Part shown: positions 1-64,000 of the stretch, one piece after another | Numbering within the stretch: position 1 is the stretch's first letter | How the letters are laid out: each line of letters starts with the position of its first letter | NCBI GenBank assembly: GCA_029953675.1 | Contig: JAMWBK010000001.1 | Coordinates: forward strand, 3,224,001 to 3,288,000 | Source: Rhodosorus marinus CCMP1338 | Taxonomy: Eukaryota > Plantae > Rhodophyta | Direction of reading: 5' to 3' | DNA length: 64,000 nucleotides | Made by a program: the position numbers and the translations under genes | The notes under the pieces: generated by a model | Told to the model about the DNA's origin: nothing | Seen by the model: only the letters and a program-made list of their open reading frames with translations | Databases searched by the model: none

Positions 1-3000
1 CTTGTACCAACTATACCCAATGCCAACGATACGAGCCTGTCAAGAACGCGTCCAACTCGGAGAACATCGCTGGAGACCTCTCGAATGCATGCAGCCGCTA
101 CCAGGAGGGACACACCATCACTCACATCCGAGCCCATGTGATCATCCCTCGTAAGCAAGGCGTGAATAGCTTCCAGAACTTGCAAGAGAACAGTAGACGG
201 CACTGCGCGAGTGAGACCAAGAACAAACCCATCCGCTACTGCCGGCAGAATGCCGCCGAGCTCCTCGCTCTTCTCGACAATCACTTCCAATGCTTGAGGA
301 AAAATAATATCACCAAACTCTTTGGTTCTCCAGGCCTGTATGCTTGCCGCGACTGCCCAGGTCACGCCTTCAACGTTCTTGTACAGTTTCGCCCGCACAA
401 GCTTGAGACCATGAAGGAGAGCGATTCACAGCAATTAGCAAAATGACCTTCAAGGATTTTCATCGTATAGATGAAGGTCTCAGTCTGCTTACCAGATCGA
501 TTGTACCCACGAACGAATCAAAATTAACTGCCGGTGCGTTTCCAAGTTCGACATTATTGTGTTCTACTGCGTGCACAGTACTGTCCGCTCTGCTCTGCTC
601 TGACCTCCGAAACAGTTTTGATTGGGTTCGGACAGATCCTTCACCTCGTAAGCTTCTCCGAGACATCGATCCACGCAGCTCCTTCTTTCCAATCCCTTTC
701 CCGGACAGTATCTTCCTTTGGCGCTGGCTATTCCTGTTTCGGCGGAACAGGCTCCCTGCCGAGGCTGCTGAAGCATCCGAAGTACGGGAGTCCCGAGTGG
801 ACTCCGTTCTCGCTGAGCCACGAGCGGAATCCGGGACAGAGTCCCTGGATACATCTCCGGTTTCATCCGAGATAAACGACTCCGCCATCAAGGACGAATC
901 TCCAATGGGTACCGAGCGCTCCGAGTCCCTCATCGCGTCATGATCCTGGCAACCAACAAACCTGGATGAGACCTCGGACGCAGAACCTCCAATGCTACAA
1001 GATGGCAACAAACTTCAAGAAGCATCAATCAACTACAACGGCTGAATCTCAACAATCGCTTACCACAGAGGCATCTAGCGTAGTATCTTTCTGGTCGTTC
1101 TCTCCGATTTCCGCCTCCTCATCGGCCGGTGGTCCTCCGTTTTCCCCAACTCCAGGAGGCATGTCATCTGTTTCGTTAATCTCTTTCATTTCGTCGTCCA
1201 GGTTAATCACGATCTAGACGAGGCGGAGACCATATACACATCGCTCTGATGAGATGCCGGTGTCAGTCAGGCAGAAACACACAAGCAGTCACCTACCGTC
1301 TCATAGTTGTATATCCCGTCGTCCTCATCCTCAAAAATAGTCCTGTTTTGATTTGCGTTCTTCATCTTGTCCACAGCAGAGGCGCGTGAGAGGTAATGCT
1401 CCCATACCGTCTGCGCCTTGGCCTGTCCAATACGAGCCACTGCAAGTCCATAGAGCTTCTGCTCATTTGGCTCAGAACTGTCAGCAAGGTACTCAACGCA
1501 TGCCGTTCGAAATGAGGCTGCGTAGGGGCTCGGTCTGTTCAATGGCACAATTCACGAAGTTCAGCAAAAGTCAAAGCCATCACCTGCAAGGCGAGGGTTG
1601 CTCCGTACTTGATCAACGGGGCGAAGACAGCAGCTAGGAACGCGACTCCGCTTGAGCAGTCCTCAGTCTTGTTGACGATCACCTCGATCGCCTTTTCGAT
1701 GGTCTCCTCGTCTGCAATACCAGCCAAGTGAGATCGTACCAATTCTGCAGCGCAGAAGCAGCTCTCGTTCTTCAGCGTTTCCCAATTGGATTTTCTCAAT
1801 AGTAGTCGGACAGATTTGCCAATCTTTTCATCCTTAACACGGCACCTGAGGGGACACGGCGCAAACCCTTTGTGTTCAGTCGTTCAACCGAGATGACCTA
1901 GTCAAACGTGGCAGATGAATGCCGCCGACTGTCGAGCTTTGAAGCAAATGGTGGATCAGCAGCGTACCTCAAAAGTAAGGCTGTAAACATTGCCATCGAG
2001 ATCGTCAGGCTGTCCGCATGCTCCATGTCCAACTTGAGTTCCTTGTCAGTCATTGCAATGTACTCCTGGAGCTTTCCAATAACGTAATTGACTCCATCGG
2101 TGCCAGCAAAGATGGAGCAAGACTGAACCAGCGTCAAGACCTAGATTGAAATCCCAAGATGATCAGAGGCATTTCAAAAAAAAGGAAAAAAGCAGCAACG
2201 TGCTTGTCATACCTCTTTCCGAATGGGGCCACCTCTGCTACCGTACAGAAAGCCTACCTTCATGGCCAGTTTCGATAGTTCCCTGACATCTTCCATGATA
2301 TCGGCATCAACTTTGTATAAGTTGGTGAAGAAAGCCTCAACCGCATAAGTCAGAATGCGATAAATAGTAAGTCTGTTAGAATAGCCAGCGTCGATGTATT
2401 GCTTCAGAGTGGCAACGACAATTTCCACTGTTGGACTCTGCGTTTTCAAGTTGAGAGATTCTGTCTTGAAGTGTTCAGCTCCCACACCGCTTTTCGCCTG
2501 CCGCACTCGTTCATCGCCTTCAATCTCAGCCTCGAGCTTGGCCCAGGCCTGTTTCCTCCAGGTACTCTGGTCCTTCCCGATTTTTGGCTTCAGTTCCTTG
2601 GGAATCGCCTGTTCCTTCAGGGTCGCCCTCGCCACGTAGCCCATGGTCTTCATCGTGAAGTCATCGTTGCCCTCTTCTAGCTGTTGGCTTTCTTCTTCTT
2701 CTTCGTCGATGTTGATGACCATATCTGGAGCGGTAAGATCAACTGCCCCTGAGGCGTTGAAGTCAACTGCAGTCGTTTTCAAAAGCACACAGTTGGTCTT
2801 CAGTACCACTCCCAAAACGAAGAACTCCTAGCAAAGATATGCGAGCTAATTACCATTTTCAGCATCCGCCTCAGCGGCTGCTGAAGGCTTGGCGTCTTCA
2901 TGAACACCGTCTCCTATTTCTGGCTCGGGAACGTCGTCGCTGCATGAGTTGGCAAAAGAAGCAGAGAAACACCTGGTCAGATCCGTGGAAGAGAAAATAA

Positions 3001-3094
3001 GCATCGGAAGTCCTCCCTTGCAAGCAAGCATGTCTCACATTTCACCGACGTCCATCTCGCCGTCTTTCTTTTTCCGATTGTAAATTCCCTTCAT
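1..3094 (-). CDS. Multi-exon hypothetical protein, probably largely alpha-helical, with SIM-like motifs; 3' end runs off the window
   Basis: ATG at 3094 (MKGIYNRKKKDGEMDVGE) is followed by a GTGAGA donor. Track ORFs 2846-3031, 2207-2815, 1898-2137, 1539-1799, 1267-1548 and 460-1011 are same-strand segments separated by GT..AG gaps. A further open minus frame (NVEGVTWAVAASIQAW...LDRLVSLALGIVGT) continues to position 1. A C/A-rich leader at 3100-3450 resembles those of other minus-strand genes. No family recognised. Confidence 0.7.
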
Positions 3095-4611
3095 AGCGGC
3101 CGATGCTTCTACGCAGAAGCGATCGAGTCACAACCAAATCCTCCCCTCAAAACTGGAACCCTTACTCTTCCAGAGCTGCTAAAGCACCCCGGAAAATACA
3201 AAACCCTGGACCCATCTGCACATGTACACAAAACCAGAATCCCTCAAGCCCACACTTTACAGGTACGCTCTACCTTTTAACTAGACAAAACAAGAGCCCT
3301 CAACCAGTAGCACAGTCCCCAGGCAGCACAAGATCAAGGCGAAGATGTCGTCATTGAAGCTAAAAATGCCAACCCACACTCGCACAAACAAAAACCCCAA
3401 GATCATCAGAATCGACACCATTCCAAACACCTTTCTCGCACCGCCTACTCAAAACATGTTTTTAATTGAATTTTATTAACACACTGTATCAGCGCAGAAA
3501 TCCGCCATAAGTTGGTGTCCACATCCAATATTGAATAAAAATAGAATATTTATCTATACGACCAAAAACTATTTATGTTCAAGCTAAATTCAAACTCATT
3601 ATAGAATCTGATTGGAGGGAGCTTGCCTTGGACCTGATTATTTAGTATTTCAACGGGTCTGATGGTAGTATGATATAGGGGGTGTTTCCATATTGGTGAG
3701 ATTCTCAATAACATTGATTATTTTTCGATATATGAAATGGTTGCGATTAGGCAGGTGAAGCTTGGTGATAAACCAAGGGGGTAGGAGATGAGGAATGCTG
3801 GCGGGCTTGTCAGCCTGATATACACGTGATGTGGCTTTATATTGTATATTCCAATCCAAATTAAACGTTTTAACCGTATGATGTTCCTGACACTTGAGTG
3901 AAAACCGGGTTTAACCAAGGAGACCCGATCCGCGGGAGAGCAGAGGAAGCTTGGGGATTCCATGACCTGAAGTCTGAGTTTCAATTAGCCTCGACTCCAA
4001 TGAGAAACGCAGCAATTTTGTCACTCAACGCCATTTTGAAAGTGTGGTATTGACTGAGGCGAGTGATAGAGTCTACTATGATCTATAGTCCCTAGTCGCA
4101 AAAGACTTGTTCACTGGCTGTGAGAGCGTCTTGCTCCACTTCGTGTACATGATGTATATGCTACATGTCTTGCGGCTCGATGAAGCGCCTGAAGACAAAA
4201 CAAGGACCTATACCAACAAAGTCGCCTAAAAGATGCTCTACTGCGTGAAGGAATAAATCGTGTGCAAGCTTGCCGTCCGACTGCAAAACACCTAGCGCTG
4301 ACGGGAGGACCCGTGTCTCGGTAAAATCCCAGAGAACGCACACCAAGCGATGTCGGGTCCATTCATTGATGGTTCCACAATATCAGACACCCCTGTCTAT
4401 TTGTGTCACGACTAAACATTGCCTTGGGAACCGCTCTACGCGACCCCATGTAGGTCGTCATTGCTTCCATTCCATTTAGATTCTACCAGTTGATCAACTA
4501 CGCTATGGACAAACAATTCTGTGCACAGTGAATTTTCGTTGAGTTTCGGGGCTGTGACCGTTCAGAGATTGCAAGCCCGCTTAGGGCCCACAAATGATCG
4601 TTTTCATTCTG

Positions 4612-4707
4612 TCCATCAGCGTGTTGTGAACTCTTGTTCACAACACGCTGATGGATAAATCATCTGAAGACTTCTGGCCTGTTCAGCACGAGCCAGAAGT
4701 CTTCAGA
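4612..4707. repeat. Two adjacent perfect inverted repeats (20-bp stem/4-nt loop and 16-bp stem/13-nt loop)
   Basis: 4612-4631 TCCATCAGCGTGTTGTGAAC is the exact reverse complement of 4636-4655. 4663-4678 TCTGAAGACTTCTGGC is the exact reverse complement of 4692-4707. The two hairpins are 7 nt apart. Confidence 0.95.
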
Positions 4708-6821
4708 CGCTGCGGTTTGGTGGAGCCTACGCTCTCCTCGGCCAGCAAATTCAGACTATGTTGCTAGGGTGCAGGCTACGGTTCAGCTTTCTATCCTGCA
4801 CATACCTTGCACAGGGAGTTAGAAGTTCTCTAGACATTGCGTTCATACACAAGCACACGTCGAATACAGGTTATGACCGTGTTCATACTCAAAACCCCCA
4901 AAAGAACCTCTCTGCAGCTCCACCGGAACAAGGCCTGTCGGACCAGAAACCCCTTAAGAAAGTTAACTGCTTCCGACGATGAATAAGATGTAGCATTTCT
5001 CTAGCAGAGTGGCAGCATGTGCAAGCCGCCGTATACCCAGGCTAGGATTATCTGGCAGTAATCGTTCATCGTATTTTGTGAGCCTCCCCAACCGGTGGGG
5101 TTGCCTGGGTGCGGGTCTGAACCCCTTTCGATCCACCCTATTGAAATGATTGAGCTCCTATTTCCAGTCCAAAAATCAATTCTAGAGCCAATCAATGCTC
5201 GTTACAGCAATTAATGATTGAATATCTGTATTTTAAAAGTAATTAGATTTCCTTTTTAGGTAGCAATGATTCATAATACCACACTAGTTGATTAGAATGC
5301 CGTTGGCGTTGTTCGAAACTCATAGCCCTTCCTAGATTTGAGATTTTCTGCATGAAGAACGATCAATAGAGAATATTTATGATCCGAGGTCTGAACCGAA
5401 ATAGGATGTTCTTGAATAGCCTTGCTTTTTCATTCAAAAATTCTATTTCTCGTTCGAGGCCGCCCGCATTCCCAGAGATCGTGAGGTCAAGAACTCCGGG
5501 GGGGAGGGGGGGTGTAGATGCTCAGAATTTCATAGACGCTTCCTAAAAGCGCTGAAAACGAGGATATTTGGAAAATAGAAATACCCCCTTTGGAAATCGA
5601 AAAGGAATTTGGTTCCCGCCTTTAGTCACTTTTTCCGAAAACCGGCTCCGCCTGTTTTTTGTACTAATTTTCAGCTTGACAATCACAAACGATGGGTTTC
5701 ATCGAGAGCTGAAGTGGACTGGGGGAATGTCCAAACTCCCGTATCTAAGGATATTGTATACTCGAATAAAATCCAGCCTTCGCGTTTCTTCATATCCCCT
5801 CCACGGGGGTTAGGAATGCTCAAAAAAACAGGGCCGTCTTTTATGCAGAATTTTGAGACTCCTCGTGAGCCAGACAAAAAAGAATTGTCCAAGGTCAATG
5901 ATTTCGAACCGGGGTAAACCCAAAAAAATCATGTTGGATTTTTATGTTTATTAATAGAAAATTACTTAGCTAAGTGTGCAAAACGGAGCATATAGTCTTG
6001 AGGGGGTAAAATGATCTTCTTTAAAATTGCGACAGGTAACGCCAAACCGCGATTTACACGGAAAGTATTGATTTTTCAATAGTTGCGTTTTTGGACCTTC
6101 TGTTGAACTTTTCCATTAGTAGCCGCGGTTCCATAAAGAGTGTGGAAGGGGTGTCCGGTGTGAGAAATGTACCCCCTCAAATTGGAACTCGAACTTAAAA
6201 ACATGAAAGATAAGGGGGGTCGTTATTTTGATCTATTGGATTTAGTTTCTGTTTAATAGTTCTTTTTTATCCTACAAGTAGGAAAATGTGAAAAGACACA
6301 GGGGGGTTGGAAGAGGTCTTTCTGTTGGAGTTGGGTGGGAAGTACTACAGAAGATTATATCGTGGTTTTCTGGTTTGGGGGGGGTGAGGGTTGTGAAGTG
6401 GGAAAGCAGTGTGGGGGAGTGTCAGTTAAGATGAATAAGTACGAGAGGACTAGAAGATGTCGGATTGATGGGGGCGGGGGTGGAGTGTGAAGGTTGCTTC
6501 TGATCGAGGGCAAACTTTTTTTTGACTGGGGTGAAGGCAGCGCGCGAGATTGTTGAGCTTGGGTGGGAGACCAGGAAAGGCTTTTTGGTTGTGGCGTGTT
6601 TGTTTGTGTCTTCTTTTTTTTGGGTGGAGAATCTGATGATGGTGCTTGGTGTAGGCAACAAAGCGAGAGGGAGATGGGGATTTGAATTGGGGAAGCTTTT
6701 CTTGTCGCGAAGCGTTTTTTGAGTGGTTTGGGAGGTTAGTAAGTGGACGATTCTGAAAGGAACGCGCTCGGCGTTACTTGGAGTTGGGGGGAAAGGTTGA
6801 GATCGGGGATATCCCTGAGCA

Positions 6822-8475
6822 ATGGAAGAGGCTGTACGGAGAATCGTCGGCCCCAGAAATCGCGAGGATGTCAAAGAAATGAATTTAGACAATCGGTGCA
6901 GAGCCGAAAGGTTCGAGGGCTTGAACGGCCTCGCGAATTTGGAAGTGCTCTCCGCGATCGGTATTGGTCTTGTTTCGTTCGAGGGAGTGCCAACATTGTC
7001 GAAGCTTAGGGAACTCGAGATAAGCGATAATCGATTAACTGGCGGATTAGATGCGCTGCAGCGAGTACCAAACGTTGAAGTTCTTAAGCTCGGAGGGAAC
7101 CAGATCACAACTATCGAAGCCCTCGAGCCGCTCTCGGCTCTGAAGAAGCTGCGCAACCTCGATCTAATAGAGAACCCGGTGACCACCGTTCCAAATTATC
7201 GAGAGCGACTTTTCAAATTGATCGAATCCCTCAACGTGCTCGACGGGGTTGACGAAAACGGCAACGATGAGGACGAGGACGAGGACGAAGATGAGGACGA
7301 GGGCGAGGAGTTCGATGAGGGGGTCTTGAACAAGCCTTATGGCCGAATCGGAAATGCTGAAGACGCAGATGAAGGTGACGATGATGCCGACGGCGGCGAT
7401 GAGGAGCTCGATGAGGAAGTGGATGACGAGGAAGAAGTAGACGACGATGAAAACGACGATGACGTGGAGGGGGATGTCGAGGAGGAGGTTGGAGAAGTGG
7501 ATGAAGGAGACGAAGACGATGAAGATGAGGAAGGGGATGACGAGGACGGCGAAGAGGACGAGGTTGAGGAAGAAGAGGAGGGACCCACCGACGACGCTGA
7601 GGCAGAAATACAAATCGAAGACGACGATGGGGAAGATGAGGAAGAATTTGAAGGGAAGCAGACGGACGATTTGGATGCCGACGATGATGAAGATGACGAC
7701 GATGATGTTGTTGACCAGCAAGGACTTGACTCTGGTGTTGGTGAGGGGGTCGTCGAGGGAGAAGATTTTGAAGACGATGACGAAGATGGAGATGAAGAGC
7801 TATCTATAGAAGTTGAAGAAACCAATGACATTACTGGAAACGATTTTGGAAACGAGGACGAAGATGATTTCGGAGGGCACATTCCACCCGGCGAAACTGA
7901 GGACTTCGAGGAAGACGACGACGAAGAAGGAGAAGACGATGCTGAGAACTTTGGGGATGGGGGCGAAGAAGAGGAAGATGAAGAGGAAGATGAAGAGGAT
8001 GGTCCCGGGTTGGCATACTTGCAAGGTCCCATCGAAGATGATGTGAGTACCGAAAAGAAAAAGTTTACGCTGGATTTTCCCTGATCGCCTGGGTTGGATG
8101 TTGATCCAAGAGCGTTTTGCTGAATCCCTATGTGTTAGAAATTGAGTGCCACTGGAGCGCCACCTTCGGTTCTTTTGCTCACGCCACCCTCCTTCTTTTC
8201 TCGTTTTTCTGCAGATGTCTGATGACGCAGAAGACTTTCAACCAGTGTATGAGGAAGTGGACGAAGAGATTGAAGACGATGGAGACGAACCACCGGCGGA
8301 AAAACCTCCAATGAAAAGGAAGCGTGAAGAGGACGACGATGATGAGGAGGACGACGATGACGTCGTTGAAGTCGACGGCGACAATCCAATGCCCGAATCG
8401 AAGGCGTCGAAAACTACTAACGATGCGGGAAACGAGGTAGCTCAACAAGAAGGTGAGAGCCAGAAGGACGTGTAG
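6822..8475 (+). CDS. ANP32: Acidic leucine-rich nuclear phosphoprotein 32 family (ANP32), 2 exons
   Basis: N-terminal LRRs (LRELEISDNRLTGGLDAL, LDLIENPV, LNVLDG) are followed by a long D/E tract. A phase-0 intron at 8043-8214 (GTGAGT..TGCAG) joins the 8215-8475 exon, which carries the KRKR NLS. The 8146-8475 ORF is therefore the last exon, not a separate gene. Confidence 0.92.
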
Positions 8476-9170
8476 GCACCAACGACTTTACCAGACCTTG
8501 GTAATTGACAACCTCGACCACGGCATAGTGACTCTCGCAACTTACAAGCGGCAACGAGGATATATGGGGAGACGTGAACGGTTCATGTGATGCCCACGAG
8601 GACAGAGGGAGACCCTCTCACCCTCTCCCGCAGCACGATGCGCATGATATGGGAATGGTGATTTCCGTACGAAGCAGTCCATTGTGAACCGTGGGAGATG
8701 TTCGCTTAGCTCGCTGACGGCACAGACCTTTGAGTTCGTTGTACAGAATTTTTCTAGAACGTGCCCTGAAGACCGAGCTCAATAGGGACGCATGCTCATG
8801 ACCGGTTTCCACTGTTCTCACTTTTCCAGTGTATGCTTCTACCTGGAAGTCGTGAGAACCGTTCTCACGCGTGCTGAGTCTCCATTGTACGGAGATAGAA
8901 GCGTGTGATTTTATGACCTGTTCGCTTTGCGCGTGCCTCGGCAATGCACACGACAGCTTTTTTTGGTTCAGGTGTTTGGACATATCATCAATAGAGGAAT
9001 GCTATTCGCAATTCTGTTTTGGTTGTTGTTTGGTGTAATATAGCGAGAGAAAGACATCTGCTGCTCCGGAGTATGGAGTTCTCGACTGCAAGAAGTCAAT
9101 GGTTAACCACTAAAATGAATTTCAAAAAGAAGTCACGGCACTTTTGGGCAGGTGCATGAAGTGCGAAGCG

Positions 9171-10211
9171 TCACTGGTTCTTGAGGAACTCTTCAACCTG
9201 GGTTCGAGTGGGTTGGGCATCCATTGCGCCCTTGGCTGTCGTGGTTAAAGCTCCTGTGGCACAGGCAAACTGCAGCATCTTTTCGATTTCTCCCGTCTTC
9301 AGCTGGGAAACGTTGGGTAGATAAGATTGTTGCGCAAGTGCTTCTGAGAGAAATCCAGCGACAAAAGCGTCGCCAGCCCCTGTAGTGTCAACAGCTTTCA
9401 CGGCAAACCCCCCGACGACTCCAGTCTTTATACCGCCCTCAGACCTGAACGCAAAGCTCGCACCTTTTGGACCCGCTGTGACTAGGACGCCCGTCACGTC
9501 ATCGCCGAAGGCCTGAAGGACCTCCTCTGGTTTGCTCAGACCACGTTCTGGTGAAATTCCCAGCAAAAACTTGACCTCATCATCAGATATCTTTACAATA
9601 TCCGCGCAACTGTTGACATAGTGCAAAATTTCCGCTTTGGCGTCTGCCTCACTATTCTCCCAAAAGACAGGACGCCAGTTGACGTCAACAAGCGTGGACA
9701 GACCCTGAGATTTGGCGCCTTCGAGTGATGATCTCACGGCTTTGTTTGAGGTTTCAAACGCAAGTGCCAACGTTCCCGTCACTACAACGGTGGAAACCTC
9801 AGAGAGGTCCACAGAAGGCCTGATGTACACGTCTGCAAACTCCGTATTGACCCCGCCATCAAACCCCTCAAATACGCGGTCGCCATCGGGCTTGAGCCCT
9901 ACCAGCACCCTCCTCGTTGGGTGTCCCTCAAGTTTCTGAATGAGCGTTGTTTCAACACCAGCTTGGTCCAGCGATTCGATCAACTTGTGCCCATCCTCAT
10001 CGTCACCTACGGCCCCGAAAAGACATGAACTATTCCCAAGCTTGACTAATGCTGAACAAACGTTGGCGGGAGCTCCCCCGGGCAAACAGCCGCCCCCTAT
10101 GACGCAGTCGAACAAGAGCTCCCCAACAGCAACCACTTCAGCATCAGAGCAGACCAATCTCCTGCTCCCGGACTTTAGCGATACCGGAGATACATTCAAG
10201 AAATTCAGCAT
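9171..10211 (-). CDS. pfkB-family carbohydrate kinase (fructokinase-like), probable plastid transit peptide, intronless
   Basis: GELLFD, PGGAPANV, DVNWRPVFW and VDTTGAGDAF pfkB motifs. N-terminus MLNFLNVSPVSLKSGSRRLVCS is transit-peptide-like. Confidence 0.92.
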   Translation of the reverse strand: MLNFLNVSPVSLKSGSRRLVCSDAEVVAVGELLFDCVIGGGCLPGGAPANVCSALVKLGNSSCLFGAVGDDEDGHKLIESLDQAGVETTLIQKLEGHPTRRVLVGLKPDGDRVFEGFDGGVNTEFADVYIRPSVDLSEVSTVVVTGTLALAFETSNKAVRSSLEGAKSQGLSTLVDVNWRPVFWENSEADAKAEILHYVNSCADIVKISDDEVKFLLGISPERGLSKPEEVLQAFGDDVTGVLVTAGPKGASFAFRSEGGIKTGVVGGFAVKAVDTTGAGDAFVAGFLSEALAQQSYLPNVSQLKTGEIEKMLQFACATGALTTTAKGAMDAQPTRTQVEEFLKNQ

Positions 10212-11361
10212 CTTGGTGAACTATGAAGAGTATAGATGCCCACAGACTATCATCATATGGGTGGAACGCTCACCATCCCAATCCGCATCAGCACCGCAAA
10301 CACCACCCCACTATCCATTTTGGACTGTTTCCCGATACCGCAGCCGATCTAATCCTCCAGATACAGATACATTAAGAAATTCAAATATTTCAATAGATCC
10401 TTGTATGATCTAAAATAACAGAAAAACAAATATCGTCGGAAAGAGTTGAGGCGTCCATTTTGATGAGTGAATCGATCAAATTAGGGCCTTTTGGGGGATG
10501 CAGTATCCGTAGGGTCTTTGGCAATGCAGAGCTGCCTATTTTCTTAGCCGGAGAGAGGAATGGATAGATAATGGCTGATCCTAAGATTAATTCATGCGCA
10601 ATTCGCCATTCGACTGAAAGTTTGTTGTTTAGTGGTAGTGTCGGTCCTACTTTTCCGACGCCGCACAAGACGTCAGTTGTACTCGTCGGTTAACTGTTGC
10701 TCCACAACACTCCTTGGTGGGCTTGACGCTTGAGTCCGTCGTCTCAGTCCCAACTGTTACTTCGTCGCTATTTGTGAATGACCTTAGTGAACTAGCACAT
10801 ATCATGGCGCCGAAAAACTATCCCAAGCTCTGGGGAAATATCGCACCTCCTCCGCGGAAGGTGCAGGCAGGCGCCTGCAAATGACCCTTTACGTGGAAGG
10901 TTCGGAATCCCTAAAACGCAAGACTTCCTTCGGAGCCGCTTCGAAAACCATACGTGGGAATGGTTTTATGTCGCTCCTCTGGGCCTCCTTTCCGGGTCGC
11001 TTATGGGGTACGAGGAGAGCACCGATTTTTGCACAGCTTCTGCAAAGTATCAACTGAAACACTGGGGCCCAGAACCAACTTGGAGCGTTTCTCTGCAGTC
11101 AGAAATCGTCCAAGCTCTTTCTTTCAGATTCCACACGGTGCGGCTGTGGGTAAGTACTCCCTGCTCTGAGGATAATACTTAAAAATTAAATGACCCCTTG
11201 TTTTGTACAGTTGTACAAATTAGGACTTCATTTTTTTTGGATTTAGAATCTACCCATTTGGTCTGAGGAGGAGAAGGTTGGTGGGCGTTCTCTTGGTGAA
11301 GGTGGCATGTATTCTGACTGAATTCTAGGAGACGGAGGTATTTTTAGATGATAGATTTAGA

Positions 11362-12695
11362 ATGGAAACGAGGTCATCGATCTCTTTTATGAAGCGGTTG
11401 GTAGCCCTGGACCAGAAATGTCGTGTGTTTCTGCGTGCGAACGCACGGCAGATCACGATTGCCGAGGAAGGGCTTCGCGGCCTTGCACTGTTAGCGCCTG
11501 GTGGTGACTCTGAGCTCCGAGCTGAGATTGCGAATACTCTTCTGGGTCTTCTGGGTGTTTATCGCGATAGCGCGGGAGAAGGCGAACCGCGCCAGCGAAT
11601 GGTAGGTTTATTGTAAGAACCAGCCTGGCTTGGGTTGTTTAGGCGTTGCTCAGAACTCAGACGGAGCCTCCCTTTGAGTTGCGTAGGCCCCAGTTGTTCT
11701 CCTCTCTATTCTCCGGACGTCTCAAGTGCTCATGGAGTTTGGTGCGGAGAGGTCACTCGGTAGGAGAAAAAAATTCTTGGTTCTATGGTTTACAGAAATC
11801 GCAAAGGCAGCACTTCGCCTGATACTTCTGTCGTGGAAGAACGGATCTGAACCCCTGGAGGACGCGAATGAGCAGCTACAACTTGTGCCTCCTGCTCACA
11901 CGTGTCAGAAGGTTCAAGAACTTGATTCGCAAACTGGAGCTCGGAGCGGCAGAAAGATTGTCACCCTAGCGGCCGTCCAAAAAGAAACCGACTTTACCAA
12001 CCTGTTCGAGAAGGTAAGGATTCCTCGTTTTGCCACAAGTTTGTGCATGGAGTGCACCCCAAAGGTCCTCAGGTCAGTCAAGCATTAACGCTAAGCACTG
12101 GGTTGCAACCACGACCACCAGATTTACGACCAACAAACTTCAAAGTCATTTGGAGGACTTTTGGAGGAACCCTGTGAGGCCTGTAGGATCGCTGAACAGT
12201 CCAACGGCTATGGAACGTCGAGAGGACAGCGAGAAGTTACAATTGAAAATGGGAGACGCGGACTCACGAGAAACGTAATAGCAGAGCTCCTGCACATACT
12301 CAGGCCTGTTATTTATCTCAGTCTGGTGCGGATCTACGGATGGAAATCATGGAAACCATGGTGAGCTCAGTCCACAAAATTTTCAAGCAGAGCAGCCGCC
12401 GAAGGGGCTTTGGCTGAAGACCTCCTCTCCCTGATCGTCAAGGCTGCTGTCTCTAGTGGCTGACCTCTGCTCCATAAAGATGATGTCCAACGTTCGCCGG
12501 GAGAAAGCGAGACGGGTTCAGAATCTTCTATTCTACCTAGTGAGGAGTCCATTCTATGATAATATCAGCGGAGCCCTGATAGGAGCGATCGCCAAGGTCC
12601 TTGGCAGGCTGCCACTTATCGGAGATCCCATAACTTCCGGGGCGGAGGTCGCTGACAAGCTCCAAAAGTACTACTTCTACATATCTGCCTCCTAA
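11362..12695 (+). CDS. PEX16: Peroxisomal membrane protein PEX16 (multi-exon)
   Basis: Segments EIAKAALRLILL, IAELLHILRPVIYLSLVRIYGWKSWKPW and RRVQNLLFYLVRSPFYD...LQKYYFYISAS match the PEX16 pattern; GT-AG introns lie between them. Confidence 0.88.
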
Positions 12696-12930
12696 CAAGG
12701 CTTGATCCTGACAGCTCGGAGATAAGGCTTCGCGGTGCTCTTTTGAGTCAAAAGCACCCAGGCTCTCGGTCATGGACCCGGGCAGTTTTTGTGTGCTCCA
12801 GGAAAAGTTTGTCTGGTATCCTATGTTGTACAAACGACTGAAAAAAGGAGCTCCCTGATGAAACAAGCACGCCTGCAGATACAACACCTAGTTATGTATA
12901 TACAATAAAAAACAGGAAAATACGCAGTGC

Positions 12931-14998
12931 CTAATCGCAATCCGCTTTCGTTCCATCGTCCGCGCCGTCTTTCTTGTAAGTTCGCTTTCGCTTAAGCTTT
13001 CTCCACTGCCAATCGCGACTAGCTTGGAAAACAATTGTCTCCACGACATGGCTTAGGTCTGGGTCCCCACCGTCTAACTCTATCTTTGCTTCGTGGATGA
13101 CAAAGTCCCTCTTGTTTTGGCCATCTTCAAAAATGTTTCTAGATGGAAAAGTGGACATCAACATTAGCGACGCCAGTCCTCAAGAACAAGGGAGCTATGT
13201 GGCGGTGGAGTATTTCTTACTTCGATCCGTTGAGGAAATGTTCAAGTTCCTGCCGATCTGTAGTACTCAGCGCGTTCTGATCTGGCCCGAGAATTTGATC
13301 TACATCAATCTCAGGGGCACTCTGAAAATCGGAAGACAAGAAACACACGAAAAAAGTCCTGTTAGCTCGAATTTGCCATGAATCATGCTCCCACTCTCGG
13401 CTGCGGTACCTCGGCGGATGGTTCCTCGACCTGCGGCTCCTTCTCCGCATCAGTAGTTTTGTCATCCCTCGCGTCGGTAGTGTTTTCATCCTTAGCTTCG
13501 GTAGTGTTTTCATCATCCTTAGCTTCGGTAGTGTTTTCATCCTTAGCGTTGGTAGTGTTTGCACTACTAGTTTCCGCCGATTTGTCATTCCTTTGTAGTT
13601 TCCGCGTCCGACCCGCCAACGTTCGAGTACCCTGAGAGGAATACAGTTCCTTGCGCTAAGAGCGATTGAAGAAATGACCAAGTTGACGATGTAGGGGCGG
13701 CGGGGGCTTTTCCACTGGGCTGTGGCGTTTGTGCTTACCGATGACTTTCGTTTGAGCTGTCGATCATTCTCATCGTTTTCAACATCTTGAACCTTCGGTG
13801 TTCGAGCTCCCTTACTAGGGCCGTCAAGTTCTTTCGCGTCCTTTTTGCTATCACTGGCCCTACTGGAGAGCTTGGAACTTTTCCTATAAAGAAGGAGCAC
13901 ATTTCAAAAGGTCACGAGGCACACATTGTTAGGCTAGCAACCTGGTAGTGAGCATCACGGCCACCGCAAAAGTGAATGATTCGGGGGTCTTGACCAGACA
14001 GGTGGAGCAAGCCGTTCTAGCAAATATTAGATGTGATTGCTAACCTTTTCAACATCTCCTGCTCCTTCTTCTCTTCACGCTCTCGCCGTCTTTCCTCCAT
14101 CTCATGCCTCCTCTTCTCAGCTTGCAGTTCCTTTTCTTTCTTCTTCTCCGCGTCCCTTATCAAGGTTGCGCCTAGACTGTCGGGATCCATTGCCATGTTG
14201 TCGTCCTCCATGAGCATCTTTGGTCTTTTGGCACTGGCACTCGTCAACTTGCTCTTGAAGCTGTTTGACCTCGCGAGGGAGCCTTTCCTGTGAACATTAT
14301 CCACTCTCTGCAGACCTTCCTTCTTATGCAAGGAATCCAGCTTGGGCAGCTTGGAAAGCGGCTTCAAAGATGGCCTCCGCATCATCGTGTCGGGGCTTGG
14401 CCTACTTGAAACAAACGGGCTGCGCTGTTGAGTAGACTCTTGAATACGCAGGAGGTCTGATCTCCGGTATTCTGGTCGAATCTTAAAATCCTGCTCCTCC
14501 GCTGGAACTTCGACGGCCTTCTTGTTAATCGTAGATACATATTTGTCCGTCAGCGGGTGCACAGGTTTGGACGAACTTGCAATCTGCAACTCATTCTGCG
14601 GAATCAACAACCCGTTAGCAGAGAGCTCGATCTTCGAAGGTCAGAATAGAGAATTGGGTAGAAATTCTCACCAACTTATTCAGGGAGGTCTTTATTTCCG
14701 GGCCAATGGAACCTTCGACTGACAGAGATTCCGCTACAGCGCACTCCCACTTACCCCAGTCATTGAAGCTCTTAAAATTGTCCAAGAGCTCCGGACCCTT
14801 CTCTGGGCTCTGGGACAAGCCTATTGCGATCAAGGCTCTCGATCGAGCGGTCACTTGCTTCATCTTATGAACTGAGTCCAATCTATCTTCAGCAAGCTTG
14901 TGCCGTACCTCCTCAAGCCGCTTCCCATCCCCTAATATCCCAGGTACAGACCAAGAAAGGGATATCAAATCCCCCCAAGCACCTCCATCTCGCACCAT
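12931..14998 (-). CDS. NELFA: Negative elongation factor A (NELF-A/WHSC2)-like protein (multi-exon)
   Basis: Colinear resemblance to NELF-A blocks as I recall them: DWGKWECAVAESL, VHPLTDKYVSTINKKAV...DFKIRPEYRRSDLLR, RPKMLMEDD, and the C-terminal NALSTTDRQELEHFLNGSK...VVETIVFQASRDWQWRKLKRKR. The last two introns (GTGGGA..TTTCAG, GTAAGA..ATCTAG) keep the frame. Recognised by eye only. Confidence 0.65.
13451..13562. repeat. Coding tandem repeat of 24-27 bp units (about 4.5 copies) encoding (D)ENTTEAKD in the NELF-A-like linker
   Basis: Repeated GGTAGTGTTTTCATC(ATC)CTTAGCTTC on the plus strand; the minus frame reads AKDENTTEAKDDENTTEAKDENTTDARDDKTTD. Confidence 0.9.
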
Positions 14999-17631
14999 GG
15001 CTCTAGCAATCCCTCAGTACTCACCGAAAACCAGATTCGAAGTCGAGCAAAAGAACGACCACAAGCACGAAAAACCCCTACGTCCAAACATACACCTTGT
15101 GCATCTCCACGAAGTCAAGACATCCTTGGATGATGAATATCCTATAACCCCAAACCCGAGGTCCTATTAGGTGCTAGCCTACGTATTTGCAATGTTTCAC
15201 CTCAGCTCTCCCTCCACACCCGACCAGCACATACCTCCATTTCAGAACATAAAGAGCGCCATTATATTATGAGCCCGCCTTACGATTCGTTTTTTGATCC
15301 CAAACAGCGAACAAGCAAAAAAATCCGCTATAACAACAGCATCTTCCTGGCCAAAAACAGAGGACTCAAACATGACCAATTTGCCAACAAGTCCGGAACC
15401 CCACCCCCCCCGCCCTACCCCTACCCCCCTCTCCAAATGAGCTCTGCTTTTTCTAAGTTTTCTTACATTCTTTCCTCCCCATTTTCAAGGATTCTCTTAG
15501 GTGCATACCAGAAGAATTCTAGGGAGGGGAGAGATCTAAGCTGAACCGTTTTTTTGAATAACGTAATTTTCTGCCCATTTTTGGATTCTGAGTTGGTTAG
15601 CTGAACAAGACGTAGCTGTCATCTCAGATCTTTGATCTACTATGGGAATGATGAGAGGACAGCTCTCTAGTGGAGCCCATGCGGACATGTGGTAAAATAG
15701 CTGTCCGCATTTAGTTGTTATGGATAGGGGTGCTCCTACTCACGGATTGGTTTGCCTTGTGCAGAGCCTGTAAGAAGCTCAGTGCTACTGTCCTAACATT
15801 GCTTCGGCGATGCGCGACCTGCATCAAGCGCGTCCAGACAACGCGTTCGTCTGTAGAAACAGGCGAGTCTGGAGCTACTTGAAGTGGACACTTCACAACT
15901 GATATGGCTGAGCAGCAGTGACGGCAATGAACGGGATGGAACTAAGCTTGTGGCTGGTAAACATCTTCTAGATAGGCAGAAATACTGTTCCAGTAGTGGG
16001 GTGATGCCGAGTAAACGCTGCGGTTACCTCCAACTCGTTGTTCACCGCTGCCTGTTCAGTTGGGAAGTCTAGGATTGCTCAGCCCAGTGGCTGAATGCTA
16101 TATCACGCAGCCTCAGGTTTCGAAGAAAATGAGGCGGCTGTTTCTAAGAGTAGGCTCTGGCGGAAGTAGCTTCAAGCCAGGAACTGTATCTCCCATGGGA
16201 ACGTGGGACTCTGATGGTTGTAGGACTAGATCAACTGTTACCTTTGGTGCTCTGCCACTGCCGCGGGTAGCAGTTGGAATCGGAAATAAAGCTGTACGTG
16301 ACCTTCAGATAACATCCACACGTTGTGCACTCTGAAGAAAGTACTGAGCGATCACTTGTCTCCGGGCACAATGGCAATTCATTCACGGAAAAGCAGTATG
16401 ATCAGCGCTGCCATGACATAGCCTGGCGGCTCCAGTGTGAATTGTCCTCAGCTTCTGCAAACGACCCGGAGAATCAACGCTGACGACATCCTGGCATGCT
16501 CTTGGTCAACGCAGAGAGCAGCTGAAACGAACAGCATGACACTATCTCATGACTGCTGAGAAACCTAGAAATCAAAGAACGTTTCTGGGTGACACGAAAA
16601 AGTCACCAGCTTGCCACACACCAAGCGCCCTACCTGGCAGGAAGGTATCTCAAGCAATCGACAAGAAAGTGTCAATCGACACCGCCCACACCAAAAGACC
16701 ATTCAAAAAAAAAAAAAAGATCAAAAATATATTCAACTTCCAAATTATGCAGCAACCCTTCATGAAGAACAGAATACCAGGATATGTTTGTGACATATTC
16801 ATGATTTGAATTTTTGTTTTCCTTTATTTATACCAAATCAGACAGTTTAAGACCAATTCTTACATGTGATTACAGTAGTGTAAATGAATTACTAAAGAAA
16901 AAATAGAATCTGACGAACTGAGCAAATAGATTGATACGCTCAACACTTTAAGTAGCAAACAAAAAATGTGGCTGCCCCAGAAAATGGGTTTATTTTTGTT
17001 AAAATATTGAATTTCGGCTTGTTTCGTGCGGGGGGGGGTCCACAATAGTCATATGACTTTTTGCGAAACTCCTCCGCTCAGAGAGTTTGGGAAGGAGGAT
17101 GGTGGAAGGTGTTTGACGTGCAGGGCCGAAGGAGTTTGAATGCACGCTAGAGACAACGTTTTCTGAGAGCATCGACAAAGGTCATGAAGATACAGTGAAA
17201 GGGAGCAGGTACAAAGGCTTGTATACGAATGACCTAGGCTGAATTCAGTCTTTTCTGGCTCTAGTTCTCTTGGTTTCCGAACCCCGCGCGCTGCCTTGAG
17301 GTTGCAGGGATAGCTGTTTGGGAAGTTGTGTGAATGGTAGACTAAGGAGAGATTCTTGGTCAACTTTGAGTTGTGTTCTAACGTGGTGGGCCCCAGGGGG
17401 AATTGGAGCAGCTTTCGAAGCCGATGGTAGTGGAGATCCGAGCTCCAGGGCCCGGGTGGGGGGGGGGGAGGGAGTGAGGCGGGCTTGGGGCAGCCCGCAT
17501 ATGTTAGACAGTATTGCTCAGCCCCGGTGGTAGTCATGCGGAAAGGTTGAAATTTAACATCCCGATAGTGAACTTATTAGGCGATTCAGAGGGAGAGTTG
17601 AAGACGGAGGGTTTATCTAGATTTAAGCATT

Positions 17632-20135
17632 ATGGGTATCAAGTGGGTCGAGTTTATGCGTCAAATCTTCACTGGGAATATGAAAAATGAGAGCGAAGTG
17701 GCAACATCAGAAAAGGATGATAATATAGACGCCTATTTGAGGGGAAAAGCTGAGGATGTCAAAGAAGGGAGGCTCGATATCGGTGCGCTAATGCTTGAGC
17801 TGTACGATGTGCCTCAGTACCCAAACGATGAGACAATAGGCGCACTAGTAGCTGTCATGACAACTCGTAACCGCCAAAAGGTATCTGCTCACTGTACCCA
17901 GCCCGCATGAGTTGAGACTCGCATTGCTAAAGCTTGCATCGGATCTTTGGTTTGTTTTTGCTCAGTCTCTTTTGAAGCTGCTAGTTGGTCCGAAAGAAGA
18001 GTTGACCGGGACTGGGCTTAGTGAGGAGTACCAGATTATGCATGTTATATCCTTCACTTACTCAATAATGCCGCAATTCAGGCGAAACTTGCTCGTTGAC
18101 AAAGACCTCTGTTCAATCCTCTTCGATTATTTTGAAACAAAAAGCCAGCTTGGAACGAAACAGACGACGTATGTCACGGACGTGCTATTGGCGATGCTGA
18201 GGGAACACTTTGTAAGTAGCGGTGTCGATCCATTGCGAGTGGCTCTACTTTTATGCTAACGAGTGGGTTCTGGGAACTATGACAATGCGAAGGATCTCAT
18301 ACTTCCTACGCTGGTCAAATTTCCAACATTTATCGTCAGCTTGTTGAGGCATGTCTCTCATTTCGGAGTGCAAGAGTTTTTGATGCAACTGGTGACACTG
18401 CAAGGAGTTGAGGACACATCAGACCTGAAAAGGGATCGCATAGGGGCCCTCTTTCTAATTCTGGAAACGTCTCAGTTTTTCCGTGCAGTGCACAGGCGAA
18501 TAGTGGATTCAATTAAGTGTTATGGAACTGATGTCCTTGCAAACATGTCCTTGGAGAGTTTAGTGCGGATTGAGGACGGGCTTTACAGTATGGACCTTAG
18601 GCTTCCCGTCGGGTGCCATTCCATTGAAGAAGCCAGTAGGATCAATCCTTTGTTGCACCATGAGCATGTTTCGGAGCTCCTGGAGCTTTCAAAGGGCCAA
18701 CTAGAGGTGAGCGTTAGTGACCGGTGCCAGCTGACATGGGTGTCTACTCTTTGGTTGCTAACTTTTTGTTCCCGTTTCTACGTAGACGAGCGAGGAACCT
18801 CTGATACTTACCCTGAATCAGGTTATGGAGATATCGGTCAAAACTTTTATCATGAAGAGAAGCTTAACCGAAGCTGGAGCCAAACCTTTCCCCCCCAACC
18901 ACCCCTTAGATTCAAGCGGATTGGAGAAAACGATGGTGAATTTTACGCCTGATCTGCTTCATTTGCTGACTGGTGCGAGGGACAAATCGCTTCAAGCGCG
19001 TGAGCGTGGTGAGCCGCAGCCACGTTTTGGAAGGCTCCGTATTAAGATATTGGAGTACTTTGCAACCTGTTTCAAAACTTTCACCAAGGTCAGTGTGCGT
19101 CTATGGAATCGTCTTGGGACCTCTCTGGGAATGAGGAATAAGTCGTTTCTATGCAATGTGCAGTTGCGCGGGGATTTCTCCGTGCAGCTTGCTCAGTTTC
19201 CCACGACATCTGTTTACCAACGTTGCAGGATTCCAGGATGGCTTTGTATAAGATGAAAGTTGCGGGGGTTCTGTTCAGTCTCATTGAAGCATATCCAGCA
19301 AACACCATTCTTCATCAGTTGGTCGCATCATCGATGGAAGCCTCTGTATCTCCGCAGCGAAAATCTGGGCTCAAAGCGTGGTTGAAGGAGTTTTCTACGC
19401 TGCGACGGATCCTGGATGTTTGGAAGGAGGAGGGCGATCGGGTGAGGAAAACGCTCCTGCAGGTTGTCAGTGGCATTTGTCAATTCAGCACACTCACCGG
19501 TTACCCTCCAAATCATTGATTGTCTCCAGTTCTTCGAGGATGCTTTGGTACCTACGTATCTGAGCATCTACGTACAGATGGCATTGTATGTGAAAAAAGT
19601 GATAGAGTGTCCGGGGGTGGACAAAAACAGGCTCCTGGGGGATGAACTCGAAAAAGATTTTGACAAGTTCTGTGTAGAGGTGCTCGCCAAGGTGGTTGAA
19701 ATGAGGGCAAAACCCGAAGGAACTCCGGAGTATATACAAAACCCGCGTGCAGATGCGCTTTTCAGAAGGACCTCAACTGCACCCTTGTTTCGCCCATCGC
19801 CACCTGCTGGCAGCGAAGTGGCGTCCACGCGTGAAGTACCTGGCATCGACGAGGAGCCCAAGAAGGTTGAGAGTACGGGAGAAGCAAACCCACTTGCGCT
19901 CAATGTGGAAGAAACGTCGACCGTCAACGGGAAAGCAGACCCCGCACTTTGGCCGCCCAAAGTGGACTCTCTGGATATCACCATGCTAGTGAAGCCGTCA
20001 GACGGAACTTCTGGACGACCTCCGAAGGGACCCTCGAGGAGTCCAACTAGCGTACCCCAGGGAGTTGTACCTCGAGAGCCTCGAAAAGTAGTCTCCAATG
20101 ACCTGAATAGCTCGACGAGTAAGGCCAACACGTGA
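17632..20135 (+). CDS. PPP6R: SIT4-associated protein / PP6 regulatory subunit (SAPS domain), multi-exon
   Basis: Exonic segments LMLELYDVPQYPNDE, LLRHVSHFGVQEFLMQLV, QPRFGRLRIKILEYFA, GVLFSLIEAYPANTILHQLV and a Pro/Ser-rich tail fit the SAPS architecture. Confidence 0.75.
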
Positions 20136-20695
20136 TACCACGAGCGAGGGAGTGACATCATAATTGAAAGAATGCGCGCAAGACGCGTGCAAGAGATGAA
20201 CCGATCCATGCGGGCGTCCTTGCGAGTTGTTCATGACTGATACCAAGTAACAAGGAATATTTGCAATTTGCGCCTGTGGTATTATCGGAATCTGCCCTCT
20301 CCCAGGCGGAGGAATCGACCCTTGCCTCTTTGTGCTCGTCCAAAACGGAGCGGCCCTGGCCTCGAGCAGTTGCGAAGCTGTTGATTGAAAGGGAGCGAGG
20401 GCGTGTCCTTGTGTAAAGAGAACTTTTGGGGCCTCCTAAGAGACTTGTTGAGAGTCTTAACCTCAATTTCTTTTCGAAAGCTAAAACGCGTGGATGTGGA
20501 CGTCCCTCGTCCGGTGAATGAATCTTGTACGGAAAACCGTTGCACAGACTAGGGTTGGCTTTCTAAGGTTTTGCAACATTCTGGGGAGTTTGTACTCTAT
20601 GAAAAGTGTTTTCATCCTACTAGACCTAGACAACGTTGCACCTTGCGCAAGGTGGGTCAATATTCTAGGATTAAAAACTACCGGATTGCGATTGT

Positions 20696-21544
20696 TCATC
20701 TCGGTGGACCGACGTTCCTCCGCTTAAAGGGCCTCTCCTCTAGATTGTTTGAGACAAGCGATCGGAGGTCAGAGGTGGTAGCGATGAGACTCTCCTGCTC
20801 GTCCCAATCCGACAGAAAATTAGTACTCTCAAAGGCTTCCGTTATAAGCGATCGTCGTATTGGACATAGCCCACTTTTCTCCATCTCCTGAAACAAAGCA
20901 AACGCGCAGAAGCGACGTCTTTTAGACTTTTCTGAAATCGAGCGAGGACATGCGGTGCATCTCCACCGACCGACTTGTACGCTAAGATTTCAGTGTCTTT
21001 TGCGAGGAGCAGTCGAAATAGTTTGTCTCTCTGGCTCGTAAGCGCTGACTGTACGTCAAGCAAGGGTTGGACGAGCTCATCCCTGACCACTACTTGGCTG
21101 AGCTCAGGGGAAGCCGGCTGGAGGACGAAAACCCATTCGAACTGGATCCCGTCCATTTCTGCAGTGAATTTGATTTTCAATTTTCTCCTTTCCTTGCCAT
21201 TGTGTACTTCCTCTATTCTTGGGTCAGCCCGGTCCACCAGGCTTTGCACTTCCAAGAGCACATCGTGGTCCGTCACACTTTCCTCGCCCGGATAGTGGGA
21301 CTGGCCACGCACAAAGTACGTTCTGTTCATTCAGACAATAATGCTCTACGTACGAGGTGTTGGTTGTTTGGGACGGTATTACCTCTCGTTGCTGTCTAAA
21401 CCCCACCCCATCGACGTCGCAAGTGAATACCGTACCGAAGTCTGTCGCAACCACTCGATACGGCAACTCAGCTAGTTCGAACTTGGCTATGAATCCTTTC
21501 TCGATACGTCGCCACCTTGACGCTACAGGCTTGGAGTCGCTCAT
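20696..21544 (-). CDS. NHEJ1: XRCC4-like factor (XLF/Cernunnos/Nej1) family protein; C-terminal end uncertain (may splice on to about 20282)
   Basis: IQFEWVFVLQPASPELSQVVVRDELVQPLLDVQSALTSQRDKLFRLLLAKDTEILAYKSVG parallels the XLF head-to-coiled-coil region (FxWxF...LIRPL...L..KDxEIxxY). Intron of about 21301-21382 (GTAATA..GGCCAG) is in phase. Confidence 0.7.
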
Positions 21545-22098
21545 CTGTCATTTAGCTCCCACGCGCGCAGCTATTAACCGTGGTCGGCAGAGTTCGTCCT
21601 TAATCCAGCATGACTCTCCGGCCAAAAGCAGAACCGAATTGGGAGCTGACGGTTCCTAGTCGGCTGTAGAATGACGTCACACATCCGCTCAATAAGAACG
21701 ATTCCTTCAACATTCAGTGGAGTCATCAAGCTAACGGAATTGTTTAGGGAAAAGCGAAGACGTTTTCACCACCTCCAGCGGTCCGAAGCTCTGACGACAA
21801 CGGGTGCATAGAAAGTAGGTGATTGGTCAACTGTCATCCTAAAATAGTAACTAAGTATATTAATTGGATAATAATATTACTAAGTGAGCTTATTAACCAA
21901 ATAAATTGGACTACAATATAAACTTGAGCGGTGGTTGGTTAAAGGGAATTAATAAGGAACAACGGGCGCTTACGAGGACACCGACCGATACATGTATCGG
22001 GTTTGCTCAGTAGCCAGCAGAAGGATTGGTGTGAGTCGACTGAGGCTATAGGAGTGGAGATTTAGAATAAAAGTCTGAATTTTTGAGTTTGCTAGAAC

Positions 22099-25000
22099 AT
22101 GGCAAAATCAGTGGGAACGAGGAGGAGTAGTGGAGGACGGACGACCAAGAAGAAGTCATCAGGTGTGCCAGAATTGGAATTGCAAACTCTGGCAGAAGAT
22201 TCGGTTCGATTGTTTTGATGTTTGTTTTCTTCGTTTTGCAGGTTTTTGCTGAATTTAAACATAAGTCTTCACTGTCGTCGTGTCCATTCTTTAGATGAAC
22301 AGAAAACAAGGGCTGAAATGAAAGTGGATATGGATCCCGAAGAGCTCGAGCATCCAGAGATTTCCGGTACGGAAGGCCCCTGAAAGTCATGAGTGTTTCT
22401 TGGACGTCGTTCTTCCGTCTCAGCGCCCGTTGCTGTTTTCTCTGTCTGGCTTCAGGAGAATTTATTGATCCGGATGAATTCTTCAGCAAGGAAAAGAAGA
22501 ATCGTCGCAATGAGCGTCGCGACAAGGGAAAACAGAAGAGGGCTCAGAATAAGAAACCTGGAGCGCCCAAAGCAACTGCAGAGGATCGAAAGCTTGTAGC
22601 AGATGAGGACTTCGTCCAGGGGCGCTGGTTTGAGTGCATGCCAGAGTGGAGTCAGACCGAGGATGGTAGGATGCTGCAGTACGTTCGACATGGTTCCCTG
22701 GAAGTATTGCAGGAGCTCAAACATTGGACCAATTCAAAACCCTCCAGGCACGGTGATGACAACAGAAGAAGAGGAGTCAGCCAAGCAGCTTCTGGGAAAA
22801 GCTCGAGAAGTATATGACAAACGGTTCAGTGAACAAGCGTCGCGCAATGCGTCTTTCGCGCAAGGCACCATCCAGGATCAAATCTCTGCTCTAACATTGT
22901 CGATACAGGAGTCTCCTGTTCATCATCTGGACGAGCTACTGAAGCTCCTGAACTACTGTTCAAAGAAGGTAGAGCGAACACGAATGCTAAGTTCGATAGC
23001 CGGGCCATGTGCTCCAAGATTCTAAACACCTGGGTGATCGCATCCAAATTCTTTCTCCCGCCGCACGCAGTCTGCGAGGGTCAAACACTTGGCCGTCCTC
23101 GCGTTCCAGGATCTGCTCCTTAATGACCTCTTGCCGGACAGACCGCTGAAGTCGTTTCAGTCTAGGACCGGTCCTAGTACTCGTCAGGGCCTCTCAAATA
23201 GACACTTGCTGTACGCCTACTTTGAGTCTGTACGTATTGCATTTCTCGCTCCGTAGCTTCGATTGTGCTGGCAATTCTTCCGACCCATGTCATGGATTGC
23301 CCGTGTATGCTTAGAGCGAAGATGTTATCCTTCTGGGGATGGTGGTGTTGTTTAGCACACAGAGGGAAATATCACAACGCTTATGCCGAAAAGCTCTATC
23401 TATCCTTCTTCGGTCCAGGAGCTGAAGAAGGCAGTTTCGAAGTTCGTTGAAATCGTCCGACTGGAGTCACTGGAAGGAGTTCCACATATGAGAACGAGCG
23501 CGGTAATGAAATCTCGTTCTCCGCTTAGACCATCGCTACCCGAAGAAACTTGACTTCACAAGGGCTCTTAATTGTGCCGTTGGCTTCTTTCTGCTCCGCG
23601 TTTTCAATGCATTTGTTCTAGATTGGTATTGCATACAACGTGCTTGTGGACAAGCCTGAAGGAGAGAGACTTCTTCTGGGTATCGTTGTTAACAAAATTG
23701 GTGACCCTGAGAGGAAGGTCGCCACCAAGGCAATCTATTCACTTCAGAAGCTTCTGGAGAGGCACCCAGCCATGAAGTCGATCGTTTTGTCGTACGTCCT
23801 TCTCGAGAGTTCTCAAGATCGTCAAACAGTCTGATCTATGTGGATGAGAGCATTGAACAAAAGCACTCCTCCTAACACGCCTCTTGTCCTGCCCGCGTTA
23901 CAGTCAGGTCGAAGAGTTGGTCTTCAGGAAGAACGTGAAAAGGCGCACTCAGTACTACGCTATCACTTTCATGAACCAGGTTCAATTCTCGGAGAGGTGA
24001 GTGGACAGGGTCGTTCTAGTTTTTTAAATGCTACTACTTCGCCATCGTGCCCGGAGACAAAAAGATCGTCTCCCTCGAGCTGAAAACTTGTTGAGCCCGG
24101 CTGACTGCATGACCATGTGTATTCTCATCTCCAGCGATATTGTATTGTCGAGGTCGATGATAAATACGTACTTGACGCTCTTCAACAAACTTACCTTGGA
24201 TGCAGACGAGATAGATCTGGATGTATACGAGAGCAAGCTTGTCGCATCGATCCTTGTTGGTAGGACGAAAAACGACCAACCTTCACACCATGTTTTCTAT
24301 GAAATGCTGACTCAACAACTGTGCTGCGGAACAATCAGGAGTCAATCGCGCGTTTCCGTACTCAAATGCTGAGGTCGATTCATTGTATGATACGTCCCAG
24401 TTCGAGGTGCTGTTTCGGGTAAGAGGCTAGCCACAGGGCGTATGAGACTTGGTTTCCGTCCTGCTTGCTGAGTAGGAGGGTAATACGCAAACAGGTTTCA
24501 CACGCGCGCTCTTTTCGATCGTCAACGCAGGCCTTTGCGTTGCTGCAGCAAGTTGCTGCCTCACGAGAGTCCATGTCCGACCGATTTCATCGAGCCTTGT
24601 ATGCAAAACTCTCTAGCCCGGAGCTGAGAGAGGCCAAGAACCCCAGCGCCTTTCTGAATATCGTGTACAAAGCGATGAAGAATGATACCAAGGTGCGGCG
24701 TTCCTCGCTTCGTCAGTTTGCGTCCTCTAACGACAATTCCGAGATGCAGAAGTCTAACTTTCGATGTCACCAAACACATGTCAAATATCAGATTCCGCGC
24801 GTCCAGGCTTTTGCCAAGCGCTTGCTCCAGGTACCGCTTGAGATACTCATGGGGATTACCCAGCAGCTCATTTGTGCTTTCAGTAGCCTACTAAATTGCT
24901 GTCAACTGTTTTCGCATCTGCTGCAGGTCGCTCTAAATTCGTCGCCGGGGTTTGCCAGTGGTTCTTTATCCATTGTATCCAAGGGCGTTCTCGAAAGTCG

Positions 25001-26345
25001 CGCTGGGACTCTACAGTCCTTCATCAACCTCCCAGAAGCAGAGAATGAGATCGAGAACTTTGTGGACGTTGAGACGGATGCGGACAAGGGCGGCCAGGAT
25101 CCGAATTCAGGGAAGATTCCAATGCTGGAGGACCCCTACGATCCCACTAGTCGGGATCCACTCCATTGCTGTGCGGAGAAATCATCGCTATGGGAACTTT
25201 GTGTTTTGAACCAGCACTTTCACCCAACAGTTAAGAAGTATGCCGAAGACCTTCTCGTGAAAGAGAAGAGCATTCAAAGCTTGGGTAAGACAAGTTCATG
25301 GAGTCGGCCTTCAATGCTTTGTACCTATTGCCTAAGCATGGAGCCGTTGGACTGTGCCTTTATCTAGGAAACCCCCTGCTAGACTACTCGTTGCTTGCGT
25401 TTCTTGACCGATTCGTTTATAAGAAACCTAAGAGACATGTGTCTGTCTCGCTTCATGAGAAGGGGGAACGGTCCGGGGATAGCAGACCCCTGGCAAACTC
25501 TCCTGGTTTCAGAAAGATGGCAGAGGCCGGTGAAGTCGCTGAAGACGATAAATTCTATTTGAGGTAGGCTCCTCTCCTGTTGACAAGGCTTGCAGCCGAC
25601 CTGTCCTATGTACAAGTGGCTACACAATACCGATGATCAAGCGCGAAACCTGACTGGTCGAATTTCCTGATGCAGGTATTTTGAGGACAGATGGTCCAGG
25701 CAACCAGAAGCTGACGATGTGGATCTAGGCAGTGAAGATGAAGACCTGGATGAGGAGGAAGAAATAGATCGGGCGTTCGAGGAGGCGATGAGGGAGGAGC
25801 ATAGGATGGCCAAAGGCTCTGATGATGATGAAAGCAGTCTCGATGAGGATGCGTTCAAGGTGGGGGTTTTGAGATTGAGGCTCAATAGATGACCGAATTT
25901 GTCCAGCGCTTGAGCTAATTGAGAGAGAGCACTAGGGCCTTCCTGCGATTCGCTTTGTGTTCTAACATCAAACTTCCTTTTACAGGCCGCCATGAAGGAG
26001 TACGAGAAGAACCACCCAGACGGCCAAGACGGGGACAACCTCTTGACTGGAATGCCGATCAGCGATCCCTCTGATGACGAAGAGCTCTCGGTGGACAAGT
26101 TAGAAGAACAGCTTGAAGACCAAGATTATGAGGAAGAGAAGACAAAATCAAAACGGAAGAAGCAAAAGATGTCGGTGTTTGCGTCAGCCGACGACTACAC
26201 AGAGGCAGTGGACTCGATCATGGCATTGGAGAGGGAGCAGATGAGTGATGAAGAGGACGGGCGCAAACGGACCTTACGTCCAAACGGGAAAAATCGAAAG
26301 CGGGAGAGGACTAGGGTCAGTACAACGTTTGAAGGCGAAAACTAA
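22099..26345 (+). CDS. CEBPZ: CCAAT/enhancer-binding protein zeta / Mak21 (Noc1) ribosome biogenesis factor, many exons
   Basis: GTIQDQISALTLSIQESPVHHL, FQDLLLNDLLPDRPL, DKPEGERLLLGIVVNKIGDPERKVATKA, DRFHRALYAKL, SSLWEL..L.QHFHPTV, DYSLLAFLDRFVYKKPK and the acidic tail SVFASADDY. ATG placed at 22099 (MAKSVGTRRSS) with in-phase introns. Confidence 0.93.
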
Positions 26346-27841
26346 GGGGGTCAATCCAACTAACACTTACTAATCTGCCAAGACCTGCCGATGGTGGTAT
26401 GTCTAAGCGAGCACCCAGGAGCAAATTTTTGACCGCAATGCCTGGCTTGTAGATTCTTTTTGTCCCAGAGTTGTCTGGAAACTCATTCCACAAGCCCAGC
26501 CCAGCGCTGAATACTAACTGATAAACTAAGGGTCGTATTCGAGAGATTCGTAAGCAGGTAGTGCGGAGATTATGGCGTTACCGGCAAGGGCAACTCTTTT
26601 TGAGATGCCCGAAACCTGAGTCTTTTGGGACGTCAAAGCCTGCCTGACCAAGAACCAAGCACCCCCTGGCGGTTCCCATATTCCATTCCAGACAATGCCC
26701 GCAGGCAAAGTAGAGAACCCGCTCATTTTCAACAGCCGTCCACTAGAGACGCAGACGCTATTCACAGCTATCCTCGGTCGTATCAAATCTAGTCTCCTAA
26801 ACCCTCTATCTCCAGGAACGTTTCCACTTCTCTGTCGGCCTTCCCCTAACCTCCCAAACGCTATTCGTACACTGCACACTCCACCACAGTACGAAAAAGA
26901 ATCATTCGCCCACAGTGCTAACCCGAAATATTCATCCAAAATATAAGAGTCGTAGTCGTTGATACATTTCCTGTTCAAAATCGATATATATAGTGCAGAA
27001 GTATCATTCGCCACGCTTTCTTGGCCACGATAACTATATAAATTTACTGTTGAGATTTAAGGTGATGTTGTTTTTTTTGGTTAAACGGGTTTGGGCTGAA
27101 AAGTACATGACATGTGGGCACTTTTCACGCAACGTTAGGATACGTAAGCCTAGGGTTTCGCTAGGACGTACAGGAGAAAGGGAGCCCTCCCCGGAAGAGC
27201 TTGGCGCAGCAAACCAAACCTGCTCGGCCATTCGATAGCCGTAGACTCTGGATCTCTGTGCAAAAATCCGAGTGTGTACGCTCATCGTGATCAGGTCTCC
27301 CCCATAGTGACTCTGAACAATGCCCTGCCGCTCTTGTGTACCGCGATAGTCATACCTTCAATCGTCGTGCCTGATCCCCCCAAAAAGCAGTGTACGGGGC
27401 ACCGCAGATCCCTCCTACAATCCGCCAAAATGAAAAGCAAAAATTTGCAGAGGCCTGGTATCCCCCGAAGCCGACTCGGACGTAATACAGTTCCAAAGGT
27501 GAGTGCCGCATTTTACCTACAATCTTGCATCAAACCATCCCTCGACAACTCTGTTTGCTGTTGAATAAGTAGTCACACATTTGTGACTCCCGTTTCCCTG
27601 TCCGTTTGACAAGGTCGCTGGTAGTTTTCCAGCAAAACAATGCCGATCTTGCCCGTCATCGACAACCCAGATAAATGACCAACTCAGACAGTGCTGGGAG
27701 TGGAAAACACATCACATTTGAAGGGGATGGAGAGAGAGGTTAAGTTGTACCAGTTTGGGGGAAGGGGGAAAGATCTGTATCTGTAGGAAGGGTTACCAGT
27801 TTTTGGATTTCTTGAGGACTTTGATCTTTTGCCTGGAGATT

Positions 27842-29823
27842 ATGACATCGATTTTGAGAAGTAGAGGTGGTAAGAATTTTCCGCGGATGATGTTGAGTTG
27901 TTTTTCTTTCGTATTGGCCTTCAGCTGTTTCGCTGTTTGCTTTTGGCCAGTTCCCCAATGTGATCTGCCGTTCCGCTGGTCCTAGTCTTGCAGCGATGGG
28001 ATCGCAACTGGATTTTGGTTTGATTCGCGCTAGTGCTCTTGTCTGCGATACTTATCGTGGGTTTTCTCTCGGAATACTCTTGAAAATCGAATAGGTCTAG
28101 CCGCAGCCGGAATCGCCGCGACCGCGGGTTTGTTGGGGCATTACGCCGCTTACTGCGATGAGAAGGTAAATTGGTAGCCTCGATCTTAATGTGAGTATTT
28201 CGGAAACGACTAAGGAAGTGAGAAATTTTTACCCTCCTATGCCACGAATAGTCATCAGCCAATCAGATGCTAACATATGGCCTCAATGTCATCGGGCAGC
28301 TTGGCATCGGGCACGATCGCCCAATGGCCAGGCCGGAGAGGGTATCGGATCTGGATGGGTTCAGCCTGGAGAGCATCGCGTTAGGAGATAATGCTACTGC
28401 AGCGTGAGGATTGATGTGAATCATACGGGAGACTGCCTTTGGCAAAAATTGCTGATTATCCCCTGCTCGCGGCTTGGAACAAAACCAGGATCACCCGGGA
28501 AGGAACATTGTACACTTGGGGATCGGGCGCCTACGGTCGGTTAGGTCACGGTGACGAGTCATCTCTCAACCTTCCACGAAGAAACGAGCACTTGAGCGGG
28601 AGAAGAATCGTTCAAGTTGCTCTGGGTGGGTTCCACGCGCTCGCTCTGGACGATCAGGGATCCGTGTACTCGTGGGGTCGGGCCCTCGCTGCCGGTCAGG
28701 ACTCCCGGGACAATGTTTATATTCCGTCCCAGGTCCGTGGAGAACTTGATAACGTCAAGGTAGGTCGTCGGCAACGGTGGAGCACAATCCTCTGCTAGTG
28801 CGGGCTAGACGACGCGTTAAGTTTACTTTGCTGGCAACGTTCTGACAAGTGTGCTTCTACAAACTGTAGGTTCAAGCTGTAGCTGCTGGCAGACTTCACT
28901 GTGCAGCCGTAGGAGAAGATGGGAGTGTGTATACTTGGGGGAACAACATGGAGGGAGAACTTGGACAGGGGGATAAGAGAAACAGGACAGTGCCCAAGCG
29001 TGTACAAGGGCTTCAGGATAAGAGAGCGGTCAACGTCGCTTGTGGTAGAGATTTCACGTTGGTACTTCTTGACGATGGTACCTTGTACTCTTGTGGCGCG
29101 GACGATTATGGACAGGTGAGTGCTCCGAAGCTTGGCTGAACAGAGTTCCAGAGTCGAAACCCATCGAGCCAACAGGGATTATGATTTCTCACTTCGTTCT
29201 GTGCAGTTGGGACTAGGACGGGGCCATGACCAAAGGTACGTAACGATCCCGAGCCGTGTCGTTGGAGGATTGGCGGAGGTCAAGGAAGTCGTCGCTGGGG
29301 ACTATCACAGTTGTGCTGTCACCCAATCTGGGGCTGTGTTCACGTGGGGTATCGGTCGCGAAGGGCAGCTTGGTCACGGAGAGAAGTCAGATCAAGCCAT
29401 TCCAAAGAAGGTGGACGGACTAGACGATGTAGAGGTCGAGCAGGTACGCAAGGGAATCGATTTTTCTCACGGGTCGCTGAAAAGCCCTTTCCGTTTGCTT
29501 ACACTCCCGTGCGTGAAATGCCAAGGTATGCTGTGGTGGTGGCCACAGCGGTGCAATCTCATCCTCGGGTGAACTGTATCTCTGGGGACGCGGCAGGGAC
29601 GGTCAGCTGGGCAGAGAAGGAGAGCTGGAATCCATCGCTGCTTATAGGCTTGTTCCAACGCGCGTTGAATCATTACGCACTTTCTATGTGATCCAGGTAT
29701 GTCCCCCCTCCGACGCAGAGGTCCTCGTAGTCGTATTCAGCGGCTTGCTGAGCAATACTTTCATCCGCGCAGGCCGGGTTGGGGTCAGATCATAGTGCGG
29801 TCCTCGCGAAGATGAAGGACTAG
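27842..29823 (+). CDS. RCC1-repeat beta-propeller protein with a probable mitochondrial-type N-terminus
   Basis: Repeats of WGxGxxG(R/Q)LG...H (YTWGSGAYGRLGHG, YTWGNNMEGELGQG, FTWGIGREGQLGHG, YLWGRGRDGQLG). Spliced N-terminus MTSILRSRGGLAAAGIAATAGLLGHYAAYCDEK; last exon AGLGSDHSAVLAKMKD* ends at 29823. Confidence 0.85.
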
Positions 29824-30104
29824 TTTTGCGGAAAACGGGCTGGAAAGAGATGAATAAGCTATCTGTTGCTGGTTTCCACAAAAAGGAAGACCAGTTCTAC
29901 TTTCACGCTAGCCTGCAGGCTTGTCAGCATCGGACCGGTACATCCAGGCGACGAAGGAGGCTCTGTGACCGCTCCCCTGACCCAACGCGGGAACCTTCTT
30001 TTTTGTTACAGACGATCTTTACAAGTTTTTGCAAGGGGTAACTGCAGTGCCTGCCTCCATGTGTACAACAAAAGAAACGATCGATGAGAAGAGCAACGTC
30101 TTTC

Positions 30105-31646
30105 TCACTTGTGAATAACAATATTAATAACACCTCCAAGGTGGTCAGTCCTCGGCCTGTACTGCCTCTCACGTAAATACTCCTCAACTCTGGGCCTTAT
30201 CTTTACACTTCCTCCGGTCGACTTGCCTGAGCGCATCGGAAGACAAATGTGGGTTTTCCTCAGACGCTTTCAGGGGGTCCACGGTCAAGCGAGGAACCAA
30301 AGCCGGGAAAGCACACAGAACAACTCCAAGGGAGTGATGAACGACGGCCTTCTATGGTCATTTTCACGTGCTCGCCCGGATCGACAAATACACTGCTAGA
30401 AAAATAAGACTCACCTCTGCCGGTGATAAATTCTATCCTCTTACCACTCCTGCCATCGGTTCTCTCCTCACAATCCAGCTTCAGCGAAACGAGTTTGAGG
30501 GCATCCTCTACGTTAAACCCGTGGAGATCGATAGACGTCTTTTGGTTAAACCTAGATTCCAGGAATTTGCTCTGAGTGAGTCGAAATACGAACTGACTCA
30601 TGAAGGCTTTTCCTGCTCGTTTCGGGGTGCCTCTCACGTAATGTCTTTGGATAAGAGTTTGAGCATCTCGTCGAAGAGGTCATCGTACTCCTTCTTCGAC
30701 CGTTCACAGCTCTGATAAGCTTCAGGAGTTCTCGCGCTCTGAGCGAGAACCAGCCTGGATTCGTATTTTTGATAGGCAATCGAAGCATCCGCCATTGTCC
30801 TATTAACTTGCGCGGAGTTGTCTACGAGACCGTCCACCATAACCACCGACTATATCCATCATACGTAGAGCATCACAATTGTCAATCGCGGGGTCGGACT
30901 TTCCGCAAAACTGAATGCGAAATGAAGCGCTCACCCTCGAAACTGTACCACTCGCGTTGGATCCGCATTCCCCCCCAGTCTGAGGGCGTTCTCTGCTGGA
31001 CGCAGGCCAGTTGGTCTTGGCGACCTTGTCTGACCCTGCACCTGGTTCATACGTTCTGGGATCAAACAGACTGACGATAAAGTCTTCAGCGATACTGCTA
31101 TCCCCATCCGCCTGGGAGAACAGGTCCTTGATTACGTTGTCGTCAACTGATGGATACTTCTTCTTCAGCTCCTGAACTTTAAACTTGCTATGCACGGTGT
31201 TGTTTTCAGTCCAGTCGTTTCGCTCTGCTTCGCCACGGAGATTAGCTTCGATTTCAGCCATGGACAATACAATGCCTCTGTTCCTTCGTTTTTGATTCGG
31301 AGCCTCACAGCTCTCAAGACCAAAACTCTTGGTCTCTGCTTCCAGCTGAGCCTTACGAGGGGGGGGACATGAGCAAGTTAGAGGAGTTGTTTAGTTCTCA
31401 TAGCCGCGGGATCACCGGACAACAGGGCAAATTTTGAGAGAACAAGAACCAAGAAAACGTCAATAAACGCACCATGTCTGGATCATGAGCAAAGGAAGCC
31501 TCAGCGACCATATCACAGAGCGTCACAAACGCCTCCTTCCGGCTTAGGCTCATTTCCACGACGCTCCGAACAACGTCCTCCGGCAAACTCGAAAACTCCT
31601 CCCACAGCTCCCTCACAAGCCCTTCTCTTCCTTCGTTCCCATCCAT
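30105..31646 (-). CDS. CUE-domain plus Smr-domain protein (Cue2/N4BP2-like nuclease)
   Basis: CUE-like segments (LWEEFSSLPEDVVRSVV; ELKKKYPSVDDNVIKDLF), a helical segment, and Smr motifs IDLHGFNVEDAL, IEFITGRG|KSTGGSVKIRPRVEEYL. Stop at 30105-30107. Confidence 0.82.
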
Positions 31647-32565
31647 CCCTACACCCCTTCAATTCCATCCAAAACATAACAGCTTCCAAACCCGTTCTAA
31701 CCTAACCAAACCAAATACAAATACTAACATACATCCTCTTCCACCCGCCCCACCACCGCTACACCTCTTACCCACACCTTCCCCAGCCCTTCCCCAACCA
31801 GAAAACTAATCCGAACGGAAAAGAATCTGTACGAGACCATCCATAAAACATGAAAAATACAATCTCATAACCCAAAACTCAAACCAGAATCCGGTTCCAG
31901 ATTAGTAGCTTAGTACTGAAAACGGATAGTTTTGGTACTATTAGTACTTCGCACAATCTGATCAAACACAAAAATAGCCGCGGGCGCATATGGTTTAGCA
32001 GGAGGTTGGAGGCGGATTTGTGAAGGATTAAACTCGCTTGCCACCGTAGACTTACTTACCACCAGGACGAGAGGATGACGCAGCGATTGAAACTGGCAAC
32101 GTGAGGCCAGAGTTCAAGTGATTCTACTGACTCCCCCCTCCCACCTCCGTCGCCAGTTCCTTTTGCTCCAACAGGGATACGCGCTCTCAACATTCCCATC
32201 TCCCCTCTGGTACAGACCGGGAAGCTGAGGAAGTGGATCTGGATTCTGAGAGACTGGGAAGGAACTGCTTGGTAGAGAGCCCTGTTGCGTATCTGGAGAG
32301 CTCGGAGAGGTTTCGCTGCTTCTAACAAGCAAATTTCGTGGTTTTGTCAGGGCGCGAGGCAGTTCTTTGTTCAATCATGGGTTGAGCTGGCAAGCTTACG
32401 TCTGCTTCACAGTGGCGTCTGCTCCACGCGTGCTTGTGCTTTCCGTTTGCGGGGGACGTTTTCGAAGGGTTGGCGTCTTCACCCGCTGGACAAACCCTCA
32501 GGACTTTGGATGAAGTGCGAGTGGCATGAGATACTGTAGCTTGAGAAGAGATTAGAAGCTTTTCA

Positions 32566-34073
32566 ATGGCAACTTCGGCAGCCGGTAGTTACGCAGCCAA
32601 GCTCACTCCTGGTGCGCATAAGGGTAGGCTCAATCTGCACGAGGCTCGCGATCCTGCTCCGGTTTTGGGTCCAAAGGTGCAGGCTTTGGCCCGACTGATC
32701 GCTGAATCGTCACGTACAGTAGTGCTTACTGGAGCGGGTATCTCAACGTCGGCTGGAATCCGTGACTTTCGCGGGCCGGAAGGAATTTGGACGAAGCAGA
32801 GGAAGGGTGAACCAATCGTTGACGGCGTGGACTTCACCACTGCACGCCCGACATTGGCTCATGTGGCGCTGGTAGAATTGCACCGTCGAGGGCTTGTCAA
32901 GTTTCTGATCAGTCAAAACGTTGATGGTCTTCATATACGCTCCGGTTTTCCGCGGGACGCCCTCGCAGAGCTCCATGGGAACGTTTTTGCGGAGGAGTGT
33001 CGCGCGTGCGACAAGGAATACGTTCGGTGCTATGATGTTGACTCAATAGGTCTGAGGGCGACCGGGAGGGCCTGCGATCAATGCGGAGAGGCGCTGTTTG
33101 ACAAGCTGTTGGACTGGAACGATCCACTTCCAGAGGTAAGATATCAATCCTCAGAATCATCGATGGCTATTCTCTGCTTGCTCATCTGAAAAGCCGGTGT
33201 TTTGCGTGTAGAGTGAACTCCGACGTGCGGAGCAGGAGACTAAGTTGGCCGATTTGTGCATTGTCATGGGCTCAAGTATGCAAATGATTCCCTCCCGCGG
33301 CCTACCCCAGCGAACGCTCCGATCCGGAGGGAAAATTGTTGTCTTGAACCTTTCAGACACTCATCTGGACAAGCAAGCCTCGGTGGTAATACGGGCAGAC
33401 CTTGACGAGGTAATGCTACGCTTGCTAGATGCCCTTCACCTCCCAGCCCCGATAAACCCAGCCAGGCGGAAGGTACTCGTACGATCCCGGATGGGAAATA
33501 GCCCCAAGGATTGTCTTTATTTGTCGGTTGATCCGATGAACGGAGAGAGTTTATCGTTCATCAGGTCGGTGCTGTTCAGTTGCATCGGGCGGTCGATGGA
33601 GGTATCCTCGGAGCCGTTCTCAGTGGAGATGCTGGTTGATGAACATGAAAGCAAGGGATTGGACGTAGCAGTGCGTATAGCCGTCTCCTCACGGACGCAG
33701 CGGCAGGTCGATATTCCCAAATTGATGGAAAAGGTTGTGATTGAGATGGACGCATATGATGATGATTCAAAGTACACCGATTCCGTGCAGAGGATCCGAT
33801 CGCAGATAGAGACGCAGGTACGCATCCTTCCAATGGCCGCTGAAGCTGCGAGATGGTCTGGAACAGCTGCTAAACGAACTAGTTGGTTTCCCCCGGTGCG
33901 TAACCCCTCAAAAGGACTCCACCCCGCTCGATACCAGGCGCGCTGAACCCTCCGCCTACTTTTTCAAGTCGTTCCGGCAGCGAGGATTTGCGACTTGTGC
34001 CCTGTGCGGTGAAGACGTCCACGGGAGTGGAAAGTCCCGTCACCTGAGCCTCTGTGTTGCAGACCAGAGATAG
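32566..34073 (+). CDS. SIRT6: Class IV sirtuin (SIRT6/SRT1-like NAD-dependent deacylase) with a C-terminal extension and C2HC zinc finger
   Basis: TGAGISTSAGIRDFRG, SQNVDGLH, ELHGN, CxxC..CxxC, DWNDPLPE and MGSSMQMIP motifs. A 49-nt intron (33818-33866) leads to a final exon ending ...CALCGEDVHGSGKSRHLSLCVADQR*. Confidence 0.88.
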
Positions 34074-35103
34074 GAATGTTCCGTCTGCATCTTTGCCTTG
34101 GAGGTGTAGCTTACCACGCCTCATTACTAACAACTAACAGTCTCCGGTTTCGACAAGAAAGTATTATGCATTCCTCTCGTTGCTTCGAGCGTGTTCACGC
34201 CGAAGTCGCCGCGCCGAACGCGCTCCCAGCCAAGCATTATCGTATTAATAGTGTCTAACAGACGGCGCATGAGCCCATCGCTACCACACGCTGTTGAGAT
34301 CTACCCAACGGCTTCGAAGACTTCACTAGCACGGAGCTTGGACATAGAGGACTGGCCAGTTGTCGGCGATGTGGCGTGAACAAAAAAAGGTCGGTCGGAG
34401 ACAGAATCTCGTCAGCCTCCCAGTTGCGTCTGTACTTTGTTGTGTCAGCTGGACTTTGTTAAATACATCCTGGAGACAGTTTTCAGCTCTCCTCACTCTT
34501 ACGTCAGCCGATCTCGAGAGGTGTCTCATCCCTTGGCTGGATTCCGCTTTAAAGCGCTCCGTTTTGTTTGCTTCGCCAGTTTGTTGATCCCTCAAAAAGC
34601 TTATCATTCGCTCAGATTTTTTCGCTACACGTCCGTCAGAGGTGTGCTCAGACTCAACTATTTTCTGTCCTTCTATGACGCTTTCGGGTTCCTTCCTGCC
34701 GAGACTTAGACAGTTGGCATATCGATTCTCTTGTTGTTAGGCTACCACTGCCAGCCCGTCTAGAATACAGATTCTAGATGTCCTAACACTTGTTCTACAT
34801 TTCACGTCTACGGAACTCGTGCTCCCAGTCAGCAGCTTACCTCGTTCGGCTGAGCTCAGTTTGTTTTCAGGAGAGCTGGAATCTCATCTGCAAGTGACGG
34901 GGATTTGAGCTGCCCTTCGGGATTCGTCTAATGAAGGAGAGCAGGAACGGCTAGCGACTCTTTGCTCAGTTTAGAAACAGCTTGCTTGTCGACTTTCGAG
35001 TCCTTTGGTGGTAGGGAAGGGGTGTACGGCGAATGTGTGTGAGGTTAGATGTTCGTGTAGGTTAGTCTGAAGGAGGACGAGCGAAAATTCTGATTTGGAA
35101 GCC

Positions 35104-36009
35104 ATGATTGGACCTGCGCTGCCTCCGCACCTTCGCAGGAAGATGGAAGAGGAACAGGAGGTGGATGAAGAGCAAGAGGTAAGGTCTGATGGTGACGATG
35201 ACGGTGGCGGAATCGTTGGACCCACTTTGCCTTCCAGGAAACGGAAACCTGAGGTGGGAGGGGTAGAAGGGTTGAAGGATGGAGATATGAGCGATAGTGA
35301 AGGGGAGGATGTGTATGGACCACGGGCGCCTCGTGGTGCGAAGAAAAAGGACGAGCTGGTCAGCGACGCGTCGAAATGGGAAGGCTTGAGGAAGGAGGAT
35401 GAGGAGATTAGGAAATCTAGAGCGGCGTTTGAAGGTGACGAATACGCGAACGCGGGAAAAGCGAGAGAAGAGTGGATGCTGTCTGCTCCAGAGGCCAAGC
35501 CGAGTGGTACCGGGAACAGGTTTCGGCCGAATGAGGTTGCAAAGGCTGACCTTTCCTGGATGCATACACCGGGCAAGAAGCATGGAAAGGGAACAGGTGA
35601 GAGAACAGCCCGCGGATCTGGACCGACGGATGTGCATCAACAGGAGGAAGAAGAACAGGAGATGGCGGAGAAAGTACGACTTGTCGATGAGCACACGCGG
35701 GGGAAGAGGTATTTTCATACTTCCGCTACTTTGCCCAGCTTTGTTACGGGAGGGCTGCATGGCTTGAGAATGAAGCTTGAGCTAAATACGAAACCGTTCT
35801 GATCTAGGTCGCTGCTGGAAATCCATGAAGAAGATGCTCGAAAGAAGAGTAAAGCACTAGAGTCCAAAGCCGCAGGGCCCTTGTCCTGGGACCGGGAACG
35901 CGACCTTGTTGATAACCATAAGCGTGTTGACGCATCCGCTTACGTAAAGAAGATCGGACGGCTCAATGAGCGATTTAGCTCGGGACAAAGTTCACGAAAG
36001 TTTTTATAG
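35104..36009 (+). CDS. GPALPP1: GPALPP-motif protein (DUF3752 family), 2 exons
   Basis: IGPALPP and VGPTLP motifs, REEWML, and a spliced C-terminus RSLLEIHEE...WDRERDL...RFSSGQSSRKFL*. Confidence 0.88.
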
Positions 36010-36492
36010 CTTGTCTACTTGCGCACGTGCAGAGAATCAGACTTTGAAGGGGGACGTGTGTTAGGGGACCGGGAAAAGGAGCAGCGACATGGTCGATTGA
36101 AGCAGGGCTCCATGCAAGAAAGGGTGCTTGTGCTAGGAAAAGATGAGGGTTCAGGGTGGGACCCGGTCGGACAAGCGAGGAAAAAGACGAGTCCGCACAT
36201 CGTTGCAGGCGAACCGCTTGACGGAAAAGCTCTTGGGATATTGGGCGATTATCTCGACCTTTCTGCTGGTCCAGACCTGTGAAGGGGGAAATCATCATCT
36301 TAAATCAAACCTGGATGAGCTTCGGTGGTAAAGCAAGCGGACAGGTAACCCCCTCCAAGTTGGCATCCATCGTCCGGTTCCTAGCAACGCTTTTTGTACC
36401 TATGGTTACGTTTAAATGCTCAGCTTGTCGTTGCATTAATTGTTATTCTTGAAACATAAATGGAGATACACACATTGGCCGCACCCGTCAAT

Positions 36493-37639
36493 CTAAGAAG
36501 TAGACTTGACCCGCACGGTAGAGGCGTTCAAATCCAGAGACGCGCTGTATGGATCAAGCTCTTCTTCCTCCCCGGAATCAATGAGCTGCAACAGAATCGA
36601 GCCTGACTCAGCGAGGCCGAGAATACGCGCTTTCTTCCCTTCTCTATTTTCCAGGCTAACCACCTGATCAGTGTGGATCCAACGGTCATAGTATCGCTGC
36701 TTAAGCGGCTCAAATCCATCCCTTTTCAAAACCTGCAGAGGTTTCATCCAGAGAAGAGCGTGTGCGGGCAATGATTCAGCTATCGGACCCAAGGGGAGTC
36801 CTCGATTGGTTTCCCGCTTCGCGTACCTCGAACAGTGGTTCAAAGGAGTTAATCAAGGCCGCAAGAACAACCTCCCTGGAGATGGTCGCTGAAGCTGGGA
36901 GATTCCCCTTGAGAGAACATGTCGGATTTTCGTTCGTAACGTTGATTCCAATACCCACGCTCACGTACATATTTCCCTCAACCACGATCCCTTCGCATAG
37001 GATTCCCGCGACTTTGTCGCCGTTGATAAGGACGTCGTTTGGCCACTTTACCTGAAGCGGCACCTGACTTCCCATCTTTTAAAGCAAGTGAACGTATTAG
37101 ATTTGCGTCTCACTTTCAGATGCGGAAGGCTCTGGGGAGGGAACGTTATCAATTGCGAAGGATGAACTAACTAGACCCACCTCAGTTGATCGAACAGCAT
37201 CGACGACGGAGAGCGCGGCAACATATTGCAGGAACGGGAGCAAGTCGGCTTTCGCTCTAGGGAGGACAACTCCAATTGAGCAGGTGAGACATCCTTCTGG
37301 GGAAACCCATTCAGATCCATGACGACCTCTACCTTCCGATTGCTCATCAGCGACTACCACCAGACCCGGTACAAGCGATCGTAGACTCTCCCGAACAACG
37401 TCCTGTGTGGAGGGTGTGGACGAGAAACAGACAATGACATTTCCCAACTGTGTCGTATCCACCAGCTTCATGCTAACCTCGCTCCTGAACCTGCCGCTTC
37501 TCGGCTCCTCGAACGTCTCATCCGGTCCGAAGATACGAACACTACCCTCCTTCGACAAACCATACAGCAACTCACCGTGCTCTTCAATCAGAGACTGTAC
37601 TTTGTCTGCTGAAGCTCCACAGACCTCGACTTGCGCCAT
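36493..37639 (-). CDS. HLCS: Biotin-protein ligase (holocarboxylase synthetase), multi-exon
   Basis: STQD, VVVADEQSEGRGRHGSEWVSP, VKWPNDVLINGDKVAGILCE, VGIGINV and YYDRWIHTDQVV motifs of BPL/BirA. Confidence 0.92.
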
Positions 37640-38304
37640 TGTAAACAGTTGACCGCAGAAAACATCCAGCAGAATCCCAGCATGCGAAAGTTGAGATATG
37701 CTGACATGGATAAATCTATCTGCAAGACATCACCCCGAAGCTGAGGGAGGAGATGAGCGACGCCCCCAGTGTAACCTGATAGATAGGGAGCAATGATGGG
37801 CAGGTGGAGGCTGAACTGGGGGGAACGAATTTTGTTAGTGATGCGGAAGGACTAGGCGCATCGACCTTGCAGCCGTGCCGGTGACAGGAACATAAAGCAC
37901 CCGGTGCAGTTCTTTCCTCGACTTTGGAGGAGGACGCGTCACTTGGCACTTGCGCTGTTGTTCATGCAAACCGTTCAACCTCCTAAGGGTGAGCTTCGAG
38001 TGTTTAGCGGATATGAATTTGAGCAAGCCTGCCTCTTGGAAAAGCACTGATTGCTTGACCATCTACTCGAGTGCGCATTCTAGCTATCTTGGAGGCATGA
38101 TCGGAAGAGCTTAGCTCGCTGTCCCCCCGCATGCGAGGAACATAGCGTGGCGGGCTGTTCCGTTCAAAGCGCATGTTGAATCACGCCTTTGCTTCTTCTC
38201 AAGTCCGTCGAAGAAACCTATCCGCTGAACTCCAGGGCCCCGAAGGCGGCTGCTGGCTTCAAATCTCCGCTTATATACCCGCGGAGGTGAACTCTTGAGC
38301 CCCC

Positions 38305-38496
38305 AGAGAACGTTCCAACCCTACACGCCTAGTCGGTCTCGAGGCGTGCTGCCATGGCGAAAGCACATCAACAAACAACTCCCCCGAACAGAAACATTTT
38401 CGCAAAAAAGTTTCCCAAACCTTTGGAATTCGTTTCACAACACCACGTGAAGCAGTCCTTAGAGAATGTTCGAACCCCTACTCGCATAGTCGGTCT
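38305..38496. repeat. Two imperfect copies of a ~36-bp motif with 156-bp period, upstream of the biotin ligase gene
   Basis: 38305-38339 AGAGAACGTTCCAACCC-TACACGCCTAGTCGGTCT vs 38461-38496 AGAGAATGTTCGAACCCCTACTCGCATAGTCGGTCT (4 mismatches, 1 indel). Confidence 0.8.
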
Positions 38497-38549
38497 GATA
38501 GACGTCCCAACCTGGTCATGAGCAACTTACACATACGTCTAAATACTAC

Positions 38550-41500
38550 AAAAACTCATTCATCTCGTAAGTTGCTTTGAATTTTTTTCATTTTTCCACT
38601 TTCGATTAAACAGAGACGGTTTAGCCGGTGATTTAGAATTGAAAAGCGGCTCTTTTTTGCGTATGAAATATATTGTTTTTTAAAGATAAGTGATATTGAG
38701 TGAGTTGGTAAAACTACTAATAGTGTACGCACGGCGGCGTGGTAGGCAGATGGATTGACTGATGCAGCGATTTGGATAGTGCAATGGGACGGGGGTTTCC
38801 TGTTGAGTGGGGTGCGGTCAGGCGAGAATATGGAGAGAGGGGTGAGTGGAATAGGTCTATTGGCTCTCCACGAGGCCGGCGGCGAAATTTTTTCACGCGA
38901 ATGGATTTTTTGTTTGTAATCACGCTTTTTGCCAGGTTTTACTTGGGTTTTCTTTCTAGCGGGAAACAGGAGGAGGAGGGGGGATAGGCGGGTATGGCAC
39001 TGATTTGGGGCCCAGGGTGAACATGCTCCTCGTCGATAAGGCAAAGAGCATTGTCATACGCTAACTCTATTGTTGAAGTAGACTCTTAAATCAGCTTTCC
39101 CACGTCGATGGAGCTTGAACCCATCCACTGTTGGAATTAGAAACGGATCCAACGTTTGTCCAAATGTCAATAGGACTATTTTTCGACCCTCGAGCGCCAG
39201 TTACGGGACTTCAATCGACCATTTTTCTTCACCGGAATGACACTGGTCCCCAAGGACTAGCTAGCACACCGCGGCAGCAAAAAAATTCTCCTACCCTCGA
39301 GAACGATTGCGTCCAATTTCTCTTCAATACGAAAGAACGTCGATTCCCAGCACCAGTAGATTTCAATCGGCCTTTGCAGTTCCAGCGGGAGCCCAAGATC
39401 CATATTCCGAAGCGGAAGGATACTTTTTCCGATTACAATGTTTGGCTGCCTGATCAGGTTTCCAGATATGGAACAAGAAAATTTCACTGACTTGCAACCT
39501 TTAAAATTGTGTGGATCGATTTTCGACGTCAATCGAACAATATGTCTCCACTTACGGATTTTGCGAGTTGATAGAATATCCACCAAAAAAAAAAGTATGG
39601 GTTTTGCTATATGATGTTACTTGGCTGGTTGCGAAACGAGATACATAAAAGTCTTCCAAAAGCCGTAATCGAAGTGAAATGCTAAGGGGAACAAGGAACC
39701 AAAAAAAAGTCCACAGGCATCGATTACGCAAACTAGAATTTAAAAGGTAGGCAAGGGCACACTCACAACGTGAATGTGAGTGGAGTAAGTAGTCAATTCG
39801 GGTCCCTTCACACGTCCGTCGAACGAGTTATCTAGTCACTTGGTATGTGAGAGGTCACCACAAGTCTCTTCGCAGCTGATCATATGGAAAACTTTGTGGA
39901 AGGGACTTAAATTGGAGGCACTCCAATAATTCTTGTAGAAGCCTCTTCACAAGAGAGAGGTGGCGCTAAACGACCAGATTTCCGAACGAAAACGTGGAGA
40001 GGGGGATGGTGCAATTGTCAACTTCCGCCAACTCCCCGAAACACAGGAGCTTGCAGCAAGCGCGGGGTGAAAAGCTGGCATCGCGCCAGGAAAACAGCTG
40101 GTGAGGCCTGATTCCGGATAACACCTTAAAGGAACCAAAAGAAGCGACGATTCCAATTGAAATTTCGAACTCTGTCCCAAAAATTATTTAGATTTTTTGG
40201 GACACGAAAAACAAAAAAGCATTGGTTTTGAGCCCGGAACTTTTCACAATGATGAAAGTATCCGCCTCTGCCCAAAATGCAAAATCACCCTCCCGCCCGT
40301 TTTGCTTTACGCTCCGGTGGGAGGCGGCGATCTGCTTCATACCGCGCTACGATTTCCACTTTTTAAGCAACGCTGCTCTGGGAAACCCTTTTTTTTGGTG
40401 GGGGGACTGCAACGAGGCGGAAAATTAGAAACACAGATGGTTTTGGGACTGAAGCATGAGGAAAATTGTTTTTACTTTTCTCTCACAAGTCGCGACCTAT
40501 TGGCGCGGCATGTGAACCTGTGGGAACCCCCCGCCAAGCTTGTGTGGGAATATGCTACATTTTTTCCGCCGATTCAGTCGGCAAACGATTTTAAACTACG
40601 AGCTTGTCTGCCCCACCCTTTGGTTCTGTCCTGCACTAAAGCCCCTGATCTTCATTCTGGCCTGCCACAATCACCGAAAGTGATTGGGGCGGGGGAATTT
40701 TCACTGGAAGAAAAGTTGAAAATAACTCTTATAGCCGTAGAAGCTTTCGGATGGGACACCCTTTCGATTGACCCGTTTTCATGCTATTGCCGTACCTCTG
40801 ATTAGCAGTAACCCCCCTTTCTTCACGAGCGTAGGAAGCAAGGGGAATTCACCAACTCAAGTCCTAGATGCGGGAGAGAGTCGAGTGGGAATCGTCCGCC
40901 TTGCTTATTCTTTAGCCAGCACAATCTACACCTTGGGGATCTTGATCAGCACGGTTTCCTGGGAAATCAGCAACAGCGCGGGCAGCATGTGAGAAATCGA
41001 CAAGCTTAGGCCTCCACTGGAAACGAGGAGCGTTGGGGACCAGAGAAGGGTAGGGAAACAGAAGAGCAAGGAAGTCGCTTGTACGAGTTCGAGGTGTCTG
41101 CTCTGCAGGCGATGAACATTGTTACGCGGTGCCCATGGGACTTTCAGCGACGCAGCCCGATCGCCTCTCCGCGATTCCCAACAACAAAAAAAAATGCGTC
41201 CCAAAAAATGCGAACGTAGCTTGCCGCGGGAGACTCGAAGGGGGGGTGTGTGTGACAAGCGTAGCACGGATTTTCTGTCTCCCTTACAGCAGCTTGCATC
41301 CGTTTGTAAAAGACCCAAAAACCCACGCAATCAGACAATCAAGCAATCTTGCGTCGCATTTAGGTAGAAGTTTCGCGGGGAAGGACTTACGCCAAAACAA
41401 CTGCGAAAAAGCAAAATCCTTCAGGAGGACATCACCAAAAAGTTCTAATTCGGAGCTCCTAGAGACTAGCCACTCTCCCGGCAAGGTTCTTTTCAGGTGA

Positions 41501-42950
41501 AGCCGGGAAAAAAGGATAGTTTGGGTGGATATCCGGAGCAAACAAAACTTTTTTCGGGTTCTCCCTCGCTTTTTGGGGTCTTTGTAGTCCATAGAGAAGT
41601 TGGGTTTTCTTAAGAAACCTCCTCTTCACGTTTTTTAACCGCTTGCTCAGGTTGCTTTGGGCGTCAAAAGATTGCGGGACCAAATTTTGTCCCACAAAAG
41701 GGGTGAAAACAGCAAAATAGAAAAAAACCCCTGTTGCAGATTGAATACGCAGAAGATCCTTTATAAAATAACCAAAAAGGCGGATAGTTTTTTGTCACTG
41801 CCGTCCGTTCCCCACCCCTAGGGCATGTGAGCAATCTTATCGCTGCTTATATGCGTGGCAGTCAAAAATCTCAAAAGACATGAAGAAAAATCAGCCCTCT
41901 TGAAACGCTATCCGCGCGAAAAAAATCTCTCAGCAATCCAACATCTTTCTTGGAGTGGGGGCAGCCGGGGGGGGGGGTAACTCACGAATGAGGGTGTCAT
42001 CCTATTCGTATTTTTAACGCCATACCTATCAGCCACCCGTCAAGAGCAACGGCAACCCAACCTGCCGAGAGGACCTTCGCACGTCTGATTCTGTTGTAAA
42101 GTTGATTAAAATCTAATTCTTTTCTAACCCCCCTCACACTTTTTCGGTTGACGAGGTTCTTGTGCACCCTTTTGTTGAAGAAAAAGTTCTTGCCCTGTTT
42201 GTTCGATAAAATGAATAAATTGGGAACAATTTGCCAGGCCAGCTGGGGTAAAAAGTTAAAATGCACCATGGACCTCAAAAACGATGACCGATTTTTTTCG
42301 GATTGGTGTGTCCCTGGGACATATGATTGAGCGAATGTTTTCATTGAAAATGGAAAGAACTTCGGCTGTAAAACCGACCGGGTTGTTTAGCCAAATCGGA
42401 GGGTTTTTGGGCAAAACAGGCGCACTCAGCGGGACAGTTGCATGCCTTTTCGAATACAAAGTTTCTCTATTTGCTAATAAAAAACTTTCGGGCTTTCGGT
42501 TTTTTGGGGGTTTGCGGACCTTTTTTCCCTTAATTTCTGTAATTTTGATTGACCGTAAGAGGCGCATGTAAATGGCCCATTTCTTCAAAGAAAGCAATGC
42601 CATGATCATGAATCGAAGGGAAGCGCTAGATGGAAGGGGTGAAAAACATACTCTCCAATACTGCAAAAAGGGAGTTTTTACCAATGAAACAGCCTCAACA
42701 TAATTTCGCATTGTCCCCCCGGCTCGCCAATACTGGAGCACACTTTTTTTTGTCCCATATGGTGTGGGCGTGGATATATGCTCCAACACCCCTTCTTGAG
42801 TGCGGGGGGATATATATATATGTAGGATCTGAAACGAGAAGCTTTGCGAAAGCGCCATTTTTCTGTATAGGTATTGCCTTGGATGTTTCCTGGCGTTTGG
42901 GTTTGTTCGTCATTCTGGAGTCTGTCGGTGAGAGCCATCTTAAGGGTACC
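38550..42950. other. Homopolymer-rich block with broken, coding-like fragments (decayed gene(s)/repeat or unpolished assembly)
   Basis: Many 6-11 nt A/T/G runs; partial ORFs (39131-39490, 40197-40805) with no recognisable family; G-rich leader-like segment at 38700-39000. Confidence 0.45.
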
Positions 42951-42983
42951 TTTTGTTCAGGGAGGCTTGTTCGGCACAGAAAA

Positions 42984-43808
42984 ATGATGGCAACGGTGGA
43001 CGAGACGTGTATCCTGCTGGCGAATGAAACTCTTGAGCTGCCGGAGAATAGAGTTCCTGTTCTTCCGCACGTTAAGATTCCCAGCGGTCCTGCGGAGGAG
43101 ATCCCTTCGCTCCTGAGCTCGAATTCGTACAACAACTTGAGGGAGAAGGCCGAGGCCCATTTGATCGTTGACTACTTTGAGGATGTACAGCTTGACTTTT
43201 CGAGGAAGACTCGTGAGGACGTAGTGTCCTGGCTCGTCGACACTGGACTCTCGCTCTCGCTAGGAAGCCACACAATCGCGATGGCGGTTAGCTGTTTTGA
43301 TCGATTCCTCGCAGTCCGGCGAATTGGAAAGGAATCCGTCGCGGAAGTGGCAGCGGCATGCCTGTGGATTTCGACGAAGCTCTATGATGGTGTTCCTCCA
43401 CTGTCCTATCTCTCTTTGCTGACAGGATCAAAGGATGAGAATATTGTCAGCATGGAAGAAGCGATCCTGAGAGAGCTTCAATGGCAAGTGAGCAGCGTGC
43501 CGGCTGAAGAGTTTGTACCGTTCATGAGGAGTCGCATGTCACGGCTTGGTTTCGAGGTGGACGACAAGATCCTAGAGATGCTGCTAGACGTTTCCCTTCT
43601 ATCCTTTGACGTTGTAAGGAGAAGTGCTTGCATTGTTGCAGCTGCGTGTGTATTGTTGGGGAGCGAAATCCAGTATCCCGAGATGAATTGCTCAATGCGG
43701 TCGAAGATGTTCGCGGAGATTTTGGACCTTGACCACTCGGAGCTGATTGAAGTGAAAACGGTTCTCCACGCTTCGTTCCAAACCTTCATCATCGCCAGCC
43801 GTAAATGA
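42984..43808 (+). CDS. Cyclin, D-type/G1-like, intronless
   Basis: Cyclin box REDVVSWL...AMAVSCFDRFL...AAACLWISTKL...MEEAILRELQWQV. The likely start is MMATVDE at 42984; the track's in-frame extension from 42630 lies in homopolymer-rich sequence. Confidence 0.88.
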   Translation: MMATVDETCILLANETLELPENRVPVLPHVKIPSGPAEEIPSLLSSNSYNNLREKAEAHLIVDYFEDVQLDFSRKTREDVVSWLVDTGLSLSLGSHTIAMAVSCFDRFLAVRRIGKESVAEVAAACLWISTKLYDGVPPLSYLSLLTGSKDENIVSMEEAILRELQWQVSSVPAEEFVPFMRSRMSRLGFEVDDKILEMLLDVSLLSFDVVRRSACIVAAACVLLGSEIQYPEMNCSMRSKMFAEILDLDHSELIEVKTVLHASFQTFIIASRK

Positions 43809-45638
43809 GGCGGGGAAAAAGATAGTGCCAAACGCGAAGGCCTCTAGCTCATCTCGTTGCAACGTTTTTCATGATTAGACAGTTTTTCTTTTTTGTCCCA
43901 AAGCTTTTTCTGGGTATGTATTGTAAATTTATTAAAATTATTCTTCGAAGTATATCTGTCCCGCTCCTGGCTAGAACAAAGAACCCGGCTAAAGTATCTG
44001 CCTTACCACAAAACTGCCAGTCAGTTTTTGCTTTTTCTCACTTAGTTCTCCACCGTACCTATCAAAATCAACCAATCCTGAAAGGGGGGCAGTTGAAATT
44101 CGTCAAAAATAATTAGAGGGTCAGTGTGGCGTCCAAAAGAGTCCTACCTAATCAGTACTTTGCTGCTTTCCAAACCGAAAAAGACCAAAAACAAAAAAAT
44201 TATCATGCAAAATCCAGGGAGACGTTTCTGTCCCGTCCCAATTTCTAGTCGCGATCCGTTCAGCTAACCTGTACATTCATCGAAGGCTCACCCTGGACTC
44301 GTTGAAATACCGCAAAAAATGTGGAGTACAGGTTCACCTTCAAAAATTACGGTCGTGCCGCCCCACATAATTTCACGGGGTTCTGCACATTTCCCACAAT
44401 GATTTCTCTTTGAAACACAAATCCTTTGACCATTCACATTATGTTTTTTTGGGTCATGCCCAGGAAACATGACGAATAGGAGGGTGAAACGAGGGGTTCC
44501 TATCAACGCGGTAAATAGTCCCCTCATCTAAGTGTGTACAGAAAGCACAAGGCAGATCTATTTCTTAACGTAGGTTTTTGCTACCACCAGCACACACAAT
44601 ATTCCTGCGGACGAATAGAGATGAGACCGAACCAAGTTTTTCTAAATATTTTCAGGAAGAATCTGCAGTTTGCAAAATATCTTCAGATGTCCCATCTTCT
44701 CGATGCGCATAATTTAAATATTAAAAAACATTGTTGTCCTTTGACGATCCAAGTTTAGATTTACACTACTACTCATATCCGGATATAATCAAAATCGTCC
44801 CAACGGATTTTTCCCCGGTAATGCCGAAAGATTCTTTAATGATTCCTTACACGCAGCGCTGGGACAGGAAGAAAGATGGGAGAGACGTCTCGATAAGATT
44901 TAGCTCGAGTATGTGGAGGTACGCAGATCACCACCGCACCCAGTAGATAATCTTTTCACACTGGGGCTACCACGGGGTCGTAAAAAAAGCGTATGGTAGA
45001 TGACTGCAGTCGGGGTTTTCGACGAATGGAAATAGAATTTCCGTGGTTTTCTTCACAGCTTGAGAAAACAAGGACTGATCCGTCCTGTCCTAATATCTTT
45101 TGGGACGGACCACTTCTATCAGTACCCCTCATTTTCAAATTATTGAAGAGTCCAATATTAATTTGGGGGAATTGAGTTGAAGCGCTCATCCAACCATGAC
45201 TTTTTTTTTTTTTTCCTATGGTTGGAATAGGATTGATTTCGAGTCTTCAGTTTTGGGACGCTATTGAAACAAAATATACCCTAGTCCGCAGAGAAGTTTT
45301 GTGAGGCTGGTAAGTCACGAGTTTGTTAAATCAATCAATGCTATCCGCTACGGGTGGCTGTGGTTTGAGTCAAGCAACTTCCCGACTAATGGTTTTCGTG
45401 ATTTGCACGGAATAGATCGGCATCGAAAACATATCCATGAAACATACTTTTTTAGCATGTCGGAGTATGTCCCAAGGCAAGCATAAACGTGTTTCTCTTA
45501 CGGACACATCTCGCTGTCAGAGCTGGCTGTATTCGGAATTTTGCTTGATCTCTGTGCTGACTGATAATGAAATTCGCTTTCGATGGGGAGATGAAATGGT
45601 GATTTTGTCAGAGTGGTTTTCGGTTCAAGTTTCCAGTC

Positions 45639-46339
45639 TTGTGGGGAGGGAAACTGTTTGCCCAAAGCGACTGCAACATTTTAGCTCTCTCAGCAAGAGA
45701 GCTGAGTCAGGGAGAGCTCGCGTTCGCTACCTTCCTAAAACATTGTTGGCAGCTATGGAATGTTGAAGTCTGCCTCAGTCATCACCCGGGTGGGAAAACG
45801 GGGATGACCACGGGAGACCGACCTTTCACACATCATCCGTTGCCGGGTTTGCTAGTCCGAAATGTCAAGATTGCGTACGGAAAAAAAGATAAATACAATG
45901 GTAGTATGTCAGTGATTACTAGTACGTTCACGAAAATTTCTCAACTTGGAGACAGGTCACCTGATTAAAAGATTGACCTGTACTAACCGACATTCTGCAT
46001 TTGCACTAGAAGTGATTGGCAGTTTTGACTTTTCCCCTAAGCATTCTGGTAGTAAGCCAGACTTACTGCCTGGCCAAAATGTTTAGATTCTTCAGTACTC
46101 AAACGTCCCAGTGGGGAAGAAACCGAAGTGCACGGAGTGTTCCCCGGGCTGCCAGCACTCAAGATCGTGTAGAGTTTTCTCTTCCTACTCGTTCTTTCTG
46201 ACTTGCGGACGAGAAATCCGCCCTCCGCAAACATTCTTGCTATTCGATCAAAGGTCTTGCCCTAAGCGGTGGGCTGGGGCGGGACAATATCAAAATCGTC
46301 TTTCACTGGCACTCTCAATCCCACTCCGACATTAACTGA
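45639..46339 (+). pseudogene. Copy A of an unrecognised tandem paralog pair (frameshifted)
   Basis: Encodes THHPLPG (45828-45848), VKIAYG, FSSYSFFL and RDNIKIV...HSDIN*. Has an intron at 45901-46009 with a TACTAAC branch point (45981). The 5' limit is uncertain, and frameshifts may be sequencing errors. Confidence 0.55.
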
Positions 46340-47022
46340 TTGAGCATGTGTCATACCTGGTTATCTCGCACGGAACGAAGATGCCCTTCAAGACACGTTA
46401 GCCATGTGTACGATCTTTGATGTTTTTAATCGCGACAACGAGGGCCAACATTTAAGTGAAAACGTAAAAGGCCACACAGTCCATTTCCTTTTAAAAAAGC
46501 GGTGTCTTCCAAATATCAGATTTTACACTTAAAATAATAACGACATATCACCTATCGTCCAATTAGTGCGCTCTAGGGTGTTCATTCCCGCTCGAGTTGG
46601 GACGCCTGACAATTACAATTTCGTTCCCCTGTATTTCGTTCCAACATCCAACAGGCTTCAATAGCAAACAGCTGGATACATCCGCAAAATCAGAGACAGG
46701 ATTCTAACCCAGACCAATGTCGATCTGCAATTGGGACTATTTGAAAAATGACCACCAAGATCTGAGCAATATTGCTTCTAAATAGACTTATTCAAGATCA
46801 GTTGGTACGTAGTTTCAAACTGATAGTGGGTGTATCGAGCTGGCTGGCGAGAAGGGAACCTCGCAAATGAATGTTTATTCAGAGTCGGAAAACAAGAACC
46901 GCGGGGAAACAGAGACTACCGGAGGAGAAGATCACGCTCCAACTTAATCAATAGGATGTCCTCGGCTGAAGGGTGTTATCCTTGCGCGGGGGCCTTGCTA
47001 AACCGCAGAGTAGCGAAACCAG

Positions 47023-47521
47023 TTGAAGTTTTTTCCACTATGGACGCATCATCCTCTACCTGGCAGTGACTTCTTGGGATTGTTCTTGGGGTCGCTACTA
47101 AGGCTTTTTGGACAACACGCGTGTCGAAGATTTGTCTACGGCACATATCGTCAAAGGTGCCGTTCAGATTTCCTCCTCCCAAGAGGTGTAAACCTCGTCA
47201 ACAACACGGAAGTCCAAGACCACGGCTCATTTAAGACTACATTCTGTACCGGTCAAAAATAAATTCTGATCTTAGTTCATCAGTTCCCACGAAGCTACAA
47301 CGGCGAAGAAATAGCGACGTGCAGAGAGTCTCCCTGCTCTGTCAGCGCTCAAAATCCTAAAGATTTCTTTTCCTATACCGCGTTTCTCGACATGCGGCAT
47401 AAACAACCCCGTCCGGAAACCTCCTTCCTCCCATAGCAAAGGCACTGTCCCAACAGGGACAATATCAAAATCCTCCTCAAATACTCTTTTTTTTTCACCT
47501 CACTCCGATATAAAAGGCTAA
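47023..47521 (+). pseudogene. Copy B of the same unrecognised paralog pair (frameshifted)
   Basis: Encodes THHPLPG (47044-47064), V(K)I(V)YG, FFSYTAFLDMR and RDNIKIL...HSDIKG*. Shares the exact 17-mer GGGACAATATCAAAATC with copy A (46281 vs 47456). Confidence 0.55.
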
Positions 47522-48492
47522 AAAGAATCCCTTCGATCTGGCAACTTGCCGTTTGGCTTATGAGCCAATCAGATGACGTGCTAAAAACCGGACTAGTGGA
47601 GATTCAAGTTCTCATTTTGATAGTTTCGATACACGCTTCGACTTCAACAATCAAATTCATTTTGGCAATCATTTTTGAGTAAAACTTGACTGAATTTCAT
47701 TGGGTAGGTTCTAGTCGAAGGTCAATGTGAAGTTTTCGATGACAGCTGTTAGGGGCTATGGCCAGAGCAGCGATGTGGCCCGGAGACCTTGTGACAAGAG
47801 CAGTCTATGGATCTTCCTGGATCTAATCAGCGTACGTTAAACCAGCGAGACGAAGTAAGGAATTCCCGTTTGCGGATGTTCTCTGGTACTGCCCATCCCT
47901 CAATGGGGTCATTTTCGGCTTGGTGTCCGGGAGGGCCCTCTCGCTGTCTGAAAGTTATGGTCCAGAAGTTGTGGAGTCTTTGCTGGATTTGAAGATCCAT
48001 CGCTCATAGATGACGTGATCAATTTGCTCAGTCATGCGTACATCAGTGAGCAGGGAATGCCATGGTATCGCTCATTTTTGACGGTGAACATCGCACCGAC
48101 AGGGGATTCCTGTCGAGCAACCTAAAAGAGTAGTCTACGGACAAAGGTCGATGAACCCGAATGCCTCAGAGACTACTGTCCAAAGCACTTGGCCAGGTCC
48201 GCGTTGGGCAAGCACCGCTCCGTCCAGTTTCCTCTCATGTTACTAAGCCGTTGTACCCCTGGACCTCCGCCGGTCTTCATGTCTTTGCATGGCGTGCTTT
48301 GGTCATGCCTGAGATGAGAACCGCGATCTATTTCGTACACGGGTGTGAGCCACCAGACAATCCAGAGGATACACGTTAAAGACTTTGGATAGTTCTTTAA
48401 AAGACGTCCTTTTGAAGTTCTCCTCAAGGGCTACAGGTTGCGTGAGGTTAGAAGATAGATATACAACCCTTCCAAACAAGCTATCATACACA

Positions 48493-49960
48493 CTAGTAGT
48501 CTACAAAAACATCCGTATCACCCTCGCCTTCTCTTACGATCGTTGGTGGGCTTGTCCCAAGGTCAACAACAGTTGATAATCGCCATGGTCGCTCCCCGTG
48601 ATCTACGACAAAATCAACCTAACGTACCACACAACAACCGAAGGGCAGAAAAGACTTGAATGGGGTTGTCGACGTGGACACCAACATCAAGCCACTGATT
48701 CCAATCACCGGCCTTCTGCACTGGGGCCAAACCTTACCTCATTACACCAATTCTCTCCAATATCAAAGGCGTTACAAGCGAGGGTCATCGAATCATCCAG
48801 CAATGGAACTCTGTTCAGCGAGCAAGAGGAACACGGAAAAGCCTCATCTCATCAGCCTTGACGAACTCCAGTTTTTCTGAGAAGTCTCGACAAACACAAG
48901 CGACTGCTTACCCGGAGATCAGCAACGGTTCATCCACACGTTCAAGCACAGCTTGAGCATACGGATCCTGTTTCGTTGGCAAAGTCGACCAGAACATGCT
49001 TCAGCTCAAAGGAACGGTTAAGAGAGTCTTTTGGAGAGAGAAAACGAGAGTTCTGCTCCTGAGAATATTACTTACATCTGGTATCCGCACTCCGATCTCT
49101 TTTCTCTTCCATGACTTTCGATGCGACTACGATGAAAATGGAGAGCAAAGTAGGAAGGACTTCAGAACGGGATACTAGGTCGAAGAACGGCCAGTTGGTT
49201 GCCTATCAAAGAAGCAACTGGTTCCGTCCGCCAAGAATTTTGGTACCTAGCAACATACCTTGTGCTCCATAACCATTCGTGGAACTTGTGAGCTGGCGGG
49301 TAGAATGTACGTGTACGGCCCTGGCAGGGTACTCTTAAGCAACTGTGAGAAGATACGGTGGAGAATGTTCAGAGCTGTTGCCCTCGGAAGAAGGCTCTGC
49401 CCTTCTCGCTAGAGTGGAGTTCGACGTGCTGTTTACCTTGAACAGCCGACGGTCCATGCTGTGCACATAGGTTTGTACCATAGCCAAATCTCTACACAAC
49501 AGGCTTAGCGGTTTCTTCACGGGTCCGCCATCAGTCTTCTTGAGTGAGTATAGTCTGTTGATTCCATCTCTGCTGCTGAGCGCACACACAAATGCATAGC
49601 ACGTATCGGTTGGTATTACGCCTGAAATCCCAGCAACGAAACCGCTAGTATTTAGCTAGGATATTCTTCGATAGAATTTCATACCCAGCGGAGGTGGTTG
49701 TGTTTTTGCCCTCAGATCTCACCAACGCCTCCCTGCTTTAATATCTGAACAGCAGAGTCAATCTTGTATGCGTCGTACTGAGGATCCTCTACCTGGATGT
49801 AGTCAATCTCCGTTCGCGACTTTCCCTTCATGCCGCTCCTCCTCGCGCTCTTCATCTTCATAGAAATTGCACTCCTGCTCGGACTCATACACGTCCTCAC
49901 ATCTCGAGCTCTCCGCACCTGCACTGCACTCAAACTCACTCCAAAGCAGAGTCTCTCCAT
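48493..49960 (-). CDS. Sua5/YciO/YrdC-family protein (YciO-like), probable organelle targeting peptide, multi-exon
   Basis: Spliced VIPTDTCYA, KKPLSLLC, LPGPYTYIL, EIGVRIPDDPYAQAVL and VDFVVDHG..LSTVVDL..PPTIVREGEGD motifs. Start MERLCFGVSLS at 49960; stop at 48493-48495. Confidence 0.85.
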
Positions 49961-50739
49961 CCTTCCTCTTATTCTCCCCTCAATACCCCACAGAAACTGC
50001 AGCGAAGATCCACTCCTCCAACTAAACAAAGACCACAAAAGACCCAAACCAAGCCATTACTGCCACCAGATTCCGTTCCCCCAATTACAAAAACACCACA
50101 ACAGAACTACTCAGACAAAACTCTTCTCCTATAACACTCTGAACTTATAACAGTCCTTCATCCATCGTAGAACTTCAGCAACAGTAAACTTCAAGTTCCA
50201 GTCATTAATCTCCCTCACTTCCTTCATCACCCCCAAACCCGCTTTCCGACGAATGTTGCAACTAATATGTAGACAATATCGCTGGGACCACGCTCGGTGA
50301 AAGCAATCTCCATACCTCAACTGCTTTCAGGTAAAAATCTCGCCCGCCTCAAAAATACCTCATTTTTGACGCCTTGGGGTGGGAATTCCTCGCCGCGGCA
50401 AGGTCTGTCGTCAGCTTGTGGGATTGCTTTCATGACGTCTCCCAATCGACTTTCACGACATCTTCTGGACACGCGGTTAGTCCTTTGGCGTAGTGATATA
50501 GCGCTATTCGTTGAAGTGCATGGTCAACGTCCGTGTCGGTGGTTTTCTATTTGAAGTTAAGACTCCGCATTGGTCAAGAATTGTCTTCCTCTTGGCGGTT
50601 TTAGATGAGGTTTTTTTAAGCTGCCAAATCGAAATATGTGGGTTTGAAATCAGCTCTAAGGTTTACTTCTTTTCTGAGTAATTCTGCTTTGAGCCTGACC
50701 GCTTCTGGCGGTTCGCATTGAGACATTGGCTACCTTAAG

Positions 50740-50778
50740 TCTCAGTGAGATGGGCGTTTTGGCCCATCTCACTAGAGA
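50740..50778. repeat. Intergenic inverted repeat (12-bp perfect stem, 16 bp with one bulge)
   Basis: 50744-50755 AGTGAGATGGGC / loop GTTTTG / 50762-50773 GCCCATCTCACT, with flanking TCTC/GAGA. Confidence 0.85.
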
Positions 50779-51247
50779 GTCGCAGAAGGCACGGTTGACC
50801 TTCGAAGCTATGGATTAGTAGCTCACTCGCAGGATTTGGCTATTTTGTGATGGTCTCCAATTCGTAGCTGACCTTTCCTGTCTGACGTTTGGAAACTGGT
50901 TGGCCTGCTTGCACTATCCTGCATCTTTCTGACAGGATCAGCGGCACAGCTCGTGTGGGCGCAATTTCCTGAAATTTGATGATGATGATGACTGCAGCTA
51001 GTTTACTTTACCTTTGACGATGACTTATGCTGCAGAGGTCCCAAGCGCCGTATGAGGCGCCAACGTCCTCTGCCGGTTGGATCCTTGTCTCTCTGACTAG
51101 TGAGCGATAGTGGAGCAGAATTGTCCTTACGACAACGGCCACTCTCTCCTTTACACCTCTCATCTCCTTTTCTGATGAACTGAACGGATTCGTGGGTCTC
51201 AGAACCCGACTAAACAAGAAACGGACTGGGTGCACCATCTGATGAGA

Positions 51248-51982
51248 TCAAATCTTCTTCTCTATTGCAATTATGGAGGGAGCTAGTTCTCGATTAATCC
51301 ACTGGACGTATTTCACAGTCCATAGCTTAGGATCGAGGTTGGAGGCCATGTCTAGCACGGCGGCTTCTTCTTCAGGTCCTCCTTCTTGTTTGATATACGC
51401 AGTGACCGTAATTAGCCCTCCCCTACGGAGCAACTCTAAACCAGCCTGAAGGCTCCTCATCGTGCTTTCAGATTTCGTGACTATCGTCTTGTCTGAATCG
51501 TCGCCGGGTAGATACCCCAAATTGTATACAATGGCGCTTACAGACTCGGCCTGAATAGCATTCGGAAACCGTTCGTGGCTTTCGTTCACCCATAGCATCG
51601 TAGGTCTCTTCTCAGGAGATAAGTTCTTCTCCACATAGTCCTTGGATTGCTTTATTGCTGATGGCTGGAGATCGACCGCAACAACCATCCCAGCGGTACC
51701 GGTCATCTCCGCAAGGGTCAGCGTGTCCTTGCCTCGCCCACATGTAGCATCAATTACAGTGTCGCCTGGGTCAACAACAATCCAAGCGCATACTCAGCTA
51801 CCGAAAGTCACACGATGGGGCATCGTTGAAGTCGTACCTGGTCGTATGGCTCTGGACCATAGCTCCCTAGAGAGCTTGGCTTGATTCGGCAGCAACTGGC
51901 TATCCCAAGCCTTCACAGGGCCCGCGGCTGGACGACTCACACACGCAGACAGTACGAAGAATAAGGGTTCTGTTACCCTCAT
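51248..51982 (-). CDS. mnmM: Class I SAM methyltransferase of the YtqB/MnmM family ('putative rRNA methylase'), 2 exons, N-terminal targeting-like extension
   Basis: Spliced PGDTVIDATCGRGKDT, VVAVDLQ, SHE, VYNLGYLPG, GGLITVTAY and GGPEEEAAV motifs are characteristic of YtqB/MnmM. Confidence 0.8.
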
Positions 51983-52956
51983 AGCGGATGTCAGCGTAGT
52001 CTATTCGGCAAAATTTTCACCCTGCGCTGCTCACTCCCCTCCTCTCGTGAGCATGCGGAAGCGAATATCCACGGCACAACCTCAAGACAAATTCAATGTA
52101 GGATTCTCACCGTTGGTGGGATCGACCATGCGACTGTTGTTCTCGAAGAAAAAGTGGCTATAGTTCTTCTACGCCCCAATAGATCCCCATGATCCTCCGT
52201 ACGTTCCTGTCCGCCTTCTCCGGAAGACTCAGTGAACGGCCTCTCTGAAACGCGTCTAAACGGGCCGCATCTGGATGCAAGACCGAGTGCACTCAACGAA
52301 TAGCATCGTCTCCATGAGCAGGTTTTTTGAATTTTTACTGTTGCGAAATAAGTATTCGCACATGGTGTGAGGCCATAGATGAGACGCTTTCTATCCTTGC
52401 CCTTCCGTTTCGAGGTTCAAACGCTGAAGCAGCACATGTTGTAAAAATTGGGACACTATGTCCCATACTGGAAAAAAATATCCCATGAAATAATGACTGA
52501 ATCAATCATTATACACTTTTGACTGGTTGTCTTGAGAAATCAATCAATAAGGCTGGGACAGATTGTCTCTATAAATTGATATTGAAAAACAAGGTATTCA
52601 AAATTTGAAGCATCGAGTTGGCGTTACGAAACGGGCTGGTGCTTTTGCAGAATGCTGAAAATGTGAGAAGTTTATTCACAGGATATATGTTTTTATTACC
52701 AGCGAGGGTCTTTCAACCACCCCTTTATCCGCGATGAATGATGAGGGTGAAAGGATGATGTGCCTTGGCAGTGGATTCCTGAGAGGGAGTTGTTGGTGTC
52801 TGACGAGAGTACTTGTTGACGGGGAGGGACACTAGCGTAGTTTGCAGAACGAAAATTTGCTGGTTGGGCTGAGAGAAATATCCTATACTGCTGTTTGGGA
52901 ATATAGGAATTGAGGAGGTCTGGTTGTAGCTTAACTGCCTGCCTGGCTTGTAAGCG

Positions 52957-54324
52957 ATGAATTCGCAGTACTCTTCGGTTTTTTCGGGTCGACCAACAAC
53001 CAGAGCATTTCAGAAGCTTATGGACGACCCAGAGGCACTGGCTGTTGAGGCTGATCGCTATTCAAGGGCTGTCCATCAGAGGGAACTTGCGAGAAGGAAA
53101 AGGTTTGCACTCTCCGAAACTTACGTTTTCTCTATCTACGAGAAGAACCATTACGGCTTTGCTGACGAAATTTCCACAAAACAACAATTCCAGGCGCGAT
53201 AGGCACTATGGGCAGGTCGAAGTTCTGCGAAGTGTTGAAAAGGTCCCCACAGCAGAGCCCCAAATAGATCCGTGGGAGCTTCCGGGGTACGAGGAGGGAT
53301 GTGGCCTACCGAAGAACATCTCAGTTTCAGTGGTTGATAAAGAGGTAGAAACTCTGGTTCGACTTCTGGGCACTTTGGACCAGGAGTGGTAATGCAGCAC
53401 TAGTTTTCAAGCAAGTTCGTCGTTGAACGGAAAAAGAAAGGTTCTAATGTGAAGATCTCAACGTCTCCGATAGGACGCATCGCGTTGCGGGGATGAAACG
53501 TCTAACGACGGTCCTAGCCTCGGAAAGCGGGAAGCACGCTTTTCAAGTCCATCATGCTGAAGCTATCAAAGAAGGGCTTGGTCTTCAGCTGACCGATTTG
53601 CGGTCATCGCTAGTCAAAGAGGCATGCGACTCCATAGCCCTGGCCGTGGAACTTGGAACAGAAGCATTCGAGCCGTTTTCTGGCTTCCTTGTCTCAGCTG
53701 GGCTCAACGTAATCATCAAGACGACAAAAGTAGTACGAGATGCTGGCGACATGATGATCAGGAGAATCATTAGAGCAGTCAAGCCGGATAAATCGCACGT
53801 GGACGCCATCTGCAGAGGAGTCTCAACCGGTGCACATCCGGTCGAACGTGAATTCTGCGCAAAGTATATCTCCAAACTTCTCTCAAACGGTGCCCCTCCA
53901 GAGCCAATTGGCTCCTCTCTGCTTACGGGTATCACGGACTCTGCAGAACGAGTGAGGAAGGAATCTCGATCCGCGTTCATCAAGTATGAACAACGATGGC
54001 CTCAAGCCGCAGAGACCATCTTCAACAGGTACGCAAACAATGCGCGTGACCAGCACAAACAATACACCTACACGGACGACTTGCTTTTGTCAAGAACCAA
54101 GCCTCATTGATGTGCCTTCTTCCATCAGAATGGATCCGACAACTCAGCGAAAGATCCGGGGGGTGGGGAAGACGAATGTCTCCCGAGTACCCATCGCTGA
54201 GCTCAGGAAGAATGCAGCTTTGAAGAAGAAGATGACGGCGAAGAGTAACGTGCCAATGAGCTCGAATCCACAAACCAACGACGAGAACAACCCAGCGGTT
54301 ATTAACTCGCTGATAATTCAGTAG
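52957..54324 (+). CDS. CLASP N-terminal (TOG/HEAT) domain protein, short single-TOG form, multi-exon
   Basis: W..RVAGMKRL...LQLTDLRSSLVKEACDSI...KTTKVVRDAG...TGITDSAERVRKESRSAF matches the CLASP_N/TOG2 pattern; short basic tail ends at 54324. The start may be 52957 or the later MDDPE. Confidence 0.75.
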
Positions 54325-55173
54325 CAGTCAAGATAAACGTCACACGTGAGATTGTAAAGAGAGACGGCTTGAATCGGTATGCTACCTCTAGGCAACAGAG
54401 AGGGAGAGGCCAATGTTTATGGTCACGCTAGAGGGGCGATCACACAAGTAGACCCGCTGAGTCTGCATCCATTGGTGGGCACAAGCATCGCCATCAATAT
54501 GTCAATAGTTACCACTCCAATTCCTGCAAGCGGAGCGATGGAAAGCTCAAAACCAGCCCCATCACATCGTCGTTGGTGAGATCAGCTCGAAACCACGGCG
54601 TTGACTGAGATGCCATGTTTCCCTTTCCAACAAACATCGGAAGCAGTCGAATCCACGACCCAATGGAGTCTTCTCTGAAGAAGAAAACAAAAAAAACAAC
54701 AACCAAACTCCATCTATTTTATATTATTATTCTATATTGTCAATTTCAACATTCAGATTATCAAGTTGAATTCGATATTCATTCACAAATATTTTCCTAA
54801 GGCAACCCAAGTTAACGCTAGTACGCACCTATGATATTTCTCGGATTTGAAAATTTATATTAATATAATAGTAATAATTAGATAGACAATCAATTAAGTT
54901 TGGATCCTCATTAAAATGCAACCAAAAAATTAGATATAAAAGATTAATATAATATTAATAATTAGATGTACACAAGTTTTTCGTGCATTGGAAGAATTAA
55001 TTGTGTGGTTTTGGGGTTGCTGGATTCTCTGCAAAGGATGCGTTGGATTCGATGACGATCGGTGGTTGGCGACAAGGCGGGTTGGTGGGGATGGATCTGC
55101 AGAATATGGTCCTATCTCGAGGATACCATCAGGATAATTTAGCAAATTCTGATACGAAAGAAGCGCCTGCACC

Positions 55174-56128
55174 ATGTGGTTTGCAAAGGACGGATCAAAG
55201 GCCTGGGCTGAGAAGTTTTTCCTGTTCGTGAATCTTAGTTCGCTAATCCTCTTCCTGGTGGTGTTCATTGGGTCTGGACTGTATGAAAGGTACGATGACC
55301 GTGTATCATATGCCGTGGTTAGCGGTCTGATGGTGCTACCTAATATCCTCGTACCAGTGGTGCTGGTTGGAAAGAGCGACAGAGTGCTTCCATGGCATGC
55401 GCGCTTTGTTTGGAAAGCGAACATGTGGAATTTAATATTCGGGTTTATCGGGAACTACTTCTGGACGCACTACTTTTACAAAATGCTCGGTGCTCGCTAC
55501 ACGTTCGATACGTTTCGGCTGAATGATGTACCCATACCCTGTTACCTGGCCACACACGTGTACTTCCTATTCTACCACTCCGTGTCGAGCATCACCCTGC
55601 GCAAGCTTCATGAGGCGACTGCAAAATTTCCCGCCGCTCTGAGGCGGGCCATTTTCGTTTGCGGCATGCTCACACTTGCGTATGTGACAGCTTATATGGA
55701 GACCCTCACTATATCCGCGTTTCCATACTATGAGTTTGTGGACAGAGACAAGATGCAGAGTGTGAGTCCCTAAAGAGACTGACTCTCGTTTGGCATTTGC
55801 TGCTCTTTGTTCTCGCCTGCGCCGTAGTTTAGGTCCCACAGTGCTGGCCCGATGGTACACAGCGTGCTCAAGTTCACTGATGTTCTCGTTTGTGGCTTGT
55901 GCTCAGGTTGGTTCTTGGCTTTACGCAATCTACTTTATTGTAAGCTTTCCCATGTTCCTTCGCATCGACGAGGACCCGAAAAGGAGATGGACGATGACCG
56001 AAGCAACGCTTGACTCGTTTTCAGCAGCAATGCTTGTGACCCTGATGCTGGACTTTTGGAGGCTCTTTATCGGCCCAATAGTTGATACCGGTTCCTTCGC
56101 TATGGGCTCTGACCTACCCTTCTTGTAA
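55174..56128 (+). CDS. CPI1: Cycloeucalenol cycloisomerase (cyclopropylsterol isomerase), 2 exons
   Basis: SKAWAEKFFL, KANMW..GNYFWTHYFYKMLGARYTF, FPYYEFVDR|VGSWLYAIYFIVSFPMF and AAMLVT.LD.WRLFIGPI motifs. Confidence 0.95.
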
Positions 56129-56153
56129 AGTACGCGGTTGTGTGCAGTGCAAA

Positions 56154-56817
56154 TCAACCTTCACCACCAGCTCGCGAGCGGCGATAGTGAGCTATCCAAT
56201 TAGCAGCAGTGGCGCGACGGGTCCTGTTAGGTGTCAATTCGTTCAGTTGGTAACCCTCAAATTTGATCTCCGTTTTTAAAAGTTGCTTGTGCTCCTGAAC
56301 GGGTAGAAGAAGAGCGTGTCACTGAAAGCACTAATTTCTTCACCCCACAGCTACGGCTTGCTCTCACCTTGGGAATAGATCTTGTGAGCTTTTGTACTGC
56401 CTTCTTAACCGGCTTGTCTATTTCCGGACTAAAGTCTCTACTCGTTCCAATGAAATCTGGTGGTGTTGGGTAGTCTTCTTTCCATGGAGATGGAACCATA
56501 TCGGAATTCCAACTCCCATCTGGCTGCTTCTCATACCCAAGAAGAAACCACAGGATGTCGTTTACAATCTGATCGGGTACCTGCTCTTTTGCGATAGCCA
56601 GGATGAGCTCATCCGAGAGCGGCAGGTCCTCCGCAAAATCAGCGCCAGGAAGCCCAGACTCGCTCTCTGTCGCAGGCTTGGGTCTAATCGAGGGATCAAT
56701 TTTCCATTCTACTGCACATCGCAAGCTTCCAGTCCTCCGCCTCCCACTAACCACTCGAACCCCCCTCTGACCTGTCCCAACCCTACCCAAATACAGATGA
56801 GGGTTAATAAACGCCAT
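56154..56817 (-). CDS. DUF1823-family protein (cyanobacterial type), plastid transit peptide, 2 exons
   Basis: MAFIN... transit-like start; LWFLLGY, W...YPTPPDFIG, LTRSIPK|EHKQLLK...GY..NELTPNRTRRATAANW. Stop at 56154-56156. Confidence 0.85.
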
Positions 56818-58291
56818 CTGCTCCGTACACTTACAAGACTCTCCCGCCTCCTCCTACTACAAGAGCAAACAGAATCCCCCAATTCCTCCCCTTCACTACC
56901 AGAAAACAACCTGCCCTTCCTGCCCGAAACCTCCTTCCCTAAGATCCATATCTCAAATGTGACGACCCGATGGCAAATGCTCATCATCTTCAATCTCCGA
57001 ATTTCACGAAAAACGGCCAAACGTCGATTCCGAACGAAGAAACCTCCACCTGCTTCATTTTACATTTCATGAATAAAAAACAAACGCCTTTTGCGTTTAC
57101 ACCAATTAAAAAACGACACATGACCCTCACGAGAAGGTATTTCTGACGACGGACCGATTAATACGAGTTGAATTTTTTCAGGTAAACTTTTTCGATTATC
57201 AGTTAAAACAGTAAAAGCATCGTATTATTTGTTGGAGGATAGCGGGGATGAGGCGGGGACAATGCCCGCCTTACTCACAACGGGGTTCTGCGCTGGTTGA
57301 GGAGGCCGTTTGGTTGACTATGTAAGTGTTCCTGGATGAGCAGTATGGTGCTTTCTCTTTCTCCTGGTGACTACATGTTTAACCCTTTTCCCCCTCTATC
57401 CCTTCCGTGGTGAGGATGGAAGAGGTCAGGACTAATTCTGGTTCTGGCTGGGAATAGCTCGCGAAAGCAACCGATGGCTCTAAGGACGTCATCCCTCAGG
57501 CCAAAGCTTCGTAACAGAAAATCGCCTTCAACTTGCTTATCTGTAGCTCCGTCCTGTGCTTCACGTATTCAACAACAAAATTGTTCTAAACCTGATCAGA
57601 GCGCAGACTGGATCTGGAGTACAGAGCTTCGGTTTGAAGAGAAAACGAAGTCGGATCGAAGCTCAAAACTGCTGGAATACGGGAAGATCCAGATAAATCT
57701 GGGGGCCAGCTGCGGTCCATGTCAGCGGCGGGCTTCTTTTCCCCTCCAACCTCACAATCTCGTTTAGCTCCCACTTTAATGACTCCTGAATTCCAGCCGC
57801 TCTATTACATGAAACCCCTTCTCTGTAGAGTTTTATCAGATGTGACAGACCAGCTGCTACAAAAGCTGGCGGGACCGCTTCATTTTTTTATCACCTGTGG
57901 TCCGTCCACATGCACAACTGCCAATCAAATCAACCTCAACGTACCATCTCAGCTAGATTCATAAACAAGCTCCACACCGGTACAGCTGAGCTGGACACAA
58001 GGCCTCGAACTCTGGACCGAAGAAGAAGAGAACCCCTTCCCGCATGCTGGACTTCACAACATCACTCCTCCCCCGCATGTAAGAAACTGTTAGCTCCGGG
58101 TGACGACGGGATTTCAATAATAATGGTGACGGTGACGGCTCGTCGCGGTTGCTTCACTTGCCTGGATCCGACGCGAATGGCATTCTTATGAGGTTTAGAA
58201 CATTTATTTTGTTGAATACGTGAAGCACAGGACGGAGCTACAGATAAGCAAGTTGAAGGCTATTTTCCGTTACGAAGCTTTGGCCTGAAGG

Positions 58292-59709
58292 ATGACGTCC
58301 TTAGAGCCATCGGTTGCTTTCGCGACTTCGTTGAGATGTTCGTTGGGAGGTGGGGACGGTCGAGTGAGTGAGCTAAAGAAGGATTTAGAGAACCAGCTTG
58401 TGTTGGCACCATTAACGAAAGGAGGCAACTACGCGTTTCGTCGGCTGTGTACAGAGTTTGGAGCCAAGGTCACAGTTTCTGAAATGGCGTACGCGAGGAA
58501 AGTAGGTAAAGGAGACAGGAAGGAGCGCACGCTCTTCGTCAGATCCGAGAATGAGGGCATCTTTGGGGCCCAAATTGCTACCAACAACTGCGCAGAAGCG
58601 GTTTCAGCCTGCAATTACGCACAGGAGAATGGCGCAAAGGTACAGATTGATTCCAGTTACCCTTCCAAGGAATTCCCATCGATCCCACTGGCTTAAAAAA
58701 CCTACCCGTTCCGTCGAATTGTCCTGCTCTGTTGTTTTTGTGAACTAGTTCCTCGACTTGAACTGCGGATGCCCAATTCGTGAAGTCACCAGGAGAGGTC
58801 TCGGATCAGCTCTTATGCGAAAACCGCACAAGCTCGTAGCTCTGGTCGAGAGAATGGTTTCGGAATGCAGCCTTCCGGTTACAGTGAAGATTCGGACTGG
58901 TCTGGAGGAAGATGCAGACGCAGAAAAAGTATTGGAGCTTGTTCGCGACTTGGGTCACGTTGGCGCTAGCGCAGTTACAATTCATGGGCGAACGGCACAA
59001 CAACGGTACTCTGGAAACGCCAACTGGGACCTGATCAGCAAAGTTTCGGCTGAATCTGGAGTCGACGTTATCGGAAATGGGGACATTCTGACGGCATACG
59101 AGGCGAAGGATCGATTGGCGGACTCCGGATGTTTGGCTGTAATGACCGGCAGGGGCGCTCTGATAAAGCCCTGGTTGTTTTCCGAGTTTGAAAAGGACTA
59201 CACTTGGAATCCTACTCCGATGGAAAGAATAGGAGTTTACCGAACTCTGGTCAGATTCATGAAGGAGAGGTTTCGAGATGACGAGAAGGGAAGACTGAGG
59301 AGTTTCGAGTTCCTTCGTTTCCACATGGACTTCTTCAGCAGATATCGGTACTTTCCCGAAGAGGAACACAGGGAAAGATCGAAGGAGTATCCGCTGATTC
59401 AGCAACGAGAAAAGGCAGACCTAGGATTCAGGGATGCGGATGTGCCACCCATCGAAGTTTTGCTGCAGCGGCCAGTGGATACGGTTAACTTGGAGTAAGT
59501 ATTCTGACGACCTCTCCCCCGGAGGGTCCAGCAAACCCGTCTTGTGGGCTAGGATCTAACCCAGCTCTTCCTGCCTTCGTGTTGTCCGCAGTGCACTCCT
59601 AGGTTTTCTGTGGGACAGTGGATCTGATCACGAGGCTACCCGTTTGTTCGAAGAGGAAGCTCTCAGTCTCCGAAAGCAGACACTTCTCGCCTGTTCAGCC
59701 GGAGAATGA
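58292..59709 (+). CDS. DUS3: tRNA-dihydrouridine synthase, DUS3-like, probable organelle targeting, 3 exons
   Basis: LAPLTKGGNYAFRRLC, SEMA, LNCGCP, TVKIRTG, HGRTAQQRYS, GNGDI and GRGALIKPWLF motifs. A phase-2 intron (GTAAGT..CCGCAG) leads to the last exon ending at 59709. Confidence 0.88.
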
Positions 59710-60096
59710 CCGTCACCAGGAAGATGTGATGCAGCGACAATACACTAAAGCTTACACGGGCAGCGGATATGAGAATCCCTCGGTTGGGATTCCACTACTA
59801 TGCCGCACCGTGGAGTTTGGTTATTGTTTCATTTTGCGAGCTCCATTCATATCAGCATTTCAAGTTTATTAGAGTGTTCAGATCGCATTGTAATCATACG
59901 GAAGAACAACCCTGCACAGTTTGGTCAAGTCGGTTTGAAAAACTGCATGAGAAAGTAATAAATTTCAATATGGACGAGTTGTCTTTTCGCCAGGGACGAG
60001 AGAACCCGAGGAGGCACCATTTGGAAAGTTAGGGGTGCTCAGTGTTGCAAGGTCTGAGCAAGGAAACGAATGATCGTCGTCAAGCCCTCTAAACGC

Positions 60097-62271
60097 TCAA
60101 CGCATTGCCGGTTCCGCGAACGGGAAGAGGCTTGCCGGGAAGAAGAATTTGTTCTCCTTGGCTTCGGGGAGCTCGGGGTTGTCTGCCTTCAACGGTGGCG
60201 TCAGAGCAGTGATGGATTCTTCGATGTACTTCAGTAGGTCAGTCATACTGGTCTTGGGATCCTTGGTGAGGCAACGAACTTCCGCGAGGAAGGTTGGCAC
60301 CTGCGCATCGGGCCCCATGACATGATCACCTGGGAACTTGTAATAGTACACTGCGTCCAGAAACTCATGCCCCTCAAGATGCTTGAGCCAGTCTTTCCCG
60401 GTGACCGTGCCGGTATATGGAGTGTTAATCGCGAACTGGGCAAAGTTTGCAAGTGGTTCATTCGGGATGACCGGACTCAGTGGAATCTTGAGCGCGCTCA
60501 TGATGTGCTCCTCGACCAGATCCACTCCCCAGGCGTACAGATTCGCCTGTCGGACCGAGACACCACCCATTCGAGCGTTCACTGAGAGAGGAGGGAGTTT
60601 CTTCCGTGTTGTTAGCGAAAAGAGTCATATCTACATGTCGCCTTGCAAATGGCAACCCCCGAAATGAGCCGTTTCTTACCTTCAATCAGTCTCGGGCCCC
60701 TAGAGGTGTATTTAACCTCGACGTGGAAAACACCCCACAGGAATCCTAGAGCCAGGGTCGTATCTGCGGCTATCTTCATAATCTCTTCCTGTCGATCCAT
60801 TGGGTAAACTGAAGGACAATTGGTTCCTGCGCCCACAGATTCCCGAAAACGAGTTGGTTCAGCGTCAACGAAACGTCCACTCTTTTCATCCAACGGTAGG
60901 AACAGTGCCGGATGACGAAAATGCAGAAATGGAAGTTCCCAATCCGGCGTAGGTTGCTTACCCTGCTCCTGGAACCATGGCTCCGCGCAAGACCAGTTGT
61001 CCGAAACCTTGTTGTACACGACTTCTCCATTTGATAGGATGATGTCAATGTCGAACTCCTCTCCGTCATAGTATTCTTCAAGGAGCATTTCAGTTCCCTG
61101 TCTCCACAAGTCAGACCTCTCATAGTCTTTCGCGAAGGAGTCCATAATACTATCGTACATGGACACAGTTTCTTCGGCGGAATTCACCCTGAACACACCA
61201 AAGGACGCCGCACCAAATGAAGGCTGGGGTATTGTCCGTCACGAAAAGCTCCGTCAGCGGTCAGTTGACTCCTCTCGTGGATCCACGCCTCACGGTCACT
61301 TGCGACAATGTGTGGCAGGCACATGCAGCTTACCTTCAAGACTGCAGGAAATCCAACAGCGTCACAAGCCTTGGACACTTCATCCTTGTTCATGATCTTG
61401 TAGAACTTGGGTACTGGGATCCCGTAGTCACGCATGACTTCGCGCGTTAGACTCTTGCTACGAGCCTTCTCGCAGGCCTGAGGGATAGATACTCTCCGAT
61501 CGTCAGCGATTCAGGAGGTCTAAGCATTGGTCGCGCGCCTGCTGGATGTCTATCTCACCTCAACGGGATTGCTCTGGACGCCCAAGGCAGTCGCGAGCTT
61601 TGCAGCAAGCGGCACCGCATTCTCAAAGTAGCTCGTCACTCCATCAAAAACGGTATCCAGGTCAAGCAGGAGGTCCAGAGACCGTTCAACGATACTTTCG
61701 TACTCGGTAAAATCAATCTCCACGAACTGGTGTATCAAGCCCTCGTCCACAGTCTGCTTCCAGTAGGAATCAGGACCGTCGAGGATGGTTACAATAATCC
61801 CCAGCTCCTTCAATCTCTCGTAGATAAAACGCTTGCCGGAATATCCTCCCTGTACGATGAGGATGTTAGAGCCCCGAACAAGCTTCCTTCGCAGCTCCTG
61901 CTTTTCCTTCGACGCGCCGGTCAGAGTCTCCGGTTTTACAGATGGCAGATGCTGAAATACCGGCGAGAACAATGGGGTCTCCTGGAACATTCCCGAGTAT
62001 TTGCTCTTCTTTGACTCTGTTTCGACAGTACATCAGAGAAAAGACACATCAGACAAGAGGGCGAGTGCCGCAGGATCCAATTCACAGGCTTTCAAGAACG
62101 CCACCTACCGTCAAGATCCGCAGTCATCGCTCCAACGGGAATGAAATTCGCCCGCAGGGAGGAAGGAGAAAAGATCTCCTCCCCCCTATGATCATGGAGA
62201 AAGGGAATCTTCTCCACCTGCGAACTCGGCAAATGCCGATCGTCGAGATCGTAGTCAACGGACATCTCCAT
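60097..62271 (-). CDS. ATP-grasp ligase, carnosine-synthase/L-amino-acid-ligase-like, multi-exon
   Basis: GFPAVLK|PAFGAASLGV, LLEEYYDGEEFDID, VSDN, GVFHVEVKYTSRGPRLIE|VNARMGG ATP-grasp motifs. Start MEMSVDY at 62271. Confidence 0.85.
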
Positions 62272-64000
62272 CGCTGACAAGATTTCCAAAAAAACAACAG
62301 AAACAAACACACACAGAACCAGAAAGGACAAAAAACTAGTAAAAGTCTTTAACTAGACTCCAACCCCTGAACACCTCAACGCTTCCTAACGCCTAATTCC
62401 TTCCCTGCTATCCACTCCGAGCTCCCTCAACAGAACTACTCATCGTCCGTTATCCTCCGTAATATACCCATGCGTCAACTAAGGGGAATATCGGCATTCG
62501 CTCTCTTTGGCCTGGATAATCCTTCAAAAAAAAGATAACCGACCTTTTTTTTTGCAGTTGATCCCGAGTGGTACCAAAAAACAACCAATAAACACAAATC
62601 GTTCATCCAAAAAAGTAAAATAAAAAAGTAGAAATTAGATTTATGCGAATAAAAAATAATAACCATTAATGGAATGAATGTTATTCCTCCGCCAATGAAT
62701 GGCCTTCCGTCACCGAAGGCGTTCGTATTGATTGATCCGCAATGGAGGTATTCTAAGCATATGATTGGATAAGGGTTTTTCCATTAGACCAATCATACGA
62801 ACTTCTTCCGATATTTAGGATTCATCCGCTTAAGAGGAAGGGGTAAATATTTTGAATTTTGAAATTGTTTGTACCACATTATTCTTAATTGGATTATCGC
62901 AAATAATACAAGAACTTAATTGGCGAAATATGATTGACAGCAGAGCTCCCCATCGCACAACATGCTTGCACGCGTCCTATAAGTCCAATTGTTGCTCTCT
63001 AAATGTGGTCAGAAGCATTTATTGGTTACTGGAATTTCTGGAAAGCAAAAGAACAAATATCATTGGATTAAACCGTTTCGAGTGAACGCGTGCTAGTAGA
63101 TAATTTGACTAGCAGGAGGTGAATATTGTTAATGTTTAGCTTTTAAGCTCTCAGTCCCAATGCCTCCTTCCGTCAACGAAATGTCAAACCAATGCTTTCT
63201 GCGAATAAGATGAGGCTCGATGGGCGTCGAATTCCGTTCCTACGTGGTGTCAGCCCGCTTAACAGCCCCAACGTGCTGCGCAGAATCCTCAGGAAGCCGT
63301 TTGGAGATAACTTGCCTCGTCCGATGCTTCCCGTGCCGAAAATAGCAGACAATGGATTGGATCAAGGGACAGCTGTTCTTCCCTGGGGGGAAAAAAAAAA
63401 AGAGAAAGGACTGGGAGCGACGAAGAACGGACAACGGGGGTGTCAGCGCGGCCGCACCGCTACTCCCAACGCCGCGGACGAGTGTCAACAAACGGATGAT
63501 GATGAGTGGCTATGGGGCCTGAAAACCCTTCAATGCCAGACTAGTTTCTCCGGCTGGTTGTTCCGCTTCTTCCTCGCTTGGAATTTTTTTGGCGTTTTGT
63601 ACCCAAATTTCTTCTTCGAACTCTCATTGTGGATGTGACAATGATGCTAATCAATCGGCTTGAAGAAGCAACCGGACAAGTTCATCCGCGGAGATACACC
63701 GAAAGCAGCAAATGATATGGTAGCTGCTCGATTTTCTAGACGAAACGCCATGCCGTTCTCAACGGTTGTCCGAGATGGCACCAAAAAAAAAAAAAATAGC
63801 AATCCTAAGGTTCCAAGGTTGCTACGACAACGCGTGTAAAACCAAACGCGTGCAGTGCTATAGCAAGCGTTGCTAACATGAACAGTACGATTAGAACCTG
63901 TCCAAAGATCGAAAACGGACATAAGACCACCATGCTTCACATCCTATCTTTTGGATCGAACCGAAATTTTCAACGAATGGTGAGTATGATAGTAGTATTC

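Follow-up and report, generated by a model that had tools for sequence, protein, structure and literature searches.

Snap-back replication leaves inserts that are reverse complements of the adjacent flank in polymerase-theta scars (PMC5068794), and the primer-repeat concept that describes how such synthesis is started has been developed for SD-MMEJ (PMC5728401). Most polymerase-theta scars in C. elegans are not of the snap-back type, the mean insert is ~10 bp and approximately one error is made per 30 bp (PMC5068794). Perfect reverse-complement repeats are also formed by template switching, in which the repeat is produced by one replication-linked event (Loytynoja & Goldman 2017, PMC5453318; Monttinen & Loytynoja 2022, PMC8794818; 10.1101/2023.04.19.537475). 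Hairpins with short stems are also found among shRNA-like and pre-miR-451-like precursors (PMC5737282).

Rhodosorus marinus is a unicellular red alga whose nuclear genome has been described (PMC10250338). The genome is 31 Mb in size with a GC content of 49%, and 15% of it consists of repeats, mostly CRE/SLACS LINEs (PMC10250338). Its RepeatMasker table assigns 0.03% to DNA transposons, 0 to rolling-circle elements (Helitrons) and 4% to unclassified repeats, and its BRAKER annotation comprises protein-coding genes only. Public read sets consist of RNA-seq (SRR19576337), Illumina (SRR16874263) and Nanopore (SRR19576338) data. The window, i.e., the whole 64-kb stretch of DNA analysed here, belongs to nuclear contig JAMWBK010000001.1 of assembly GCA_029953675.1 (R. 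marinus CCMP1338), and window position p corresponds to contig position 3,224,000 + p. This placement follows from the pfkB ORF of the window, whose exact product is on record for the contig. Two perfect hairpins lie side by side in this window, in an arrangement that may be a natural scar of the snap-back or template-switch kind.

Results

The hairpin-bearing divergent gap

A first-pass annotation, made from the sequence of the window, had placed the hairpins in a divergent intergenic region of 3.7 kb; the NCBI gene calls set this gap at 3,727 bp. The genes to which the text refers are:

start codon at 3094, minus strand: gene encoding 2450 aa (NCBI gene calls)
6822-8475, plus strand: ANP32-like LRR gene (NCBI gene calls)
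9171-10211, minus strand: pfkB ORF
12931-14998, minus strand: annotated gene encoding 525 aa

The hairpins are situated midway in the gap, 1.5-2.1 kb from either start codon, and the gap is the largest divergent one among those that can be delimited from the gene calls. At 48-50%, the GC content of the hairpin region does not depart from the nuclear mean. We considered whether a 'GC island' at 3850-5150 might be an inserted block or hidden gene and rejected this, as its GC content is the genome mean of 49% and the other divergent gaps are built alike. A tandem repeat with units of 24/51 nt (TCATCC(C/T)TAGCGTCGGTAGTGTTT...) was found at 13453-13560, inside the gene encoding 525 aa, and indicates a repeated peptide motif in that gene.

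The first-pass annotation had also pointed to a G/T-rich, leader-like stretch at about 3660-3830 as a hint of a plus-strand transcript crossing the hairpins. The stretch itself is real, with a GC skew of +0.47 over 3600-3800, ~800 nt from the hairpins, but it is not specific to such a transcript. A similar G/T-rich stretch occurs beside the left-hand gene leader in the gaps at 10211-11362 and 14998-17632; it is therefore a generic promoter-region feature that says little about transcription across the hairpins. The three gaps have a common layout, in which a C-rich leader of the left gene is followed by a short G-rich stretch, non-coding DNA of mean GC content, an AT-rich stretch and the G-rich leader of the right gene. 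Strongly G-rich sense-strand leaders, 400-600 nt long, were observed upstream of each start codon in these gaps (3095-6821, 10212-11361 and 14999-17631), with GC skew reaching +0.75 at 6300-6500, and AT-rich patches of 27-35% GC are present in all three. This shared composition may be a mark of bidirectional promoters in R. marinus.

A homologue search with pfkB returned a 91%-identical MMETSP protein and a 3.6-kb transcript from a related strain (L020, 3623 nt; JGI sample 3300017118). The spliced transcript aligns to window positions 10292-8215 and 8042-6582, which confirms an LRR-gene intron of 172 nt at 8043-8214, and places the start of the LRR mRNA near 6520, ~1.9 kb from the hairpins. 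An upstream exon of the LRR mRNA near the hairpins was rejected, since the 60 nt at the end of L020 that fail to align are no more than a G/T-rich leader that has diverged. Nucleotide identity between L020 and the genome is 94% in the LRR CDS, 90% in the pfkB CDS and 88% in the UTRs. L020 covers both of the convergent genes, pfkB and ANP32-like, which are separated by 696 nt (8476-9170), and its span suggests overlapping 3' UTRs or read-through over this convergent gap. The search with the ANP32-like ORF (6822-8084) missed both its own product and the 94%-identical orthologue that L020 reveals, and negatives from that search are unreliable; the likely cause is an acidic low-complexity tail that filled the 8000-candidate word filter.

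Geometry of the tandem hairpins

The features of the hairpin locus are:

4610..4657, no strand: hairpin 1 including its extension (sequence, RNA fold, DNA folding energy)
4612-4631: 5' arm of hairpin 1, TCCATCAGCGTGTTGTGAAC, 20 nt
4632-4635: loop of hairpin 1, TCTT
4636-4655: 3' arm of hairpin 1, 20 nt, 100% complementary to the 5' arm
4656..4662: spacer (junction or filler) between the two inner arms, TAAATCA, 7 nt
4663..4707, no strand: hairpin 2 (sequence, RNA fold, DNA folding energy)
4663-4678: 5' arm of hairpin 2, TCTGAAGACTTCTGGC, 16 nt
4679-4691: loop of hairpin 2, CTGTTCAGCACGA, 13 nt
4692-4707: 3' arm of hairpin 2, 16 nt, 100% complementary to the 5' arm
4635..4640: TGTTCA direct repeat, copy 1, at the loop/3'-arm boundary of hairpin 1
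4680..4685: TGTTCA direct repeat, copy 2, 45 nt downstream of copy 1 and within the hairpin 2 loop

The geometry agreed exactly with that first described: a perfect 20-bp stem with a 4-nt loop (4612-4655; 22 bp if one G-U pair is allowed) and, 7 nt further on, a perfect 16-bp stem with a 13-nt loop (4663-4707). In the RNA fold, hairpin 1 grows to 22 pairs through a G-U pair (4611 G/4656 T) and the pair 4610 T/4657 A. Within the perfect arms all 36 of 36 pairs are Watson-Crick, with no mismatches and no G-U pairs. The two palindromes are unrelated in sequence and lie 7 nt apart, so that their inner arms face each other across the junction. The TGTTCA..CACG-like text that had been noticed in both was located at 4635-4640 with 4644-4647 and at 4680-4685 with 4687-4690, and this motif is all that the two palindromes share. 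A match of at least 6 nt between the two specific regions that hold the TGTTCA copies has a chance probability of ~0.03, and in an unbiased census the 5-6-mer repeats in 4580-4740 are at chance level; the TGTTCA repeat is therefore supportive of a scar, but not decisive.

Statistics and folding

The two hairpins are the longest two genuine hairpins in the 64-kb window. Stems of this length had been judged very unlikely to arise by chance, and chance was excluded by 300 block shuffles of the window: two stems of at least 14 bp were observed against a mean of 0.00, and four of at least 11 bp against 0.26. Analytically, ~4e-4 stems of at least 16 bp with a 3-30-nt loop are expected in 64 kb. The RNA folding z-score of 4560-4760 (201 nt) was -9.7 on the plus strand and -10.3 on the minus strand, and the DNA folding energies were -25.4 kcal/mol for hairpin 1 and -17.8 kcal/mol for hairpin 2. 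For the flanks, 148 nt on each side, folding was not superior to that of shuffled sequence (z from +0.2 to +1.3 over both strands), and a larger structured RNA is not supported.

Short perfect inverted repeats are mildly enriched throughout the window: 30 of at least 8 bp were counted where shuffles gave 19.7, and 10 of at least 9 bp where shuffles gave 4.8. This mild enrichment fits a repeat-generating mutational process. Two further perfect hairpins exceed expectation, one with a 12-bp stem and a 6-nt loop at 50744-50773 (AGTGAGATGGGC gttttg GCCCATCTCACT) and the other with an 11-bp stem and a 10-nt loop at 40173-40204. The only long repeat in the window is an inverted one of 142 nt (57459-57600 and 58184-58325), with arms that are 94% complementary and 583 nt apart. 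The ORFs between and over its arms look non-coding, save one of 134 aa that starts inside the right arm. Candidate identities for the repeat are a long hairpin-RNA locus and an element of the fold-back or TIR-bearing kind.

Searches for RNA families, coding sequence and further copies

No match at the Rfam gathering score was found in the whole window. In a permissive Rfam scan of 3000-6900 the best match was mir-8338, which reached 31.5 bits on one strand and 30.1 bits on the other where the gathering score is 80; any perfect hairpin would score ~31 bits on both strands in this way. The suggestion of a structured ncRNA or small-RNA precursor thus met, as far as known families are concerned, with sub-threshold generic hairpin matches alone. 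Scans for tRNAs and tandem repeats found nothing near the hairpins.

As had been stated in the first-pass annotation, no ORF or recognisable transposon in the window explains the hairpins. ORFs over 4000-5300 are short and random-looking, and a six-frame Pfam scan of 3800-5299 found no domain and no transposase, reverse-transcriptase, Rep or organelle-gene remnant. A composite query of all stop-to-stop frames over 4250-5050 had no match among 5.8 billion predicted proteins. For non-coding transcripts this negative is weak, because short spurious ORFs were evidently uncalled in the transcriptome sample. An exact-product look-up returned no record for three local ORFs or for the cyclin ORF.

The end of a mobile element had been offered as another origin; a multi-copy element found no support, with no other copy in the window or in the collections searched. 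Neither arm occurs elsewhere in the window at up to three mismatches, and self-BLAST of the 64 kb revealed no dispersed copy of the hairpins and hardly any dispersed repeat of other kinds. In viral contigs, single-arm matches at chance level but no palindromes were seen, and no match was found in metagenome contigs, in prokaryote genomes or, by BLASTN, in plasmids and phages. 'Single copy' is used here for the 64-kb window and these viral, metagenome, prokaryote, plasmid and phage collections.

Signatures of known element classes were also sought. A Helitron 3' end carries a hairpin of 16-20 bp located 10-12 nt before a CTRR terminus, which is followed by a host T. Sequence inspection showed this signature to be absent from both strands: the only CTRR near a hairpin end on the plus strand is CTGA (4664-4667), which lies 8 nt beyond hairpin 1 and has A as its next base, and on the minus strand a CTAA lies 27 nt from the hairpin and is followed by G. 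MITEs and other TIR transposons are recognised by multiple copies scattered over the genome, each bearing terminal inverted repeats and flanked by target-site duplications. The units here are 44-45 nt long with loops of 4 and 13 nt, and no other copy was found in the 64-kb window or in public collections.

Three further candidates were rejected on inspection of the sequence. An intrinsic terminator or organellar 3' stem-loop (NUPT) would not fit, as neither hairpin is followed by a T-run on either strand and organelle-gene remnants are lacking. For the replication origin of a CRESS-DNA virus or geminivirus (NANTATTAC-like nonanucleotide), the loops read TCTT and CTGTTCAGCACGA instead, and no Rep domain was found in six frames. 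P-nucleotide footprints of hairpin-forming transposases would be loop-less palindromes, and the hairpins here have loops. A canonical miRNA precursor was defined by an imperfect stem for a 21-22-nt duplex, a basal stem (~35 bp in animals; an extended fold-back in plants) and a loop of at least ~10 nt, and its small-RNA reads would be precisely cut duplexes with 2-nt 3' overhangs; here hairpin 1 has a stem of 20-22 bp and a loop of 4 nt, hairpin 2 a stem of 16 bp and a loop of 13 nt, and the flanks are unstructured.

Discussion

A DNA-level scar as the preferred explanation

The best explanation for these observations is that one recent DNA-level event copied the flanks as their reverse complement, and that the hairpins would be the functionless scar of that event, young and still perfect in intergenic DNA that tolerates it, and not an evolved RNA or protein-binding element; we give this a probability of about one half. 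Among the origins listed in the first-pass annotation, 'footprint' came nearest, in the sense of a DNA-level scar, although break repair or template switching is preferred here to a transposon as its source. We infer the event, the status of the inner arms as the derived ones, the making of both in one event and the polymerase from the product alone. Two properties of the product point in this direction. All of the pairs are Watson-Crick, which argues for DNA copying, as selection on an RNA fold would tolerate wobble. The palindromes are adjacent and face each other, the layout to be expected when both ends of a single break copy the flank beside them. Independent events would almost never coincide. 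Perfect pairing would be equally expected from strong purifying selection or from correction within the hairpin.

The most economical version of the event is snap-back, synthesis-dependent end joining of the polymerase-theta type, for which two features may be delimited:

4627..4640: putative pre-existing snap-back primer, TGAAC (4627-4631), TCTT, GTTCA (4636-4640), proposed from the sequence
4641..4685: putative inserted block of 45 nt, with proposed boundaries

A double-strand break at or near TGTTCA would have been repaired inaccurately. The left 3' end (...GTGAACTCTTGTTCA) would have folded back by means of the inverted microhomology TGAAC/GTTCA within it and been extended by 15 nt to give hairpin 1, so that 4641-4655 (CAACACGCTGATGGA), the 15 nt after the primer, would be newly copied from 4612-4626. 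The right 3' end, on the bottom strand, would also have snapped back and copied 16 nt to form the inner arm of hairpin 2. Joining of the two extended ends over the 7-nt filler would then have left TGTTCA duplicated. A double template switch during replication could give the same product. As a side effect, the scar may form a cruciform or, in the event of transcription, an RNA fold.

Several observations bear on this scheme. A 5-bp inverted repeat, TGAAC/GTTCA with a 4-nt loop, is located exactly at the tip of hairpin 1. The sequence at 4641-4655 is the reverse complement of 4612-4626, and that at 4663-4678 is the reverse complement of 4692-4707, both at 100%; the putative inserts therefore reproduce adjacent flank within a few tens of nucleotides, as snap-back inserts do. 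The 45-nt block reads, in order, as 15 nt of left-flank reverse complement, TAAATCA, 16 nt of right-flank reverse complement, C and the second TGTTCA. When it is removed the remaining sequence (...GTGTTGTGAACTCTTGTTCAGCACGAGCCAGAAGTCTTCAGA...) is ordinary and contains only a weak quasi-palindrome, with a folding energy of -18.9 as compared with -69.8 kcal/mol, and this shorter sequence is a plausible ancestral state. An insert-free allele in relatives would be expected to read ...GTGAACTCTTGTTCAGCACGAGCCAGAAG... / ...GTGAACTCTTGTTCAGCACGAGCC.... Against the scar, the primer repeat at the tip of hairpin 2 is 1-2 nt at most, and hairpin 2 would need priming on those 1-2 nt. A single event that copied 15-16 nt twice without error would also be at the long, clean end of the range in C. 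elegans (PMC5068794).

Alternative explanations

The best-surviving alternative, which we regard as unlikely, is that the tandem short hairpins form a functional hairpin RNA in an unannotated non-coding transcript, giving rise to small RNAs (shRNA-like or miR-451-like) or serving as stability or processing signals. The folds are very stable on either strand, the G-rich, leader-like stretch at 3600-3800 lies upstream on the plus strand, and an ncRNA would have stayed unannotated, as BRAKER calls protein-coding genes only. MiRNAs have been reported from other red algae (PMC12026948, PMC4981961). However, canonical precursors prefer a stem of ~35 bp and a loop of at least 10 nt, for which the present stems lack the length and the loop the size, the flanks add no lower stem, and the G-U pairs or bulges typical of evolved precursors are missing. 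The Rfam score (31 bits against 80, on both strands) is that of any perfect hairpin, and there is no visible target, as a search of the window that allowed up to three mismatches gave no other match to either arm. The G-rich stretch is generic to the divergent gaps of the window, and the hairpins fall outside the LRR mRNA, given that the mRNA of the related strain starts near 6520.

A functional hairpin RNA may be compatible with birth by template switching, and template-switch hairpins are a documented source of new miRNAs. It is improbable that the locus is a newborn, lineage-specific tandem-hairpin RNA locus, made by one-step templated inverted synthesis and transcribed from the divergent promoter region to yield small RNAs. 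A literature search found no small-RNA loci in stylonematophycean red algae. We know of no small-RNA library from R. marinus.

It is also rather unlikely that the hairpins are a fragment from elsewhere, be it a NUMT from the non-coding part of a mitochondrial minicircle (records OK643888-OK643898, ON716284 and OP146131) or the end or remnant of a mobile element or unclassified repeat with many further copies in the genome. Of 14 red algae compared, R. marinus shows the largest fraction of NUMTs, which are mostly non-coding (PMC10250338). Unclassified repeats make up 4% of its genome, and within the species the copy search covered the 64-kb window out of 31 Mb. The window itself, however, contains no second copy and almost no dispersed repeats, and no transposase, reverse-transcriptase or organelle-gene remnant in six frames. 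A mobile element is further disfavoured by the genomic share of DNA transposons (0.03%) and Helitrons (0%), by the absence of the Helitron 3' signature on both strands and by the length of the units, which at 44-45 nt are too short for MITEs. In the case of the minicircles, the dot plots in the genome paper show inverted repeats only in those of R. pilicola, and the GC content of 48-50% is that of the nuclear mean.

A functional element at the DNA level, in which cruciform-forming palindromes act as a protein-binding, recombination, replication-origin or chromatin-boundary signal, is quite improbable. Perfect repeats with a 4-nt loop extrude readily, the folding energies (-25.4 and -17.8 kcal/mol) are favourable, and the position is central in the largest delimitable divergent gap. 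Yet the two palindromes have TGTTCA..CACG alone in common, the other divergent gaps in the window hold no copies, and at 1.5-2.1 kb from either start codon the hairpins do not lie in a core promoter. An assembly or polishing artefact is very improbable: the assembly is Nanopore-based (NextDenovo), but it was polished in three Pilon rounds with 100-bp Illumina reads, each hairpin fits inside one such read, and fold-back reads give kilobase-scale inversions, not distinct palindromes of 20 bp and 16 bp with different loops.

Age and implications

UTR substitutions between the genome and L020 amount to 12.2%, or ~6% per lineage, and the probability that 72 unconstrained paired bases would stay unchanged at ~6% is ~0.01. 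This divergence, taken with the perfect pairing, implies that the hairpins are either younger than the split of the two strains or actively maintained. The scar and functional hypotheses therefore predict opposite states at the orthologous site in relatives.

If the preferred reading as a repair or copying scar is true, the locus would be an unusually clean natural case of a chromosome break at which each end served as template for its own repair. Red algae would then be subject to mutagenesis by snap-back or template switching, a process able to supply two ready-made hairpins of 16-20 bp in a single step; such hairpins are thought to be raw material for new hairpin RNAs. The result is modest and illustrative, concerning a known sort of mutational product and not a new biological system, and it would gain greater weight if the hairpins were transcribed and processed, or conserved with compensatory changes. 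It also offers a calibration for genome scanning, in that long Watson-Crick-only palindromes with facing inner arms and unstructured flanks would point to a mutational origin.

Comparison with known systems

Helitron 3' hairpins and MITE TIRs resemble the locus in having a palindrome of 16-20 bp within non-coding DNA. The locus differs from them in that it has no CTRR at 10-12 nt, no internal sequence between the 'TIRs' and no second copy in the window. Among shRNA-like and pre-miR-451-like precursors (PMC5737282), the closest likeness is that of hairpin 1, whose stem of ~20 bp and 4-nt loop resemble a minimal substrate. Unlike those precursors, the locus has no basal stem or flanking structure and no target in the window, and the 13-nt loop of the second hairpin gives it a different geometry.

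Template-switch hairpins (PMC5453318, PMC8794818, 10.1101/2023.04.19.537475) are closer. Like the putative scar, they occur in non-coding DNA, are flawless at first and develop out of sequence that is non-repetitive or quasi-palindromic. One switch makes one inverted copy, whereas the locus has two, with templates upstream and downstream, so a double switch or two events would be needed.

Snap-back inserts of SD-MMEJ and polymerase-theta repair (Yu & McVey 2010, PMC2943611; Khodaverdian 2017, PMC5728401; van Schendel 2016, PMC5068794) share with the locus an insert that is the exact reverse complement of the adjacent flank. Further putative likenesses to SD-MMEJ inserts are the inverted microhomology at the tip of hairpin 1 (TGAAC/GTTCA), the proposed lengthening of a pre-existing inverted repeat and the combination of a short filler with microhomology at the junction. 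The R. marinus locus would differ in that both ends of the break snapped back, and its copies, with 15 and 16 nt, exceed the reported mean of ~10 bp and are cleaner. Whereas the SD-MMEJ papers deal with scars of experimental break repair and mutagenesis, the hairpins described here would have formed naturally, in the germ line of a red alga.
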